64,000 nucleotides of DNA. It comes from Smithellaceae bacterium (GTDB lineage: Bacteria > Desulfobacterota > Syntrophia > Syntrophales > Smithellaceae). A program made the translations under genes and the position numbers. The notes under the pieces were generated by a model that was given only the letters and a program-made list of their open reading frames with translations, made no database searches and was not told the DNA's origin. Location: positions 404,148 to 468,147 of the forward strand of contig CAXXVL010000001.1 of assembly GCA_963667845.2 (NCBI GenBank). Reading direction: 5' to 3'. Positions 1 through 64,000 of the stretch are shown piece by piece. Each line of letters opens with the position of its first letter. Within the stretch, counting starts at the first letter, position 1.

Positions 1-374
1 CCCAGGATTCCGTCGAAGAAGCTGAACGCAAGCTTTTGAGCATCGGTGCTGCGGCCTGCCGCGTTAAATCCATTGAGGAGCTGGCCACGACGGACCCTTA
101 CATCGGCGCACGCGAAATGAGGCTGAAGAGAGTACAACCTTTTATCGGACCGATGACGATGGGGGGAAGCCCCCTGAAATTTTCGGAAACGCCGGCGACG
201 ATCAGGGGCTATGCTCCTTTTCTCGGCGAGCACAACCGGAGCGTTCTCTCGGAAGTCCTGGGTTATTCAGCAGGAGAGATCGATGTCCTCTACAGCCAAG
301 ACGTTATCTACGAAGCCCCGGAAGTGAAAGAACTCCCGGAGGAACTGAAGAAAATGGCCGGCAAGGAAGCATGA
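1..374 (+). CDS. Family III CoA-transferase (CaiB/BaiF type), C-terminal fragment; 5' end lies upstream of the window
   Basis: Frame is open from nt 3 to TGA at 372-374. The tail ...PFLGEHNRSVLSEVLGYSAGEIDVLYSQDVI resembles the conserved C-terminus of family III CoA-transferases. A full-length paralog lies at 19943-21136. Confidence 0.75.
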   Translation, partial: QDSVEEAERKLLSIGAAACRVKSIEELATTDPYIGAREMRLKRVQPFIGPMTMGGSPLKFSETPATIRGYAPFLGEHNRSVLSEVLGYSAGEIDVLYSQDVIYEAPEVKELPEELKKMAGKEA

Positions 375-668
375 GGCAGTCAATCCTGCGGCCATGAACC
401 CTGTGTAAGTGCAACACCCTGATGAAAACTGACTGAAGCAATTGACCGAAAACAGTAAAGGAGAGAGAAATGTCGACTTTACTTAAGGGGGCGCGGAACC
501 GTGCACGGTGACGGCCGATATTCAAAGAACATTTTCCAAAAGGCTTAAAGGGATTCCGCAAGGGGTTCGATGCAAGGCTTGTTCTGGAAAAAAACGAAAC
601 CTGCTCAAAACTCTGAAAAAATGATCTTTCAGATGAGCCTTAATGTTTAAAGAAAGGATTTTGTATAA

Positions 669-2330
669 ATGGAAAAGAAACCCTGGCTGAACCGTTATGA
701 CAATGGAGTACCCGCTTCGTTGAGATACCCGCGCATGATCATTCCCGATGTGCTTCAGGTGCCGGCAAATGCCCTGCCGGACAAAAAAGCCATCATCTAT
801 GAGGGAACCTCCATCACCTTCTGGGAACTCCGGAAGCTCGTGTTGAAGATGGCCAATTCCCTGAAAGATCTTGGCGTGACAAAGGGAGAGCGAGTGGGGC
901 TCCACCTGCCGACATGCCCCCAGTATGTCATTGCTTTCCACGCCGTTTTGTCGCTGGGCGCTATTGTCGTCAATCTCAATCCCATCTATCCCGCGGATGA
1001 GCTTGCCGTCATTGCGGAGCAATCGACCATTACAACTCTGATTACGATCGATAAAGCTCTGCCGAACGTCAGGAGCCTCTGCGCAAAATTCCACATTCCC
1101 CGCGTCATTTTATCGGATTCCGGTGATTTTACCCCTGCCGGACCCAATGCCTCCAAAGCCGCACTGGATAAAGGATGGCACCAGTTTATGAACTTATTGC
1201 CCGAAGGCAATGCTGGTATGGCCCGGATAAGAGTGGACATCAAACCGGAAGACCCGGCGGTGATTCAATTCACGGGAGGAACGACGGGTATTCCTAAAGG
1301 CGCTGTGTTGACCCATGCCAATGCCATGGCCGCCATGGCCCAGACCACGGTCTGGAGCATGCCGCGGGTGCGTCTGACGCCCATCGAAAGGCTCTCCACT
1401 CTGATTGTTCTGCCGCTTTACCACGTTTACGGGAACGTGGTTTCCAACTGGTCGATTTACAATTGTGCCACGCAAGTCCTGGTTCGTCAGTTTGAAATAG
1501 ACAAGCTCATGGATCTCATCGAGTCGATCGGCGAAATTACGTATTTCCCGGCTGTCCCCACGATGATCAGCGCCGTGATCAATCACCCCAGGGCCAAAGA
1601 AATGGAGATCGGGAAGATGATCGGCTTCATGAATTCCGGCGCGGCGCCGTGTCCGGCGGAATTGATCGAACAGGTCAGGGATGCCGGTATTTTTCTGACG
1701 GAGGGGTGGGGAATGAGTGAAACCACGGCCATCGGGATCAGCAATCCGATCATGGGTGTAAAGAAAGTTGGCGGTATCGGCATTCCCATTCCGGATACCG
1801 ATATCAAGCTTGTCGACCTGGAAACCGGACAAACGGAAGTCCCCCCGGGTCAACCGGGTGAGATCCTGATCAAAGGACCGCAGGTGATGAAAGAATACTG
1901 GCAGAGACCCGAGGAAACGGCCGATCAGTTGAAAGATGGATGGCTCTCCACCGGGGACGTGGCGGTCATGGATGAGGAAGGATACTTCTTTATCGTCGAT
2001 CGGAAAAAAGACATGATCATTTCCGGCGGCTTCAATGTCTATCCACGGGAAATCGACGAAGTGCTGCACCAGCATCCCAAGGTGGAAATGGCCGTCTCGG
2101 TCGGGATTCCCGATGCCTACCGGGGAGAATCCGTCAAGGCCTTTATTGTTCTGAAAGAGGGTGAAACATCGACGCCGGAGGAAATCATTGCTTTCTGCAA
2201 GGAAAAAATGGCGCCTTATAAAGTCCCCCGGTTCGTGGAATTTCGAAAGTCTCTGCCTCAATCCGCCGTGGGCAAGATCCTGCGGAAAACCCTGCGGGAC
2301 GAAGAGTTGGCAAAGAACAAAAAATTGTAG
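669..2330 (+). CDS. AMP-forming acyl-CoA synthetase / fatty-acid-CoA ligase (ANL superfamily)
   Basis: 553-aa ORF with AAAGGA RBS. AMP-binding signature FTGGTTGIPKGAVLTH, then GWLSTGDV..DEEGYFFIVDRKKDMIISGGFNVYPREIDEV and C-terminal PQSAVGKILRK. Confidence 0.92.
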   Translation: MEKKPWLNRYDNGVPASLRYPRMIIPDVLQVPANALPDKKAIIYEGTSITFWELRKLVLKMANSLKDLGVTKGERVGLHLPTCPQYVIAFHAVLSLGAIVVNLNPIYPADELAVIAEQSTITTLITIDKALPNVRSLCAKFHIPRVILSDSGDFTPAGPNASKAALDKGWHQFMNLLPEGNAGMARIRVDIKPEDPAVIQFTGGTTGIPKGAVLTHANAMAAMAQTTVWSMPRVRLTPIERLSTLIVLPLYHVYGNVVSNWSIYNCATQVLVRQFEIDKLMDLIESIGEITYFPAVPTMISAVINHPRAKEMEIGKMIGFMNSGAAPCPAELIEQVRDAGIFLTEGWGMSETTAIGISNPIMGVKKVGGIGIPIPDTDIKLVDLETGQTEVPPGQPGEILIKGPQVMKEYWQRPEETADQLKDGWLSTGDVAVMDEEGYFFIVDRKKDMIISGGFNVYPREIDEVLHQHPKVEMAVSVGIPDAYRGESVKAFIVLKEGETSTPEEIIAFCKEKMAPYKVPRFVEFRKSLPQSAVGKILRKTLRDEELAKNKKL

Positions 2331-2365
2331 CCTCCACCGGTCGGCAGCGGAAGGGCAGGGCGCAC

Positions 2366-2404
2366 CGGGGCATGACGACCCTTGTCCCGTGCCCCGTTTA
2401 CATT
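2366..2404 (+). terminator. Possible intrinsic terminator after the acyl-CoA ligase
   Basis: CGGGGCA (2366-2372) pairs with TGCCCCG (2390-2396), followed by TTTACATTTT. The 17-nt loop is long, so this is a weak call. Confidence 0.35.
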
Positions 2405-2492
2405 TTCCATCAGGTGAAGATAATTTGTCACAGCGCAAGCAAGAGAGAAAATAAATAAACTATAAACGAACTTTTGAAAGGAGAGTAGGTAA

Positions 2493-3989
2493 ATGAGAAG
2501 TATCCGTAACATTGTTCTTTGTATGTTGTGTTTTTTCTTGACGTTGTTTTTGGGGTTGCAAATTCCGTCTATGGCCTTTGCCGCCAAGGCGGAGAAGAAG
2601 GCAAAAGTGGAAAAGGCAAAGGATGCCATCCCCGGCTCCATGGATGAAAAAATAAAGAAGGCAATCGCATCAGTTGACTTCAGTAAAGTGAGCGACATGT
2701 CGGATTTTGATCCCGCCACGTGGGAGGGTCCGACCGGAGATGTCATCAAGATCGCTTACGTTAACGCGTTCTCCGGGCCGGGCGCCCTGAACGGACAGCT
2801 CCATGTTGCGCCGATTATGTTTGCGGTTCACGACATTAACAAGCGTGGCGGCATCTGGGTAGACGGCAAGAAGAAGCTGATCACGGTCATCAAGGCGGAC
2901 CACATGTCGAAAGCGGATCAATGCAAAAAGATTTGCGAGCGCATGGTCTTGCAGGAAAAAGTCCACATCCTGATGGGCACTTCCGGAAGCAACATGATGA
3001 AGATCATTAATGAGGTTGCCAATAAGTACAAGGTGATCGCCGTGAATGAGGGGGCGGTTTCCGACGATCTGATGGATGCCACGAATTTCGGACGCTATTC
3101 GTTCATGCCCTCCTTCTCCACCGAGCAGGTCGGACGCGGACTGGCTTTTTACTATGGCCAAATCCGGAAGAAAGAAAAGAAATTCTATATTCTGTGCCAG
3201 GATTATTCTTTCGGCCGGGGGATAGCCGATGGGTTCAAGAAGGGTTTGAAAGAATACTTCCCGGAGGCGCAGGTTGTCGGCGAGGACTATCATAAGCTCT
3301 TCCTGACCGACTTTGCCCCCTATATGACCAAGATCAAGGCCTCCGGTGCGGAAGTCATTTACTCAGGCGACTGGACCCCCGATTCCGGGAACCTTCTGAA
3401 GCAGGCGAGGCAGATGGGCATTAACATCCCCGTCGCCGATGTTTTTATGAACGAGCCGAACGAACTGCATGACGTCGGCATTGAGGGAACGAAGGGAATC
3501 GTCAACATTGATCAGGCGGAATCGTTCCCCCGCTTCACAAATCCCGCTCAGATCAAATTTTACAAAGCCTGGAACGACCAGTGGAAGAAATGGAAAAAAG
3601 CGCCATACAACAGCCATCTCTTCGAGCATGCAGGCGGAAATCTCCAGGCTTATATGATGTATGCCTATTGGACCCTCAGTGTGATCGAACGGGCCAAGAG
3701 CACGGACGCGGACAAGATTGTGAAGGTCTGGGAAGGCGATACCTTCCGCCAGGCCAATGGCAAGATCGTCAAAATGAGAGCGTGCGATCACAAGGCGATT
3801 CAGGACATGTATGTGTTCGAGTTGGTTCCTCCGAAAGAGCAGAAAATGGATTTCAATATACCGCCCTATCACTGGTATGAGGGATGCTCTTATTATGGGC
3901 CCGGTTACCTGATTCCGGCCGCGAAAGTCCTGCCCCAGATGGACCAGAAGTCGGACCGCTGCAAGGGGAAGAGCGACTGGGGTGAATAA
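2493..3989 (+). CDS. Periplasmic substrate-binding protein, type-1 PBP fold (LivK-like ABC solute receptor); no permease or ATPase gene adjacent
   Basis: 498-aa ORF with GGAGAG RBS and signal peptide (LCFFLTLFLGLQIPSMAFA). Leu/Ile/Val-binding-protein-like core (IKIAYVNAFSGPGA, GTSGSNMM, FYILCQDYSFGRG). Confidence 0.8.
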   Translation: MRSIRNIVLCMLCFFLTLFLGLQIPSMAFAAKAEKKAKVEKAKDAIPGSMDEKIKKAIASVDFSKVSDMSDFDPATWEGPTGDVIKIAYVNAFSGPGALNGQLHVAPIMFAVHDINKRGGIWVDGKKKLITVIKADHMSKADQCKKICERMVLQEKVHILMGTSGSNMMKIINEVANKYKVIAVNEGAVSDDLMDATNFGRYSFMPSFSTEQVGRGLAFYYGQIRKKEKKFYILCQDYSFGRGIADGFKKGLKEYFPEAQVVGEDYHKLFLTDFAPYMTKIKASGAEVIYSGDWTPDSGNLLKQARQMGINIPVADVFMNEPNELHDVGIEGTKGIVNIDQAESFPRFTNPAQIKFYKAWNDQWKKWKKAPYNSHLFEHAGGNLQAYMMYAYWTLSVIERAKSTDADKIVKVWEGDTFRQANGKIVKMRACDHKAIQDMYVFELVPPKEQKMDFNIPPYHWYEGCSYYGPGYLIPAAKVLPQMDQKSDRCKGKSDWGE

Positions 3990-4030
3990 ATAAGCGCTCC
4001 ATCAGCAAACATGATGTCAGTCAACGCGCA

Positions 4031-4066
4031 GGGTGCGCCTTTTCATATGGCGCACCCTGTCTTTTT
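4031..4066 (+). terminator. Rho-independent terminator
   Basis: Perfect 9-bp stem GGGTGCGCC (4031-4039) / GGCGCACCC (4049-4057), 9-nt loop, then TGTCTTTTT. Confidence 0.85.
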
Positions 4067-4067
4067 G

Positions 4068-4165
4068 ATCCCGCTTGGGCGGGACGAGCGTTAATTCTCC
4101 GCAGCTTGCTGCGAAACAATAATGTTCATTTCATATCTCGACAGCTTGTCGCGAGGTGGTTGATT
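4068..4165 (+). repeat. REP-A dispersed structured repeat, copy 1 (full length)
   Basis: ATCCCGCTTGGGCGGGACGAGCGTTAATTCTCCGCAGCTTGCTGCGAAACAATAATGTTCATTTCATATCTCGACAGCTTGTCGCGAGGTGGTTGATT. Aligns along its whole length with the copies at 38230, 47186, 49433 and 51761. Confidence 0.9.
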
Positions 4166-4418
4166 AACGAAAAGTTTCGGCAAGAGAGCCTGTCCCGGGA
4201 CAGCGCCTCAGCACACCCGTCAGAAAATCCTGAGCGTGTCGGGAGTATAAGGAATATTTCTTTCCGGTTCCATCTTTCGCGATGATTCCCTTGACATCAA
4301 GGCGGCGTATCCTATACTGTTTCCGCAAAAGCATTTCTCAAGCACGGGTTATCCGAATCCATATTGGCGCCATATTTCAGGAGAACATTTTACAGTCCGG
4401 TTGCCGGATGTTGAGATA

Positions 4419-4844
4419 ATGAAGACAGCCAAATACGAAGATTTCAAAATAGGGGATAAAGCCGAATATACCAGAACCGTCACGGAGGCGGATGTGGCCA
4501 AATTTGCGGAGGTCTCCGGAGACTTCAATCCCCTGTATGTAAACGATGAGTTTGCCCGAGCTACCCGGTTCGGCAAAACGGTGGTCCACGGCTGTTTTTC
4601 ATCCGCGCTCTTCTCCACCGTGGTCGGCATGAAGCTGCCGGGGCCCGGCGCGCTCTATGTGTCCCAGACCAGTAATTTCCGCAAGCCCGTCTTTCCAGGG
4701 GACACGTTGACCGCCACGGCGGAAGTGGTTGAAAAATTCGCGAAGAAAGAGGGTTCGCTGAAATTTCTTAAGCTGCGCACGATCGCGACGAATCAGGAAG
4801 GAGCCGTCGTCACGGACGGTGAAGCGCTCGTCATCGTTATGTGA
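4419..4844 (+). CDS. MaoC-like (R)-specific enoyl-CoA hydratase/dehydratase (hot-dog fold)
   Basis: FAEVSGDFNPLYVNDEFARATRFGKTVVHGCF...YVSQTSNFRKPVFPGDTL is a typical MaoC dehydratase signature. ATG at 4419 preferred over the upstream TTG at 4401. Confidence 0.88.
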   Translation: MKTAKYEDFKIGDKAEYTRTVTEADVAKFAEVSGDFNPLYVNDEFARATRFGKTVVHGCFSSALFSTVVGMKLPGPGALYVSQTSNFRKPVFPGDTLTATAEVVEKFAKKEGSLKFLKLRTIATNQEGAVVTDGEALVIVM

Positions 4845-4899
4845 ACACCTGTTTATTGCGTCGGCAGGATTTTTCATTTTTCTGACAGGAGGGAAAATC

Positions 4900-5463
4900 A
4901 TGAAACCGACAGAAATTCTCAAAGACGAACATAAACTGGTTCTCCTGATGCTTAAAATCATGGAAGCGGTGGCCGTCAGGCTTGATCAGGACAAACCTGT
5001 AAACACGGATGATCTTGAAGCCATCATCGATTTCATCCGCACCTTCACGGACAAATGCCATCATGCCAAAGAAGAAAAGCACCTGTTCCCCGCGCTGGAA
5101 AAAGCCGGGATGCCGCAAAATGACGGACCTATTGCCGTGATGCTCCGCGAACACGAGCTCGGCCGCAGCTATACCAGGGAAATGGACGGAGCGCTCGGCC
5201 TGATGAAGAGCGGCGATGCGTCTCGCGCGAAGACTTTCGTGGAGAACGCCCGCGGCTATATCCAGCTGCTGATCAACCATATCGACAAGGAAGAGCGCGT
5301 ACTGTTCGTCATGGCCGATCAGCTGCTGAGCCCTGCGGCGCAGGCGGATCTTGCGGAAGGCTTTGAACGCGTCGAACGCGAGGAAACGGGCGCCGGCGTT
5401 CACGAAAAGTATCACGCCCTTCTCCACAGGCTGCGTGATGCCTATCTCCAGGCGTCGGGATGA
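4900..5463 (+). CDS. Hemerythrin-like (HHE cation-binding) domain protein
   Basis: AGGAGGG RBS then ATG at 4900. Starts MKPTEILKDEHK; has CHHAKEEKHLFP, MLREHE and INHIDKEE, i.e. spaced His/Glu ligand motifs of hemerythrin-like domains. Confidence 0.8.
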   Translation: MKPTEILKDEHKLVLLMLKIMEAVAVRLDQDKPVNTDDLEAIIDFIRTFTDKCHHAKEEKHLFPALEKAGMPQNDGPIAVMLREHELGRSYTREMDGALGLMKSGDASRAKTFVENARGYIQLLINHIDKEERVLFVMADQLLSPAAQADLAEGFERVEREETGAGVHEKYHALLHRLRDAYLQASG

Positions 5464-5536
5464 GTGGACTTTCGGAGGCGTTGATTGGGAACTCTCTTTG
5501 TAGAGCCAGGAAAAGCTTTAGTTGAAAGGAGGATTT

Positions 5537-5944
5537 ATGATGATGAGCCGGCTGAAGACAATTGTTGTATTGATGGTTTTGCATATTCTCCTGTCGAGCA
5601 GTCTGATCGTTGCTGACGCAGACGCCGATAACGTCGTTTATATCAACAACGCAACTGCTTTCACCCTTACTGTCAGCGCGAAATGCATTGAATGCGGAAT
5701 TTTCGGATGGGGGAACGAGAATGACTGCTGGGACGCAAACCCTGTAAGCAAAACCCTGGATTCCCTTAAAGCAGGGTCTGTAAACTGTTTGCCGGTCACC
5801 GGACACAAATTCTTCGTCAAAGAAGTGACCATCACGAGCACGGTAAACAAGAGTTGTACTTTCCAACCACCCGCGAATTCAGACAGTACGTGGTATGTAA
5901 CATTATCGCTCGACAAATCTTATTTCAGTTGTACGAGGCAGTAA
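5537..5944 (+). CDS. Hypothetical exported protein
   Basis: AAGGAGG RBS, ATG at 5537, signal peptide (MMMSRLKTIVVLMVLHILLSSSLIVADA), several Cys. No recognisable family. Confidence 0.6.
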   Translation: MMMSRLKTIVVLMVLHILLSSSLIVADADADNVVYINNATAFTLTVSAKCIECGIFGWGNENDCWDANPVSKTLDSLKAGSVNCLPVTGHKFFVKEVTITSTVNKSCTFQPPANSDSTWYVTLSLDKSYFSCTRQ

Positions 5945-6048
5945 GAAAAATTGTACCTGGCTCCTTTTTGCACTGCATTTTATCATCTCTCCGGCAGGAG
6001 ACGAAGACACTTTAGAAAAGGAAGAATAACAGGAAAGGGAAATTAAAG

Positions 6049-7569
6049 ATGGCTTCCGAAAACATTCCCGTGATTATCGGTGCAGGCCAGGTGACAAAGA
6101 AGGAGGCGTCACGTGTGATCGACGGCTCGCCTGTGGATCTGATGGCCGAGGCCGTCGTGGTTGCGGCACAGGACGGCGGTTTGACAAGGCAGTGCCTTCA
6201 AAAAGCCGACCTGCTTATCACCACTTCGCTTTTTTCGGATGACGGTATTATCAACCCTCCGGGATGCGTGGTCGATAAACTTGATCTCTCCGATGCACAA
6301 TGTATGGTTTCCGGATTTGGCGGCATCATGCCGCACGCCATGCTGCATCATGCCATGAAAGCGGTCGCCGAAAACAAAGCCGGTCTGGTTCTCCTGACCG
6401 GAGCCGAAGCTCAGCACACCATGCAGCAGGCGAAAAATTCCCGGACATTTACCGGCTGGAAGGTAACATCTCAGCGCCCCTGCCTTGCGCCGCTGACTTC
6501 CCGGGGAGCGTTTGACGGAGCCTGCGAAACAGAACACATCCACGGTCTTTCGCTTCCCGCGACTGTCTATCCCATGTTTGAAAACGCGCTGCGCCGGCGG
6601 TATGGACGCACGATTACGGAACATACCCGCAAGCTGGGCGAGCTGATGAGCCGTTTTTCACACGTGGCGGCAAACAACCCGCTAGCCTGGTTTCGCGAAC
6701 CGCTTACGCCCGAGGAAATCATTACCGTTTCCGATGCCAACCGCAACACCGCATTTCCTTATACCAAGCGGATGAATGCCATGCTTGGGGTCGACCAGGC
6801 CGCCGCCCTCATTGTTACATCGGAGGCGCAGGCCCGGAAGATGGGTATTGACCCGGCAAAGTGGGTGTATCTGCATGGCTATGCCGAGGCCAGCGATCAC
6901 TGGTATATCCTGGAAAGAGAGGCCTACGGTTTTTCCCCGGCCATTGATATCGTCGGCCGAACTGCCCTCGCGCAGGCCGGCGTGACCATCGCAGACATCG
7001 ATTTCTTCGATCTGTACAGCTGCTTTCCCGTTGCCGTGCAGGTGACCCGCGACATGCTGGGCATTGCCGAAAACGATAATAGGCCGCTGACTATTACCGG
7101 AGGACTTCCCTATTTCGGCGGACCGGGAAATGACTACGTCATGCACTCCATGGCGCAAATGGTTGAGCTTCTGCGTCAACATCCCGGGAAGACCGGCCTT
7201 GTCACCGGTAATTCTTTTTACATGACCAAGCACTCGGCGGCCGTGTGCTCTACCACGCCCCCAAAAGACAATGCGGCGGCTACAGCCGATGTAAGCGTTT
7301 GCCAGAAAGCCGTTGACCTGCGGCCCAAACATCAGATTGATCCCAGGCCCGATGGGCGGGGTACAGTGGAGACCTATACCGTGATTTACGACCGGAACAA
7401 TTTGCCGGGTAAAGGCGTTGTCATCGGAAAAGAAGAAAATGGAAAACGTTTCGCGGCATTCACGCCGCCCGACCCATCTCTGTTTTCAGCAATGGTTACA
7501 GAAGACTTTTGCGGCACGACAGGGACGGTCGTATCCAAAGACAACGTCAACACCTTCACCCCCGATTGA
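6049..7569 (+). CDS. Thiolase-superfamily protein (acetyl-CoA acetyltransferase-like) with extra C-terminal beta-rich domain
   Basis: 506 aa. N-terminus IPVIIGAGQV, candidate nucleophile Cys in AQCMVSGFGG, C-terminal thiolase-like LTITGGLPYFGGPGNDY, then a tail of about 100 aa (GRGTVETYTVIYD...). Confidence 0.7.
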   Translation: MASENIPVIIGAGQVTKKEASRVIDGSPVDLMAEAVVVAAQDGGLTRQCLQKADLLITTSLFSDDGIINPPGCVVDKLDLSDAQCMVSGFGGIMPHAMLHHAMKAVAENKAGLVLLTGAEAQHTMQQAKNSRTFTGWKVTSQRPCLAPLTSRGAFDGACETEHIHGLSLPATVYPMFENALRRRYGRTITEHTRKLGELMSRFSHVAANNPLAWFREPLTPEEIITVSDANRNTAFPYTKRMNAMLGVDQAAALIVTSEAQARKMGIDPAKWVYLHGYAEASDHWYILEREAYGFSPAIDIVGRTALAQAGVTIADIDFFDLYSCFPVAVQVTRDMLGIAENDNRPLTITGGLPYFGGPGNDYVMHSMAQMVELLRQHPGKTGLVTGNSFYMTKHSAAVCSTTPPKDNAAATADVSVCQKAVDLRPKHQIDPRPDGRGTVETYTVIYDRNNLPGKGVVIGKEENGKRFAAFTPPDPSLFSAMVTEDFCGTTGTVVSKDNVNTFTPD

Positions 7570-7694
7570 ATAGGGTGACACTAGCGTTAGGGAGCAGTAG
7601 GGATGTCCGCTGGTTCCCTTATCCTGTTTGGCGCTTACAACGCCGCGGGACTGCGGTCAGCCAGCATGCCCGCGAATCAAAATTGGATGCGTTT

Positions 7695-8507
7695 CTATTT
7701 TTTTGTCCGTACAAATTTTTCGATTTGTTGAGAAAACCATTCTGGCTTTTCAATCATCGGCGCGTGTCCGCACTGAGGAATCGTTTCCAGCACAGTATCA
7801 GAAATATTTGCCTGGAATGCTTTCGCGACATCCAACGGAGTGATCCGATCTTCTTCCCCCCAGAGCAGCAACGTCGGTACTTTTAAGCCGGATAATTCAT
7901 TTTTCAGATTGTCCTCTTTAACACTTCGCGCGGCATAAATCGTATTCAATACGGCCCGTTTATCCCTGCTGAATTTCACAATTTCCTCAACCATCTCATT
8001 CGTAATAAACGAGGGATCATAAAAGACAGAAACAATATTTTTTCTAATGTCTTTACGCGTTGGATTGGTGGGAATAATTTCGGTTATACCGGACGGCGCA
8101 GACAATATTAATCCGGAAATCAGTTCCGATCTCGCAAGACACAAACGCAAGGCCACGTGCCCGCCAAGAGAATTACCGCATAAAAAAACGCGGTCCAATT
8201 CACGGCTTCTAATGAAATATTCCGTCCATAAAGCCAATGCTTTAACGCTGACGGCATCCCTCTCTCCTATAAATATTGGAAATGAAATAGATATCGGACG
8301 CGCAAAACGGGCCAGTGAATCAAAAACGCCCGCCCAATTAGAGGATGCGCCAAGCAAACCGTGCAACAACAAAATGTAGGGGCCCTGATGACCGCCTTCT
8401 TTGACTTCAATAAACGGAACGCGCTCTTCTTTGATCCATTGCGGCGGTTCCGAAATCATCCATTTGGCTGACTCTTGAAGTTTTATGATAATATCATGAT
8501 GAAGCAT
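7695..8507 (-). CDS. Alpha/beta-fold hydrolase
   Basis: LLLHGLLGASSNW oxyanion region, nucleophile elbow GNSLGGHVA, C-terminal catalytic His in PQCGHAPMIEKPEWF. Confidence 0.88.
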   Translation of the reverse strand: MLHHDIIIKLQESAKWMISEPPQWIKEERVPFIEVKEGGHQGPYILLLHGLLGASSNWAGVFDSLARFARPISISFPIFIGERDAVSVKALALWTEYFIRSRELDRVFLCGNSLGGHVALRLCLARSELISGLILSAPSGITEIIPTNPTRKDIRKNIVSVFYDPSFITNEMVEEIVKFSRDKRAVLNTIYAARSVKEDNLKNELSGLKVPTLLLWGEEDRITPLDVAKAFQANISDTVLETIPQCGHAPMIEKPEWFSQQIEKFVRTKK

Positions 8508-8971
8508 GCATCAGGACGCTTTCTGTATAACATCAAATGAACCATCGGTTTTAAAAGTCATGCGCGGTTTATGGAAGCCGCGTTCGGGGCTCCTGTTTCT
8601 CTCCGGCGCGTGCAAGACAATAAATTTTTCGCGGGCCTGTTGCGGACTTCCCGGCACAAAACCTTCGGCCGATTTGTGCCGAAGCATTTTCGTGGGTTGT
8701 GCCCGCAGACGCAAGGCTTGTATCCTTTATGTTAAAGGTATGTCAAGTGACACATTTTGACCTTGCCCTCTTTTCTAAAAAGGGGAGAGGTGTCTCTGAA
8801 ACATAGCGGGCGGTTCTCTTTGATCGGGATAAATTAACAATACGGAGTAAAGTTCAAAAATAAAACGAAAAAAAATAGAGTCATTCCCTTTTTCCTGAGG
8901 CGTGCAATTTTCTATTTCCTGAATTTGTGCTAGGCTGCAAAAAAATAAATATGAATTGAGCGGAATATTTT

Positions 8972-9526
8972 ATGCCAAATAATACAGACAGAATTCCGGG
9001 CCTGGCCGAATGCGAAGAACTCATGGCCCGATATGCCATGCTGCCCAATATCGTCGAACATTCCTTTCAGGTGATGCGCGTCGCGCTGGCCATTACCGAC
9101 AATCTCGTAGACGGTGTTTCCATTAATCGCGACATGGTCATTGCCGGGGCGCTGCTTCACGATATTACCAAAACCCGGTCGCTGCAAACAAAAGAAAGGC
9201 ACGCGGCATCGGGCGGCGCTCTTTTGCGCGAACTGGGATTTCCTCTGATTGCCGAGATTGTTGAGCAGCATGTCGTTATCGACCTGAATCCGGCAGGGCC
9301 GATCGTTGAAAAAGAAATCGTTTATTACGCCGACAAGCGGGTGATGCACGACAAAATAGTGACCTTCGAAGAAAGGGTCCAGGATTTATTAATCCGCTAC
9401 GGAAAAACGAATGAGATATACAATCTGATTCTGCAAAACCTGCAGCACGTCACATCGGTTGAACAAAAGCTTAACAGTTTTATGAAAATCGACATCCATG
9501 ATGCGATAAGGAAAATAACCGGATAG
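8972..9526 (+). CDS. HD-domain (HDIG-type) metal-dependent phosphohydrolase
   Basis: EHSFQVMRVA ... GALLHDITKT ... YYADKRV, the H..HD..D pattern of HD superfamily proteins. Confidence 0.8.
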   Translation: MPNNTDRIPGLAECEELMARYAMLPNIVEHSFQVMRVALAITDNLVDGVSINRDMVIAGALLHDITKTRSLQTKERHAASGGALLRELGFPLIAEIVEQHVVIDLNPAGPIVEKEIVYYADKRVMHDKIVTFEERVQDLLIRYGKTNEIYNLILQNLQHVTSVEQKLNSFMKIDIHDAIRKITG

Positions 9527-9575
9527 TCTCCGCAAAAGTTAAAAAGTTGGCAGCCTCTGTTTTTTGAATGAATCT

Positions 9576-9596
9576 GAATTGATATTTTGAAGTCCC
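9576..9596 (+). repeat. REP-E short dispersed repeat core, copy 1
   Basis: The core AATTGATATTTTGAAG plus a downstream CCCT is shared exactly with 22342-22368 and 25518-25542. Confidence 0.7.
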
Positions 9597-9619
9597 TATC
9601 GTCGCACTAAGGAGATGGC

Positions 9620-10618
9620 ATGGCAAAGATTAATACGGTACTCGGTCAAATTTTACCTGGTGAGCTTGGAAAGACTTTGGTCCATGAGCATTGCGTTATT
9701 GGATTTTCAGGATGGGAGTGCGATCCCTTGCCGGGAGGTCCCAGTCGGGCGGAAATGATCGAAAAATGTATACAGGCGCTGCTGCCGGCACGGGATCTGG
9801 GTCTGCAGTCGATTATCGAAGCAACACCGCCTGATCTGGGTCGGGATGTCGAGATCCTGAAGGCTGTCTCGGAGAGCACAGGGGTCCACATCATATGCTC
9901 AACGGGCCGATATACCGAAGAGTACGGCAAGTGGGCCTACCTGAAGCAAAGAGACAGGCTCGGGGCGTGCGACCTGCAATCCGAGCTCTATGATGCTTTC
10001 ATGTACGAAATTACAGTCGGAATCGGGCAGTCCGAAGTGCGGGCGGGGGCGATCAAGGTGGCTACTTCCCTGAACAGAATGGCCCCCTGCGAGGAAGCGG
10101 TCCTGGCTGCCGCAGCGCGGGCCTCAAAGGAAACGAGTGTTCCCATTATCACGCATACGGAAGGCGGCACATTAGGGCCCGAACAGGCAAAGTTTCTTCT
10201 GGCTGAGGGTGTAGCCCCGGGACGCATCATGATCGGCCATATGTGCGATAACCTCGGGAGCGATTATCAGGGGGATCAGAAGGAAGTCATGCAGACCGGA
10301 TCCAGCATGGCTTACTATCGCTTCGGGCTCGAGGTTTACGTCAAAGATGACAAGCGGGTCGAAGCCCTAGCCGCGCTTATTGGCGAGGGATATGCCGAAA
10401 AAATTATGATCTCTCACGATTATGTCGGCGCGTCTCAGGGGAGGGGCGGGATGTGGCCGAATCGCCTTCCTGCGCAAATAGAATCGCTGGTGCCGAACTG
10501 GTCCTACACCAACATCTTTCGGCGAATCCTACCTGCTCTGAAAGAAGCCGGCGTCACCGATCAGCAAATCCATACTTTGATGGTTGAAAATCCCCGGCGG
10601 CTCTTGGGATCAAGTTGA
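9620..10618 (+). CDS. Phosphotriesterase-family (PTE/PHP) amidohydrolase
   Basis: AAGGAG RBS. Metal-ligand motifs TLVHEHC, AIKVATS, IITHTEGG, GHMCD, MISHDY in the order expected for the PTE family. Confidence 0.85.
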   Translation: MAKINTVLGQILPGELGKTLVHEHCVIGFSGWECDPLPGGPSRAEMIEKCIQALLPARDLGLQSIIEATPPDLGRDVEILKAVSESTGVHIICSTGRYTEEYGKWAYLKQRDRLGACDLQSELYDAFMYEITVGIGQSEVRAGAIKVATSLNRMAPCEEAVLAAAARASKETSVPIITHTEGGTLGPEQAKFLLAEGVAPGRIMIGHMCDNLGSDYQGDQKEVMQTGSSMAYYRFGLEVYVKDDKRVEALAALIGEGYAEKIMISHDYVGASQGRGGMWPNRLPAQIESLVPNWSYTNIFRRILPALKEAGVTDQQIHTLMVENPRRLLGSS

Positions 10619-10641
10619 TATTGTATTTGTGAAAATTGTCT

Positions 10642-11793
10642 TTATCTATTGATTAAATCCATGCTGAAGATTTCCTCATTCTCCTGATTTCTTACCGTCA
10701 ATTTCGCACTGTTGCCGTTGATGAACACGTCCGCAAAACCATACTGACCGGCCCTGTACCAGATGCTGGCCGGGGATATGTAATTCCTTCCTTCATCAAG
10801 GCTGCCGCCGAAAGAGCCCATGACGGCGTAAGTCACTCCGTTCTTCTGCAGTACTTCCGTGTGATGCATATGACCGGATAAAACCAGATCGACCCCGTGT
10901 TTTTCGAAAAGCGGACACAGCAATGGTATTAAACGGCTGTTGTCATACCAATCCCATCCGTCTTTATTCCTTCCCGAGCAATAATAAAACGTGTGGCTCA
11001 TGACGATGCACCAGTCTTTTCGGGGTATGTCCGCAAGCTGCTTTTGCAGCCAGGCTGCCTGTTCCTTGGTGTAGGTTTGCGCCACCCATTCAATATCAAG
11101 GATGAGAAAATGAATATTGCCAATGTCTATTCTTCGCCACATATTTCCTTCAGGGTCGGTGAGAGAGTATCGTTTATAGAATTCAGCCCCGCCAAAAATC
11201 GTATCGTGATTTCCCGGAATATAGCATGTCGGCATGGCCCTGTTTAAAGATTCCATGTCCTTAGAGGCTTTGACCCACAAGCTGTAATCAAAGCCGAGGT
11301 CAACAAGATCGCCGAGCAAGAAAAACGCATCGTATGGATCGCGCCTGATGTGGTCGAGCATTTTCAAAGTGAGGTCGGTCCTGCTTTGCGCGTTTCCAAT
11401 ATGCGCGTCACCGGCTGCGGCAAAACGAAAGGTCTTCGGCTGTTGACTGCTTTTTAAAAAAATGGCAGGGGATACGGCGCCGTGGCGGATATATTTCGGA
11501 AGCAAAACATTCGATGCGAAATACAGGGAAACGGCCACGGTCAGAAAAGATATGATCAGGGTTATTTTCGATGTCGGGGTTTTCCGAAGTTTGTCTACGA
11601 TGAATGATGAGGCAGTGAATATAACCAGCGCGAGAAGCGCCAACATTTTGATAAGGGTATTGGTATATAATGTGATGTCCTCCAGCGCGCCGTGTCCGGA
11701 AAACATATAGAGAATCAACAAAACGGGTAAGGCGAGGGCCAAATATACGACAGCCTGCAATATCTTTGATAGGAAGTTTCCGGAGCTGCTCAT
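10642..11793 (-). CDS. Membrane-anchored calcineurin-like metallophosphoesterase
   Basis: Four N-terminal hydrophobic helices, then GDAHIGN, GDLVDLG, GNHD and SGHMHH metallophosphatase motifs. AGGAGA RBS. Confidence 0.88.
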   Translation of the reverse strand: MSSSGNFLSKILQAVVYLALALPVLLILYMFSGHGALEDITLYTNTLIKMLALLALVIFTASSFIVDKLRKTPTSKITLIISFLTVAVSLYFASNVLLPKYIRHGAVSPAIFLKSSQQPKTFRFAAAGDAHIGNAQSRTDLTLKMLDHIRRDPYDAFFLLGDLVDLGFDYSLWVKASKDMESLNRAMPTCYIPGNHDTIFGGAEFYKRYSLTDPEGNMWRRIDIGNIHFLILDIEWVAQTYTKEQAAWLQKQLADIPRKDWCIVMSHTFYYCSGRNKDGWDWYDNSRLIPLLCPLFEKHGVDLVLSGHMHHTEVLQKNGVTYAVMGSFGGSLDEGRNYISPASIWYRAGQYGFADVFINGNSAKLTVRNQENEEIFSMDLINR

Positions 11794-12040
11794 TCTTTAT
11801 CTCCTGCGACCTGCGGATTATGATTGAATCGCCTCAGCAAGAAAATGAAAGTAAATCGTGCTGCAAAGAACGCGGGCTTTTTCATCATTATCCCTTTTGG
11901 GGGAGCGTTAACGAACGTTGGTGTGATTTTTCTTATCACAAGTCACCGAACAACCATAGCGTAAAGCGGCGCGTCGTCAGGCAGGCAGAAGAGAAAACGA
12001 CCGGCGCATGTTTGATGGCGCAAAGTGCCGGGGGCGGTGG

Positions 12041-12219
12041 CAGTTGAACCGGGGCATCCCATCGCTCAGCATGCCCTACAACTGTGGCTCTAAGGCTCGC
12101 GGAGCGAGAGCCGAAAACTCGCCCTGCGGGCTCAGACAGTTCGGCTCTCTTTTGCTCCATTTCGCCAAGAGCCACAATATTTCGGGCATATTCGCTCATG
12201 GCATGCCCCGGTTCAACTG
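12041..12219. repeat. 179-bp element bounded by perfect 17-bp terminal inverted repeats (MITE-like or structured RNA)
   Basis: CAGTTGAACCGGGGCAT (12041-12057) is the exact reverse complement of ATGCCCCGGTTCAACTG (12203-12219). The interior holds short GC hairpins (CTCGC-GGA-GCGAG, GCCC-TGC-GGGC). Confidence 0.7.
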
Positions 12220-12433
12220 CTGTTTCTTCTTGCAATGTTTTTGAGAAGTTGTATATTGAGCGCCGGATTTCAAAAGAGCAGTAGCTTCACATTTGTCAGT
12301 TCAATTATCCTCGAAAGGAAGCGCAGGGTGATTAAATGAGACATCTCAAAACGGCATCATAAAATAGTTAGCAAATACAAAATACTAATGAGTGGCTGAA
12401 AAATGATTTTTCAAGACCCCATTCTTTGACCCT

Positions 12434-15400
12434 ATGGTAAGTGAAAGAAATCCAATACAAAACCCTGCTTGGCTAAATTCGCCACCAGAACCAACTTTTC
12501 CCCTGCCTCCGACAGCTACTCGTGCACAAACATTACCTTATCATGAGCTTTCTTGGGAAAATTTCGAACGGCTGATTCTTCGAGTTGTTCGACGAGAGGC
12601 AACCGTTGCCGAATGTTGGGTCTATGGTGAACGTGGCCAAGAACAATATGGATTGGATATCTTAGCCGAATTGCGTAACGCCCCAGGTGAGTTTGCGTGT
12701 TACCAATGCAAACAAGTTAAAAAGTTCTCTGCAACTGATATCAAGAATGCCGTTAATAAATTCCTTCAAGGCAAATGGGCCTGTACGACAAAACGCTTTG
12801 TCCTATGTACCTCATTGCAACTTACCAAAACCAACCAGGTTACTGAAATTTCAAAACAAAGGGATGCGCTCAAAGCGAAAGGAATTGAGTTTGTAACCTG
12901 GGACGGCACTGAAGCAGGGCATCTATCTGAGCATCTCAAAAAATACCCTGACTTGGTAGACGATTTCTTTCTTAGAGAATGGGTTCGTCTCTTCAATGGT
13001 TCGGATGCGGCAGATTCCCTCGGTGAAAGGCTTGATGGAGGGAACTTAGCGGAACTCCGCGTTCAACTTCGGGATATCTACTCAACATTGTTCCATCGAA
13101 ACGATCAAGGGATTCGCCTAGGCAACAGTCGGACATTGCCGCTGCTGGATCGATACATTTCTCCAGCAGTTATCGAAAGAAAGGAAGTTTTCGCAACTCG
13201 TGGGGTACTGGCAGGAAGCATGGCTAGTTCGAAAGACCAATCGTATTCCGAGGGACGACAGGAAGAAAGTCAAGGTCGATCAACTCTAGTGACGACAATC
13301 CAAGAACTGCGAACACCTGTTGGAGATTGGCTTTCTCGGCATAATAGATCAGTAATTCTGGGCGATCCTGGATATGGGAAAAGCGTATTATTACGTATTG
13401 TCGCACTGCAACTGTTGAACGGTTTGGACGATCCATTTTCTTTGCCGTGGCATGGTTTTTTACCGGTTTGGATTTCATTTGGTGGGTTTAGCGCAGCGAT
13501 CCAGCGCCAAAATGGTATCAGCCTTGAAGACTATTTTGACCAATGGTTACATCAGCATGGTGCTGATCACATTCGCCCATTGTTTCGGAGGGCAGTCATA
13601 CACGGAGAGATATTGCTTTTGATAGATGGCTTGGATGAAGGCCAAAATTTACATGCCGCCCAACAAGCCATGGACCGGCTCAGCACCTTCTTATCAATTC
13701 GTCCAATCCCCGCTGTTTTTACTAGCCGACCACGAGGTTATACGCAGGTGCGCCCCGATAGCGCCTGGCCCTTGGCACGGCTGGCATCATTCGACGAACC
13801 ACAAATCGAATGCTTCGCTCGTTCTTGGTTCAAACACTTAGAAACTCCAGAAACTGCCGCCGAAAAGGGACCTAATTGGGAAGAGTTCAGTACAGAACAA
13901 CGGAAGGATGAATTTCTGAAAGCCATTCGTTCTAACCCTAGCATAATAGATTTAGCCCGAACTCCTCTCTTCTGCCAGTTGTTGATAGACGTCTTTCGCT
14001 TCTCCCATCATTTACCTGAGCAACGCATCAAGGTCTATGACAAAATCATTGACCTGCTTTTGTCGGATCACCCCATGGCGCGCGTTCAGGCTGCCGGAAT
14101 ATTGGATCTTTCCGCATATGCACCAAGGACGGAGGATATGCGCGAAATGTTGATTCGTTTGGCACTTCATATTCAATTTGAAGGCGGTGCCGGTGTAATC
14201 TCTGCTAAGGATTGCCAAACCGTATTTTATGATTTCCTGACAGATGATATCAATGGCCCTGGATATTCACTATATGAAGCACAGCATCGGGCTAAATCCG
14301 TTATTGACTATGCACAAACGGGTTTGGGCTTGATAGTGGAGAGAGCTCCTAACGAGTTGGGCTTTTTTCACACTACTATGCAGGAATATTTGGCCGCACA
14401 AGCTATGGTTCGTAAGGAAGAACAAGAGCAGATAGATTGGCTGGCTGGTGTTTGGGATCAACCCCGGTGGCATGAAGTTGTTCTCGCCTGGTTCAGCATA
14501 ATGGGTGCCGTACAAGGGAAAACAACCACACAGCGTGCAATCGACCATCTCAAGCAGGCTGCGGCAGGTCCTTGGGCAAAACTACAACTCTTACGCTTGC
14601 GTGTCGAACTTGCCGCCAGCGATTTTGGTTTGTCGCCACGCGAGGCAAGAGCCACTATCGAAGAGGCAGCGAATCAAGTCGAAACCATACCATTCCCTGA
14701 AATACGACAAGAGATGGCTCGCTACATTGCTCTCGGTCTTCGTTCATCTTCTGTCGCCTGTCAATGTGAAGAACGAATTGCTAACTGGGTGCCCGCACGG
14801 TCGGAATGGGCAAGGGCCAATCTTTTACAAGTATTTGGTAACTGGCAAATGTCTAAAGACCTGCTGAGCACCCTCAAGTTGGCTTTACATGACGAAAGCG
14901 GACAGTGCCGCTGGGCAGCTGCCGAGACCATAGCAAAGGTATTCGCATCTGATGTGACAGTTGGTGAACATTTGGTTACAATAGCAACAAATTGGCCAGA
15001 TACGGGTGTTCGTGCGGCAGCGCTGCATGGGTTAGGGCTGGGTTGGCCAAAGCATGAAGCATTGAATGACTTGACCGACGCCGCCAGCAGCTCAAACGAT
15101 ATGGACTTGGCATTGACCGGTATCTCGCTTCGAGTTGCGAACCACCGGCATGATGACCATGACCGCCAGAGGATTTGGTTCATGTTTACCCACGGCAGCG
15201 TATCTTATGAGATGCGTGAATTTTGCCGCATGACGTTGATACAGGGGTGGAGTAAAGATGAAGAATTCAAACAATTAGGAATGGAGGCGCTTCGCAATCG
15301 TTGGAGGAACGACATAAGATTTGAGGAACAGCAAATTCTTTTCTTTCTGACTGAATCGTGGCCTGGAGATAGCGATGTCGGAAACAGTATTGCGGCCTGG

Positions 15401-17368
15401 TTTAAGAGTCTTTCCGGAACTTTTCTCATTCATGAGCATAATAAATGGGAAAGCCTCTTTAAAGGTTTTCGATGTAATAGGGAACTGTCCTATGTTCTCA
15501 AAAATGCTTTGGCGGATAGGAAAGCAAAGTATCCCTCAATTTTTTGGGGTCCTGAGGAGAAATGGGCATACTGTGTGATCGGCGATAATAATGCCAAGTT
15601 GGATGTACTCAATGCCTACTCTTCTGTGAATGGCAATATAAACAAGTATTGGATCGTATCGACCCTCATGGAAGCATGGCCCGACGATATTGACGTCAGA
15701 GAATTACTCAGCCATGAATTTCAGCGATTGCCCGGAGAAGTAGCCTTCCTTGCAAAATGGATTGATGCTTTCATGCCGGAACCTGAAAAACGCCGTGCAT
15801 GGCTTCTCGAAGCAGTGAGACAATCTGATCTTCGCTCTTTCAGAAATCCAGTTAACCGCCTCTTGATGGAATTCCACGATGAGAAATGTCTGGAAACGTT
15901 GCTTGCGGTTCTCGAGAAGGACATCTGGTATTATGACAAGATAGAAATTGAAAACCAGCTCATTGAGAACTTTCCGCACGTACCGAAGGTTCGCCAATTG
16001 GCAGAGTCATCTTTTGTTGAAATAGATGGCCCCGCTTTATCTTCCGTTGCCAGAGGATATCAACAAGACCCACTTATCCGTAATCGGCTAATGAGAACCG
16101 CACGTCCTGCCAAAGCCGACGTGAGAAGAGAAATCTTCAGAGTATTTCGAGAATACTCGATCCCCAGAGATAAGGGATTGCAACTGACTGAGGATATATG
16201 GGCCGAAGAAAAAGGTGAGATTCGCAGTGCTGGTGTAGTCGCACGTTGCATGATGGTATCTCAAAGTCCGGAGCTGAAAGTGTCGTTGGTGACAAAACTG
16301 CAAGCGGAAATAAAATCTCTCGGCACTTACTTTGAGATGCGTCGACGTGCAGCCTTCGCTGGTTTTCTGCAACTGGGCGAATACGCTTATTGCATCGAAG
16401 TAATTTCAGAGAAATCACCATCATCTACCTATTGGCTGGCCGATTATCATGACACCGATGCTGTTACAGGTCATATGTTGTTCGAACATTGGGATAAATT
16501 ATATGAAGCCTTGGGGAAACAAACCATGGCTTTTGATATGCCCTGGGGAGCACTTGTTTACAATGGGACAGTGAGAGAAGCTTTATCTATCAGTACGGCC
16601 CGTGTTAAATTGATAGATTATTTGAAGACAATGAGACCGGTGGACCAATCGGCAGAAAGCCTTGCACTCATGGCTGAGTTGCTGCCAAATTCTGGTGAAC
16701 TTCGCTCCTGCTTGATCGAAACTATCAAAGAAGGGAACCGTGGTAATATCTCCTATGAGGCTCAGAAGATTCTAGCCGAGCAATTTGGTGGTGACGAGCA
16801 AATATTGATGGAGCTTCAAGAGTCTTGGACTAAACATAACTGGCCTTCTACGATACATCCACCATTTCTTTATGCATTAATACTTGGCTGGCCGAACAGT
16901 CCTTTGCTTCACCCTTATTTAGGGCAGCATGATTTACCAGATGATTTTCCACTAATTTTTGCAATAGCTTTATGTGGGATCACTGGTAAGGAGAATCATG
17001 CCTTAGCCTGCATTGATTCAATGATTCGAATTTCGCTAAGAGACGGTAGAGCGTTGCCTGATATCTATTTGCAATGTTTGCTCAACTGGACACATTCACC
17101 TAACGCAGAAAAACTTTTGCGATGTTTAATTAATGATCAGCACCCGTCGCGCAAGATCACTGCAATAGGGCTACTTTCTACTATTGGGAAACTTACCAAT
17201 GAAGACCGTATGATGTTTGTGCGGCAGTTTGATGATTTGTTCGGGGATACTGCGAAGTCTTGCCCAGACGGATTATCCTTAATAAATTGTGCAGTTATGA
17301 CGCTACCTCAAGCAATATTCCGCTTTTTAAATCCATCACTAAATAATGATTATAGGGGTGACTTCTAA
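12434..17368 (+). CDS. NLR/STAND-type protein: N-terminal Mrr-like PD-(D/E)xK nuclease + NACHT NTPase + long HEAT/ARM-like repeat region (candidate antiphage sensor-effector)
   Basis: 1644 aa. Nuclease motif GLDILAE...CYQCKQVKK (aa 73-97). Walker A GDPGYGKS (nt 13361-13384), Walker B ILLLIDGLDE (nt 13610-13639). NACHT hallmarks ARTPLFCQLL and FFHTTMQEYLAAQ. HEAT-like helices from about aa 700. The gene is visibly AT-richer than its flanks. Confidence 0.85.
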   Translation: MVSERNPIQNPAWLNSPPEPTFPLPPTATRAQTLPYHELSWENFERLILRVVRREATVAECWVYGERGQEQYGLDILAELRNAPGEFACYQCKQVKKFSATDIKNAVNKFLQGKWACTTKRFVLCTSLQLTKTNQVTEISKQRDALKAKGIEFVTWDGTEAGHLSEHLKKYPDLVDDFFLREWVRLFNGSDAADSLGERLDGGNLAELRVQLRDIYSTLFHRNDQGIRLGNSRTLPLLDRYISPAVIERKEVFATRGVLAGSMASSKDQSYSEGRQEESQGRSTLVTTIQELRTPVGDWLSRHNRSVILGDPGYGKSVLLRIVALQLLNGLDDPFSLPWHGFLPVWISFGGFSAAIQRQNGISLEDYFDQWLHQHGADHIRPLFRRAVIHGEILLLIDGLDEGQNLHAAQQAMDRLSTFLSIRPIPAVFTSRPRGYTQVRPDSAWPLARLASFDEPQIECFARSWFKHLETPETAAEKGPNWEEFSTEQRKDEFLKAIRSNPSIIDLARTPLFCQLLIDVFRFSHHLPEQRIKVYDKIIDLLLSDHPMARVQAAGILDLSAYAPRTEDMREMLIRLALHIQFEGGAGVISAKDCQTVFYDFLTDDINGPGYSLYEAQHRAKSVIDYAQTGLGLIVERAPNELGFFHTTMQEYLAAQAMVRKEEQEQIDWLAGVWDQPRWHEVVLAWFSIMGAVQGKTTTQRAIDHLKQAAAGPWAKLQLLRLRVELAASDFGLSPREARATIEEAANQVETIPFPEIRQEMARYIALGLRSSSVACQCEERIANWVPARSEWARANLLQVFGNWQMSKDLLSTLKLALHDESGQCRWAAAETIAKVFASDVTVGEHLVTIATNWPDTGVRAAALHGLGLGWPKHEALNDLTDAASSSNDMDLALTGISLRVANHRHDDHDRQRIWFMFTHGSVSYEMREFCRMTLIQGWSKDEEFKQLGMEALRNRWRNDIRFEEQQILFFLTESWPGDSDVGNSIAAWFKSLSGTFLIHEHNKWESLFKGFRCNRELSYVLKNALADRKAKYPSIFWGPEEKWAYCVIGDNNAKLDVLNAYSSVNGNINKYWIVSTLMEAWPDDIDVRELLSHEFQRLPGEVAFLAKWIDAFMPEPEKRRAWLLEAVRQSDLRSFRNPVNRLLMEFHDEKCLETLLAVLEKDIWYYDKIEIENQLIENFPHVPKVRQLAESSFVEIDGPALSSVARGYQQDPLIRNRLMRTARPAKADVRREIFRVFREYSIPRDKGLQLTEDIWAEEKGEIRSAGVVARCMMVSQSPELKVSLVTKLQAEIKSLGTYFEMRRRAAFAGFLQLGEYAYCIEVISEKSPSSTYWLADYHDTDAVTGHMLFEHWDKLYEALGKQTMAFDMPWGALVYNGTVREALSISTARVKLIDYLKTMRPVDQSAESLALMAELLPNSGELRSCLIETIKEGNRGNISYEAQKILAEQFGGDEQILMELQESWTKHNWPSTIHPPFLYALILGWPNSPLLHPYLGQHDLPDDFPLIFAIALCGITGKENHALACIDSMIRISLRDGRALPDIYLQCLLNWTHSPNAEKLLRCLINDQHPSRKITAIGLLSTIGKLTNEDRMMFVRQFDDLFGDTAKSCPDGLSLINCAVMTLPQAIFRFLNPSLNNDYRGDF

Positions 17369-17430
17369 TCTATTTTGCCTCTGATGGTTAGAAAAGTGTC
17401 TATGAAGCGAGCGGGACGCTCGTAAAGTAA

Positions 17431-17520
17431 TAAGTTTCTAAAAGATAACGTTCTTCAACACATCACTTACCGAGCATTGGAACAGGATTGGGATCACTTC
17501 TTCCAGGCTTTGATGTTCAA
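17431..17520 (+). repeat. REP-B dispersed repeat, copy 1
   Basis: TAAGTTTCTAAAAGATAACGTTCTTCAACACATC...GGAACAGGATTGGGATCACTTCTTCCAGGCTTTGATGTTCAA aligns over about 90 nt (roughly 80% identity by eye) with 19849-19937 in the same orientation. Confidence 0.8.
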
Positions 17521-17553
17521 GGGGGCCATTGGGGGCGTCCCCAATGGCGCACA

Positions 17554-17715
17554 TTACGGTATTTTTTCGCATCTTCCATTCGCGTAAATAGCAGCCCTGC
17601 CGTCGTGATCGGGATGGCATAGGACGGGCTTCGTGTAACATTGGCAGTTCAATACTGATAATAGGATTATTAAGCTGATGACCGATATCACCGCCATAGA
17701 AATTTTCCTTTTCAT
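17554..17715 (-). CDS. Possible small exported Cys-containing peptide (53 aa)
   Basis: ATG at 17715 preceded by AAAGGGG. Encodes MKRKISMAVISVISLIILLSVLNCQCYTKPVLCHPDHDGRAAIYANGRCEKIP: signal-like N-terminus and 4 Cys in the tail. Found by hand; below the ORF-track cutoff. Confidence 0.25.
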   Translation of the reverse strand: MKRKISMAVISVISLIILLSVLNCQCYTKPVLCHPDHDGRAAIYANGRCEKIP

Positions 17716-17876
17716 ATTTACCCCTTTCTTTATTCCATCGCTTGACCTGTCTTAGTTTTATACAGCGCATTAGCCATTTCTCTAGCGAGGGCAGGATGAT
17801 GTTCCGCTTGATCCCAGGAGTGCAGTACTGTTTAAGACTGAAATTGAATGGTGATAGCAGTGCCCGGACTTTTATT

Positions 17877-17905
17877 AAAATATGGAGAGGATAGTATAAT
17901 GTCAA
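17877..17905 (-). promoter_or_regulatory. Sigma70-like promoter candidate reading leftward
   Basis: On the minus strand, TTGACA (17905-17900), 17-nt spacer, TATTTT (17882-17877). About 160 nt upstream of the small ORF at 17715. Confidence 0.3.
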
Positions 17906-18032
17906 TTGATAGAATTATACTACAGCATGGCAAGCCTTCATGGGTTTTGTTTTTAGGTAATCATTGCAGGAAGACGGGGCGACACAACACTTAATTATTT
18001 TTTTCACGATGAGGGAACCCGAGGGACGCCCT

Positions 18033-18662
18033 CTATCTCTCGATTATCAGCCGTCGGAAATTCTCGCGAAGGCTCTCGCCGATTGTTTTATCTTCACCAA
18101 GATTATCGAGGGCAAACGCAATTGCTTCGATTGTGGAAAGGCCCCCCTCGCGGGTTTGCGCGCGGAGCGACGCATGCGCGGGGTTCAGTGAGATGCGGTT
18201 TAGTTTCAGGAACCAGGGATTGCGCCACCACAGCGTTTTTGCCTGCTTCCATGACCCGTCAAGTGCGATGATCCCTTTCAGAAATCCGGAATCGGTGATG
18301 CGCTGTTTCTTCCGGTCCAAAATGGCGACGGGTGGATCCGAGGCATTGCCTTTGCTGTCAAGAAACAGGATTCCCCATTGTGAAGGCATTGCGGATTCCC
18401 CCGCAACCGACTTGAATCCGTTCCAGGAGAGGCCGACACGAACGTCGCTGTTCTTCAGCATGATGTTGGTGAGCCAGGCGGAATTGAGCTCTTTGTATTG
18501 TTCCTGCGGGTGCTGAAGAATGATCACAGAGATTCGGTTCTCGAGAACCGGCGCCTTTGCGCAGAGGCACTCATCCTGGTCCCGGTGGCATTTCGGACAT
18601 GCCCGCTGGCGGTCGATTTTCCGGTGCACTCTGGGATCCCGGAATTTGACGGATTGGACCAT
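18033..18662 (-). CDS. DTW-domain protein (tRNA-uridine aminocarboxypropyltransferase family)
   Basis: N-terminal Cys cluster CPKCHRDQDECLC, ILQHPQE, then IALDGSWKQA (a DTW-motif variant) and a distal GLSTIEA region. Confidence 0.78.
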   Translation of the reverse strand: MVQSVKFRDPRVHRKIDRQRACPKCHRDQDECLCAKAPVLENRISVIILQHPQEQYKELNSAWLTNIMLKNSDVRVGLSWNGFKSVAGESAMPSQWGILFLDSKGNASDPPVAILDRKKQRITDSGFLKGIIALDGSWKQAKTLWWRNPWFLKLNRISLNPAHASLRAQTREGGLSTIEAIAFALDNLGEDKTIGESLRENFRRLIIER

Positions 18663-18985
18663 GATTTTCCTTTTGACGCTGTTCTTGGGGCAATGGCTTT
18701 ACGGTGGAATATTTTTTTCAGTGCAGAATCATTTGATAAAAACTTCCTTTTCGTAGCGTGAAGTATAAGAAACGCGGTCTTGTATGTCAAGGGGGAACCA
18801 ATGTGGATAAGGGTCTCCCCTCTAGCCTCCTCTAGCCCACTAACCCATTATACGGCTGTGTATTGCCAGGATGCAAATGGTGGTTAAATTATGATCGGGA
18901 TATCGATATGACAACAGAAGATTAAACCATTTCATTTAAGGACGGACTCCTCAATCCGGGGTCCGTTTGGAAAAGAGTAAGAGAT

Positions 18986-19822
18986 ATGACTGAAAAAACA
19001 AGAAAGCGACGGGATCGGGGGAGATTGTCTTTTCTTGTCCTGCTCACGATCGTTTTCTCAGCGGTATTGGTACCGATCTTAACTGCAACGGTCGAGGGAA
19101 AAACCGTGTGCCCTATACCCCAGAAAGGGAGCATTCCCATGAAGCAGTCCAAACAGAATGAGGCGTTGCCCAGCAGGGTTTTGCCGCCGATAGACCTTAT
19201 CAAACCGGCTGCAACGGAGATAGCCACCTTTGCCATGGGGTGATTCTGGGGTCCAGACGCCCGGTTCGGGCTTGTCAAAGGAGTTATCCGTACCCAGGTC
19301 GGCTATACCGGAGGAACCTCAAAGGATCCAACCTATACCCTGCTGGGAGACCACAGTGAATCCATCCGGATCGAATACGATCCGAAAAGAGTTTCCTATG
19401 AGACGCTCTTGGAAATCTTCTGGAAAAATCACTCGCCAGGGGAACGATCTTATTCACGTCAGTACGCAGCCTTCATCTTCTATCACAACGAAAAACAGAG
19501 GAAGGCGGCAATTGACTCCCGCAAGGCGGTGGCAATGACAATCAAGGGGCCCATCTACACGGAAATCGTCCCGGCTTCAACGTTCTACCCGGCCGAAGCC
19601 TATCATCAGAAGTACGGGTTGCGGTCCGAGAAGGCGCTGATGCAGGAGTTCCGTTCTTTTTATCCGGAGGACGATCATTTCGTGGCCTCAACGGCAGCAG
19701 CAAGGGTAAATGGTTATGTCAGCGGTGACGGCACATCGGCGGAGCTGGAGATGGAACTCGCCTCTCTTGGTCTTTCGGAGGCGGGACGCCAGAGACTTCG
19801 CAGCATTGTAAAATCAAAGTAG
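18986..19822 (+). CDS. msrA: Peptide methionine-S-sulfoxide reductase MsrA, selenocysteine form (in-frame UGA at 19241-19243), with N-terminal membrane anchor/signal
   Basis: ORFs 18986-19243 and 19409-19822 share one frame, with no other stop between them. The TGA replaces the catalytic Cys of the GCFWG motif (ATFAMG-U-FWGPDARFG). Downstream MsrA motifs: VGYTGG, DPTY, EIFW, AEAYHQKY. Confidence 0.85.
19256..19276 (+). promoter_or_regulatory. Candidate bacterial SECIS hairpin for msrA
   Basis: GAC-GCCCG-GTT-CGGGC-(TT)-GTC stem-loop starting 15 nt after the U of UGA. GU is in the apical loop, as expected for SelB-binding hairpins. Confidence 0.55.
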
Positions 19823-19848
19823 GCGCCGACTGGCCACAAGTAAAATTT

Positions 19849-19937
19849 TAAGTTTCTAAAATCGACGTTCTTCACGACATCAATTTGCCGGGATTGGAAC
19901 AGGATTCGGGTCACTTCTTCCAGGTGTTGATGTTCAA
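19849..19937 (+). repeat. REP-B dispersed repeat, copy 2
   Basis: Aligns with 17431-17520. Abuts the stop codon of the CoA-transferase gene (19943). Confidence 0.8.
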
Positions 19938-19942
19938 TGATG

Positions 19943-21136
19943 CTAGATGATCTTCTGCTCTTTGAATTTTTCTAAATCTTCCGTGTTGTATCCCAGGACA
20001 TCACCATAAATGGAGTCGTTATCTTCACCAAGCAGTGATGCCCGCCTGGCTACAGACCCGGGTGTCCGGGACAATTTAATCTCGACGCCCGGTACGGGAA
20101 CAATCCCGCTTTCCGGATACTCAAGTTCAACAAGCATTTCCCGGGCCGATACCTGGGGAACTTTCAGCGAGGCGGGAACATCATTGACCGGTCCGCAGGG
20201 CAATCCCGCCTTGTCCAGTATGGCCATAACTTCGGCAACCGTCTTATCTTTAGTCCATTCCTCAATGACCACATCCACGTCCTGATAATTGCGGTATCGC
20301 GCAAGATTGTCTTTGAAACGTCGATCGGTAATCATGTCTTCGCGCTTAAGGATTTGGCACATGCGCCGCCACATGCTATTGCCGACGATATTCATCACAA
20401 CATAACCGTCTTTCGCCCGGGCACTGCAGCAATACGCGTAAAAGCCCCCGTTGCCTACGGGCTTCCTGATTTCCCCGTTGACCAGGTACTCGGAAGCGCA
20501 ACCTGATGCCGCGGCCATCCCGAAAGCGACGTCGAAAAGCGCGACATCCACCAATTGCCCCACTCCGCTGTGATAACGTTCATGCAGGGCCAGCATGGCG
20601 CCAAGCGCCGCCCGGGCTCCCGTATTGAAGTCGATAAAATTGAGACCCGGACGAAGTGGGGGATCGCCGGGATACCCCGTAAAGCTCATGATACCGGACA
20701 TTGCCTGAGCAATGACGTCGAAACAGGGGCGTTCGGCATAGGGTCCTGTCTGTCCGAAACCGGATACGGCAACGACGATCAAGGCCGGATTAACTCCGCT
20801 CAATCGTTCATAATCGAAAACATTGGCTTCTTCCGTGCCTTTCGGGCTATTGTGGACCAGGATGTCTGTTTCTTTGACAAGCTCATCCAGAATTTGCCTG
20901 CCTTTGTCCGTCCGCAGATTCAATGTAATATTCTTTTTGTTCCGCTGATAAGACAGGCCGCAAGTCATCGATTGACCATCCGGTGCGAAAGGCCCCAGTT
21001 CGCGGTCAACTTTTCCTCCCGGAGGTTCTACACGAATGACGTCCGCGCCATGATCCGCCAGCATCATGCAACAATAGGGCGCCGCGATGTAGCCGCCCAT
21101 GTCCAGCACCTTGATTCCATCAAGCGCTCGCTTCAC
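19943..21136 (-). CDS. Family III CoA-transferase (CaiB/BaiF type)
   Basis: LDGIKVLDMGGYIAAPYCCMMLADHGADVIRVEPPGG N-terminal signature. Start set at the GTG at 21136 (AAAGGA RBS); the ORF is open up to 21205. Confidence 0.88.
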   Translation of the reverse strand: MKRALDGIKVLDMGGYIAAPYCCMMLADHGADVIRVEPPGGKVDRELGPFAPDGQSMTCGLSYQRNKKNITLNLRTDKGRQILDELVKETDILVHNSPKGTEEANVFDYERLSGVNPALIVVAVSGFGQTGPYAERPCFDVIAQAMSGIMSFTGYPGDPPLRPGLNFIDFNTGARAALGAMLALHERYHSGVGQLVDVALFDVAFGMAAASGCASEYLVNGEIRKPVGNGGFYAYCCSARAKDGYVVMNIVGNSMWRRMCQILKREDMITDRRFKDNLARYRNYQDVDVVIEEWTKDKTVAEVMAILDKAGLPCGPVNDVPASLKVPQVSAREMLVELEYPESGIVPVPGVEIKLSRTPGSVARRASLLGEDNDSIYGDVLGYNTEDLEKFKEQKII

Positions 21137-21371
21137 GATTAAATCCTTTCTGAACTGAGGGGATGCCCCATGAATTCTAAGTTTCCAAGGGGCAACGTTC
21201 TGCAAAGCACCTTAGCATCTTTTCGGGTTTCTCTCTATCATGTCTAGGACCAAGCGGGACGCCCTTAAGCAATACATTCATGGATCTGCCAGGCTTGATG
21301 CCCATGGGACGAGACACCCAGACGCTGTTCACTTATGACTCCTGAGAAGTAAACCCGCTTTTTTTGTCTTC

Positions 21372-22154
21372 TCATTCGTCGACTTTGGCTGTCGTGAGGA
21401 TGACACCGCCATCCACTGCGACGGTGACACCGACCACATAATCACCGGCACGGGATGCCAGATAGACGGCAATGCCGGCCATGTCCTCATCGCGTCCGAT
21501 CCGTTTTGCGGGCACACGCGCCGCGACAACATCCGCCTGATCGCGGGCCACTGTATTCATTTCCGAAGCGAATGCTCCGGGGGCGATCCCGTTGACGAGA
21601 ATATTGTCCTGGACCAGGCGAAGGGCCATACGGCGCGTCAGATGAATCAATCCCGCTTTGCTTGCGGCATAAGAATAGGTTTCCTGGGGATTCACAAAAA
21701 TGCCGTCGATCGAAGCAACATTGATGATCTTTGCGGGTCGTGTCTTGGCCGCATTCCGCAAGGGCGCAATGAGGGCCTGGCTTAAAAAGAACGGCGTTTT
21801 CATGTTCAAATCGACAATTTTATCCCAGCCTTTTTCCGAGAATTTGTCGAAGGGCTCCAGCCATGCGGCCCCGGCATTATTCACGAGAATATCAAGTTTG
21901 TCTTCGCGGGATGTATACGCTTTGGCGAGAGCTCTCGCGCCATCAACGGATGAAACATCCATAGGCAGGGGAAAGCAGGGGCCTAACGGGGAGAGCTCTT
22001 CCGCCGTCTTTTCGCACGCCTCGGCTTTGCGCGAGGAGATATAAACCCGTGCACCTTGTTCAAGGAATCCGGCTGCGATCATACGGCCGATCCCCCGGGA
22101 ACCGCCCGTAATAAGAGCCGTGCGGCCCTTTAATGAAAAAAGATCTTGCATCAT
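21372..22154 (-). CDS. Short-chain dehydrogenase/reductase (SDR), 3-oxoacyl reductase-like
   Basis: GGAGGA RBS. Cofactor motif ALITGGSRGIGR, NNAG, catalytic YSYAASK. Start at ATG 22154. Confidence 0.9.
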   Translation of the reverse strand: MMQDLFSLKGRTALITGGSRGIGRMIAAGFLEQGARVYISSRKAEACEKTAEELSPLGPCFPLPMDVSSVDGARALAKAYTSREDKLDILVNNAGAAWLEPFDKFSEKGWDKIVDLNMKTPFFLSQALIAPLRNAAKTRPAKIINVASIDGIFVNPQETYSYAASKAGLIHLTRRMALRLVQDNILVNGIAPGAFASEMNTVARDQADVVAARVPAKRIGRDEDMAGIAVYLASRAGDYVVGVTVAVDGGVILTTAKVDE

Positions 22155-22261
22155 TTTAATTATCCTCCATTTTATCTTTTTGTAAATTGGGCTTATTAGA
22201 AACAATTCTTGAAGTCAATTGAATAATAGAAATAGATAATGGGATGCTCTTACCTGATTCG

Positions 22262-22368
22262 GGGGACATAACACTTAATTATTTTCTTTTACGAATAACT
22301 GACAATTTCAGTAAGTAATCCGCGTTTTCTTCAAAACACATGAATTGATATTTTGAAGAACAGCCCTA
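22262..22368 (+). repeat. Composite short-repeat element (ACACTTAATTATTTT module + REP-E core)
   Basis: GGGGGACATAACACTTAATTATTTTC (compare 17973-18000) followed about 70 nt later by GAATTGATATTTTGAAGAACAGCCCTAT (REP-E). Confidence 0.6.
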
Positions 22369-23733
22369 TTTTTTCCCGTCCCCAATCGTCTCCTCAACTT
22401 GCACAGGACTTGCCGTAGCCGGCCGGGCAGGCCGATGTCTGCGTTTCCGTCTTCTGCGCCGTTTCGCCGGCGCTTCATCGGGCGGCGTTTCCGTAATGAT
22501 GGAAGAAGGCTTCCCTGAAAGAAACGCTTCCCACCAGGCCAGAGCGGATTGATTTTCCCCTCGCAACTCCCCTTCGAGATGGAGGTACGCCAGGGCGTCT
22601 GCAAATTCAGGTCTCCTGACTATGACGGAAGGACGACGCGGCGGCACTGTGTGAAGCAAGTGCTGCATGGCAAGAATGTTGCGCAGCTGGTTTACGACCT
22701 TTCCGGGAATGCTCACGGTCCGGGAGCACTCTTCGATGAACTCCGTGCAAACGGCATCCTGTGTCAACCGGCCGGGGATACCCTCCCGGTGGCGGGCCTG
22801 CGATGTTTCCGTGAGGAGGGGACCGAAGAATGCGGCAAAGAAAAGCGCCGGGGATGACGGTATTCCCGTCTGGCATCGCTGGTCGAGATGTCCAAGATTT
22901 ACGTTCATGATGTTCAGGCGATCGGCGTTTCCGCCGAGCCACAGACTTAGCCCGGGAAAGAGGGCGGCAAGGAGTCCGCTTTCGTGCATGAGACCGAAAG
23001 CCGGACGCGCAGCGCCGAACAGGAAGAGTTTCAAAACCTCTTCATAGAGCCTTCCCGGTGACGCGCGGGAAATTGTGGAGGACAACTCGCAGAGGGTCTC
23101 CCACGCGGCAGGTTCGATGACAAAATCATGGGATGCAGCAAAACGAACGGCGCGGAGCATGCGCACCGGGTCTTCCGTAAATCGTACGTATGGGTCGCCG
23201 ATGGGGCGAATGATCCCCTCGCGCAGGTCGCCAAGTCCCGTCGAGTAGTCAATGACCGAATAATCCGCGATATTGTAGGCAAGGGCATTGATCGTAAAGT
23301 CACGGCGGAGGGCATCCTGTTCCGGTGTGCCAAAGACGTTGTCACGCAGAACCATTCCGGAGTCATCCTTGAGGTGACGGGGGTTGCGGTTATTGGGAAC
23401 CGGCTTTTCCATATCCGATTCATCAGAGAGGGCATCAGCCCGAAACGTGGAAACTTCGAGGATTTCGTCGGCAAAGTGCAGATGGGCCAACCGGAAGCGG
23501 CGGCCGACAAGACGGCAATTGCGAAAGAGACGTTTGATCTGACCCGGTCTGGCGTCTGTTGCGATGTCGAAGTCTTTGGGTGTGCGCTCCAGGAGCAGGT
23601 CGCGGACACACCCCCCGATCAAATAGGCAATAAAGCCGTTGTCGCGGAGTCGGTAAAGTGTGCGGAGAACATTCCGGTCTATCTTTTTCCGGGAGATCCG
23701 GTGTTCCTTCCGGGGAATGATTAGTGGCTGCAT
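22366..23733 (-). CDS. pcnB: Poly(A) polymerase I / tRNA nucleotidyltransferase-family protein
   Basis: YLIGGCVRDLLL..PKDFDIATDA nucleotidyltransferase motif, RDFTINAL, and a C-terminal Arg-rich tail. ATG at 23733 preferred to the upstream TTG at 23754. Confidence 0.88.
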   Translation of the reverse strand: MQPLIIPRKEHRISRKKIDRNVLRTLYRLRDNGFIAYLIGGCVRDLLLERTPKDFDIATDARPGQIKRLFRNCRLVGRRFRLAHLHFADEILEVSTFRADALSDESDMEKPVPNNRNPRHLKDDSGMVLRDNVFGTPEQDALRRDFTINALAYNIADYSVIDYSTGLGDLREGIIRPIGDPYVRFTEDPVRMLRAVRFAASHDFVIEPAAWETLCELSSTISRASPGRLYEEVLKLFLFGAARPAFGLMHESGLLAALFPGLSLWLGGNADRLNIMNVNLGHLDQRCQTGIPSSPALFFAAFFGPLLTETSQARHREGIPGRLTQDAVCTEFIEECSRTVSIPGKVVNQLRNILAMQHLLHTVPPRRPSVIVRRPEFADALAYLHLEGELRGENQSALAWWEAFLSGKPSSIITETPPDEAPAKRRRRRKRRHRPARPATASPVQVEETIGDGKK

Positions 23734-23741
23734 GTGTGCAA

Positions 23742-23833
23742 CATAGCACACCAAATCGAAAAAGCAAGATTTCGGCGTTATTTGCTATGGATTGGAATAT
23801 TGGATACCCGCTAAAAATCATCGGGAACAGAGG
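23742..23833 (+). repeat. REP-C repeat, copy 1 (5' leader region of pcnB)
   Basis: CATAGCACACCAAATCGAAAAAGCAAGATTTCGGCGTTATTTGCTATGGATTGGAATATTGGATACCCGCTAAAAATCATCGGGAACAGAGG. Near-identical direct copy at 25229-25318. Confidence 0.85.
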
Positions 23834-23936
23834 TTGAAAAAATATCCGACAGCCGGAATGCTATACTGGCAAGGATTTTAAGCTATTTGTATTGAAGAAG
23901 TTAATAAATTTACAGCGTCCCCTTGGTCTCACCCGA

Positions 23937-25151
23937 TCAACGGCAGTCTCCACTAACTTTAGTTTTTTTTAACAATTCGCAGCTTCCCAGTGCGCACGCT
24001 TTTTTTGCGTCAGAACAGCCAAGCGTGATTTCACCCGACGATAAATAAGCATATCCCCGCATAGAGTAGGCGGAGCCATCATCCGGTTTCAGGCGGATGG
24101 CTTCATCATAATCATTGATGGCCGGTTTATAGCGTTCCAGTCTGGCATGAAAAGATCCTCGTATCCTGTAAGCGTCCGCATAATCCGGTTTCAGGCGAAT
24201 GGCCTCGTTTAGATATTCAATGCCCTTCAGGAAATCAGTGAGTTCTGTGCTGTTATTCAGAATAAGCGCCTTGCCGTACCATGCCTCTGCAGCGCCGATT
24301 GCTGCATCAGAATCTCCAGGCGCTTTCGATTGACCAACGGGCAGCGTGTCTCCAAAAGTCTCTGCTGTCGCCGACCCTTTGCTTTTGTTGAAGTTTTTTA
24401 TTTGTGGAATTGCGAACAGAATGCCGCCGACCACTATCATAACCACGATAACCGTCATATATAGCGCAAACGATTCCCCTATACCGTGTAACTTTGTTTT
24501 CCAGCTGGCGCCGTTTTGTTTTCTGTGTTTTTTCCGTACCGGCTCGTCTGCCCTGAACCCGACTTCTTCCCCTTTCAGTTTACACCTGACTATTCTCAGC
24601 TGTCTCACGAAGAAAGGTGTGACGTCATACAATCCCGGTACAAATTCTTCGGCGAATCTGAGGCATCCCGAGAATACGCAAAATGTGGGAACAAAAGCAA
24701 CAGTAAGAGCTGTGTCCATGTTCTTGAAATAGCCCGTGTAATGAATATAAAGTGCGACAATATATGTTAAAGGCAGTCCTGCGAAAATGATGCGGCCAAA
24801 AAAACCCCTGAAAGAATAGAAATATTGGATGATATGCAGAAATTTTAACAGCGCGCCGACGATGAAACAAATTAATAAAGAAGTCAGTGTCAGATTAAGT
24901 GTGAGGCCGACAATATTTCTACTGAATAAATCATTCGTGATGCGATAACTTTCTTCGTAAAATACCGCATATGCCTGTCCCACTTGCGTATATGTAAATA
25001 TAAGCCACAGGTATTTTGAATAATATAAAAGAAAAATATAGGCGAGTGCTGTGAAAGCAAATAGCAATATAAGCTCTGCAACTCCGCCCACCGGCTTTTT
25101 AAAACGGGTGAGTAATTTTGCCGCTTTAATTTTGAGCTGCTCTCGATTCAT
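23937..25151 (-). CDS. Multi-pass membrane protein with C-terminal TPR repeats
   Basis: About 5 hydrophobic helices in the first 250 aa, then TPR-like repeats (AWYGKALILNN..., YADAYRIRGSFHARLERYKPAINDYDEAIRLKPDDGSAYSMRGYAY). Confidence 0.7.
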   Translation of the reverse strand: MNREQLKIKAAKLLTRFKKPVGGVAELILLFAFTALAYIFLLYYSKYLWLIFTYTQVGQAYAVFYEESYRITNDLFSRNIVGLTLNLTLTSLLICFIVGALLKFLHIIQYFYSFRGFFGRIIFAGLPLTYIVALYIHYTGYFKNMDTALTVAFVPTFCVFSGCLRFAEEFVPGLYDVTPFFVRQLRIVRCKLKGEEVGFRADEPVRKKHRKQNGASWKTKLHGIGESFALYMTVIVVMIVVGGILFAIPQIKNFNKSKGSATAETFGDTLPVGQSKAPGDSDAAIGAAEAWYGKALILNNSTELTDFLKGIEYLNEAIRLKPDYADAYRIRGSFHARLERYKPAINDYDEAIRLKPDDGSAYSMRGYAYLSSGEITLGCSDAKKACALGSCELLKKTKVSGDCR

Positions 25152-25228
25152 TTCAAAATAATCCTGCTCTATTTTGTCTTCTCATTCATTCAGCGTGGAA
25201 TATCAACATTGGGGGCAGGTTTTGAAAT

Positions 25229-25318
25229 ATAGCACACCAAATCGAAAAAGCAAGATTTCGGCGTCATTTACTATGGATTGGAATATTGAATACCCGCTAA
25301 AAATTATCGGGCACAGGG
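25229..25318 (+). repeat. REP-C repeat, copy 2 (5' region of the TPR membrane-protein gene)
   Basis: ATAGCACACCAAATCGAAAAAGCAAGATTTCGGCGTCATTTACTATGGATTGGAATATTGAATACCCGCTAAAAATTATCGGGCACAGGG. Confidence 0.85.
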
Positions 25319-25517
25319 CTACTATGGGACGTACTTCAATATATTAAAATAATATGGACAGTGCCCTGTTTGGGATATCGAGGAGATGATTTGTTTTTCT
25401 TTGGCCTGCGCTGCCTGTTTCGTGAATCATAAATAGAGGGGGTGTTCTATTCACTGAGAGAGGTATTGAAAAATCAGAGATGAATAATGGAACCGTGCGA
25501 TTTTTCGCAAAGCACAT

Positions 25518-25542
25518 CAATTGATATTTTGAAGTACGCCCT
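25518..25542 (+). repeat. REP-E short dispersed repeat core, copy 3
   Basis: TCAATTGATATTTTGAAGTACGCCC. Confidence 0.7.
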
Positions 25543-25708
25543 TCATTACAAATACATGCTTATTTATTTGTTATGATCGATTTATAAACATAATGAACTC
25601 ATATTAACCGGACACTACCGCTAATATATACATCACTGGGCCTTTTGTCGTTTACATAATGTGACCTGTGGGATATAGGAACCGAACATATTCCATTCAG
25701 GAGGAAAC

Positions 25709-27043
25709 ATGAAAACTCGAGTAAAGTTGTTCGCTGGTTTAATCCTCTTAACCGCCTTTGCAATTATTGCCTGCAGCGGTTCTGATGACCCCCGTTTCTA
25801 TTCCTATACAGTGACCTTTGACAGTCAGGACGCAACGAAAGCGGCAGATCCGGCCGGTAAGACCGTACAATTCCCGGCAAAGACTGTTGACGCATTACCG
25901 GCAGAACCGACTAAGAACGGTTATATCTTTGGCGGCTGGTATACAGCGATTGGTGGAGGAGGAACCGAGTTTACAGCCGCTACAACAGTTTCGGCAGATA
26001 TTACGGTTTATGCCAAATGGACGGTAAAATTAGTATATGCCATAGGTGACACCGGTCCGGGCGGTGGCGTTGTCTTCTATACAAGAGTTGACGGCACGGG
26101 TGGACTAGAGGTCGCGCCGGCATTGTGGAATGGCGGTTCTCCGGATCCCGGTCCGATACAATGGAGTACTATAACCAATGCTTTCGCGAATGGCGTAAGC
26201 GCGTTACCCACGGGAATAGGGACCGGATCCGCGAACACTGACGCGATTATCCTGCAAAATAGCGGTGCCGAGAGCGCGGCAAAGCTCTGCCGAGATTATA
26301 CGGGTGGCGGTTTTTCTGACTGGTTTCTGCCGTCGAGAGACGAATTGGCGCAGCTATGGACAGCATTGGCATCCACAGCAAGTACCCGCACAACTTACGG
26401 CTTTAACGGTGACTATTACTGGAGTTCGTCTGAGGGCATTGCTTCCCGAGCTTGGCATCATTGGTTTTCAGACTTTGGCGGTCATGATGCTTATGATAAG
26501 ATCTCTCCGTCCTACGTGCGTCCCGTTCGGGCTTTTGGAACCCCGCTCACCACAGAGTACTTCAATGATGGATTCGAAGGGGGCGGCTGGAATTCCGCGA
26601 GGATCAGCGGCGACGGCGACTGGTCTATCGTTACTTCCGGAACTCATCCCACGCTCGTGCCCCGCAGCGGTTCTCATATGGCCCTCTTCCCATCCTATGA
26701 TGCAAGCAGCGGCCATCAAGCGCGCATCTACCGCAGCATCAGTGGTTTTACGATCCCCATCTCGCCTGCATCGGTCACACTGAGCTTCTTCATGTATCAC
26801 GACCCCGGATACCCTACACCCCCGTATGACCGGGCGCAGGTCCAGGTATCAACAGACGGGGGAAGCAACTGGATCAATGTGGGATCGGCTATCGACCGGT
26901 ACAGCGCCACGGAGGGCTGGATTCAACACACGCTTGATCTGTCTGCCTACAAGGGGCAGACGGTCATCCTGGGTTTCGTCGGCATAAGCGAATACGGCAA
27001 CAATATGTATCTTGATGATGTCTCGGTGATTGGACTGAATTAG
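25709..27043 (+). CDS. Surface lipoprotein: Listeria-Bacteroides (InlB B-type) repeat + DUF1566-like domain + C-terminal MAM/choice-of-anchor-like beta-sandwich
   Basis: AGGAGG RBS, lipobox FAIIAC. YTVTFDSQ...GYIFGGWYT...ITVYAKW repeat. FSDWFLPSRDELAQL...YWSSSE...VRPVRAF. C-terminal VSTDGGSNW...GNNMYLDDVSV. Confidence 0.75.
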   Translation: MKTRVKLFAGLILLTAFAIIACSGSDDPRFYSYTVTFDSQDATKAADPAGKTVQFPAKTVDALPAEPTKNGYIFGGWYTAIGGGGTEFTAATTVSADITVYAKWTVKLVYAIGDTGPGGGVVFYTRVDGTGGLEVAPALWNGGSPDPGPIQWSTITNAFANGVSALPTGIGTGSANTDAIILQNSGAESAAKLCRDYTGGGFSDWFLPSRDELAQLWTALASTASTRTTYGFNGDYYWSSSEGIASRAWHHWFSDFGGHDAYDKISPSYVRPVRAFGTPLTTEYFNDGFEGGGWNSARISGDGDWSIVTSGTHPTLVPRSGSHMALFPSYDASSGHQARIYRSISGFTIPISPASVTLSFFMYHDPGYPTPPYDRAQVQVSTDGGSNWINVGSAIDRYSATEGWIQHTLDLSAYKGQTVILGFVGISEYGNNMYLDDVSVIGLN

Positions 27044-27115
27044 TTTAGCAGGAAGTATCGCGGCAATCCGAAAACCATTTCTGGATTGTCGGCGTTTCTT
27101 GGCAAACAAAAATTA

Positions 27116-27146
27116 AGCCCGGATATGATGGTATCCGGGCTTTTCT
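27116..27146. terminator. Bidirectional rho-independent terminator between convergent genes
   Basis: AGCCCGGATA (27116-27125) / TATCCGGGCT (27132-27141), a 10-bp perfect stem. Flanked by an A-run upstream and TTTTCT downstream. Confidence 0.85.
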
Positions 27147-27156
27147 ATATCTCCCG

Positions 27157-27918
27157 CTATTTCTTCTGGAAGCTGCATTGAATAACGCCGGAACCACCAC
27201 TTAATAGTTTCTTGGTCACTTTTGTAAGAGTTTTTGACACCACTTCTATTTCATATTCTGTTTTATGAAAACAGTAGTCCGGCCATTTCCCATGTTTATC
27301 GTACACCGACTCTTGACACACGTTGAAGGCTGTGGCGTATTTCAGAACCGGGGCAGTAACCTTCATGACTTGGCCTCCCGCAACAGCATATTTCCCGGTT
27401 CGAAACGCGTCGGGAACGTTATAAGTAGGCACACGCACTCCATCATCGCCGGCGCGTGTGATTTGAAACTCTTCCCTGGATGGACTGCAACCTTGAAGAT
27501 TTTTTGTTTCCCATCCACTAAACGAGACCAGCACATCGATAATCTCCGGCAAGGTGAGTTCCTGCTCAGCCTTATACTCAAGTTTGTAGATCCGCTCCCG
27601 TATCTTTGCGGCCTCAGGGGAATTGGGGGCAAGGCGAAGGTACTGTTTGAAACTTGCAATGGCCTCCTTTAGTTTTCCTGCCTTTTCCTCGGCAAGCCCA
27701 AGGTTATAGTGCACATTTGCCCAATCCGGCGCAAGACGTTTAGCTTGCATGAATTCGTTGATAGCTGCGTCATACCCATCCTGTGATTTTGCCATCTCCA
27801 TCGCAGCCTGCCCCCGTGCCATATGGCGGCGGGCCTCTTCGGATACGGTCTGGGCATTTACAATGGATATCAGCAAGGAACAGACGGCAAGAACTGTTAT
27901 GATCATTTTGATCTTCAT
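27157..27918 (-). CDS. Exported TPR-repeat protein
   Basis: GGGAG RBS, ATG at 27918, signal peptide MKIKMIITVLAVCSLLISIVNA. TPR-like region (ANVHYNLGLAEEKAGKLKEAIASFKQYLRLAPN). Confidence 0.7.
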   Translation of the reverse strand: MKIKMIITVLAVCSLLISIVNAQTVSEEARRHMARGQAAMEMAKSQDGYDAAINEFMQAKRLAPDWANVHYNLGLAEEKAGKLKEAIASFKQYLRLAPNSPEAAKIRERIYKLEYKAEQELTLPEIIDVLVSFSGWETKNLQGCSPSREEFQITRAGDDGVRVPTYNVPDAFRTGKYAVAGGQVMKVTAPVLKYATAFNVCQESVYDKHGKWPDYCFHKTEYEIEVVSKTLTKVTKKLLSGGSGVIQCSFQKK

Positions 27919-28169
27919 TATTTCTCCCTGCAATAAAGTAAGGCGTATCCGGAAATTCGTCGGCGCCTTTGTTTCCATCATTTTCCAATTCTGTCTCGAC
28001 GGTTCTTCTTTCCCCACTTTTATAATCGGAATGTTTGATCTTATGACAAACTTAGCAGGTTTCCACGGATGGTTTTCGGCGATGTAATTTTAGCAACTGC
28101 TTCACATTCCGTTAACGGAATTGAGTTGGCGGCAATAACATTGACCAGGCATGCAGCATACTTTTTACA

Positions 28170-28475
28170 CTATTTGCTGCACTGGCACTTGCCGTTTACA
28201 TACCTGCATCCGGATAAACAGCATTTGGCTTCATTAGGGGGAAGGCATGCACCGTTGCATTCCACACCGCCGCACCAGCTGCCGTTCCGATAGCACATGC
28301 CGGACATACAACATTTTGCTTCGTTGAACGGCAGGCATTGACCGCCGCATTCCGCTCCGCATGCTCCACTGGAAAGTGTGCATCCACCTGAAGCCTCACA
28401 TTGCCCGGCATAAAGCGCCGGTGCCGCTATTAACAAAAACACCGCAATTTGTGCGAAAATAAAAAGTTTCTTCAT
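28170..28475 (-). CDS. Small secreted cysteine-rich protein (16 Cys in about 78 mature residues, internal duplication)
   Basis: AAGGAGAA RBS, ATG at 28475, signal MKKLFIFAQIAVFLLIAAPALYA. Duplicated module C-L-P-x-N-E-A-K-C-C-x-S-G. Confidence 0.7.
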   Translation of the reverse strand: MKKLFIFAQIAVFLLIAAPALYAGQCEASGGCTLSSGACGAECGGQCLPFNEAKCCMSGMCYRNGSWCGGVECNGACLPPNEAKCCLSGCRYVNGKCQCSK

Positions 28476-28683
28476 ATTTTTCTCCTTCTTCTTTTGTAAG
28501 GTAGAAAATGCGGCCTCATATGTCAATGAAATCTTGCGGCATGAAATGTGTTGGAGAAACAGGGGGACGCTGCTGATTTATTAACTTTCTCATGCCAGGA
28601 CTATTAAATTGACTCTCCTGGATCACTTCAGTTATACTTTTGCCCGCACAGCATCCCTCAAAATATGGCAAAGGGGTAAAACC

Positions 28684-28833
28684 ATGATTAGACCGTCAAA
28701 GAAAAAATCCCGGAATAAATCAGAAACTCTCCCGATAAGCAGGTATTTCCTGGATCTTGTCGCCTGCGCCGCGCTGACGTTGCTTTTTGCCGGATGCGCG
28801 ACAACGCGACCCAACCTGCACCATGAATCGTAA
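28684..28833 (+). CDS. Possible tiny lipoprotein (49-aa precursor, 12-aa mature part)
   Basis: AAAGGGG RBS, ATG at 28684, lipobox LLFAGC followed only by ATTRPNLHHES. Directly precedes the PKD lipoprotein gene. Confidence 0.3.
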   Translation: MIRPSKKKSRNKSETLPISRYFLDLVACAALTLLFAGCATTRPNLHHES

Positions 28834-28870
28834 ACTCTTGTTACGATAAGAAAGGCATGAAGGGAGTAAA

Positions 28871-29998
28871 ATGAAGAAATCTACATTATTACTGTTTGTT
28901 GCTGTACTCATAGCCATGCTGACAGCATGCGTAAGCTCGACGACACTCAATCCGCCAATCGCCAATGCCGGAAAAGATCAATCAGTAATCGTTAATTCAA
29001 CAGTTACTCTCGATGGCTCAGGCTCGACTGATCCTGACAATAACATTGTTTCCTACCAATGGGAACAGACAGATGGACCAACCGTAACACTAACCAATGC
29101 CAATTCGGTTACCTCACAGTTTATCGCCCCCATAACGGGATCGACGCTAACCTTTAAGTTGACCGTTATAGACGCAACTGGTTTGCAATCGACGGACACA
29201 TGCATCATATCCGTTTCGCCCACAACCAGGATTGGACCTTTTATTGCGTCATATTACGACGGTACTACTTTCGTGGCCTCGGAATCTGTGACACGACCGT
29301 CCATCAACTATAGTGGGTCAGATTTTCATGGCATTGACTCGGTGAACTTTAATGCCACATGGACCGGCAATATAGAGGTGTTTAACGACCCGAAGATCAT
29401 CAATCTAAACTTTGAAGTCCACTGGGCGGATATCTCGCTTTTTATTGACGGAGTGGAAATAGCTTCCTGGTCGAGAAGCAATCGTATTGTTCACCATCAA
29501 TTCAGTCTTGGGGTTCACGAGATCGTAATCAAGTATCACAGCAACACACTTACCACTGACTTCAACGCATCCTTTACCGACAACAGCATATACTCCAAAG
29601 ACGAGGCAATAAACCTTATCCGGCCACAAATCGATGGCGGCACCCAGATCATTTATGTCGGCTGCTATGAGTCTGCTGATCTGTATAATAACAGCACCGT
29701 GACCCTAGACAAAACCGCTGCCAAGGTATTTCTGTTCCTGACTTCGTACCAATCCCTGAACTGGATCATCCAAAATCCACATAACGTCACGATCACCGGC
29801 ATTGCCTACAGTTCCTATTCTATAGTTACTACAGTTTCCGCCGATAAGAATGTTCCTACATTTGAGATTGCAGGGCTTGCTTACGGATACAGCAATTTTT
29901 CGGCGCCTTCCGCTGATATCAACTATATTGTCGGCAGGGCACCGGATTACACTTGCGGCACATATGGGCTGACGGAGATGCTAATATCGATACCTTAA
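28871..29998 (+). CDS. Lipoprotein with PKD/Ig-like domain and PA14-like C-terminal region
   Basis: Lipobox MLTAC. ANAGKDQSVIVNSTVTLDGSGSTDPDNNIVSYQWEQTDGP is a typical PKD-type repeat. Downstream a beta-rich region (YYDGTTF...NATWTGNIEV). Confidence 0.75.
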   Translation: MKKSTLLLFVAVLIAMLTACVSSTTLNPPIANAGKDQSVIVNSTVTLDGSGSTDPDNNIVSYQWEQTDGPTVTLTNANSVTSQFIAPITGSTLTFKLTVIDATGLQSTDTCIISVSPTTRIGPFIASYYDGTTFVASESVTRPSINYSGSDFHGIDSVNFNATWTGNIEVFNDPKIINLNFEVHWADISLFIDGVEIASWSRSNRIVHHQFSLGVHEIVIKYHSNTLTTDFNASFTDNSIYSKDEAINLIRPQIDGGTQIIYVGCYESADLYNNSTVTLDKTAAKVFLFLTSYQSLNWIIQNPHNVTITGIAYSSYSIVTTVSADKNVPTFEIAGLAYGYSNFSAPSADINYIVGRAPDYTCGTYGLTEMLISIP

Positions 29999-30035
29999 TC
30001 TAATCTCTTAAATTGGATTAGAGAGACAGAGGGAC

Positions 30036-30238
30036 TGTGAATCTACCCCAGTTTAACGGACACTTCAAAAAGTATACAGAGTCGTATACAAAGAAGAAGA
30101 AAGGAGTGTCCGATGAGAAAGCAGAGGCAGTCATTTAGCCGGGAGTTTAAGCTGGAAGCCGTTCGATTAATGGAAGAAGGCAAGAAGCCACCTGCGGAAC
30201 TGGCACGCGAGCTTGGGGACATGGTTTCACATCACTGA
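30036..30238 (+). mobile_element. IS3-family insertion-sequence remnant (left end plus truncated orfA)
   Basis: Candidate IRL begins TGTGAATCTACCCC (30036). ATG at 30113 encodes MRKQRQSFSREFKLEAVRLMEEGKKPPAELARELG, the HTH N-terminus of IS3/IS911-type OrfA. Homology stops near 30217 and the frame ends at TGA 30236-30238. No orfB. Confidence 0.7.
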
Positions 30239-30350
30239 TAGAATCAATTGTTTGGTTTGGGCCACCGCTGTAAATGCGTGTCGGGTCTCAAGATCGACAC
30301 CCAAAAAAGATAACAATGCTGTCTGTTCATTCTTACGGAGGAGAAAAGCC

Positions 30351-31604
30351 ATGAAAAAATTATTTGCATTATTAGTGCTGATAATTGCGGCATCTTCTTT
30401 TACAGCATGCACCAATTCAGGTCCCATTTCCAGTACGAAGACCATAACCGCATTTTCATTTAACAATCCATCCGCATCGGGGGATGATCGATGAGGCTTC
30501 GAAAAGCATCGTCGTCGTGCTCCCCTTCGGAACCGACGTAACGTCTCTCGTTGCCGTTTTCACCACAACGGGATCAGTCGTTCAAGCTGCGGGTGCGTTT
30601 CAAATAAGTGGGACTACACCAAATGATTTTACCAATCCGGTCGTCTACACAGTCTATGCGGCAGACGGCACAAGTGCGGCTTACACGGTCACGATTTCAT
30701 TCGGGACGCATATTTTTCTCCGCAGCGATGCCGGAGATTTTATCGGCCAGGGGAAGGATTATGATTATTTTCCGGGCAATGCACAGATCAGCGTTAACGC
30801 TTCGGGAGCCCTTCTCACAGTCAATATCCGGGGAGACGAGCAATGGTGGTCTGATTTCAAAGTCCCCGACAATATGAGTCAGCTTCAGACCGGTACCTAC
30901 GCCGGTCTCAAGCGTTACCCGTTCCATGATCCTGTTCAAGGGGGACTCAATTGGTCCGGCGAGGGTCGAGGCTGCAATGTTCTCTCCGGCTGGTTTGCGA
31001 TAGACGAGGTTATGTATGAAAATGGAATTCTGAAGGCCATTGCACTTCGTTTTGAGCAGCATTGCGAAGGAGGAACCCCTGCTCTTCACGGCCGCATTTC
31101 CTGGACATCAGACGACAAGACGGTTCCCAGGGGTCCCGTCTATCCCATGCCGGCCGGACTGTGGCAACCTGCAATGGGATCGACCCCGGTGCCGGCAATT
31201 ACATTTATCTGCAGAGCGATCTTCAAGATTATATCGGACAGGGCCAAACATATATTTACACTCCGAACGACGCCCAGATCACCGTCGGCTCCGCAGACGG
31301 CCATTTATCCGTGCATGTGAACGGTGCAGATTGGTGGAATGGCGATTTCCAGACCATGAGTTCGCTGAACCGTTTTCAGGCCGGATATTACGGTAGCCTG
31401 ATGCGCTATCCTTTTCACAATCCCGCCCGGGGTGGGCTCAGCTGGTCCGGCGAGGGTCGGGGTTGCAATAGGTTGAGCGGCTGGTTTGCCGTCGATGATG
31501 TTGTGTATAATAATGGAATTCTCGAAGCCATCGACCTGCGTTTCGAACAACACTGCGAAGGCTCAGCTCCTGCTCTTCACGGTAAAATTCACTGGGCACC
31601 GTGA
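30351..31604 (+). pseudogene. Surface lipoprotein gene with two tandem ~150-aa C-terminal domains, interrupted by two compensating frameshifts
   Basis: Lipobox SSFTAC. The sense reading passes from frame 0 to frame 1 at the G5 run 30479-30483, and back to frame 0 between about 31110 and 31195 (C4 run at 31184-31187). The domains ...GEGRGCNVLSGWFAIDEVMYENGILKAIALRFEQHCEG and ...GEGRGCNRLSGWFAVDDVVYNNGILEAIDLRFEQHCEG are clear paralogs. Confidence 0.75.
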
Positions 31605-31953
31605 AAGAAAGGAGGAAACAAGTAAGCAGAGGGATGTAACAAACTTTCTAACTTTCTCATGTATGAGCTCAGGGTCAGGTCTTGAAACGTCAGTCTTTTG
31701 GTGATTGATTGATCAGCAAATACTTCGCAAAATAATATTGCTGCGAAAGAACCGCCTTTCATTTTTTACGGGATGAATCGGGTCAAGTCTTTAATCTTGA
31801 CATTACATCGCAACATTACCATTGTCATCGACGAAACATTCGAATAAACCGCAGTTGCACCGGCGTGCAACTGCCTCCGCTCTAAAATCCTGGATTCCGG
31901 CCTCCGTAACCTGAAGGTCACAAGACCGGAATGACGAGTACTCATTGTTCCCT

Positions 31954-34512
31954 TCACCCGTTCCGGCCTTTTGTCTTTCTTGTCGGGACGGCGTTCCAGG
32001 GGTCGTCGGGCCAGGGGTGCTTCGGGTAGCGGCCTTTCAGCTCTTTTTTCACTTGAGGGTAGACGGTGTTCCAGAATTGGCTCAGGTCCCGGGTGATCTG
32101 AACGGGCCTGCGGGCGGGCGAGAGAAGTTGGAGAAGCAATTTGACCCGGCCGGAGGCGATGGCCGGGGTGTCGGCGAGCCCGAACATCTCCTGGAGCTTG
32201 ACGGCCAGGACCGGGATTTCTCCGGAAGCATAATCAATTGCGATGTTGGAGCCGCTGGGTACGGCGATGGTGACGGGGGCGCGCTCGGCAAGAAGGCGCC
32301 GCTGCTCCCACGTGAGTTTCCCGGTGAGCGCGGGCCCGATGCTCAGGGCGGCAAGCTGAGCTTCGCTGCGGACGCCGGAGAGCCAGGGCAAAAGCCAGTC
32401 TTGGGGCGCCGCAATAAGCGTTTCTTCTGACAGGTCCGGCCAGTCTTCTTCGGGGAAGGTTTCTTTCATCAGCCGCACGCGGGCCTGAAACGTCCGGGCC
32501 TCCCGGCTGAAAGTGATCTTGACCGCCTTGGACCGGATAGCTTCGCAGAGGAGCAAAACGACTTCCTCCTCCTGCGGCTTTACCGGTCTGGCCGAAAGGA
32601 TAATCGTCCCCACACGTTCTTCAAGGGTAGCGACAATACGACCTTCCAGTTTATCCCAAACGACGCGCCGCCGGGTTTCGATTTGTTCACCCAATGCCTC
32701 ACGGATGAGCTCCTCCGTCAGAGGTTCGGCCATATGCACCGTGCCTTCCGCCTTTTCGCCCTTATCCACCACGGGAGCAATGATGTAAGGGCTTCCGGCC
32801 GCGAGAATCTTTGCGGAGAGCCTGACCCCTCGGCCCTGCCGCAAGACATAACGGCTGCCGTCGTCTTCGCGCCGCTTCGCGATGCGGTCGGGAAAGGCGA
32901 CCAAAAGCAGCCGCGGGATCATGCGGCTTGCTGCATCGCCTGCGGCTTCGCGAGTTTTGCCCATCAGACGCCGGAGCTGCTGTGATGTCGTATCCACCGC
33001 ACGCAATGCCCACGGGTCGGCCTTGCCGGAGGGTCTCTTGTCGAGCCGCCATTGCCGCAGAAGCCCGAGACGATCGCTGAGATCGAACCCGCCTGCCGGT
33101 TGCGCGGATGCGGACCGATGTCGGATGATGTCCCGCTCGGACAGGAGCGCCGCCAGATCCGCACCCAGTGACGGGCAGTGAAGCTCGGCCGCTTTTAAAA
33201 GCAGGCGACCGAGGCGCGGATGAAGCGGCAGGCGCGCCATGGAAACACCAACAGGCGTAATCGAACCTTTGGTATCCAGCGCGCCCAATTCTTTTAGCAG
33301 TTCCTGAGCGGCACGCCAGGCAGCATTCGGCGGGGGATCGAGCCAGGAAAGCGAGCCCGGGTCTTTCACACCCCAGGCAGCCAGATCCAGGACCAGCGAC
33401 GATAGATCGGAAATGGCGATTTCCGGCGGGGCAAAGGGAATCAGCGATTGGAATGTATGAGCGCTGTAGAGCCGATAGCAAACGCCGGGGTACTGGCGGC
33501 CCGCACGGCCCTGGCGCTGCCTCGCTGCGGCCTGTGAAACGGTAACAGTGATCAGGCGGTTCATGCCTGTTCCCGGATCGTACTCCCGCCTCCGGGTCAG
33601 TCCGCTGTCAATCACGACACGGACGCCGTGAATGGTCAGGCTGGTCTCCGCGATGTTCGTGGCGAGGACAATCTTTCGGGCAGCCGAAGGAAGAATCGCC
33701 CGTTCCTGCTCTTCAAAGGGCAAATCGCCGTATAGGGGATGGAGCGATATATCTCCCATTGTCCGGTCAGGAAGCGCTTCGGCAAGGGCATCGCTTACGG
33801 CGCGGATTTCGCCGGCCCCCGGCAGAAAGACGAGGATGTCGCCTTCCGTCTCGCCGAGTGCCCTTTGGACAACATCGGTCATGCGCGCCGTAATGTTTTT
33901 ATCCGGGTTGTCGCCGCAGTAGCGTTCCTCCACCGGGTAGGCTTTGCCTAGCGATGAAATGACGGCTGCCCCGTCCAGAAGGGCGCCGACCGGCCCGCCG
34001 TCGAGGGTGGCGGACATCATGAGGATCTTCAGATCTTCCCGCAGGCCGCTGCGGATATCGAGGCAAAGAGCAAGCGCCAGGTCCGCCTGAAGGCTCCGTT
34101 CATGGAATTCGTCAAAAATAACCATGGCGACGCCGGCAAGATCAGGATTGGCCAGGATGCGCCGCGTCAGAATCCCCTCCGTCATCACTTCAATGCGGGT
34201 GCCGGGCGAGACCCGGGAGTCAAACCGGATGGAATACCCCAGTGTCTGGCCGATCTCCTCGCCCAGGGTTTTCGCCATCCACCGCGCAGCGGAGACCGCG
34301 GCAATCCTCCGGGGCTCCAGCATGAGGATGCGTCCTTTTTCAGGTTCGATGACATCGAGGAGCGCGAGAGGAACGCGAGTCGTCTTGCCGGAACCGGGCG
34401 GGGCCTGAAGGACAACGGAGGAATGCTCACGGATGGCCGCGCGCAGCTCCGGGAGAATGTGATCGATGGGGTAGGACGTCAAAATTGGCCCGCTCTTGAT
34501 ATTATTCGGCAT
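31954..34512 (-). CDS. hrpB: ATP-dependent RNA helicase HrpB (DEAH box)
   Basis: 852 aa. APPGSGKTTRVP Walker A, DEFHERS, SATLD, TNIAETSLTI, QRQGRAGR, and the HrpB-type C-terminal domain. Confidence 0.93.
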   Translation of the reverse strand: MPNNIKSGPILTSYPIDHILPELRAAIREHSSVVLQAPPGSGKTTRVPLALLDVIEPEKGRILMLEPRRIAAVSAARWMAKTLGEEIGQTLGYSIRFDSRVSPGTRIEVMTEGILTRRILANPDLAGVAMVIFDEFHERSLQADLALALCLDIRSGLREDLKILMMSATLDGGPVGALLDGAAVISSLGKAYPVEERYCGDNPDKNITARMTDVVQRALGETEGDILVFLPGAGEIRAVSDALAEALPDRTMGDISLHPLYGDLPFEEQERAILPSAARKIVLATNIAETSLTIHGVRVVIDSGLTRRREYDPGTGMNRLITVTVSQAAARQRQGRAGRQYPGVCYRLYSAHTFQSLIPFAPPEIAISDLSSLVLDLAAWGVKDPGSLSWLDPPPNAAWRAAQELLKELGALDTKGSITPVGVSMARLPLHPRLGRLLLKAAELHCPSLGADLAALLSERDIIRHRSASAQPAGGFDLSDRLGLLRQWRLDKRPSGKADPWALRAVDTTSQQLRRLMGKTREAAGDAASRMIPRLLLVAFPDRIAKRREDDGSRYVLRQGRGVRLSAKILAAGSPYIIAPVVDKGEKAEGTVHMAEPLTEELIREALGEQIETRRRVVWDKLEGRIVATLEERVGTIILSARPVKPQEEEVVLLLCEAIRSKAVKITFSREARTFQARVRLMKETFPEEDWPDLSEETLIAAPQDWLLPWLSGVRSEAQLAALSIGPALTGKLTWEQRRLLAERAPVTIAVPSGSNIAIDYASGEIPVLAVKLQEMFGLADTPAIASGRVKLLLQLLSPARRPVQITRDLSQFWNTVYPQVKKELKGRYPKHPWPDDPWNAVPTRKTKGRNG

Positions 34513-34662
34513 GCCGGAAGTATAGAAGGGGCAGCCGTCCGTGTCAACAGGATCATGATTCAGGTGCCGGGGGCAGCCAGCCGCAAAATCCCGTTGACAA
34601 TGCCTTGAAATCTCCTAGAATGAAACAACAGGGAATGGTTGGGGACGATTCTATTTTAAATG

Positions 34663-34717
34663 CCGCTCACGCGGGACGAGCGTCAATTCTCCGTAACTTG
34701 CTGCGAGGTGATTGATT
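34663..34717 (+). repeat. REP-A copy 2, internally deleted short form
   Basis: CCGCTCACGCGGGACGAGCGTCAATTCTCCGTAACTTGCTGCGAGGTGATTGATT. It lacks the central ~43 nt that lie between the two CAGCTTG(C/T)(T/C)GCGA direct repeats of full copies. Confidence 0.8.
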
Positions 34718-34850
34718 CTGCCGGCAGGCGTATAAGAGAGGATTGTTTCCTTTGCGGCAAAGAATGTGCAGGGGGTCTTGAGGGTTTTTCCGGAAAGACC
34801 ATACAGCAAGAAAATCGGGTATGGGCAGTTTAATCTGCCGGGAGGTGGTC

Positions 34851-35162
34851 ATGAAAAAATTGCGGTTCGTTTTAGCTCTGGGCTTAGCGGTTGGGCTCGC
34901 GGGATGTGCCATGCTGGTTCCCATGGGCAGCGTGTATACGGGCGTGAAATTACCCATGATGGCAACGGGCAACAGTAGCGCGTCGACCAAGACAGGAGAG
35001 GCAACATGCGTAAGCGTGCTGGCTGTGGTTGCCGTGGGCGACTGCAGCATCGAAGCTGCCATGAAAAACGGCGGCATCACGAAAGTGAACCATGTTGATT
35101 GGGATGTCCGAAACATTCTGGGAATCTACGGAACCTACAAAGTGATCGTTTCCGGTGAATAG
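34851..35162 (+). CDS. TRL-like family lipoprotein
   Basis: GGGAGG RBS, lipobox GLAGC, then the short GSVYTG...GEATCVSVLAVVAVGDCSIEAAMKNGGITKVNHVDW pattern typical of TRL-domain proteins. Confidence 0.7.
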   Translation: MKKLRFVLALGLAVGLAGCAMLVPMGSVYTGVKLPMMATGNSSASTKTGEATCVSVLAVVAVGDCSIEAAMKNGGITKVNHVDWDVRNILGIYGTYKVIVSGE

Positions 35163-35254
35163 CCGGTCCCGATCGGAACGATAAAACCTAAATCACGGCA
35201 CACGGATTCCAGGACGGGGTGCGATGCGTCATTAATAACTGCGGAGGCGGAGAT

Positions 35255-36757
35255 ATGAACATTTCGGAACTTCTTACTAACAGCGTCGCACAGGGAGAAC
35301 AGGTCAGCATTATTTACGAAGGCCAGGAGTTAACCAACGTACAGATTGACCGGGCCGCAAAAAAACTGGGGAATGCGCTTTTGAAGCTGGGCGTGAAACG
35401 CGGCGACCGGGTCATCATGCAGATGCCTAACTGTCCGGAGATCTTCCAGGCCTTTCAGGCCATCTGGAAGATCGGCGCGGTGAGCGTCCCCATTAATTAT
35501 CAGGTGGGGGTGGAGGAGACCAGCTACATCTATCAGGATTCGGAAGCCTCAACGGTCATCACATCTCCGGAATATCTGGAAAAGGTCCGCGAGGCAAAAG
35601 TCAATGCCCCGTCGATCAAAAACATCATTGTTGTCTCGGATCAAGCCTTCGCCGGCACTTACTCATATGCCGGGCTCCTGGCGGAGAGTTCCGACCAGCT
35701 GGACATGGTGAAGACGGACGACGATGAACTGGCCGCCCTGGTTTATACATCAGGCACCACGGGCAAGCCGAAAGGCGCGATGCACACCCATTACGGGCTT
35801 TACTACTCGGTGGTCCACATTCAGAAAACCACCCACTACCCCGTGGACATGATCAGCGTGGCCGTGCTTCCGCTCTGTCATTCCTACGGCATTGCCTGCA
35901 TGAACGGGCAATTTCTGCGCACCAAGAGCAAGACGGTTGTCCTGCGCCAGTTTAACCTGGAAAAATTATTTTCCGCCATCGACAAGTACAAGGTCCAGTA
36001 CCTGCCCGCTGTGCCCACCATGTATGTCTACATGCTGCAATACCCCGACTACAAGAGATACGATATCAGCTCCATCCGGTATTTCATCTGCGGTTCGGCG
36101 CCGCTGTCCATCGAGGTCTGGAAACAATTCAAGGAAAAATTCGGCGGGGAAATATGCGAAGGCTGGGGCCTGACGGAAGCCGCCGCCAATAACTCAGTCA
36201 ATCCCGTGGACGGCCTGAAAAAAGTCGGATCGATCGGCCTTCCCATGGTGGGCATGGAAATAAAAATCTTCGACAACGACGGCCGCGAGGTGCCCCGGGG
36301 ACAGGAAGGCGAAATCGTCATCCGCGGGCCGATGGTGATGAAGGGCTACTGGCGCCAGCCCGAAGCCACAACGGAAATGATTCGCAACGGTTGGCTGCAT
36401 ACGGGCGATATCGGGTATGTGGACGCCGACGGCTACTTCTTCATCACCGACCGGAAGAAGGATATTATCATCAAGGGCGGAGAAAACATTTCGCCGCGGG
36501 CGATCGAGGAGGTCCTCTATGCCCACCCCGCCGTGGCCGAGGCCGCGGTGATCGGCATGAAAGATCCTGTGTACGGCGAAGAGGTCAAGGCGTTCGTGGC
36601 GTTGAAACCCGGGCAGAAGGCGACAGCGGATGAAATCAAGGAATTCTGCGGCCAGAAGCTGAAGCGGTTTTTTGTTCCCAAAGAGGTGGCCGTCCTTCCG
36701 GCACTGCCCAAATCGCTGGTCGGCAAAATCCTTAAAAAGGAACTGCGCAAATTGTGA
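35255..36757 (+). CDS. AMP-forming acyl-CoA synthetase (ANL superfamily)
   Basis: YTSGTTGKPKGAMHTH AMP-binding motif, GWLHTGDIGYVDADGYFFITDRKKDIIIKGGENISPRAIEEV, C-terminal PKSLVGKILKK. ATG at 35255 after GGAGGCGGAG. Confidence 0.92.
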   Translation: MNISELLTNSVAQGEQVSIIYEGQELTNVQIDRAAKKLGNALLKLGVKRGDRVIMQMPNCPEIFQAFQAIWKIGAVSVPINYQVGVEETSYIYQDSEASTVITSPEYLEKVREAKVNAPSIKNIIVVSDQAFAGTYSYAGLLAESSDQLDMVKTDDDELAALVYTSGTTGKPKGAMHTHYGLYYSVVHIQKTTHYPVDMISVAVLPLCHSYGIACMNGQFLRTKSKTVVLRQFNLEKLFSAIDKYKVQYLPAVPTMYVYMLQYPDYKRYDISSIRYFICGSAPLSIEVWKQFKEKFGGEICEGWGLTEAAANNSVNPVDGLKKVGSIGLPMVGMEIKIFDNDGREVPRGQEGEIVIRGPMVMKGYWRQPEATTEMIRNGWLHTGDIGYVDADGYFFITDRKKDIIIKGGENISPRAIEEVLYAHPAVAEAAVIGMKDPVYGEEVKAFVALKPGQKATADEIKEFCGQKLKRFFVPKEVAVLPALPKSLVGKILKKELRKL

Positions 36758-36938
36758 GGAAAAAAAATCGCCCTTAGAATTGTAAGTCGACATGGCGGTT
36801 TGCGCCGATTTACAGGCTCGTGGCGTGTCTTTCACTCTAATGTTTTGCGCCTTTCATGCCGACAGAGACGGTGGCGCTTCAATGCAAAATTGACTCAAAT
36901 TTTTTTGTCGCTATCGCTTTGGTCAAGAGGAGAAGATC

Positions 36939-38189
36939 ATGGAATTGCTCATCGAATGTGTTGTCAAGTTGGTTACATATATTATTGCGGCAGCAATTGT
37001 TGCCGGTATTCTTAGATATTTTTTCGGGAAAACGCTGGTCGTCAAATTATTTATCATGCTGGTGCCCGGGATCATCCTGGTCATCCTGGCGGGATACATT
37101 GCCGGCCGGATGGTGGGCACCGACGCCCTATGGCCAAAATTTATTGTCGTGGCTGGAATGCTGGTGATGGTCGTCAACTTCGTTGTCGTGGGGAAAAGGT
37201 TGATTGCGCAAATCCAGCAGATTGCCGACGAGATCCATGAATCGACCATTGAAATCAATGTCGCGGCAACCCGTGTGTCCGGTGCGACGTTGTCTTTGGC
37301 GGAAGCGGCATCCTCGCAGGCGTCGGCCATCGAGGAGACGTCTTCATCGCTGGAAGAGATGTCCGCAATGACAAAAGGAAATGCCGATAACGCCAACCAG
37401 GCCGATGGTCTTATGAAACAGACCAATCAAATCATTAACAAGGCCAACACCTCCATGGACGAGCTGACACGGTCGATGGGAGAAATATCCGGAGCCAGTT
37501 TGCAGACATCCAAGATCATCAAGACCATAGACGAGATTGCTTTTCAAACCAATCTGCTGGCTTTGAATGCCGCCGTGGAAGCGGCGCGGGCAGGAGAGGC
37601 CGGCGCCGGTTTTGCCGTGGTTGCAGATGAGGTTCGGAATCTTGCGATGCGGTCGGCCGAGGCCGCGAAAAACACATCAGGCCTGATAGAGGGTACGGTA
37701 AAAAAGATAAAGGATGGCTCTGATCTGGTCGTCAAGACAAGCGAAGCATTCGCCGAGGTGGCAGTCAGTATCTCCAAGGTAGGTGAACTGGTCAGTGAGA
37801 TTTCCGCCGCATCCCGGGAGCAGTCCCAGGGGATCCATCAGATCGACAAGGCTGTCGCCGATCTTGACAGGGTCACCCAGGAGAATGCCGCGACGGCTGA
37901 AGGGTCCGCCAGCTCCGCCGAGGAGTTGACCGCTCAATCGACGCAGATGAAAGGGATTGTCAGACGACTGGTCATGATTATCCAGGGCCAGGCCGAGGAG
38001 ACGAAGGAATTTTCATCACTGTCCCGGACGCGGGTGCCGCCGCGGGCCGCCGCCGCCATAGCCCCCAGGGCTTCCGTTAAAATCTTACCCGCCGTTACAA
38101 AAAAGAAAACGCCCGGCCCGGTTTTGCCCCGTAAAAAGCGATCGGAAGAGATTATTCCCTTTGAGCAAGATGAGTTCAGGGATTTCTAG
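36939..38189 (+). CDS. Methyl-accepting chemotaxis protein (short membrane-bound sensor module)
   Basis: Hydrophobic N-terminal helices, then the highly conserved signalling hairpin [40 protein letters not shown]. Confidence 0.92.
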
Positions 38190-38229
38190 TCCATCGGAAA
38201 CGAAAGAGAATTCCTGGCGAATAAGTTTT

Positions 38230-38324
38230 AATCAACCACCTCGCGGGAAGCTCGCGAGGTAGGAAATGAATGCCATTATTTCGCAGCAAGCTGCGGAGAA
38301 CGCTCGTCCCGCGTGAGCGGGATT
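38230..38324 (-). repeat. REP-A copy 3
   Basis: The reverse complement aligns with copy 1 end to end. Its last nucleotides overlap the stop codon of the 38323-38865 gene. Confidence 0.9.
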
Positions 38325-38865
38325 AAGTCCAGGTGAGACGCATTGACGTCTCGGGATGTCCTTCCCAGCTTTTGGTTAAGAACGTGAATTTAATATTTTT
38401 TGCTCCGCATAATTCCAGCCCTTGTTCCAACCATCCCTGAATAAAGTAATGGAGCGGGATGCACCGTGTGTTGAAGTCTATCAATTTGAATAGAACCTGG
38501 TTCGTTCCCTCCACAGTGGCTTCCACCCTTCCCAAATCGTAGAAGCGCTTGTGAACCATCCCGTATGTATTGACAAACTTAATCGGATCCTGCCCGTCTA
38601 CAAAAGAGGCATAAATACCGGTCATGGCAGTTTTGCATTCTTCCCGGCCCCAACTTTTGGCGACATCGGGGTTACTTTTTGCCGTAACTTCAAAAACGGC
38701 GGTGATGCAATTTTCATAGGTTTCAAAGGGATACCAACCGCCGGGCAAAATCTTGTTGCCGAGCAGCGCGCGGTCTTTATCTGTCAGATATTTATTGAAA
38801 GCACCGCTCTTGTCATGTTTGATCGCCTTTACCAGACTAATAAAAATAGAGCCTTTTACATTCAT
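38323..38865 (-). CDS. Hypothetical protein (possibly DUF2378/TIGR02265-like; weak)
   Basis: 180-aa ORF with GGGAG RBS. MNVKGSIFISLVKAIK...GWYPFETY pattern. No catalytic motif recognised. Confidence 0.55.
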   Translation of the reverse strand: MNVKGSIFISLVKAIKHDKSGAFNKYLTDKDRALLGNKILPGGWYPFETYENCITAVFEVTAKSNPDVAKSWGREECKTAMTGIYASFVDGQDPIKFVNTYGMVHKRFYDLGRVEATVEGTNQVLFKLIDFNTRCIPLHYFIQGWLEQGLELCGAKNIKFTFLTKSWEGHPETSMRLTWT

Positions 38866-39112
38866 GATCTGTACTCCCGAAGTTTATTATTTGAGGCTGT
38901 CTGCATCAGGTTTCCGGATACGCTTTCTTCTTAAACATAAAATGTTAGATGCTCGATAATATATTAGAATGATCTTTAAATCAAGAATAAGGAGCTCGAT
39001 ATTATTGACGATTAAATTTTACAGCGAGGGGTGAGGACGGCTTCAACATATTTAAGTATCAGTGAGCGGGTGCTGCCCTCGTGATTTTCGGCCCGCCCTT
39101 CTCCTTCCCGGT

Positions 39113-40633
39113 CTATGGACTTAAACTCAATTCAGTCAGGTAGCCCCCGTGGGAGAGATAATAGATCACGCCGTCAAAACCGGGTGTGATGGGAAGCCCT
39201 GCGCCCTGAGGGATGGCGGGGCTTCTGGCCAGTTCTTTTCCCGTTTGGGCATCGCGCCAGACAACCCGGACGGTGGTGAGAGACGGAAAGTTACCGTCTT
39301 CAAGAACAAAAGTTCTGTTCTCCTTCGGGCCCTTGAGGGCGCTGAAGCTCAGCGACCGCTGTTTGACTTTCCAGGCCGCGGAAAAACCTTTTTCAGGATC
39401 AAAATTAACGGCTGCCAGACGGCCTTCCAGAAAGTCGCAGGTATAAATCCGCTTGTTCGCCACATCGACGGTCGGAAGGCTCCATTGCAGAGAACCCGGC
39501 AATATCCGATCTCCGGCAAAAGGCTCTATACGAAATATTCTGGAGGCGTCCGCCTGGGAAACGGCGGTGAGCGATATTAAACCCGCGGCAATCTGAAAAT
39601 TGGTCTGAACAACAACGTAATCTCCAAAAACAGCGGGCGCCGTCGCCGGCTTTTGCCCTTCCGGGCAGTAAGGGACTGGACCCCATCCCGCATCGAGGAT
39701 CAGCGATTGACCGCGATACCGGTAGCGGAAGAGATTTTTGAATCCGGAGACGTAAATATATTCCTTTTGACGGTATAGGCCCGCTGTGATGCGCCCCAGT
39801 ACCGGTTCCTTTACTTCTATGGACGAAACCCGCCTGAGGGCTACGGGCTCCAGCACGGAAATGGTTGAGGGCACGCTGTCGTCAAAATGAAACAGCAATG
39901 CGTTGATGGAATCGGCCCGGGACCCTTTTTTCCTGGTGAGGGACTTGACGATCAGGCTTCCGTCCGAAAGGATGCTGAAGCCGTTATAAGCGGTATCGCC
40001 GGACTCCCGTCCGGCAGGCGTCGGCAATTTTACTTTTTTGAGAATTTGACCTGACTGCGGATCAAGCTTTGCCATCGTGTAGCCGTTCACAACATAGACA
40101 AAGCCGTTTGCGTGAATACCGATGGCCCCCGGATAATCCCAGTCTCCGTTTGTTTTAGCGTTATGGATCCGGGTTCGCCACAAAACTTTCAAGGTAAAGG
40201 CATCAAGCTTGGCGACATAGGGACCGGTTGCGCATTTTTCGCCGTCGGCTTCACACTGATCGGTGGATTGTGTGCCTCCAAGGACGAAAAGCTCACCGCG
40301 ATTTCTGGTGACGACGTTATAAATGCCGGGCAGCCCCCCGATGGTTCTGGCCTTAACGGTCATCGGGCCGGATGGGGCGATTTCATTCACGGTGCATGTG
40401 TCGGGGAAGGTATGGGTTCTATCCGAATCAAATGCTTCACAGGGCGCGACCGTGCGATACCACGCACCATCCGTCGGTCCAGGCTTGAGCGCTGAAGATC
40501 GGAGGCATCTGTCTGTTTGGTGCCATGCTTCTCCGGTATTGATGTTTTCGACGTTTCTGTTTACATCGTGGATGATATATAAGACCGGAACGGCAATGAC
40601 GATTATCAATATAATGATTACGGCTCGTTTCAT
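39113..40633 (-). CDS. Hypothetical N-terminally anchored protein, probably beta-propeller fold
   Basis: GAAGGA RBS, ATG at 40633, single N-terminal helix (AVIIILIIVIAVPVLYII). Repetitive beta-strand-rich sequence (GFVYVVNGYTMAKLDPQSGQIL...). Confidence 0.6.
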   Translation of the reverse strand: MKRAVIIILIIVIAVPVLYIIHDVNRNVENINTGEAWHQTDRCLRSSALKPGPTDGAWYRTVAPCEAFDSDRTHTFPDTCTVNEIAPSGPMTVKARTIGGLPGIYNVVTRNRGELFVLGGTQSTDQCEADGEKCATGPYVAKLDAFTLKVLWRTRIHNAKTNGDWDYPGAIGIHANGFVYVVNGYTMAKLDPQSGQILKKVKLPTPAGRESGDTAYNGFSILSDGSLIVKSLTRKKGSRADSINALLFHFDDSVPSTISVLEPVALRRVSSIEVKEPVLGRITAGLYRQKEYIYVSGFKNLFRYRYRGQSLILDAGWGPVPYCPEGQKPATAPAVFGDYVVVQTNFQIAAGLISLTAVSQADASRIFRIEPFAGDRILPGSLQWSLPTVDVANKRIYTCDFLEGRLAAVNFDPEKGFSAAWKVKQRSLSFSALKGPKENRTFVLEDGNFPSLTTVRVVWRDAQTGKELARSPAIPQGAGLPITPGFDGVIYYLSHGGYLTELSLSP

Positions 40634-41081
40634 GGTAGATCCTTCCTCGCTGCCGGAAGAGAAGCTGATACTCATTCACTTTCACAAGAATACAGGCTGC
40701 GGCGCCCACAGAATTCCAAGGTGATCAAACTGACCGCGGCACGCGAATCGTCAACTGACCGGCAGGAAAAGGGACGTTTTACAGGATGACGATATGCGCT
40801 TCCCCGTCAGTGACAACGAGCTCATTTGCCGGACAGACGCGCAATTGTCTTGTATCACGCCGCGGGTGAGAAAATCCATATCAACTATAAAGTAATCAGT
40901 TGGAATCTTCCGGACGTCTTTACAGGTCATCGTCTTTCTCTTTGAAAAGAACATTTTCCATCAGCCGCCGGATCGAGACGCTGACATGACCGTTTGTTCA
41001 TTGACAGGGAGAGATGGCTTGATTATAGTGTCTCCAGGCAAAGGAACGAAAGTCTCTGCCGATCACATTTAAGGAGTCACG

Positions 41082-41447
41082 ATGAAGACGATAGCGATAA
41101 TCGCGCATGACGGGAAAAAGGCGGAGATGGTTGCCTTCATCAAGGACCATCTGGAAACCCTCAAAAGATATAAAATAGTCGCCACCGGTTCCACCGGCGG
41201 TTATATAGAAAAAGCGGGTCTGGAAGTTGAAAAGAAACTCTCCGGGCCTCTGGGCGGCGATGCCCAGATCGCTTCCGATGTTGTTGAAGGGAAAATTCAC
41301 GCGGTAATTTTCCTTCGCGACCCTTTGGGAACGCACCCGCATGATCCCGACATTTTTATGCTGCTGCGGATATGCGATGTTCATAATATTCCGTTGGCAA
41401 CCAATACCGCCTCCGCGTATTTGATCATCAAGTCTTTAGAAGAGTGA
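41082..41447 (+). CDS. mgsA: Methylglyoxal synthase
   Basis: MKTIAIIAHDGKK...ATGSTGG...GPLGGDAQI...VIFLRDPLGTHPHDPDI...CDVHNIPLATN, the full set of MgsA motifs. Confidence 0.93.
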   Translation: MKTIAIIAHDGKKAEMVAFIKDHLETLKRYKIVATGSTGGYIEKAGLEVEKKLSGPLGGDAQIASDVVEGKIHAVIFLRDPLGTHPHDPDIFMLLRICDVHNIPLATNTASAYLIIKSLEE

Positions 41448-41583
41448 TTCTGCCGGTATGTTGACCGTTTTTATATGCCAGGCGGGCAATCAGGACGGCG
41501 TTTGAATTTCCGAACACGCAGGGGGCATGTAAGTAAAACGATTCCCGGCGCGATCCGATCCTCCGGCGAAGGATGTTCCAGTA

Positions 41584-42297
41584 GTGAAGACATTGCATTT
41601 TACATCGATCTGTTTATCTTTGGTCCTTTTCCTTCTGTTGCCGAACCCGGGCCATGCCGCCGGGATTTCTCCGGAAGAATCCGACCGGATCATCAAAGGA
41701 ATGTACAGCAGGTATATTCCGATCTACTTGAAATACCGCGGCGTGGAATCGACCAGCAAAAACATCAGCCGCGAATATGATGCCAGGACCAATGCCCTGA
41801 AAAGCACCACGGAAGTCACGCTGCACAGAAAAGACTATTTCTATGAGGATCCGGAAGTTAAGGCATTGTCCTTCCGAAAAGACGGCAGAGACAGAGACCC
41901 GTCCGATTACCGTTCGCGGGATTCAAAACCGGGTTATCTTGTCTTTGACCGAAAAGGCGCCGAGCATTACACGTTAAAAATTGTCGACAGGAAAGTGATC
42001 GGCAAAAGGGAATGCTACCGGATCGTCGTTACACCGAAAAAGGCAACGGCGAGGCATTTCAAGGGAGAGATCTACTGTGCGGTCGATACGCTGGATGTTG
42101 TGCATACGGCCGGTGGGGCGGGGGATCTGGAATTTCCGATCAAGCATTTCTGGGCGGCATTCGACTTTACGCAGGTCAACAAAGTCCCCGTGGTGCAATC
42201 CGGTACGATAAAAATTCAGGTGGATGTTCCGGTTGTCTACCCCGATACTTTGATCGTAACCGATATCGACATTGTTGAATCCCGACTTATCGAGTAG
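41584..42297 (+). CDS. Hypothetical exported protein (possibly LolA-like beta-barrel fold)
   Basis: GTG start, signal peptide SICLSLVLFLLLPNPGHA. No known motif. Confidence 0.55.
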   Translation: MKTLHFTSICLSLVLFLLLPNPGHAAGISPEESDRIIKGMYSRYIPIYLKYRGVESTSKNISREYDARTNALKSTTEVTLHRKDYFYEDPEVKALSFRKDGRDRDPSDYRSRDSKPGYLVFDRKGAEHYTLKIVDRKVIGKRECYRIVVTPKKATARHFKGEIYCAVDTLDVVHTAGGAGDLEFPIKHFWAAFDFTQVNKVPVVQSGTIKIQVDVPVVYPDTLIVTDIDIVESRLIE

Positions 42298-42428
42298 TCG
42301 ATACGATGCGGTGCTCAAATCCCCGGGGCACCGCTTGAGAAAGGGCTTTCGTCTCGGAAGAGAAAGAGCGTGCATTTGAAGATCGAACCCATGACGATAT
42401 CATTATACAAAAAGGAAGGATCACAACG

Positions 42429-42830
42429 ATGAAAAAGACATTGAAAGAAAAAGCATTCCCGGTGTTTTTCGCAATAACGATCAGTATTCTCGGCTCGGGA
42501 TTTTTCGATGCTGATGCTTTTGACAGAACGATTTGCAACAGCAATCACTCCGCACTGATGATTGCCTGCCATAATCAAGCAGGCAATTATGGATGGGGCA
42601 GCGGAAGTGCAAAGCAATCATTCGATGGTGGCTGCGATCAGGCGGCAGTGACTATTGTGAATCGGTGTTATAGTGAAACAGTTTGCGGCACATTCAGGTC
42701 ATTTCTGAGTGATCTGGGAAGTTCGTGCAATTCCCTGGCGCATGCGGCAAAGAAAGACGGGTGTTATGAAATGCGCACCCAGTGGATCAATTTGTATGAC
42801 GGGAAAAATTTCTCCCCTTGCGTGCAATAG
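42429..42830 (+). CDS. Hypothetical exported Cys-rich protein
   Basis: AAGGAAGGA RBS, N-terminal hydrophobic segment, about 9 Cys. Confidence 0.55.
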   Translation: MKKTLKEKAFPVFFAITISILGSGFFDADAFDRTICNSNHSALMIACHNQAGNYGWGSGSAKQSFDGGCDQAAVTIVNRCYSETVCGTFRSFLSDLGSSCNSLAHAAKKDGCYEMRTQWINLYDGKNFSPCVQ

Positions 42831-42990
42831 TAAAGGGTTTGTTTTTGCGCGTCACTTGAAATACAATGCGCCGTGCGGCAGGAAAAGAAGACGGAAACTC
42901 AAAGCCGGAAGTGACTAAAAATCTAAACAGCCATTGACCCGGCAGTTCGCCCGGTCAATCCGTATGAACCATTTTAGAGCAAAGAAATCC

Positions 42991-43500
42991 ATGCTAAATA
43001 AATTCCAGTTCCGAATCGCATTATTGACAATCCTCATCGTCTCATTTCCCTTCATTTGTTTCTCGGAAGAGCCCAATCCGAAAGTCTGGGAGCCGATGGG
43101 CCGTCAATTGTACTACAATAAAAAAATCATCACGGAATCATCGGGTCTGCTGCTGGTCTGGACATACAGGACCGTGACGAATGAAAACAGGGCAAAGAGA
43201 ATCGAAGAAGTAAAGAAATACGATCCGGGAAAATCCATCGCCTATCAGAAATATCACCATGAATGTTTCCTGTGGGAGATCGATTGCGGCAATAGAAGGA
43301 TCAAAACGAAAGAGTACATCGATTTCGACACAGACGGAAAGGCGATTGACCGCTACCGGTACGATAACGGTGAATGGGAAAGCGTCATCGCCGGAAGCGG
43401 CGCGGAGCGGTTATATCAAAATGCCTGCAGTCCCCCCAAGCCCCAGAAGCCCCAGAAACAGAAACCGAAACCGAAGAAACCATCCGGAAAGAGGAAGTGA
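42991..43500 (+). CDS. Hypothetical exported protein with Lys/Pro-rich C-terminal tail
   Basis: Signal-like IALLTILIVSFPFICFS, motif WEIDCGNRRIK, tail PPKPQKPQKQKPKPKKPSGKRK. Paralogous to the next gene. The ORF is open from 42934. Confidence 0.55.
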   Translation: MLNKFQFRIALLTILIVSFPFICFSEEPNPKVWEPMGRQLYYNKKIITESSGLLLVWTYRTVTNENRAKRIEEVKKYDPGKSIAYQKYHHECFLWEIDCGNRRIKTKEYIDFDTDGKAIDRYRYDNGEWESVIAGSGAERLYQNACSPPKPQKPQKQKPKPKKPSGKRK

Positions 43501-43553
43501 TTCCGGATTTCATTTGCCGGTATGACGAACTATTTGTTAAAACAGGAACAGGT

Positions 43554-43985
43554 ATGAAGAAGATCAGGTCAATTGTTTTGTCGTTTCTCATTTCCTTTTT
43601 ATTTGCCGGCCCGGTGATGGCTTCGGATGATTGGGAGAAGAACTACACGGACGCAAACGGGGATGTTGTTTTATACAAGATAGAACGCAGAGACACGGAT
43701 TCGGTCCAGGTTTGGGGGAAACGGATTTTTTCCGCTATCGGCAGGCAGGAGTTTCTCCGGGACAGGCAAGAGAATGGATTCTCAACAAAAGGATGGGAGA
43801 CGCTCGGACATTTTACGTCTCTCTATGAGATCAATTGCCCGAAAAGATTGGGCCGGCTGTTATCCGTCGTCATTTACGATGCGGACGGCAAAATCGTCTA
43901 TGCCGACTCTTTTGGCGAACCCGATTGGGATGAGATTCTTCCCAATACGGTTGGCGATACTCTGCAAAAGAAAGTCTGTAAATAA
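43554..43985 (+). CDS. Hypothetical exported protein, paralog of 42991-43500
   Basis: Signal MKKIRSIVLSFLISFLFAGPVMA. Shares with the preceding gene the pattern W...Y....V.VW......YEINC..R and a D.DGK..Y region. Confidence 0.55.
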   Translation: MKKIRSIVLSFLISFLFAGPVMASDDWEKNYTDANGDVVLYKIERRDTDSVQVWGKRIFSAIGRQEFLRDRQENGFSTKGWETLGHFTSLYEINCPKRLGRLLSVVIYDADGKIVYADSFGEPDWDEILPNTVGDTLQKKVCK

Positions 43986-44058
43986 ATCAAAGATACAAAT
44001 TGTTGTTTGTTTTTAGCGCTCATTTGAAATACAATACGTTTATATGAGGAGGAATCTT

Positions 44059-44931
44059 ATGGATCAGCTAAGATCGTATCGTTCTTTCGTGAGTTACATC
44101 GACCGCAGCCGGGAGTATTATGCTGCGCAGGGCTATGAAAAACCCTATGCCTGGCCGCACTATGACCATGTTCCCTTTACACCCCTCCCCAAACAGCTTG
44201 ACCAATGCCGTATCGGACTGGTCACGACCGCCGGCAAACCCAAGCCCGCAGGACCGATGGCGGCCATATTGTATCGCCGGGAGATGTACGCCGAACCGGC
44301 CGTCCCGCCGCCTGCCGCGCTTTATACCGACGATCTGTTCTGGGATAAGCAGGCGACGCATACGAGGGATGTGGATAGCTTTCTTCCGTTGAACCGGTTA
44401 GCGGAGTATGCCCAAAGCGGCCGGATCGGATCGGCGTCGCCCCGGTTTTACGGCGTGCCCACCGATTACAGTCAGCCCAGGACTATTGATCTCTATGGCC
44501 CCCAGATCCTCAAATGGTGCCGCGAAGACGGAGTTGATGCGGTCGTCCTTTTTGCGCTTTGACCGGTTTGCCACCAGACCGTGAGTCTGGTCGCCCGTCA
44601 CCTGGAAGCGGGAGGAATTGCGACCGTCGTGGTGGGCTCAGCGCGGGACATCGTCGAAGAGTGCGGGGTTGCAAGGTTTGTGTTTACCGATTTTCCGCTG
44701 GGGAATCCCTGCGGGAAACCGGGGGATGCCGGAATGCAGCGGTCGATCCTGGGAACCGCGCTTGATCTCCTTGCCGGGGCCTGGATGACGCGCACCACAA
44801 TTCAGACGCCTTATCAGTGGCCAAGCGATGAATGGCGCGACGGCTTCATGAGAGTTGACGATTCCAATCGCGAGGCCCTGGCCCGTGCCGGACGGGAACG
44901 CCGCGAGTTGCAGGCCAAAATGAAGAAATAG
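44059..44931 (+). CDS. GrdB/PrdB-family reductase-like selenoprotein (in-frame UGA at 44560-44562), orphan
   Basis: ORFs 44044-44562 and 44581-44931 share one frame and are separated only by TGA. The recoded site reads VVLFAL-U-PVCHQTVSLVARHLEAGGIATVVVGS, i.e. a U-x-x-C redox motif followed by a GrdB/PrdB-like segment. GAGGAGG RBS before ATG 44059. Confidence 0.7.
44573..44591 (+). promoter_or_regulatory. Candidate SECIS hairpin for the GrdB-like gene
   Basis: A-CCAGAC-CGTGA-GTCTGG-T: 7-bp stem, 5-nt loop containing GU, starting 13 nt after the U of UGA. Confidence 0.5.
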
Positions 44932-45225
44932 CTTTTCAGCGGTTTCCGATCCGGGCGATTCCGCCGGAATCGAATTTCGTCACCCCGGGCGGGCGAAGCG
45001 CGACCGGTATCCGGTATATTCATGACCACCGGATGCAAGCCGCGCCGACATGACGGCCCCGATGAAGATTTGATTATCACACCAAGACGCCAGGTTCGGC
45101 CTGACGTTCGGGCAAGCTTCAAAGCAGCAACGGCTAAACGGCCGGGAATGTCACGATCAGGATTCGTCAATACGTTACAAAGCCACTCGTCAGGAAAATG
45201 ATTAAGCGACAGGAGGGATACAACG

Positions 45226-45720
45226 ATGAAGCGGTATCACGATACGGCACGGAAGGTTCTGTTATTTGTTCTGATCGGCCTAACCATTCTATTGATCAAC
45301 ACGGAGGTATGTATGGCAAAAGAATTTGATGCGTCTCTCAATGTCATGGGCTACGACCGGAATGTCACCGTAAAAATCAACGGGGTTCAATTGAGCCGGA
45401 TTACCGGCGGGCAGTCGCAATCCGCCAGACTTTTTCTCGCCGATGACCCCCTGCTGAAAACGCTGCCGCAGGAGAGGCAGGAAAAAATGAAAGAGCTTTT
45501 TTGTCTGAAGAAAGGCGAGAACATCATCGAGATCAGTTTCAGTGAAAAGGGCCAGCCCAAGTCGCCGTCGCAGTTTACCGTCAGCATCGATTCCAGCAAC
45601 TACAAAGTGCCCGTGCTGAAATACGAGAAGGGACCCAATGTCAAGGAAGGAAAGACCAAAGGCATATTTACGATACTCATTGATCAGCCGGCGGGATTTA
45701 AAACGGTCATTCTGCAATAG
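45226..45720 (+). CDS. Hypothetical exported protein
   Basis: AGGAGGG RBS, N-terminal hydrophobic segment VLLFVLIGLTILLINTEVCMA. No family recognised. Confidence 0.55.
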   Translation: MKRYHDTARKVLLFVLIGLTILLINTEVCMAKEFDASLNVMGYDRNVTVKINGVQLSRITGGQSQSARLFLADDPLLKTLPQERQEKMKELFCLKKGENIIEISFSEKGQPKSPSQFTVSIDSSNYKVPVLKYEKGPNVKEGKTKGIFTILIDQPAGFKTVILQ

Positions 45721-45864
45721 GAGTTCGTAAGCCCGCGCGTCCGCGGGAATCACGGATACAGAGGGGCAGCGGCCCCTCTTTCCGATCGAGAATGAGCCGC
45801 TTGGCGCTCTCCTGATGTTTAACGGATCCAACTTACTCGTCGCGTTGATTCGGGGTGCAGGCAA

Positions 45865-46959
45865 ATGTTTGGAAAACTTCTGGCTTTCTTCTTTTCTTTT
45901 TTCGGGGTGATTCTGGCCATTCCGCTCATCGTGGCAATCGCCGTGCTCGCCTTTAAATTCGATCTGCGCTCCTTTATGACCCTGCATCCCCTCGGCTCCG
46001 CGATCATTGCCGCCGGGTATGCCTTCATCTGGGTCGTCGCGTTCTTCGCCCTGCAGGATTTTTTTATTGTCTGGAAGCCGGATGCGCGCACCGCTCCCGT
46101 CGGCAAAAAAGAATTGATCGATAAACTGGAGCGCTCTTTTAAGCGAGATTTTGAGGGGAAACCCCTTTTCGATGTTTTTCGTTCCGACGACGACCGGCTG
46201 GCCATCACGTGGTCGCAATCGATCAGCTATTTTCAGGTTACGGCGGGCGGCCGGATAGGAAAGAAGCGCGTTATCGTGCTCAGCTTCGACGAGCCCGGGC
46301 ATGAGGCTTCTTTCATCATGAAAGAAAAGGACTGGCGATGGTCGCTCTCGGCGAAGCGCTTCGATTTTTCCATGAGCTATTCGGCGGGCATCTTTGCCGA
46401 AATTTCTACGGACGTCGCGCCCTCGGTGACCTTTGACAAAGACGGCGGCTTTTCCATCGATTTGAAAAAGCTGTCCTATGATTACCGGGATCTTTGGGTA
46501 CCCATCGAGAAGACGCTGCTTGCAGCGGGCTGGACCATCCGGGGCGGCATGCTTCCCGGCTGGGGGTACCGGCTGGCGATCGCCGCACCGTTTGCTGTTT
46601 TAATGTTTGCGCTTTTTTTTCTTGTCCTGAGGAGCGCTCCCGCTCTGCCTGCTGCAGCGCCGGCAAACGCTCCCGCGAAAGAGACGGCAGCGGCCGATCG
46701 GGACTCCTATAAACGAAGTGAAGCCGAGCAGATTATTGCGTCGGGCAAACTGAAGTCGGCCTACCAGATTGAAATTGCGCTTGCCGGTTTGATGAAAGTG
46801 CCCAAAGATTATTTCGGCGACTATGAACACGCCTTTATCGCGTACGCCAGGGTTTATCAGGAAAAAGCGGACAAGAAGCCTGAATTCGTTGCCCGATTGG
46901 ATGCATTTGCGAAGGATTACGGAGTCGACCCGAAGACTTACGAATCGCCGGGGAAATAG
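45865..46959 (+). CDS. Hypothetical membrane protein
   Basis: Two N-terminal and one central hydrophobic helices and an Ala/Pro-rich linker. No family recognised. Confidence 0.55.
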   Translation: MFGKLLAFFFSFFGVILAIPLIVAIAVLAFKFDLRSFMTLHPLGSAIIAAGYAFIWVVAFFALQDFFIVWKPDARTAPVGKKELIDKLERSFKRDFEGKPLFDVFRSDDDRLAITWSQSISYFQVTAGGRIGKKRVIVLSFDEPGHEASFIMKEKDWRWSLSAKRFDFSMSYSAGIFAEISTDVAPSVTFDKDGGFSIDLKKLSYDYRDLWVPIEKTLLAAGWTIRGGMLPGWGYRLAIAAPFAVLMFALFFLVLRSAPALPAAAPANAPAKETAAADRDSYKRSEAEQIIASGKLKSAYQIEIALAGLMKVPKDYFGDYEHAFIAYARVYQEKADKKPEFVARLDAFAKDYGVDPKTYESPGK

Positions 46960-47185
46960 CGCCATGAGTGAGGATTCGCCTTCTATCGAGGATAACCCGG
47001 GAGATTGCGCTATAGATCAATGTGCTGAAGTGTCTCTGCGGGAGGAGCCTGAATATTCGCGGCACGTCTTGTTCGGAATGTGTCCGGCTGGAATGCGTTA
47101 AAGATGAGAAAAGCGGTAATCAACGCGACCAGGACGACACCTATGATTCGCAACATACTCTTTCCTCATCATCTCCATCGTTCCT

Positions 47186-47279
47186 GCACCTCGCAGCAAG
47201 CTGTCGAGGTATGAAATGGACGTCATTATTTCGCAGCATGCGACAGGGAATTTACGCTCGTCCCCTGGTGAGCGGGATT
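47186..47279 (-). repeat. REP-A copy 4
   Basis: The reverse complement GAATCCCGCTCACCAGGGGACGAGCGTAAATTCCCTGTCGCATGCTGCGAAATAATGACGTCCATTTCATACCTCGACAGCTTGCTGCGAGGTGC aligns with the other copies. Confidence 0.9.
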
Positions 47280-47340
47280 CAAAATACATAAGCACGCCCC
47301 TCGCGGCACGTGCAGCATTCCGGGGAGAGACGGAAACTTT

Positions 47341-47670
47341 CTATCTTCCATCATCGCGGCTCATCGAGTGTCCCGCTACAACGTCGTCGCCGGGCAGCAT
47401 TTCTTCTTCGACGTCGCTCTTCATGTAATAGGGTTTCTTGCTGGTGCCATGGACCGCTTTCTTTTCTATAAGCACTTCTTCGATAGGTTTATCTTCCTCG
47501 AATTCTTTCGCTTCCATTTTCGGCTCCTCGTTTTCATAGTCGCCGAGTTCCCATATCATCTTGTCCAGGCCTTCATCGCAGACCCTGTCTTTTCCGCTTT
47601 CGAATTCCCTGATCTGATCATCAAGAAGCTGGTCCAGCGGTTTTACTTTGTCTGTGTCCTCGCATTCCAT
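47341..47670 (-). CDS. Hypothetical highly acidic protein
   Basis: Strong AAGGAGG RBS. 109 aa, very rich in Asp/Glu. Confidence 0.6.
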   Translation of the reverse strand: MECEDTDKVKPLDQLLDDQIREFESGKDRVCDEGLDKMIWELGDYENEEPKMEAKEFEEDKPIEEVLIEKKAVHGTSKKPYYMKSDVEEEMLPGDDVVAGHSMSRDDGR

Positions 47671-47978
47671 AGCGTCCTCCTTTATCGATGCCGTTCGGTT
47701 CTTTGTTGACTAAAATGGGTGAAACCGCGGTTAAAATCAATGATGGGAAATAGTAAGCAGAATGGTGGGCAGAAACGATCAGGAAGCAGGCAAACCGGCA
47801 GTCGAATTTTAAGGGGGCTTCTGTCTATCAGAAGTAATATTGGTGCTGTAACTGATTTTTCAAAGGGAAATGATTCTATCTGATTCCGGCGGAGACCGGC
47901 CGCAGCGTCATCTATCGCGAATTTGTTTTCAAGCCGGACATGATCGCTGTTGACGGTTGACGCGGCGTTTTCGCCTTC

Positions 47979-48335
47979 TCATGAGTTGAGCACATCCCTG
48001 GAGATGCGCCATTTGAGCGGGGATGCCGGATGCGAAGTCCCGGCTTCATCATCGAGAAGAAATTGACGATAGTGTGTGGAAATCCATTCCTTCATTCTAA
48101 CATCCTGCAGGGTCCGTTCGTCTTTATTCTTGTCGAGATAATCGTCGATGACTTCTTCTTTGATGATGATCTCGATCTTTCGCGACCGTCTGTTTTGCTT
48201 GTGCAGATCGGTTTCCAGGTTCCAGTCAATTTGCATTAAATGATCGCTGCCCACGACACGCGAAATAATCCAGGCGTTGGCCGGAAAAAGCGGTTTGATC
48301 ATCCTGAGCCAGTAATCGAGTAAGTCTTCAGTCAT
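47979..48335 (-). CDS. Hypothetical protein (downstream member of an overlapping gene pair)
   Basis: Its ATG at 48335 overlaps the stop of the upstream gene by 8 nt (ATGACTGA), suggesting translational coupling. No family recognised. Confidence 0.55.
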   Translation of the reverse strand: MTEDLLDYWLRMIKPLFPANAWIISRVVGSDHLMQIDWNLETDLHKQNRRSRKIEIIIKEEVIDDYLDKNKDERTLQDVRMKEWISTHYRQFLLDDEAGTSHPASPLKWRISRDVLNS

Positions 48336-48633
48336 TGCCGATGATTTTCATTCTTTTAGACCACCCATTCTTATTCGTCGCGACATTTCTGCAGGCGGGA
48401 TTATAATTCAGCGTGAAAGCAACCTTGCCCTGGAACTGCACATCCGGTTCCAGGCGATATCCCGTGATGGTGCCTCCGAAGAAAGAGGGTTCCCCTTGCT
48501 TTTTGTGAAAATAGATTTCACCGCCTACCAGCTCTCTGGCCTTGGCTTCAGCGATCGTCCACCAGCCGCTTTCCCAATTGTTGTCGGGCAGTTTTACAAA
48601 ATTATTTAACGGTTCAACCATGTGTATATTCAT
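48328..48633 (-). CDS. Hypothetical protein (upstream member of an overlapping gene pair)
   Basis: GGAGGA RBS, 101 aa. No family recognised. Confidence 0.6.
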   Translation of the reverse strand: MNIHMVEPLNNFVKLPDNNWESGWWTIAEAKARELVGGEIYFHKKQGEPSFFGGTITGYRLEPDVQFQGKVAFTLNYNPACRNVATNKNGWSKRMKIIGND

Positions 48634-48948
48634 TTTATTCCTCCATTTCCCTGAAAATGCAATCTGCCTGCAAGAGCGTCCGGATCAGATCAGCAAAAGA
48701 TGTGATGTGAGTTTTTTAGAGATGTGTAAATCGGGACCAATATGCACGTCAGCAGGGCAAACATCATGCCTTGGTGACACCATCACAGAAAAAGACCAAT
48801 ATGTCACGACTTATTTAAAGACCCGCCGCTTATTCCCAAAGAGAAACGGATGTTGCACCGGCCATAGGATTGTCAGCCGGGGATCAAAGGCGACGGATTC
48901 ATGCCTCCCGGCCGAACGGGATACCCGTGTTACGGGGGGAACGCAGCA

Positions 48949-49398
48949 TCAGCCCCGGACGATGAGGACGGGAATGCTTTTATCGTTGTGGATGATGCCA
49001 TAGGACACGCTGCCCAGGACGGTCGCGGATAAGGCGCTCCGCCCGCGGGAGCCCATGACAATAAGATCGGCCTTTGTTTTTCGGGCTTCTTTCAATATTT
49101 CCTCGACGGGGTATCCTATCCTGATGGAAAGCTTCACTGCAACTCCATTTTTGTCGCATAGCTTTTTCACTTCTTCAAGATATTCCCCGGCGACGGATTG
49201 CAGATAATCCTCAACAGGTTCCGTGATGTGTTTTGGCGTCTTTGCGGCGGGGACCGTCTGTCCTGTGAAAAGGCGTTTGTCGATGACGCTTAAGGCAAAA
49301 ACCTCCGCCCCCAGCTGCCTGGCAAGGTCAACGGCATAGGCGGCTGCTTTTTGAGATGTCTTTGATCCATCCGACGGTATAAGAATTGAAGAAATCAT
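48949..49398 (-). CDS. Universal stress protein (UspA family)
   Basis: ILIPSDGSKTS...AEVFALSV...DLIVMGSRGRSALSATVLGSVSYGIIHNDKSIPVLIVR. AAGGAGG RBS. Confidence 0.9.
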   Translation of the reverse strand: MISSILIPSDGSKTSQKAAAYAVDLARQLGAEVFALSVIDKRLFTGQTVPAAKTPKHITEPVEDYLQSVAGEYLEEVKKLCDKNGVAVKLSIRIGYPVEEILKEARKTKADLIVMGSRGRSALSATVLGSVSYGIIHNDKSIPVLIVRG

Positions 49399-49432
49399 GC
49401 GTCCTCCTTCGCGATCAAGTATTAGAATTTTA

Positions 49433-49531
49433 AATCCCGCTCACGCCCGACGAGCGTTAATTCCCTGTCGCTTGCCGCGGAATAATGACGTTCATTTCAT
49501 ACCTCGACAGCCTGCTGTGAGATTGTTGATT
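49433..49531 (+). repeat. REP-A copy 5
   Basis: AATCCCGCTCACGCCCGACGAGCGTTAATTCCCTGTCGCTTGCCGCGGAATAATGACGTTCATTTCATACCTCGACAGCCTGCTGTGAGATTGTTGATT. Confidence 0.9.
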
Positions 49532-49751
49532 GATGGAAATGGCTGATTGACCGGGGCTTAATCCCGGCAACTTCCCGGAGCCGGTCCTGCTTCAAGCCGA
49601 TCAGAGCCGTTATTACTTATTTATGGATAAACTATAATGTTACGGCTTTCGGATGTCAATTAGATAGTCGTCACGAAAGCGATTTCCCTGATCGGTCGGA
49701 ACCGGGTGGCAGGGGACCTTCCGCAGAAAGTGGACCGGACCTGAATGCAGC

Positions 49752-49994
49752 TTAAGAATCTTTCATCCTTCTGCGGACTTCTACATAAAGCTCCGTCAGG
49801 CAACCGGCGACTGCCAGAAATAACATGCTCAGCATGAACCGGGGAGCAGATTCCAGCAGTTCATCCAGCAGATGGCCGATCCAGAGGAACAAAAAGGAAG
49901 CAGCCACCAGTGATAAACCCCACGCCGACAACATTGTGATTCCCCGAAAAGAGTTGAATTCTTCGTCACGAATTTTGCCCATCGTAAGCCGCAT
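49752..49994 (-). CDS. AtpZ/AtpI-like small membrane protein
   Basis: Two hydrophobic helices in the pattern WGLSLVAASFLFLWIGHLLDELL..PRFMLSMLFLAVAGCLTELY, as in the ATPase_gene1 family. Not adjacent to the atp operon. Confidence 0.55.
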   Translation of the reverse strand: MRLTMGKIRDEEFNSFRGITMLSAWGLSLVAASFLFLWIGHLLDELLESAPRFMLSMLFLAVAGCLTELYVEVRRRMKDS

Positions 49995-50150
49995 GATTAT
50001 TCCCTCCTTCGTAGTTCAGATTAATCTAATGAAATAATCATGCCAGAATATTGTGAACGGATCAGGGGAAAGGAGGATTTTAAGCTGCCGCAGCCGATTG
50101 TGCCGGCGGACAATCGGCCGGCGGCAACTTAAGATTCCTTGAGGGCGGAT

Positions 50151-51536
50151 TTAATAAACAGTGAAATTCTCGCTTGCGACTTTGATGCCTTCTACATAAA
50201 GATCGACGCGATACGTGCCGGCAGTCCACGTATTATTGGCCGCTTCCCGCCAGCCATAGCCGCTGTTGCGATAAGAAGTCGTCCAGGTCGCCTCAATATA
50301 GGAATTTAAACTTCCCCGGAATATTTCCGTGCCCTGAGCATTGTACCAGATCGCGTCAACGACGAAATCTTTCTTTGTCCCCGGAGCCGGATGCGTGAGA
50401 TTAAGTTCCCAGGCGATATAGCGGGAATTGGTTCTGGAAAAAGATGTTCGATAGACGCGCTGGTCTTTGGGGGTTGCATCATAGGGGCTTTCAAAAAATT
50501 TAACCTCAGACACGGTAGCATTCAAAGACGGAATGGACCTTGTTCCCCGGCCACTGTCCACTTTGGGGATGCTGGCGATGCGAATTCTCTCTTCATCGAG
50601 CTTCCTCTTTTCTTCTTCCATCTTGCGCCGGGCTTCGGCCAGTGCGTTCTTTTCTTGAAGCAGTTCAGTTTCCCTCTTCAGCTTTTCTTTTTCTTCGGCC
50701 AGTTTTTGCCGCTCATCGGCGAATGCGGCGTCGTCGGCGTTTGTGTCCTGCTGCTGAACCTTCGTTTTTCCGGAATCATAGCCTTCCCGGAAATAGAAAT
50801 CACCGCTCAGAGATGACAATTCCCAGGGGACCTGCTGCCCCTTGCTTTTGCTGGACAGGTCCTGGCGGACCCGTTTAAAGACATGTTCGATGGGCAGGCC
50901 GGGCGTGTTCATATGCTTGAGCAGCGATTCCGTGTAGGGGCTGTTGCGGCCCCTGCCGTCTGCGGCCACGTTGCCGGGGCTGGTGGAATAGGTGATGAAT
51001 GTTCCCCGCGGTGCGGCGGAAATGATGCTGAGACCGCGGCTGGCTGAACGGAAGCTCCGGCCGAAGGGATTGTCCCGGCAGGCGTCCAGGATGACGATAT
51101 TCATGCCGTTATTGGCGTTGCTCATTTCGTCAAGGATGCGGCCGGCATCAACTGCCCGGTATTTAAGGTCGGATTCTTTTTTAATTTTTGCTCCGATGGG
51201 GATGAGATAGTTGGCTCCATTGGCTTGGATGCCGTGACCGGCATAGAAGAAAAGACCCACACCGCCTCTTTTCAGACGGTTGCCGAAATCCTCAAAGGAT
51301 TCTTCCATTACTTCCAGAGTGGCATTCTTCTTTAGAATAACGGTAAATCCCATTCTTCTTAAGGAGGCCGCCATATCCGTCGCGTCATTAATGGGATTGG
51401 CAAGCGGCGCGGATTCGTAGCTGCCGTTGCCGATGACGAGGGCCACACGCTCGAGGGCACCGGCAGGCAACGCCGAGAGCATGATTAAAAGCATTATTGT
51501 TGTAACAGGGATCAGTATTCCGATTATTTTACGCAT
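50151..51536 (-). CDS. Exported caspase-family (peptidase C14) protein with coiled-coil linker and C-terminal beta-rich domain
   Basis: Signal peptide. RVALVIGNGSYE, catalytic His in FFYAGHGIQ and Cys in VILDACRDNPF. Glu/Lys coiled coil (EKEKLKRETELLQEKNALAEARRKMEEEKRKLDEE). About 130-aa C-terminal domain. Confidence 0.88.
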   Translation of the reverse strand: MRKIIGILIPVTTIMLLIMLSALPAGALERVALVIGNGSYESAPLANPINDATDMAASLRRMGFTVILKKNATLEVMEESFEDFGNRLKRGGVGLFFYAGHGIQANGANYLIPIGAKIKKESDLKYRAVDAGRILDEMSNANNGMNIVILDACRDNPFGRSFRSASRGLSIISAAPRGTFITYSTSPGNVAADGRGRNSPYTESLLKHMNTPGLPIEHVFKRVRQDLSSKSKGQQVPWELSSLSGDFYFREGYDSGKTKVQQQDTNADDAAFADERQKLAEEKEKLKRETELLQEKNALAEARRKMEEEKRKLDEERIRIASIPKVDSGRGTRSIPSLNATVSEVKFFESPYDATPKDQRVYRTSFSRTNSRYIAWELNLTHPAPGTKKDFVVDAIWYNAQGTEIFRGSLNSYIEATWTTSYRNSGYGWREAANNTWTAGTYRVDLYVEGIKVASENFTVY

Positions 51537-51760
51537 AACTGTTTTTCTATCCTCCTCGAGGTTGCATTTTAAATCGATGCAGGCGCCGTGTCAATCACAT
51601 ATTCATTTGACCCAATAAGCCCGCGTGCGGCCTGGACATTTACCCTGAGACATCTCACGAATGCCGGTGCTATTCCGGTGATCGGCCGTTCGCAGGCGCC
51701 CCCGACGGCGTATCCGGAACCGCCGCACGCGTCCGATCGCCACTCCAGCCGACCCGTTTG

Positions 51761-51859
51761 AATCCCGCTCACGCAAGACGAGCGCTAATTCTCTGTCGCT
51801 TGCTGCGAAATAGTAACGTTCATTTCATACCTCAACAGCTTGCAGCGAGGTGTTTGAAT
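51761..51859 (+). repeat. REP-A copy 6
   Basis: AATCCCGCTCACGCAAGACGAGCGCTAATTCTCTGTCGCTTGCTGCGAAATAGTAACGTTCATTTCATACCTCAACAGCTTGCAGCGAGGTGTTTGAAT. Confidence 0.9.
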
Positions 51860-52186
51860 CCGCTGCGACATTTCAGTCGCTCCCCGGTGACACAAGCGTC
51901 GCCAGCGTATAAGGCCGGCCCAGCCTGGGTTTTGCGACAAAGCAGCTTTCAGGGCTGCATCCGGTGATGACGTCGGAGTCGTTTTAGCGCTTCCCGATTC
52001 TGGCCGTCCGGAGAGCGTTTGTAAGTGGTGGCCACGTTCTCGAGGCGCAACACGATGTGGCACATGTGTTGCACTTCTGAAAGAAACAAAATAGTCAGGC
52101 GGTTTCTTTGACAGCAATCATGCAGGATTCGCGGCGCGGATGACAACCGGTCACAGCCGGTCATCACCGCAGAAAGGAGAGGGCAT

Positions 52187-54414
<2,228 letters not shown>

Positions 54415-54418
54415 AAAG

Positions 54419-54446
54419 AAGGTTCAAGGTTCAAGGTGCAAGGTAC
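54419..54446 (+). repeat. Heptanucleotide tandem repeat (AAGGTNC)x4
   Basis: AAGGTTC AAGGTTC AAGGTGC AAGGTAC, starting 5 nt after the atpC stop. The 24-mer GGTTCAAGGTTCAAGGTGCAAGGT recurs at 57008-57031. Confidence 0.9.
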
Positions 54447-54473
54447 CATTCAGTAGTTTTAACGTTGAGAATG

Positions 54474-54508
54474 GAACTTAAAACTTAAGACTTAAAACTT
54501 AAAACTTT
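54474..54508 (+). repeat. Heptanucleotide tandem repeat (AAACTTA)x5
   Basis: GAACTTA AAACTTA AGACTTA AAACTTA AAACTTT, ending 15 nt before the atpQ ATG. Confidence 0.9.
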
Positions 54509-54523
54509 CAACGGGGTTTGAGC

Positions 54524-54853
54524 ATGGTTGAAATACGACGCACAAACGGGAAACGCCGGAAGATGGCCGATCATTTCACCGAACAGGTTGCCAAAAAAGA
54601 AGCGCTGCGGCTGAAGGGACTCCGCCATAAGGACGAAACCGTCTGGTTCGGTCTGGGCATGATGGGCATTGTCGGCTGGGCGGTCGCTATTCCCACGCTG
54701 ATCGGCGTCGCATTGGGACTCTGGATTGACCGCGCCTGGCCCAGCCAGTATTCCTGGGCGCTCATGCTGCTCATTGCCGGTGTGATCATCGGCTGCATCA
54801 ACGCGGCCTACTGGGTTCGGAAGGTACGCAGCAAGATTATCGAGGAAGAATAA
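54524..54853 (+). CDS. atpQ: N-ATPase accessory membrane protein AtpQ (AtpZ/AtpI-like)
   Basis: Two helices: WFGLGMMGIVGWAVAIPTLIGVALGLWIDRAWP..WALMLLIAGVIIGCINAAYWV. Position after atpC is as in N-ATPase operons. Confidence 0.8.
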   Translation: MVEIRRTNGKRRKMADHFTEQVAKKEALRLKGLRHKDETVWFGLGMMGIVGWAVAIPTLIGVALGLWIDRAWPSQYSWALMLLIAGVIIGCINAAYWVRKVRSKIIEEE

Positions 54854-54854
54854 T

Positions 54855-55151
54855 ATGACGCTGTCCACCACGATGATTCTGGCGGCGGCTTTTGCCGCCG
54901 GGTTGGCCCTCGGCGCATTTTATTTTGTTGCGCTGTGGGAGACGGTGCGCCGCCTGCCGGAGACGGCAAGTCCCGTACGTTTGATGCTGGGAAGTCTCGT
55001 TCTGCGCCTGGCCGTGTTAACTATCGGGTTTTACTTCACCATGGGGGGCCATTGGGAGCGATTGGCTTTGGCCTTGCTGGGTTTTGTTGTGATGAGGAAG
55101 ATTCTGACTTACCGCCTGGGACCTCAAAAGGTGGCCCAAACGGTGCACTAA
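54855..55151 (+). CDS. atpR: N-ATPase accessory membrane protein AtpR
   Basis: 98 aa, three hydrophobic helices with conserved Arg residues (ETVRRLPE, LVLRLAVL). Located between atpQ and atpB. Confidence 0.75.
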   Translation: MTLSTTMILAAAFAAGLALGAFYFVALWETVRRLPETASPVRLMLGSLVLRLAVLTIGFYFTMGGHWERLALALLGFVVMRKILTYRLGPQKVAQTVH

Positions 55152-55194
55152 AAACAATCGGCGCATCATTTTTGCAGCCGATCAAGGAGTCGAT

Positions 55195-55923
55195 ATGGAG
55201 ATTGTATCCCTCAATCAGATCAGTCCCGATCAAGTGATCATCTGGAGCTGGAGCTTCATCACCATCAATGCAACCATTCTCTATACCTGGCTGGTGATGG
55301 CCATCCTGGTCGTCGGTTCCTGGCTGGTCACGCGCAACCTGTCGTCGGAAATGAATGTGTCGCGCTGGCAGCATTTTCTGGAGGTGATCATTTCCATCAT
55401 CCGGGGTGAAATCAGTGAGATGACGAAAAAGGGGGCGGATAAATATATTCCTCTGGTCGGAACCCTCTTTTTGTTTATCTGCGTATCCAACATCCTGGTC
55501 ATTGTTCCGGGGTTTGTCGCGCCGACATCGTCCATGACGACCACGGCGGCGCTGGCTTCCTGCGTCTTTATCGCCGTTCCTTTCTATGGAATATCGCGCA
55601 ACGGACTTTTTCATTATGTCCGGGAATATTTTCAGCCTAATTTTATTTTCTTTCCCTTCCATGTCATGGGGGAATTATCCAGAACGCTGGCCCTCACCGT
55701 TCGTCTTTTCGGTAACATTATGAGTCACGAAAAGGTCGTCGGTATTCTGCTGGCCGTTACACCTTTTTTGTTCCCGGTGGTCATGCAGATTCTGGGACTG
55801 CTCATCGGGGTGATCCAGGCCTACATTTTTGCGATCCTTTCCATGGTCTATATCGCTTCAGCGCTTTCCGCTGAAGACGAAGTTCATCATACGGAGACAA
55901 AGCAAGAGGGCGTAAGCGCTTAA
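55195..55923 (+). CDS. atpB: N-type ATPase a subunit
   Basis: Polytopic. Carries the essential-Arg helix LSRTLALTVRLFGNIMSHE and the C-terminal LIGVIQAYIFAILSMVY helix. Confidence 0.9.
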   Translation: MEIVSLNQISPDQVIIWSWSFITINATILYTWLVMAILVVGSWLVTRNLSSEMNVSRWQHFLEVIISIIRGEISEMTKKGADKYIPLVGTLFLFICVSNILVIVPGFVAPTSSMTTTAALASCVFIAVPFYGISRNGLFHYVREYFQPNFIFFPFHVMGELSRTLALTVRLFGNIMSHEKVVGILLAVTPFLFPVVMQILGLLIGVIQAYIFAILSMVYIASALSAEDEVHHTETKQEGVSA

Positions 55924-55951
55924 AAAACAATTTTATAAAGGAGGAGTATTT

Positions 55952-56218
55952 ATGGACAGCATCAGTCTCGTCGCGATGGCATCGATTTTCGGTGCGGGTT
56001 TGGCAATGGCAATCGGTTCAATCGGTCCCGGACTCGGCATGGGACAGGCAATCTCCCAGGCGCTGGCGGCGATCGCCCAGCAGCCGGATGAGAGAAATTC
56101 TTTAACCAGAACCCTATTTGTGGGATTGGCCATGATTGAATCCATCGCTATTTACTGTTTCGTTATTTCCATGATCCTGATCTTTGCCAATCCTTTCTGG
56201 GGTTTCATTATCAAGTGA
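55952..56218 (+). CDS. atpE: N-type ATPase c subunit
   Basis: 88-aa hairpin with GSIGPGLGMGQ in helix 1, QQPD loop, and the ion-binding carboxylate in LAMIESIAIY (E63, S64, Y68). AGGAGG RBS. Confidence 0.92.
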   Translation: MDSISLVAMASIFGAGLAMAIGSIGPGLGMGQAISQALAAIAQQPDERNSLTRTLFVGLAMIESIAIYCFVISMILIFANPFWGFIIK

Positions 56219-56230
56219 GGGGGATAATCC

Positions 56231-57001
56231 ATGCATATCGACTGGTTTGTTTTTTTAGCGCAAATCTTTAATTTCCTCCTGCTCATGTACTTGTTGAAAC
56301 GCTTTCTTTACGGGCGGATCCTCAAGGCCATGGATGACCGTGAAGCAAAAATAGCTGCGCGCTTCGCCGAGGCTGATGAGTTGAAAGCAAAGGCCAATGT
56401 GGCAGCCGAGCTTTATGAAAAACGTAACCAGATGCTCAATGAAACAAAAGAGGTCATGCTCAATGAGGCCACGATGGCCGCTGACGCCAAGCGCAAGGAG
56501 CTTATGGACAAAGTCCGCGTGGAAGTCGAACAGGTCAAAGCGCGTTGGCAGGACATGCTGACCCGTGAACAGGATGCCTTCTTCTATGATCTGCGACAGC
56601 GCGCGGCCAAACAACTGTATGCCACGGCGCGCAAGGCTCTGTCCGATCTGGCGGATGCCGATCTGGAAGAGAGAATTGTCGATGAATTTCTCCGCCGGAT
56701 CCAGGCGCTGGATGCGGAAAAAAGCGCTCAGATGCGCAAGGCAATCACCGGCAGCGGCAATCGGGTGACCATTCAGAGCGCTTTCGGCATTTCGGAACCG
56801 AGGCAGGCCGAGATCGAGGTAATTCTGAAAAAGCAGATCACCAACGGTTTTACGATCCGCTATGTGAGTGAACCGGATATCGTGTCGGGCATTGAACTCA
56901 GGGTGAACGGGCATAAAATCGCCTGGAGTCTTAATGAATATCTGGAGACGCTTGTGGAGAGCTTAACGGAAACCCTCCAGAAAGAGGCGCATGCGACATA
57001 G
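56231..57001 (+). CDS. atpF: N-type ATPase b subunit (long form with delta-like C-terminal region)
   Basis: N-terminal membrane helix, long charged coiled coil, and a C-terminal ~90 aa (RVTIQSAFGIS...IVSGIELRVNGHKIAWSLNEYL) resembling the OSCP/delta C-terminus. No separate atpH in the operon. Confidence 0.85.
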   Translation: MHIDWFVFLAQIFNFLLLMYLLKRFLYGRILKAMDDREAKIAARFAEADELKAKANVAAELYEKRNQMLNETKEVMLNEATMAADAKRKELMDKVRVEVEQVKARWQDMLTREQDAFFYDLRQRAAKQLYATARKALSDLADADLEERIVDEFLRRIQALDAEKSAQMRKAITGSGNRVTIQSAFGISEPRQAEIEVILKKQITNGFTIRYVSEPDIVSGIELRVNGHKIAWSLNEYLETLVESLTETLQKEAHAT

Positions 57002-57005
57002 AAGA

Positions 57006-57054
57006 CAGGTTCAAGGTTCAAGGTGCAAGGTGCAGGGACCAGGGACAGGGAGCA
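57006..57054 (+). repeat. Heptanucleotide tandem repeat, 7 units decaying from AAGGTNC to AGGGACN
   Basis: CAGGTTC AAGGTTC AAGGTGC AAGGTGC AGGGACC AGGGACA GGGAGCA, starting 5 nt after the atpF stop. Confidence 0.9.
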
Positions 57055-57097
57055 GCGCTCAAGGCGATAAGGGGAAAAAGACGGCAGGAGGCTTGGA

Positions 57098-58666
57098 ATG
57101 AATTCAGAGGCGAATAAAGTGGAAAGTCAGGAATTAAAGACTTTTTTGGACGATACATTTGATACGATGGACAAAGTCCTGGACGGGCAGACTGCGGAAC
57201 TGCGGCAACTGGAGATCGGCCAGGTGGAGTTTGTCGGACGCGATATTGCCCGGGTCAGCGGACTGCCGCATATCCGCGCGGAGGAACTGGTCCGCTTTGC
57301 CGGAAATTACATGGGGCTGGTCTTCAATATCGACCCGACAGAAATCGGTGTTGTCATGCTGGACCCCAGTGAGCATCTGCAGGTGGGGTCGGAAGTGCAG
57401 CGCACCAAGCGCGTTCTGGATGTGCCGGTGGGGGACGCGCTCCTGGGACGGGTGGTTGATCCGATCGGGCGGCCGCTCGACGGCCTGGGGGAAGTGAATA
57501 CCGTCATGCGTCTGCCAGTGGAGCGGCCCGCGCCTGCGGTTATGGACCGCGCCCCGGTTGTCGTTCCGCTGCAGACGGGTATCAAGGTGATCGATGCGCT
57601 CATTCCCGTCGGGCGCGGTCAGCGCGAATTAATTTTGGGCGACAGAATGACCGGCAAAACAGCCATTGCCGTGGATACGATTATCAACCAGAAGAACACC
57701 GGCATTATTTCCATTTACTGCGCCACCGGCAAGAAAAGCGCCGATGTGGCCAAGGTGATTGCCGATTTGCGGGATCACGGCGTGATGGGGCAGTGCATCG
57801 TGGTTGTGGCCACCGGTGAAGATACGCCGGGACTGCAATTTATCGCGCCTTACGCGGCCACCAGCATGGGAGAATATTTCGTCGAGCAGGGCAGGGACGT
57901 TCTGATTGTCTACGATGATCTGACTTCACATGCCCGGGCCTACCGGGAAGTGTCGCTGCTTTTGCGGCGGCCGCCGGGACGCGAAGCTTTTCCCGGTGAT
58001 ATCTTTTACATCCACTCCCGACTGCTCGAGCGCTCCACGCATATGAAGCCGGAATTGGGCGGCGGGTCGCTGACGTCATTGCCGATTACGGAAACGGAAG
58101 CGCAGGATATGTCATCCTACATTCCGACCAATCTCATTTCCATTACGGACGGGCAGATTTATCTCTCGCCGGTTCTTTTCAGCAAGGGCATTCTGCCGGC
58201 GGTAGATGTCGGTAAGTCCGTCTCGCGTGTGGGCGGCAAAACACAGTTGCCCGCTTACCGTTCCGTGGCGGGCGATCTCAGACTGTCCTACTCGCAGTTT
58301 GAAGAGCTGGAATCCTTCTCCCGCTTCGGTACCAGGCTGGATGACTCCACGCGCCGGACGCTGGAGCGGGGCTGGCGCGTCCGCGAAATTCTGAAACAGG
58401 GGCAGTACAAGCCGCTCCGGGCCTCGGAACAAATCGCCTCGCTGCTATCCGTGACCGGCGGCGCGCTGGATTGTGTTCCGACGGAAAAAATCCGGGAAGT
58501 GGAGAAGCACCTGCTCGCGGCGGTTAATGAGCATTTGCCGGAATTATGCGACCGCATCGAAGCCGGCAAGAAGCTGGAAATGGCGGACCGTGACAGCATC
58601 ATGAATAAAATCAAACCGGCTATTGCACCTTTTGAAGAAGTTGAGGACGCCAATGCAAACAACTGA
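57098..58666 (+). CDS. atpA: N-type ATPase alpha subunit
   Basis: Walker A GDRMTGKT, then YDDLTSHA and the rest colinear with F1 alpha. GGAGG RBS. Confidence 0.93.
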
Positions 58667-59543
58667 GTCTCTGAAAAGGAGAATGAAAAGTGCAGGTGAT
58701 CTTCTGTCGGTCGTCAAGACGATGAAGGCGCTGGCGGCCGTGAGTATCCGTCAATACCAGAAGGCGGTGGATTCCCTGCGCGATTATAACCGGACCGTGG
58801 AGATGGGCCTGCAGATCGTGCTCAAAGAGAGAATGGGCGCGATGCTCGAGCGCAAAACCGCGACGATGAAACGCCTGGGCGTGATCGTTTTCGGTTCGGA
58901 TCAGGGCCTGTGCGGACAACTCAATGAACAGATTTCCGTCTTTATGCTGAATTACGCCAAGCATGCGGGCATCAAAAAGGAAAACCGGAAAGTGCTGTCC
59001 GTCGGAGCGCGCGTCGCCGATTATGTGGAAGATGCCGGTCAGACGGTGGATGAGTTGTTGCCGACGCCCAGTTCGACGGCCGGGATCACGCCGCTGGTTC
59101 AGGAAATCATCATGATCATCGATGAATGGCATTTCCGCCAAAATGTTGATCACTTTTTTCTGTTTTACAACAAGTATGAAAGCGGAGCAACCTATCATCC
59201 CCATCAGGTGCAGCTGCTGCCGGTGAACCGGGAGTGGCTCAAAGAGATTGCCAAGAAGAAATGGGATTCCAAATCCCTGCCTATTTTCCGGATGGACGGC
59301 GATCAGATTTTTTCGTCGCTGATCCGGGAGTACCTTTTCGTGTCGCTATACCGGGCGTTTGCCGAGTCGCTGGCCAGTGAAAATGCCAGCCGCCTGGCTT
59401 CCATGCAGAATGCCGAGAAAAACATCGAGGAGCAACTGCAGGATCTGCACGTGCAGTTCCACCGAACGCGGCAGATGACGATTACCGAAGAACTGCTCGA
59501 TATCGTCGCCGGTTTCGAGGCAATGCAGGAAGAAGCATCATAG
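58653..59543 (+). CDS. atpG: N-type ATPase gamma subunit
   Basis: [30 protein letters not shown]-terminus and C-terminal [15 protein letters not shown] helix typical of gamma. ATG at 58653 overlaps the atpA end by 14 nt. Confidence 0.88.
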
Positions 59544-59567
59544 CGTTTTTTAGAAAGGAGGACCGGT

Positions 59568-60362
59568 ATGTCAACAGGTTCGGATAAAAGAATTTGCGTT
59601 ATCTGTGCGTGGCGGGAAAACTGCACGAAACGTTATCGGGTAAAGGTCAATGCCTTGTTCGATGTGAATTGCCCCGACTATACCCGGGACATCAAACTCA
59701 AGGAGAAGGATGTCGATATACTGGTTGATGATCAGATCATGCGCTGGCAAAAAGAAAAGAAGGAAAAGCCGGGACACGTCATCACGCTCTCCAGCGAAAC
59801 GGGCGCAGGCGGCGGCAGGGTGGCCAGAGTCCTGGCCACGGAGCTGTGCATGAATATTGTCGGCAGTGACCTCATCCAGAAAGTAGCAGAAAGCGCGCAC
59901 ATGAGTGACAAAGTGATCAAATCTCTGGATGAAAAGAGTATTTCACTTTTAGACAGTTTGATCAGTTCCTTTTTTGAGGCGCGCCACATCTGGCCCAATG
60001 AATACATCCGTCATTTGTCGATGGTGATGCACACGAATGCGGAGCACGGCAATATCATCATTATCGGCCGCGGCGGTTGCTTCATTTTGAAAGACAAATC
60101 GTTTCGGGTGCGTATTATTGGACCCGAGGCAATGCGGGTGGAGAAAGTCATGCGCGATCGTCACCTGTCCCAGGCGGATGCACTGGCCTTCGTGCACAAA
60201 TATGATGAATACCAGGTCGGTTTCATGAAAAAATATTTCAATGAAGACATTAACGATTCGAAGCACTACGATATGGTAGTGAATACGCAGCATGTCGATA
60301 TTGACAGCGCGGCCCAGGCGATAAAAAAATCGTTTCTCTCCTGGAAGGCCATGCGTGAGTGA
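59568..60362 (+). CDS. Cytidylate-kinase-like family protein with N-terminal 4-Cys module, 24 nt downstream of atpG
   Basis: AAAGGAGG RBS. N-terminus has four Cys (CVIC...C...C: RICVICAWRENCTKRY...VNCPDY). Then ITLSSETGAGGGRVARVLATELCMNIVGSDLI, resembling the P-loop-degenerate cytidylate-kinase-like family. Confidence 0.65.
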   Translation: MSTGSDKRICVICAWRENCTKRYRVKVNALFDVNCPDYTRDIKLKEKDVDILVDDQIMRWQKEKKEKPGHVITLSSETGAGGGRVARVLATELCMNIVGSDLIQKVAESAHMSDKVIKSLDEKSISLLDSLISSFFEARHIWPNEYIRHLSMVMHTNAEHGNIIIIGRGGCFILKDKSFRVRIIGPEAMRVEKVMRDRHLSQADALAFVHKYDEYQVGFMKKYFNEDINDSKHYDMVVNTQHVDIDSAAQAIKKSFLSWKAMRE

Positions 60363-60590
60363 AAAAAAGTATTAACTGCTGTGGCAATCGAAAGGTCATT
60401 CGACAGGAAGAGAGTTCACGGCCGTGATGCGCTCGTGAATCCTCGCATGGAGTTGACGGTCATTCGTGTTTCCGGCTAAAGGATTTGGGAAGCGGGCCCC
60501 CTGGGAGGGGGAACGCGATTGAGGCAATAAAGTTAACAAAAGAATGCAGTCTGTTATTTGTCTTGAATTGAAGGGCAGTGGTGCTTGCTC

Positions 60591-60785
60591 ATGACAAACT
60601 TTGAGCGTGATTTGCTTTTAGGATTGGCGGAAGAGATCATTCTACAGCTGAAGAACCGGATCACCGAGATTGAAAATCTTCATCCCCGGGAGTCGGCTCT
60701 GGGCATTGCCACATTCCAGGAGCGCCTGCGCACCATTGAGCATTTGCGGGATTCCGTGAAGCAGGATCGTGAACTCGCCGTCTGA
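60591..60785 (+). CDS. Possible small helical protein
   Basis: 64 aa from ATG 60591 (the ORF is open from TTG 60585). Weak RBS, no family. Convergent with the kinase gene. Confidence 0.35.
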   Translation: MTNFERDLLLGLAEEIILQLKNRITEIENLHPRESALGIATFQERLRTIEHLRDSVKQDRELAV

Positions 60786-60792
60786 CCGGCTT

Positions 60793-62034
60793 TTACTTTT
60801 TATCCTGATTGCCGTTGGGGATTGCGCGCAGGTAGATAAAGATGGTCGTGCCGACGCCGACCAGCGACTCCATGCTGATCAGACCGTTGTGATATTTAAT
60901 GATGGAATCGCAGGTGGCGAGCCCCAGTCCGATGCCGCCGCGTTCTTTCTTTTCCTTGGTCGTAAAATACGGATCAAAAACTTTGGAGAGATTTTCCCGG
61001 GGGATGCCGACGCCGCGGTCTTTCACGATGATCCGGACGTAGTTGCCCTCGCCCAGTGCCCGGATATTGGTTGCCGTACTGGTGTTTTCGGCGATAACTT
61101 CCATGGTGCCGCCGCCGGGCATGGCTTCTTTGGCGTTCGTGACGATGTTTTCGATCACCTGTTTGATCTGCATCGCGTCAACTTCCACGGGCCACAGGTC
61201 GGGAGAGATCACCGGCTCGCAGGCTACGTCGGAGCCGGCCAGTGTTTTCTGGACGGCTTCCTTGACCAGATCGCCGATTCGTTCGATCTTTTTTACCGGA
61301 TAGCCGCCCTGGGCGAAAGTGATCAGCCGATGTGCGAGTTCCTTGGCTTGCAGGCCTGCCCGTTCCGCAATCGCCAGACCGTTTTCCAGAATCTTATCTT
61401 CTTCATTGGCGGATATTTTCGCCAGGAAGACGTTGCGGAGAATGGCCGTGAGCAGACTGTCAAAGTCCTTGGCGACGCCGTCGGCAAAGGTTCCCAGGGA
61501 TTCGAGCTTTGTCCGCTGGAGGAGTTCTTCTTCGGCCGTTTTCTGATCCGTGATGTCTTCCAGCGTCTCCATCGCGCCGAAGGTCTTGCCGCTCGAATCG
61601 CGGATACTCGCCGAAGTGATGCGAAACCATTTTCCTTTTTCGCCCAGTTCGGAGAAAAACTGGGTGACTTCGTAGGCGTTTTTGAGGACCTTGGATTTCG
61701 TGACCTCGCCCGTGTAAAGGGATGTGGAATTTTCGTCGATCTTGCTATTCAGTATCAAATCCGCCATGCAGGAGCGCGGAGAGGCATAGAAGGCCCGCCA
61801 CTGCTGGTCCGTGCCGAGCACCTGTTTAGCCTCAATGCCGGAGAGCCCCTCGAGGGCCTTGTTCCAATGGAGGATTTTGTGATCGGTATCGATGACGAAG
61901 GTTGGAATGGGAGAACTCTGAATAATGCTGCGGAGAATCTGCTCGTCATTGCGGCCCCGCCAGATCGCATAAACGAAACTGACGATAGCCGTTGCCGCCA
62001 GAAAAAAGATAAAGAGAAGAAAATGAAGTTGCAT
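60793..62034 (-). CDS. PAS-domain histidine-kinase-like protein with Lys in place of the phospho-acceptor His
   Basis: N-terminal membrane helix and PAS (PTFVIDTDHKILHWNKALEGLSG). The DHp H-box reads LESLGTFADGVAKDFDSLLT (K189, nt 61468-61470). Intact CA domain (NAKEAM, DRGVGI, FDPYFTTK, GIGLGLA). Confidence 0.85.
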   Translation of the reverse strand: MQLHFLLFIFFLAATAIVSFVYAIWRGRNDEQILRSIIQSSPIPTFVIDTDHKILHWNKALEGLSGIEAKQVLGTDQQWRAFYASPRSCMADLILNSKIDENSTSLYTGEVTKSKVLKNAYEVTQFFSELGEKGKWFRITSASIRDSSGKTFGAMETLEDITDQKTAEEELLQRTKLESLGTFADGVAKDFDSLLTAILRNVFLAKISANEEDKILENGLAIAERAGLQAKELAHRLITFAQGGYPVKKIERIGDLVKEAVQKTLAGSDVACEPVISPDLWPVEVDAMQIKQVIENIVTNAKEAMPGGGTMEVIAENTSTATNIRALGEGNYVRIIVKDRGVGIPRENLSKVFDPYFTTKEKKERGGIGLGLATCDSIIKYHNGLISMESLVGVGTTIFIYLRAIPNGNQDKK

Positions 62035-62857
62035 GATATTTCCCGTATCTCAAAATGTCCGGTTTCGGAATCACGATCCGATCATATCATTTTTATCGCA
62101 CAACATACCGCCTCAAACGTTTGGGCGTCTTTGAATAGCAAGGATGGGCCGAAATTGCAAGATTCTAATGGTGGTCTGCCGGTTTCTTACCGGGAGGGTG
62201 TGTTACAAAAGACACCATTATGAAATTAAAACATAATTATCACCTGTAAGTCAGCGGGCAAAGCCGGCGGCAGGCTGTCTTCCACAGCGATTCCACGGAT
62301 TCGTACAAAATCCGCCAGATGGCCCGTATCAGGTCTGATGCCGCTGCGTCTCGCGGTGATGACGGGGACGGGGTGCACTGGATCAAAGCCAAAACGCACT
62401 CCCCGAAGCGCGGACAGGATCGTGACGGCAAACAACAGAGCCTTTTGGAAAGAGGGGTTGATCGAAGCCGGCAACTGTGTTTTCTCCTCGTATTGATCCG
62501 CGGTTCACATATTTTCCGGCATGTTCGTGTCAAGGGAAGATTGATTGACGCCGCAGATTATTTCGGGGCGTCCGAAAACCGTCCGATGTTCCATAACGAC
62601 TCGCGCCATAACACCTCGGCCATCATTGGCTTAAGTCACACCCCGATACTCCGTTCTGATCAGATGAATCATGCGGGAAAAAAGAGAATCTATACTAAAT
62701 GAAAAGATTAAATATGGAATAATGGCGTATCCGATATCTTTAAGAACGTCGTGTGTATCGCCGGCACCAAGAACTTGCTTTTCACGGCGGGCAGCAAACG
62801 ACAGCCGGCTCAAAATAACACCGGCTGTCGTTGCTTTTATTCTCCCGATAATATTGT

Positions 62858-64000
62858 TTACTGCATGATCAGACGCAGGTCAGCCAACCAATTATTGTTG
62901 GCACCCGCCGCATCCGTTGTGTTGTTATTTGCTGCGGCTTCCCGCATTAAATAACGAACATCATCTTTATGATCCCCAATATAATTGGTCGCCGCTCCGG
63001 AAAGAGTCGACGTTTGAACCACGAGATTCCTTTCGCCGTCATAAACAAACGGCGTGGAGAGCGGTATTTCTATCCAATCTCCCACCTTGAGCCCGGCGGG
63101 CATTGTAAAAGTTCCGCTGTAGACGGTCTGTGCGCCGCTCAGATTGGCGGAGAATGTCGCTCCCAATGTCTTATTCGCCGTGTGGCCCATCACAACCGTA
63201 AAACTTGCATAATCGGAAGCAACCGCATCGGATGTGGCGAGTCGGCGAGCTACTTTGGCAATGGTCCCCTTTGTACCGAGTTCCGAGGCAAGATACAGGT
63301 GTTGCGACTTGTTATTGCTTGCACCACTGAAGGGAAAAGACCATGTTCCCGGTCCGGCTAAAACGACATCCATCGTTCCACCGTTGAAGCGAAATTTGAT
63401 GCAGTAATAGACGCTTTCGTCGATCCCGTCTCCCGTCGACGCTCCCGCTGCTCCATAAAGTTTCCTGCCGATGGGAGCGTTACTGTTTAATTTCCAGTCC
63501 GTCATGCCGCCCGTCGCTTTAGCGGTTACTTCAATCTCGACAATGAGATTATGCGTGCCGTCATAATTGAACGCCGCGATCGGCATGGGAATCCAGATAT
63601 AGGAATTCACGGGAATGCCCGCCGGCACGCTGAACTTCGCCCCGCTGGCCACGGTAACCGGCGTCCCTACATTGAAATTATTAGCAAATGTACTGGTCAA
63701 CTGCGTGAGATTTGTATGGCCGAGTCGGACATTAACCGTATATTCCTCCGCTGTTGTTGCCAGGCCTGCCGGAAAAGCGATGCCGGTGATCCCGCCGGAA
63801 CCGTTCACTTCAGCCGCGGTATATAAAAGCTGAACCTTTCGCTGTCCCAACGCATTCCCGAAAGGCATTACATTAGACAAATTCCCAAACAACCCAACCG
63901 CAACATTGTCCCCGCCGGCAAAATTGAATCTAATATCCGGTACGGATGGTCCAAGTCCTCCTCCGCTCGAAATAACGCTGTTGTATGCGGGGCTTGCCTG
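62858..64000 (-). CDS. Hypothetical beta-rich repeat protein, C-terminal part (5' end beyond the window)
   Basis: The minus-strand frame is open from nt 64000 to TAA at 62858-62860. Two tandem modules of about 115 aa (...QLLYTAAEV..GITGIAF...LGHTN...NYDGTHNLIVEIEV and ...HLYLASEL..GTIAKVA...MGHTAN...VYDGERNLVVQTS). Confidence 0.6.
   Translation of the reverse strand, partial: QASPAYNSVISSGGGLGPSVPDIRFNFAGGDNVAVGLFGNLSNVMPFGNALGQRKVQLLYTAAEVNGSGGITGIAFPAGLATTAEEYTVNVRLGHTNLTQLTSTFANNFNVGTPVTVASGAKFSVPAGIPVNSYIWIPMPIAAFNYDGTHNLIVEIEVTAKATGGMTDWKLNSNAPIGRKLYGAAGASTGDGIDESVYYCIKFRFNGGTMDVVLAGPGTWSFPFSGASNNKSQHLYLASELGTKGTIAKVARRLATSDAVASDYASFTVVMGHTANKTLGATFSANLSGAQTVYSGTFTMPAGLKVGDWIEIPLSTPFVYDGERNLVVQTSTLSGAATNYIGDHKDDVRYLMREAAANNNTTDAAGANNNWLADLRLIMQ

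Follow-up and report, generated by a model that had tools for sequence, protein, structure and literature searches.

A predicted stand-alone, NLR-related NACHT-type immune receptor with an Mrr-like nuclease domain and a HEAT-repeat arm in a Smithellaceae bacterium

The window, i.e. the whole 64,000-nucleotide stretch of DNA analysed here, contains a candidate defence gene with the following features (nucleotide positions in the window, strand, description; aa, residues of the encoded protein).

12434..17368 (+): candidate NLR-like defence gene, 1644 codons plus stop, ATG start
12434..12538 (+): N-terminal extension, rich in proline and conserved (aa 1-35); Q32, L34 and P35 do not vary among 29 sequences
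12539..12913 (+): Mrr-like PD-(D/E)xK nuclease domain (aa 36-160), predicted effector, from Mrr_cat and LmuA matches and the structure model
12566..12568 (+): E45, conserved acidic residue in the first helix of the nuclease core (56 of 57 sequences)
12656..12658 (+): D75, predicted catalytic aspartate in the second core strand (57 of 57 sequences)
12704..12712 (+): Q91-C92-K93, (Q/E)xK part of the nuclease motif, in the third core strand (Q91 in 57 of 57 sequences, K93 in 56 of 57)
12914..13333 (+): helical linker and beta-hairpin (aa 161-300), from alignment and structure model
13334..13843 (+): NACHT nucleotide-binding domain (aa 301-470), from Pfam NACHT and Foldseek
13361..13384 (+): Walker A motif GDPGYGKS; G310, G315, K316 and S317 invariant
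13610..13639 (+): Walker B motif ILLLIDGLDE; D398, G399, D401 and E402 invariant
13844..14533 (+): remainder of the NACHT module (aa 471-700), with its helical and winged-helix domains, from the model, Foldseek and the motif FFHTTMQEYLAAQ
14534..17365 (+): HEAT-repeat solenoid of about 57 helices (aa 701-1644), predicted sensor arm, from AlphaFold2, Foldseek and Pfam

The reading frame, described in the first-pass annotation as a single ORF of 1644 codons, was intact, and no other long ORF was found in the same stretch. All nine peptide motifs quoted in that annotation lay at the residues and nucleotides assigned to them. The proposed N-terminus is kept in homologs (consensus M.....PAWL..PP), which indicates that the annotated ATG start is correct, and an identical protein is encoded by four contigs of public assemblies. 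The GC3 of the gene (0.422) was the minimum among the 22 genes of the window; most neighbouring genes had values of 0.57-0.73, a difference that points to horizontal transfer. The gene is chromosomal and is surrounded by genes of metabolic and housekeeping function; none of the genes within 10 kb on this stretch is a mobile or defence gene. The window contained no tRNA, no direct repeats bracketed the gene, and the RNA family search returned no Rfam family.

Residue conservation was counted in 57 homologs, and profile matches were tallied for 29 family members. In the 57-sequence comparison, conservation was highest in the nuclease domain. Of the Mrr-type active site proposed earlier, D75, Q91 and K93 proved to be conserved, together with E45, whereas E79 varied between R, E, V, A and T across homologs and is not supported as a catalytic residue. 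Mrr_cat aligned with residues 37-132 of the candidate protein at 14.1 bits, under the Pfam cut-off of 21, and was matched by 17 of the 29 family members at E<=0.01 (best value 5.3e-6); one member also matched Mrr_cat_2, and a precomputed PF04471 match was present on four homologs. The nuclease core was modelled by AlphaFold2 as alpha-beta-beta-beta-alpha-beta (helix 41-55, strands 56-64, 73-80 and 87-93, helix 100-112, strand 119-125), with D75 and Q91-x-K93 on adjacent strands (73-80 and 87-93, respectively) and E45 in helix 41-55. When compared by sequence with solved structures, the profile of the N-terminal domain gave no match at E<=10, the single protein sequence gave none either, and the full-length profile matched no solved nuclease in the PDB. 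Foldseek was run with whole models, and the NACHT module dominated the matches. In the viral structure library, only one match of possible relevance to the nuclease domain came up, an RPB5 subunit at rank 23 (E 0.011, 133 columns). The N-domain of RPB5 has a restriction-endonuclease-like fold; the match is regarded as weak. Profile matches, conserved residues and the model together support the assignment of the N-terminal domain as a predicted Mrr-like PD-(D/E)xK nuclease, and the invariance of the D-QxK residues in more than 50 sequences, at identities down to 24%, argues that catalysis has been retained.

The proline-rich extension that precedes the nuclease domain was modelled with a pLDDT of 79-90 over residues 11-40 and is a possible latch. 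The linker that follows the nuclease domain (aa 161-300) includes a disordered loop at aa 258-282 and carries the strongest motif of the family, PDLVDDFF.R.W (aa 172-183), which was used as a search pattern for further relatives.

The assignment of a NACHT-type STAND NTPase, already made in the first-pass annotation, was borne out by profile, residues and model alike. Pfam NACHT matched residues 306-468 at 36.2 bits (cut-off 26.7), and the same profile was matched by all 29 family members. Among the 57 sequences, with identities down to 24%, the invariant residues were D75, Q91, K316, S317, D398, D401, E402 and R432. The winged-helix motif FFHTTMQEYLAAQ (residues 644-656) includes H646, which was present in 56 of the 57 sequences and which, judging from its position and from Kibby et al., is probably the equivalent of NLRC4 H443. 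The AlphaFold2 model of aa 1-720 (pLDDT 85.6, pTM 0.84) was closest to NLRC4 (E 4e-11), NOD2 and NLRP3 among PDB structures, with E-values ranging from 4e-11 to 1e-8. Ranks 1-30 of the Foldseek comparison were occupied exclusively by animal NACHT NLRs (NLRC4, NOD2, NLRP3, NLRP7, NLRP9 and the oocyte cytoplasmic lattice NLRs), and Avs3, Avs4, CED-4, NB-ARC and ORC ranked below them. In its predicted fold, its motifs and its tripartite layout of effector, NACHT module and sensor, the protein thus appears to be a bNACHT.

The C-terminal arm, previously described as long, HEAT-like and of neither TPR nor WD40 type, was modelled with high confidence as an all-helical HEAT solenoid (pLDDT 91.4, pTM 0.91), and Pfam HEAT_2 matched residues 789-867 above its cut-off (30.6 versus 27.7 bits). 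Its best structural matches in Foldseek were karyopherin-beta (Kap121/Kap123), mTOR, CAND1 and importins; no Avs sensor was among the top 50. The full-length profile matched PDB entries over the arm only (alphaRep HEAT proteins, E 1.4e-14; AP-2 beta, E 3e-5). The arm was found almost exclusively in proteins of 1,590-1,690 aa, in which it begins near residue 700. It is the fastest-evolving part of the protein, above all at its distal end: conservation declines toward the C-terminus (0.42, 0.37 and 0.32), a pattern of divergence as expected of an arms-race surface.

Instead of binding a phage protein itself, the HEAT solenoid might act as a guard, monitoring a host protein or a chaperone-bound state that is perturbed by infection. 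Such indirect sensing has a precedent in bNACHT25, an NLR-like protein of the same effector class, which senses phage through host DnaJ and does not bind the trigger directly (PMC12169576). It would also suit the fair conservation of the proximal arm (aa 701-1000) across phyla, as expected for a conserved host ligand, and the fact that HEAT solenoids such as those of karyopherins, CAND1 and adaptins bind protein cargo generally. The distal two-thirds of the arm, with identities down to 17-19% in far relatives, rather fit a fast-evolving foreign target, and phage proteins are bound directly by most Avs families with identified triggers (PMC13581612), so that guarding is a possible but somewhat unlikely mode of action. 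Since the arm is family-specific and unlike the sensors of characterised Avs and bNACHT proteins, it is also conceivable, if doubtful, that it recognises a class of trigger so far linked to no bacterial NLR. Such a trigger might be a component of conjugative elements, or of phages that infect anaerobic, non-model hosts; if true, this would represent a new pattern-recognition specificity and a HEAT-based mode of recognition.

In total, 178 homologs were retrieved at E<=1e-5, and the best 120 of these 178 spanned E-values from 0 to 5e-120, which places the homolog support for the protein far beyond chance. Clustered at 50% identity, the family forms at least 343 groups from many phyla. Its length is fixed at about 1,600-1,700 residues, the full-length homologs having 1,590-1,690 aa. 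Its occurrence is patchy, including Syntrophales, Acidobacteriia, Burkholderiales, Gammaproteobacteria, Ignavibacteria, Myxococcaceae and Streptomyces, and extends to culturable hosts: Pantoea agglomerans (WP_158132222.1, on pASB05p1), Enterobacter hormaechei (WP_063863497.1, on an IncHI2A plasmid), Pseudomonas fluorescens, Paraburkholderia and Streptomyces. Carriage on prophages is common for defence genes; a tblastn search of 50,697 phage genome records recovered no relative, so that it was not seen for this family. A megablast search of 5,426 E. coli genomes with the Enterobacter homolog gene gave no match.

The survey of homolog neighbourhoods proposed in the first-pass annotation identified mobile or defence genes (integrases, transposases, conjugation genes and known defence genes) in 10 of 14 inspected cases, a raw tally without a background control that supports the defence role suggested there. 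These neighbourhoods contained an integrase with AbiE and a DpnII restriction-modification (R-M) system; an ICE with tra genes and AbiEi/Eii; an integrase with AbiE, a short pAgo-SIR2, TIR, BrxR and ThsB; a TrwC relaxase with a second STAND gene and IS66; a NACHT-HEAT paralog with AbiJ and a Tn7-like element; CBASS and TIR genes on a conjugative IncHI2A plasmid; and IS21 with an MmeI-type R-M system. Besides the present window, three other inspected contexts, among them that of the relative on a 564-kb Pantoea plasmid, were uninformative with regard to defence. No neighbouring gene was shared across the 14 neighbourhoods, in agreement with the earlier statement that there is no partner gene, and this supports a family that acts as a stand-alone gene without a conserved partner.

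Given their associations, members of the family could mainly serve the mobile elements themselves, as a weapon with which ICEs, plasmids and transposons exclude or compete with rival plasmids or conjugative DNA, instead of providing the host with immunity to phages. Relatives are located in an ICE adjoining tra genes, beside a TrwC relaxase, on IncHI2A and 564-kb Pantoea plasmids and next to IS21, IS66, DDE and Tn7-like elements, and none was recovered from the phage genome records. Defence genes in general travel on ICEs, plasmids and transposons, however, and a mobile context consequently fits an anti-phage role equally well. The islands that also harbour the anti-phage systems AbiE, R-M, pAgo-SIR2, Thoeris-like TIR and CBASS, as well as the chromosomal location of the present gene away from mobile elements, make a weapon of this kind improbable.

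The housekeeping surroundings of the present gene and the sub-threshold Mrr_cat score of its product would in turn be compatible with a STAND protein that has a signalling or scaffold role outside immunity and whose N-terminal domain serves in DNA binding or regulation instead of acting as a nuclease; non-defence STAND clades are indeed interspersed with defence clades (PMC13581612). This reading is highly improbable in view of the invariant D-QxK residues, the patchy phyletic spread, the foreign base composition and the proportion of mobile or defence contexts (10 of 14), and neither a DNA-binding regulator domain nor a conserved operon partner was found.

Among characterised bacterial proteins, bNACHT25 and bNACHT32 (clade 6 of Kibby et al.) are similar to the candidate in their single-gene organisation, in the order of an N-terminal PD-(D/E)xK domain (REase fold), which is the DNase effector and is predicted to be so in the candidate, and a NACHT-type NTPase, and in the conserved winged-helix histidine. 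In bNACHT25, the active-site mutation D48A in the PD-(D/E)xK domain abolishes defence (PMC12169576). However, bNACHT25 comprises 752 aa (REase 2-178, NTPase 185-558, NCH1 575-747), and its short NCH1 domain of about 170 aa is unlike the HEAT solenoid of about 950 aa in the 1644-aa candidate. A BLASTP comparison with the first 399 aa of bNACHT25 aligned 102 residues of the P-loop domain (26% identity, E 2e-5). Membership in clade 6 was rejected because the nuclease domains do not align and both length and C-terminal domain differ; bNACHT27 was dismissed as a relative for lack of any similarity.

Table S1 of Kibby et al. (10.1101/2022.07.19.500537) catalogues both REase+NACHT and effector+NACHT+HEAT architectures, the latter in clade 3, and lists HEAT repeats as a C-terminal sensor type. 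By listed domain coordinates and architectures alone, the candidate resembles entries of clades 2 and 3: its coordinates are close to those of the clade 2 proteins from Thalassomonas (WP_044834066.1; REase 17-132, NACHT 289-737) and Kibdelosporangium (Mrr_cat 16-132, NACHT 233-703). The tested clade 2 proteins differ, with calcineurin-like (bNACHT20), Tox-REase-8 (bNACHT27) and SIR2 (bNACHT37) domains. No entry of Table S1 joins REase or Mrr_cat to both NACHT and HEAT, and the family motifs did not occur in the tested bNACHTs of Tables S2 and S6. Since both architectures had already been listed, the candidate is best regarded, from its predicted domains, as a member of a described class and not of a new one; the earlier suggestion of an undescribed clade overstated its novelty.

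The Avs families (Avs3 and Avs4 of Gao et al.; Avs7-24 of Lee et al. 2026, PMC13581612) follow the same single-gene design, in which a nuclease-type effector is joined to a STAND NTPase and to a large sensor of alpha-helical repeats. Avs proteins oligomerise on binding a phage protein, and Mrr was among the effector types that seeded the survey of Lee et al. (PMC13581612). The candidate differs from them in its HEAT/karyopherin-like sensor and in its NTPase, which is nearest to animal NACHT structures, with Avs3 and Avs4 at ranks 31 and 34. Assignment to Avs1-5 (AVAST) was rejected, as PADLOC gave no Avs match for the candidate and weak Avs2 matches in 2 of the 29 members. Avs10/Erebus EruA (bNACHT64) was also rejected: NF058535 scored 25.9 bits over the P-loop only, against a cut-off of 1000, and reached 33.5 bits in the Pantoea homolog, with no match in the Enterobacter homolog. 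In the parts of the supplementary tables available for the bioRxiv version of Lee et al., presumably including Table 1 with 656 seed NTPases, the family motifs were absent; homolog accessions were likewise not found in the available portions of the Lee and Kibby supplements and of the literature.

The only PADLOC match of the candidate was to LmuA (aa 39-181 against profile positions 18-162, E 3.4e-6), which was also matched by 6 of the 29 family members. Its location over the nuclease region indicates that the nuclease domains of the candidate and of Lamassu LmuA are related. Assignment to Lamassu was rejected, because the match is limited to the LmuA nuclease domain and no LmuB SMC-like gene lies nearby. 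Across the 29 family members, PADLOC otherwise returned scattered, weak P-loop and nuclease matches (mad8, PtuA, Avs2). Family assignments by PADLOC and NCBIfam were all discarded, their matches being confined to nuclease or P-loop domains; with bNACHT25 and bNACHT27 also dissimilar, the candidate stays without a known defence family, as had been stated at the outset.

Animal NLRs (NLRC4, NOD2, NLRP3) share with the candidate the Walker A and B motifs, the winged-helix histidine and the order of effector, NACHT module and repeat sensor, at identities of 12-16%. They differ in carrying an LRR sensor and a CARD or PYD adaptor, where the candidate has a HEAT solenoid and a predicted nuclease enzyme. 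Bacterial NLR-like proteins are related to the innate immune receptors of animals and plants.

With its domain identities, conserved catalytic residues, fixed single-gene architecture and foreign base composition, and with relatives in mobile and defence-island contexts, the gene is predicted, with a probability of roughly 75%, to be a horizontally acquired, stand-alone bacterial NLR-related (NACHT-type STAND) immune receptor. Its mode of action can be modelled on characterised Avs and bNACHT proteins and on animal NLRs. The resting protein would be a closed, nucleotide-bound monomer, in which H646 of the winged helix and the Walker motifs keep the NACHT module shut. The HEAT solenoid of about 950 residues would bind a protein signalling infection, derived from a phage or another mobile element or representing a host factor perturbed by infection. 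Binding of this trigger would free the NACHT module for nucleotide exchange and oligomerisation, and the oligomers would gather the N-terminal Mrr-like PD-(D/E)xK domains and thus switch on DNA cleavage. Destruction of invader and/or host DNA would then stop spread by abortive infection, with a protective phenotype.

Each family for which a trigger is found adds one molecular pattern that cells use for the detection of viruses. Owing to its large size, strict architecture, confidently modelled long HEAT sensor and culturable hosts, the present family is a practical target for trigger screens like those that defined Avs7-21; the present finding does not alter what is understood of their mode of action.

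Two minor observations concern small ORFs next to the gene. The 155-codon ORF at 17438-17905 (-) was rejected as a partner gene, having no Pfam match and no counterpart elsewhere; the gene caller predicted it in one of the two source contigs, in a shortened form of 110 aa. Small ORFs flanking the gene at 11 loci showed no mutual similarity, with the exception of one short upstream ORF, which is common to the two related loci L091 and L096.

The gene at 12434-17368 (+) encodes a protein (the NLR protein) that qualifies as a bacterial NLR-related protein of the NACHT type (bNACHT) and is supported as a solid candidate for a known type of defence system. This agrees overall with the first-pass annotation, made by a model from the sequence alone, apart from its assignment of the nuclease residue E79. 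The gene is a single long open reading frame of 1644 codons that begins with ATG, and all nine peptide strings quoted in that annotation were found at their positions. The following motifs were located:

13361-13384 (+), Walker A GDPGYGKS, containing K316
13610-13639 (+), Walker B ILLLIDGLDE, containing D398 and E402
residues 508-517 of the NLR protein, ARTPLFCQLL
residues 644-656 of the NLR protein, FFHTTMQEYLAAQ

The ATG start codon was judged correct because the N-terminus is common to homologs (consensus M.....PAWL..PP). Residues 1-35 (nt 12434-12538) form a conserved proline-rich extension, modelled with high confidence. Public assemblies contain four contigs that encode exactly this protein; on one of them, a 646-kb metagenome contig, the gene has the same neighbours as in the window. 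The GC3 of the gene (0.422) is the minimum among 22 genes in the window, most others having values of 0.57-0.73, and therefore indicates a foreign origin. The 64-kb window contains no tRNA.

The NACHT-type STAND NTPase proposed earlier was recovered by both profile and structure searches. Pfam NACHT matched residues 306-468 with 36.2 bits (cut-off 26.7) and was found in 29 of 29 diverse family members. Residues 1-720 were modelled with AlphaFold2 from a 57-sequence alignment (mean pLDDT 85.6, pTM 0.84). The solved structures closest to this model were NLRC4 (E 4.4e-11), NOD2 and NLRP3, whereas Avs3 and Avs4 ranked 31st and 34th, and CED-4, plant NB-ARC and ORC/Cdc6 further down; the NTPase was thus regarded as a true NACHT module.

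At the N-terminus, Mrr_cat matched residues 37-132 with 14.1 bits, below the Pfam cut-off of 21, and was detected in 17 of the 29 diverse members (best E 5.3e-6). PADLOC gave a single match for the protein, in which aa 39-181 correspond to the nuclease part of LmuA from Lamassu (E 3.4e-6). The order of elements in the AlphaFold2 model (helix 41-55, strands 56-64, 73-80 and 87-93, helix 100-112, strand 119-125) corresponds to a predicted alpha-beta-beta-beta-alpha-beta core of restriction-endonuclease-fold enzymes, with E45 placed in the first helix, D75 in the second strand and Q91-x-K93 in the third. Spaced as D...QxK, these residues follow the Mrr form of the PD-(D/E)xK motif. The Mrr-type assignment of the first-pass annotation held for the domain and for the conserved D75, Q91 and K93, whereas E79 varies (R/E/V/A/T) among 57 homologs; in its place, the alignment supports E45/D75/Q91/K93 as the putative conserved nuclease set. 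The linker that joins the nuclease to the NACHT module carries PDLVDDFF.R.W (residues 172-183, nt 12947-12982), which is near-invariant and, active sites aside, the strongest motif.

The C-terminal arm (aa ~701-1644), the predicted sensor, had been described as HEAT-like rather than TPR or WD40, a view borne out by models, Pfam and profile matches. HEAT_2 matched residues 789-867 with 30.6 bits (cut-off 27.7) and was detected in 20/29 diverse members. A second, very confident model of residues 691-1644 (pLDDT 91.4, pTM 0.91) is nearly all-helical, with ~57 helices and one small hairpin close to the end. Its nearest structures were karyopherin-beta proteins (Kap121, Kap123, importins, CRM1), the HEAT regions of mTOR, and CAND1, with E-values of 5e-6 to 1e-3 and TM-scores as low as flexible solenoids commonly give. 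The best 50 structural matches included no Avs sensor. The family profile matched alphaRep designed HEAT proteins at residues 806-867 (E 1.4e-14) and AP-2 beta-adaptin at residues 1460-1594 (E 3e-5).

Conservation was evaluated in 57 full-length homologs of 79% to 24% identity. D75, Q91, K316, S317, D398, D401, E402 and R432 are invariant, and E45, K93 and H646 are each present in 56 homologs. Identity declines along the chain, reaching 0.17 for the last third of the arm in the most distant homologs.

Mean identity to the window protein, by region
Nuclease, 0.55
NACHT NBD, 0.54
Helical/winged-helix region, 0.49
Arm, first third, 0.42
Arm, second third, 0.37
Arm, last third, 0.32

Conserved enzymatic modules combined with a fast-evolving distal sensor are the pattern that would be expected of an immune receptor. 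The best-supported reading of these observed parts and their conservation is that of a putative single-gene NLR-like receptor, whose functional steps we infer from characterised relatives. The HEAT solenoid would bind an infection-associated protein, after which the NACHT module would swap its nucleotide and oligomerise, and the clustered Mrr-like domains would cleave DNA and thereby abort the infection. Avs proteins oligomerise upon binding of phage proteins (PMC13581612). In bNACHT25, the PD-(D/E)xK active-site mutant D48A loses defence (PMC12169576), and mutation of the histidine equivalent to NLRC4 H443 causes nuclease-dependent toxicity. Sensing may be direct or may proceed through a host factor, on the pattern of bNACHT25 and DnaJ.

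The class of the NLR protein is already catalogued in Table S1 of Kibby et al. (10.1101/2022.07.19.500537), where clade 2 includes proteins of REase+NACHT and Mrr_cat+NACHT type and clade 3 many of effector+NACHT+HEAT type; HEAT repeats are named there among the sensor types. By their listed coordinates, the only basis of this comparison, the domains of the clade-2 entries lie nearly where those of the NLR protein do. It is not among the experimentally studied bNACHT proteins. The signature motifs of its family are absent from the tables of tested constructs in that survey. bNACHT25 (752 aa) has an NCH1 tail and aligns over only 102 P-loop residues, and bNACHT27 (Tox-REase-8+NACHT, 1473 aa) shows no similarity. 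Identity with Avs10/EruA was ruled out by the NCBIfam model score, and the PADLOC Avs models were unmatched. The family signature motifs were also absent from the accessible part of the supplementary tables to the bioRxiv preprint of Lee et al. (2026), a part taken to include Table 1 with 656 seed NTPase sequences.

The family is large and has members in culturable hosts. A word-indexed search returned 178 homologs (E<=1e-5), nearly all of 1,590-1,690 aa, from sources including Syntrophales, Acidobacteriia, Burkholderiales, Gallionellales, Sideroxydans, Halomonas and Pyrinomonadaceae MAGs. An exhaustive phmmer search of 1.84 billion cluster representatives with the arm alone yielded 467 proteins with E<=1e-3, of which 343 reach E<=1e-10. 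In full-length matches, the arm spans ~residue 700 to the C-terminus of a protein of ~1,600-1,690 aa and therefore appears tied to one architecture. Species-representative genomes contained distant full-length relatives of 1,600-1,870 aa, among them proteins of Pseudomonas fluorescens CFBP13716, Paraburkholderia solitsugae, Streptomyces, Rhodococcoides, Blastococcus, Myxococcaceae and Ignavibacteria. Full-length members are also encoded on the Pantoea agglomerans plasmid pASB05p1 (46.7% identical) and a conjugative IncHI2A plasmid of Enterobacter hormaechei (24% identical, BLASTP E 1e-94). No relatives were found among 50,697 phage records.

The survey of homolog neighbourhoods envisaged in the first-pass annotation revealed mobile or defence genes within 10 kb of the NLR gene in 10 of 14 neighbourhoods, a qualitative tally without background control:

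IS21
Island after smpB with integrase, AbiEi and a Dam/DpnII restriction-modification pair
ICE with F-type tra genes and AbiEi/AbiEii
L091, 1-24932 (35%-identical homolog), dense defence island with integrase, AbiEi/AbiEii, Piwi+SIR2 (short pAgo) pair, TIR, BrxR and ThsB-type TIR
L092, TrwC relaxase, IS66 and, after the homolog, a 1036-aa metallophosphatase+nSTAND4 protein (15483-18593) with the architecture listed for bNACHT20
L093, AbiJ-AAA, Tn7-like element and, back to back with the homolog, a second NACHT-HEAT protein of 1509 aa (5278-9807)
Enterobacter hormaechei IncHI2A plasmid, CBASS phospholipase and two TIR proteins
IS21 and MmeI-type enzyme
DDE transposase
Serine recombinase, Fic, DUF4238, Mrr_cat and GIY-YIG proteins

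The remaining four, including the window, were uninformative. The window neighbours are metabolic or housekeeping in kind, with thiolase-like, alpha/beta hydrolase, HD, phosphotriesterase and metallophosphoesterase genes upstream and genes for a DTW-domain protein, a CoA-transferase, an SDR and a poly(A) polymerase downstream. The 14 neighbourhoods differ from each other and share no recurrent gene beside the NLR gene. STAND genes cluster at L092 and L093. Small flanking ORFs lack conservation across loci, save one of 58-102 aa that abuts the NLR start directly upstream in the related loci L091 (9825-10001) and L096 (9670-9978; 53-56% identity over 34-45 aa) and is absent from the window and the other loci.

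Several further features were observed in the window. A long hairpin or imperfect palindrome of ~190 nt (12036-12225) lies in the 640 bp that separate the NLR gene from its upstream neighbour. Its 23-nt terminal arms (12040-12062 and 12198-12220) are 96% complementary, and its RNA fold has an energy of -107.7 kcal/mol (z = -9.1 vs shuffles). It has no further copy in the window and no Rfam match, and may represent either a MITE-like element or a structure with a regulatory role. A direct repeat of ~99 nt (81% identical) has one copy shortly after the NLR stop codon (17422-17520) and the other just 3' of the CoA-transferase gene (19840-19937; gene 19943-21205, -). The two copies, which may be a rearrangement or insertion scar, enclose the DTW-domain gene and a short ORF (19535-19822) with a weak PMSR (methionine sulfoxide reductase) match. 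A 155-codon ORF (17438-17905, -), convergent with the NLR gene and overlapping the repeat with its 3' end, is probably not a real gene; it has no Pfam match and no counterpart beside NLR homologs and was called only as a shortened 110-aa form on one of the two source contigs covering the region. A lower-GC stretch at 23900-31400 (0.43-0.46 in places) encodes TPR, Listeria-Bacteroides-repeat/Lcl_C, PKD-domain and DUF6242 proteins and looks like a surface-protein cluster with a composition unlike its flanks. At 50151-51536 (-), a 461-aa protein carries a strong caspase (Peptidase_C14) domain (E 1.4e-40).

Follow-up and report, generated by a model that had tools for sequence, protein, structure and literature searches.

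Introduction

The closest described relatives of the selenoprotein reported here are PrdB, the B subunit of D-proline reductase (TIGR04483; Clostridium sticklandii, C. difficile), and GrdB, GrdF and GrdH, the B subunits of the glycine/betaine/sarcosine reductases (PF07355, TIGR01917/01918). The selenolate chemistry of GrdB and PrdB has been reviewed (PMC13188914), and a variant that cleaves a C-F bond has been proposed (PMC10838667). This variant, the GrdB-like fluoroacetate reductase FarB/FarE of Synergistota, sets a precedent: in it a GrdB-family selenoprotein is proposed to direct its selenolate at a bond of the alpha carbon that is not C-N (PMC10838667). FarB is paired in an operon with FarE, a homolog of the GrdE subunit.

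The name of one of these enzymes has also been attached to a much larger group of sequences. In the 2005 survey of the Sargasso Sea a UxxC protein listed as 'proline reductase PrdB' was the third most abundant selenoprotein family, with 42 Sec sequences against 1 Cys sequence (PMC1088965). The 2008 GOS survey counted 235 Sec and 110 Cys sequences under the same name (PMC2398784), and a 2006 survey of bacterial genomes placed 'proline reductase PrdB' in Anaeromyxobacter and Geobacter uraniireducens (PMC1794560). These surveys lump the clade described below with true PrdB, and the missing PrdA is left undiscussed in them. Later reviews name only the clostridial enzyme (PMC9312934, PMC13188914), and our full-text literature search returned no paper that separates the PrdA-less clade or that discusses its function or its independence from PrdA.

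Results

The window (the whole stretch of DNA analyzed, 64,000 nucleotides of a Smithellaceae genome) contains two forward-strand ORFs, 44044-44562 and 44581-44931, which share one frame and are parted solely by a TGA codon at 44560-44562. A preliminary description of this DNA had read the two as one frame encoding a 290-residue read-through product with Sec at residue 168, and both readings were reproduced from the sequence. With TGA translated as U, the coding sequence runs from the ATG at 44059 to the stop codon TAG at 44929-44931 (44059-44931, forward strand) and places U168 in ...DAVVLFAL-U-PVCHQTVSLVARHLEAGGIATV..., or, in its longer context, ...DGVDAVVLFAL-U-PVCHQTVSLVARHLEAGGIATVVVGSARD... 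A Shine-Dalgarno sequence, GAGGAGG, can be read at 44046-44052, 6 nt upstream of this start codon; since it falls inside the alternative ORF beginning at 44044, ATG 44059 is favoured as the true start. In the alignment, homologs start at the equivalent of MDQL, the residues that follow from ATG 44059. The translation, the Pfam GRDB and NCBIfam PrdB-like matches, the Cys homologs and the AF2 model all support a complete coding sequence. We are confident that 44059-44931 is a single gene encoding a cytoplasmic protein of about 32 kDa, which falls within a stand-alone clade in the GrdB/PrdB superfamily (PF07355) and has UGA-168 recoded as Sec. The annotation of the genome should accordingly replace two 'hypothetical' ORFs with one selenoprotein gene.

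A search of 5.8 billion proteins matched more than 4,500 clusters, which form two classes. The first consists of 40 clusters of 167-aa orthologs (73-100% identity), all ending at ...AL, exactly at the TGA site; the second contains full-length homologs of 290-300 aa with 48-63% identity. The residue aligned with position 168 is Cys in 78 of 79 full-length database homologs, and the W found in the remaining one is most likely a TGA translated under another code. A scan of species-representative genomes yielded at least 600 matching stretches, 577 of them encoding a relative, and codon analysis was carried out on the best 80 of these loci. Among them 77 hold the motif, with TGA as codon 168 in 68 and TGC or TGT in nine. 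Apart from this W, alignment at the U position, suggested as a check in the preliminary description, returned Cys or TGA only. The hosts of the loci include Syntrophia and other Thermodesulfobacteriota, Myxococcota, Dehalococcoidia, Spirochaetales, Binatia, Acidimicrobiia, Acidobacteriota, Rokubacteria, and Alpha-, Beta- and Gammaproteobacteria. The 68 TGA forms span about ten phyla, and across them the 122 codons downstream of the TGA keep the frame and encode a conserved protein sequence. A match is carried by 13 of 41 relatives of the host genome, every one with exactly one TGA. The two halves were never encountered as separate genes and are always contiguous in one frame.

The site is surrounded by an invariant motif, [U/C]-P-V-C-H-Q-[T/S]; P169, V170, C171, H172 and Q173 do not vary in 85 aligned sequences, fusion proteins included. 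The codons of C171-H172-Q173-T174, which supply the putative resolving Cys and the invariant His-Gln after Sec, occupy 44569-44580 on the forward strand. In a tree of 77 proteins the present protein is nested in a Syntrophia clade, with Smithella and Syntrophaceae MAGs as its closest relatives, and the Cys forms require at least three independent origins against a background of Sec forms. Judged by the pattern of TGA and Cys among related loci, UGA-168 (44560-44562, forward strand) is a Sec codon that opens a U-P-V-C redox motif.

The codon is followed by a SECIS-like hairpin at 44570-44594 (forward strand). Its 7-bp upper stem pairs 44573-44579 with 44585-44591 around the loop CGUGA (44580-44584), so that 44573-44591 reads ACCAGAC/CGUGA/GUCUGGU, and its lower part consists of two pairs (44570-71 with 44593-94) across a C-C mismatch. 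The first base of the upper stem (44573) lies 13 nt from the U of UGA, with 10 nt between it and the A. Both this distance and the presence of a G in the apical loop agree with the model of a bacterial SECIS; the minimal upper stem-loop of E. coli fdhF begins 11 nt after the UGA. We evaluated the 7-bp stem and the two lower pairs over 64 distinct Sec sequences against 500 shuffles. Standard pairs fill 96.7% of the cells across these loci, and three pairs show compensatory changes (C-G to U-A, G-C to A-U and A-U to U-A). None of the 500 shuffles matches the observed pairing or covariation score, and a control in which the partner was slid by 1-3 columns gave a pairing of only 23-33%. The 7-bp hairpin with loop CGUGA, noted in the preliminary description, is thus confirmed as a feature conserved with compensatory changes across the Sec loci.

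The hairpin also leaves its mark on the protein. The 20 nucleotides CACCAGACCGUGAGUCUGGU hardly change among Sec forms, even at synonymous positions; Cys forms vary over the same stretch and read QTTSLA, QSLALV or QTISLV. One of the compensatory changes pairs a synonymous His change (CAC>CAU) with a Val>Thr replacement, indicating that the RNA structure constrains the protein sequence. The comparative evidence shows the hairpin to be the SECIS element that would guide the recoding of UGA-168. An overlapping alternative hairpin (columns 20-25 with 29-34) reaches full pairing in only a minority of loci and does not surpass the shuffles overall, and was rejected. Folded as a single sequence, the 69-nt segment reaches a z-score of only -1.95, and its minimum free energy structure contains another local pairing in place of the conserved hairpin. 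An Rfam scan of 44300-44800 produced no match at E up to 10, and a scan for promoters and terminators produced nothing beyond shuffle expectation.

The machinery for Sec insertion, on which the preliminary description had made its reading depend, is encoded in the host genome (4.5 Mb in 2 contigs, 99% complete). It comprises tRNA-Sec, SelA (599 bits), SelB (360 bits) and SelD (375 bits), the three proteins all scoring above the curated cut-offs; the SelD gene has an in-frame TGA of its own.

Profile searches bear out the GrdB/PrdB family match that had been suggested earlier, while setting limits to it. Pfam GRDB (PF07355) is matched with 25.4 bits (gathering cut-off 22) over model positions 200-345 of 347. 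Among the NCBIfam models PrdB is matched best (TIGR04483; E 9.3e-27, model positions 20-234 of 238), but the 94 bits obtained do not reach the equivalog cut-off of 300. The GrdB models TIGR01917 and TIGR01918 stay below their cut-offs as well (32.9 bits vs 65.45 and 27 bits vs 602), and at 290 aa the protein falls short of the roughly 430 aa of GrdB, the N-terminal half being missing. More distant relatives from a representative library score in the same way. In another carrier genome, locus L092 contains a 435-aa GrdB-type gene beside a GrdE/PrdA-type gene, and the in-frame TGA of the former aligns exactly with U168; the catalytic position is therefore homologous. By these scores and alignments the protein is a member of the GrdB/PrdB superfamily and not an ortholog of PrdB or GrdB. 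It displays the hallmarks of the stand-alone clade: a length of about 290 aa, the motif [U/C]-P-V-C-H-Q-[T/S] and an N-terminal YIDxxRxYY...W extension.

The comparison with the described enzymes can be drawn feature by feature. With PrdB the protein shares homology over almost the whole model, the Sec position and a nearby Cys in the resolving position, and probably also the chemistry, which by analogy would be a selenolate attack followed by resolution via a Se-S bond. It differs from PrdB in about 45 extra N-terminal residues, with conserved Y13, R18, Y21, Y30 and W32, in about 35 extra C-terminal residues, and in its own motif U-P-V-C-H-Q. Unlike PrdB, it has no PrdA pyruvoyl subunit in its genome and no prd operon around its gene. 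The GRDB gathering threshold is passed with the C-terminal half of the model, but the N-terminal half of GrdB, about 200 aa long, is absent, and the genome lacks GrdA and GrdE. In contrast to FarB, the protein has no partner of the FarE kind.

The AF2 model, built with 85 aligned sequences, predicts one compact alpha/beta domain (pLDDT 91.2, pTM 0.91). Sec168 is placed in the loop between a strand (161-165) and a helix (169-184), at the helix N-cap. A phmmer search of PDB sequences returned nothing at E up to 1, and Foldseek returned nothing from the PDB at E up to 1e-3, its best TM-scores of about 0.3 going to generic alpha/beta proteins. Conservation is spread over the whole 290 aa, with 18 invariant and about 50 nearly invariant positions, R18, W32, S138, T142, R180, E183, D197, E200 and R206 among the conserved residues. 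Cys218 (GNPCG) is not conserved across the wider family, in which some members read GYPTG or GYPFG. From the predicted geometry we infer that Sec168 and Cys171 would form a U-x-x-C selenol/thiol redox pair.

The preliminary description had remarked that no partner genes of the reductase complexes lie in the window and that the neighbours are exported proteins. Both remarks hold, and the first extends to the genome. The gene is the only PF07355 locus of the host, and profile searches of the 99%-complete genome found neither PF09338 (GrdE/PrdA) nor PF04723 (GrdA), the latter search being one without a positive control. Twelve related genomes, nine of them with an ortholog of the gene, were searched as well and all lack PF09338, as do 21 of 22 carrier genomes from other phyla. 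The one exception (G041) gave two matches of 268-329 bits, which demonstrates that the PF09338 search works where the family exists. This absence shows the protein to be independent of the pyruvoyl subunit (PrdA/GrdE) and of GrdA.

The genes around the locus within the window encode small exported proteins, two of them Adhesin_E-like paralogs and the others without a Pfam match. The neighbourhoods of orthologs, which the preliminary description had singled out for analysis, share no constant component: the gene itself and overlapping ORFs aside, no ORF cluster occurs in more than 9 of 81 loci, and the 108 adjacent genes tallied by Pfam fall into 132 different families. A thiolase-like gene upstream in the closest orthologs (L012, L013) was considered as a partner and rejected, because across 41 relatives the distribution of its orthologs does not follow that of the PrdB-like gene. 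Unrelated genes flank the PrdB-like gene here and at most of the 81 loci. The CoA signal described below is weak and absent from the window; it comes from Cys-type relatives and from a minority of the Sec loci. CoA-activating families are common in the host genomes generally.

Fusion proteins provide a lead to the function of the family. An AMP-binding acyl-CoA ligase is fused N-terminally to the PrdB-like domain in at least 11 diverged clusters of about 800 aa, and a family III (CaiB-type) CoA-transferase, CoA_transf_3, is fused C-terminally in six clusters, one of them full length at 725 aa. Two further clusters join the PrdB-like domain to an APH-type kinase. Each of the three fusion types was also recovered as one called gene on a contig. 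The fused proteins are without exception Cys forms and belong to the VPN-C-PVCHQ subclade, at about 40% identity.

Related enzymes recur beside the Sec forms. The commonest immediate neighbours among the 108 adjacent genes are AMP-binding proteins (4), CoA_transf_3 (3) and ACAD (2), followed by NDP-forming CoA ligases, thiolase-like proteins and HpcH lyases (2 each). CoA-linked enzymes thus account for about 15 of 108 adjacent genes, compared with about 2 of 89 control genes, in what is a crude and statistically weak test; the controls were genes more than 4 kb away, and the sole CoA-linked family listed among them is acetyl-CoA hydrolase (2). A tight operon, ACAD > CoA-transferase > PrdB-like(Sec), is found at one Acidimicrobiales locus and at one Rokubacteria locus. 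The CoA partners are heterogeneous, comprising fatty-acyl ligases, acetoacetate-CoA ligase and CaiB-type transferases, and indicate no single acyl substrate; apart from one acetoacetate-CoA ligase at L087, the fused and adjacent CoA enzymes gave generic matches that do not allow a more specific name.

Discussion

The gene very likely belongs to the 'proline reductase PrdB' family of the earlier surveys, as judged from its motif, Pfam assignment and host taxa. The survey family shows the UxxC motif, is assigned to pfam07355, has Sec forms outnumbering Cys forms and occurs in non-Stickland hosts; matched by motif, Pfam and hosts, it shows no detectable difference from the family described here. 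Our own loci include marine Gammaproteobacteria and Acidimicrobiia with about 50% identity and the same motif. The preliminary description had offered the protein as an orphan and undescribed selenoenzyme. The orphan status stands, the partners being absent, but the protein is not undescribed: the family has been catalogued since 2005 (PMC1088965, PMC2398784, PMC1794560), and the present gene is a further member of a functionally uncharacterized group. Encoded in at least 577 stretches of genomic DNA, with over 4,500 clusters matched in the database, and spread over about ten phyla, mostly in the Sec form, a very widespread selenoprotein family carries the name of an enzyme that it almost certainly is not.

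A plausible course of events can be outlined for the stand-alone protein. SelB and tRNA-Sec would decode UGA-168 as Sec, directed by the hairpin, which begins 11 nt downstream of the codon. By analogy with GrdB and PrdB, the selenolate of Sec168 would attack the substrate, Cys171 would resolve the adduct to give a selenenyl-sulfide, and a cellular dithiol such as thioredoxin would re-reduce the Se-S bond. Unlike true PrdB or GrdB, the protein would need neither a pyruvoyl subunit (PrdA/GrdE) nor GrdA.

As to the substrate, the acyl specificities of the CoA partners are heterogeneous, so the common factor may be CoA itself rather than one acyl group. We tentatively consider a CoA-linked compound as a possible substrate, be it an acyl-CoA with an alpha substituent or the disulfide or a mixed disulfide of CoA. 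Still more tentatively, the 'proline reductase PrdB' of the surveys, among the most abundant selenoproteins of the surface ocean, might not be a subunit of proline reductase at all, but a selenoenzyme complete in itself that applies the selenolate chemistry of GrdB and PrdB to CoA-linked substrates and needs no pyruvoyl partner, activation being provided by a thioester or by a leaving group installed by a kinase. Two observations point to this proposal: ligase, CaiB and APH fusions recur, and two phyla have the ACAD > CoA-transferase > PrdB-like operon. The fusions make the function of the family testable.

The strongest competing explanation is a general role in thiol/selenol redox chemistry: the protein would serve as an antioxidant or reduce disulfides, much like selenoproteins of the Trx, Prx or DsbA type, and would have no specific small-molecule substrate. 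The predicted position of U-x-x-C at a helix N-terminus after a beta-strand is the usual geometry of redox dithiols, a conserved operon partner is missing, and the 2005 survey grouped the family with thiol-dependent redox selenoproteins (PMC1088965, Table 3). The fold, however, is not thioredoxin-like and has no detectable relative in the PDB, and about 18 invariant and about 50 nearly invariant residues over 290 aa look more like a substrate pocket than like a redox motif alone. The homologous enzymes, moreover, are substrate-specific reductases that cleave C-N or, as proposed, C-F bonds (PMC13188914, PMC10838667), and repeated fusion to CoA-activating enzymes speaks for a role in metabolism. 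We regard a general redox function as unlikely.

Much less probable is a genuine B subunit of D-proline reductase or of glycine/betaine/sarcosine reductase whose pyruvoyl PrdA/GrdE and GrdA or PrdC would be encoded elsewhere in the genome. Such a role would agree with PrdB as the best NCBIfam match (E 9e-27, nearly the full model), with a Sec position homologous to that of the complex-type B proteins, and with the names 'D-proline reductase PrdB' or 'glycine reductase' used in databases and surveys (PMC1088965). It is nevertheless largely refuted. The protein scores 94 bits where the equivalog cut-off demands 300, and it falls short of the GrdB cut-offs too. The 99%-complete genome has no PF09338 or PF04723 locus, and PF09338 is missing from 21 of 22 other carriers and all 12 related genomes in a search that detects the family where it is present. 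Many of the carriers, furthermore, are lineages of aerobic heterotrophs (Reyranella, Pseudohongiella, Acidimicrobiia), which to our knowledge are not known for Stickland fermentation.

That the TGA is a true stop, leaving a pseudogene or two small genes and a hairpin that is coincidental or an attenuator, is refuted by the comparative sequence data and has next to no probability: gene callers do break the gene in two or cut it short wherever it occurs (167-aa products in 40 clusters), and the z-score of -1.95 is modest, with a different local pairing preferred and no Rfam family, but 122 downstream codons remain in frame and conserved as protein at 68 loci from about ten phyla, nine loci and 78 of 79 full-length database homologs have Cys in place of the stop, compensatory changes occur in the hairpin, synonymous sites are frozen only in TGA forms, and the genome possesses the Sec machinery.

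Several carriers, reported in the literature or found here, are cultured taxa, such as Anaeromyxobacter and Geobacter uraniireducens, as well as Bradyrhizobium, which has the Cys form. In the Smithellaceae host the gene has a GC content of 59%, compared with 51% in the genome and 46-50% in the immediate neighbours, and orthologs occur in only about 10 of 25 genomes of the genus. The PrdB-like gene behaves like an accessory, mobile gene.

More distant PrdB-like paralogs, at 26–33% identity, occur in other Syntrophia genomes (G005, G032, G036 and G038), and each of them contains exactly one in-frame TGA. No PF09338 protein (the GrdE/PrdA family) was found in a search of these same genomes. Several distinct partner-less Sec-containing subfamilies seem to exist within this superfamily.

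The SECIS region also varies among the Sec-form orthologs. A minority of them (loci L021, L023, L027, L042, L046, L048 and L049) encode TVSLTA in place of TVSLVA, and in these loci a shifted hairpin, CCGUSA-GUC-USACGG, can be formed. The SECIS element appears to have been remodelled in the TVSLTA lineages, with the amino-acid change coupled to the new structure. The Sec position itself is occupied by Trp in one database homolog, P0077 (LVPL-W-PVCHQ); this residue most likely stems from a TGA to which the source's gene caller applied genetic code 4 or 25.

Outside the window, the selD gene of the window's own genome (C2:297530–298453, locus L010) contains one in-frame TGA, which makes it probable that this selenophosphate synthetase, too, is a selenoprotein. 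According to surveys, SelD is a common bacterial selenoprotein.

The selenoprotein gene, with 59% GC, is embedded in a low-GC (46–50%) run of exported or membrane proteins without Pfam matches, which spans window positions 41584–46959 and includes two small exported Adhesin_E-like paralogs. These form a tandem pair on the forward strand just upstream of the selenoprotein gene (42991–43500 and 43554–43985) and match Adhesin_E (PF16747) in Pfam with E values of 1.6e-8 and 2e-7, respectively. Just upstream of the exported-protein run lies a 121-aa protein with an MGS-like (methylglyoxal synthase-like) domain (41082–41447, forward strand; E 9e-17). At a distance of 37 kb from the selenoprotein gene, the window encodes a thiolase-like type-1 protein (6058–7527, forward strand; C1:410205–411674), which has 37% identity to the product of the gene that, in the closest relatives, adjoins the PrdB-like one. 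Among the genes that fuse an AMP-binding domain to a PrdB-like domain, one is directly followed downstream by a glutathione peroxidase (GSHPx) gene (locus L094, 5289–5834, reverse strand), a single case that could reflect either chance or a redox link.
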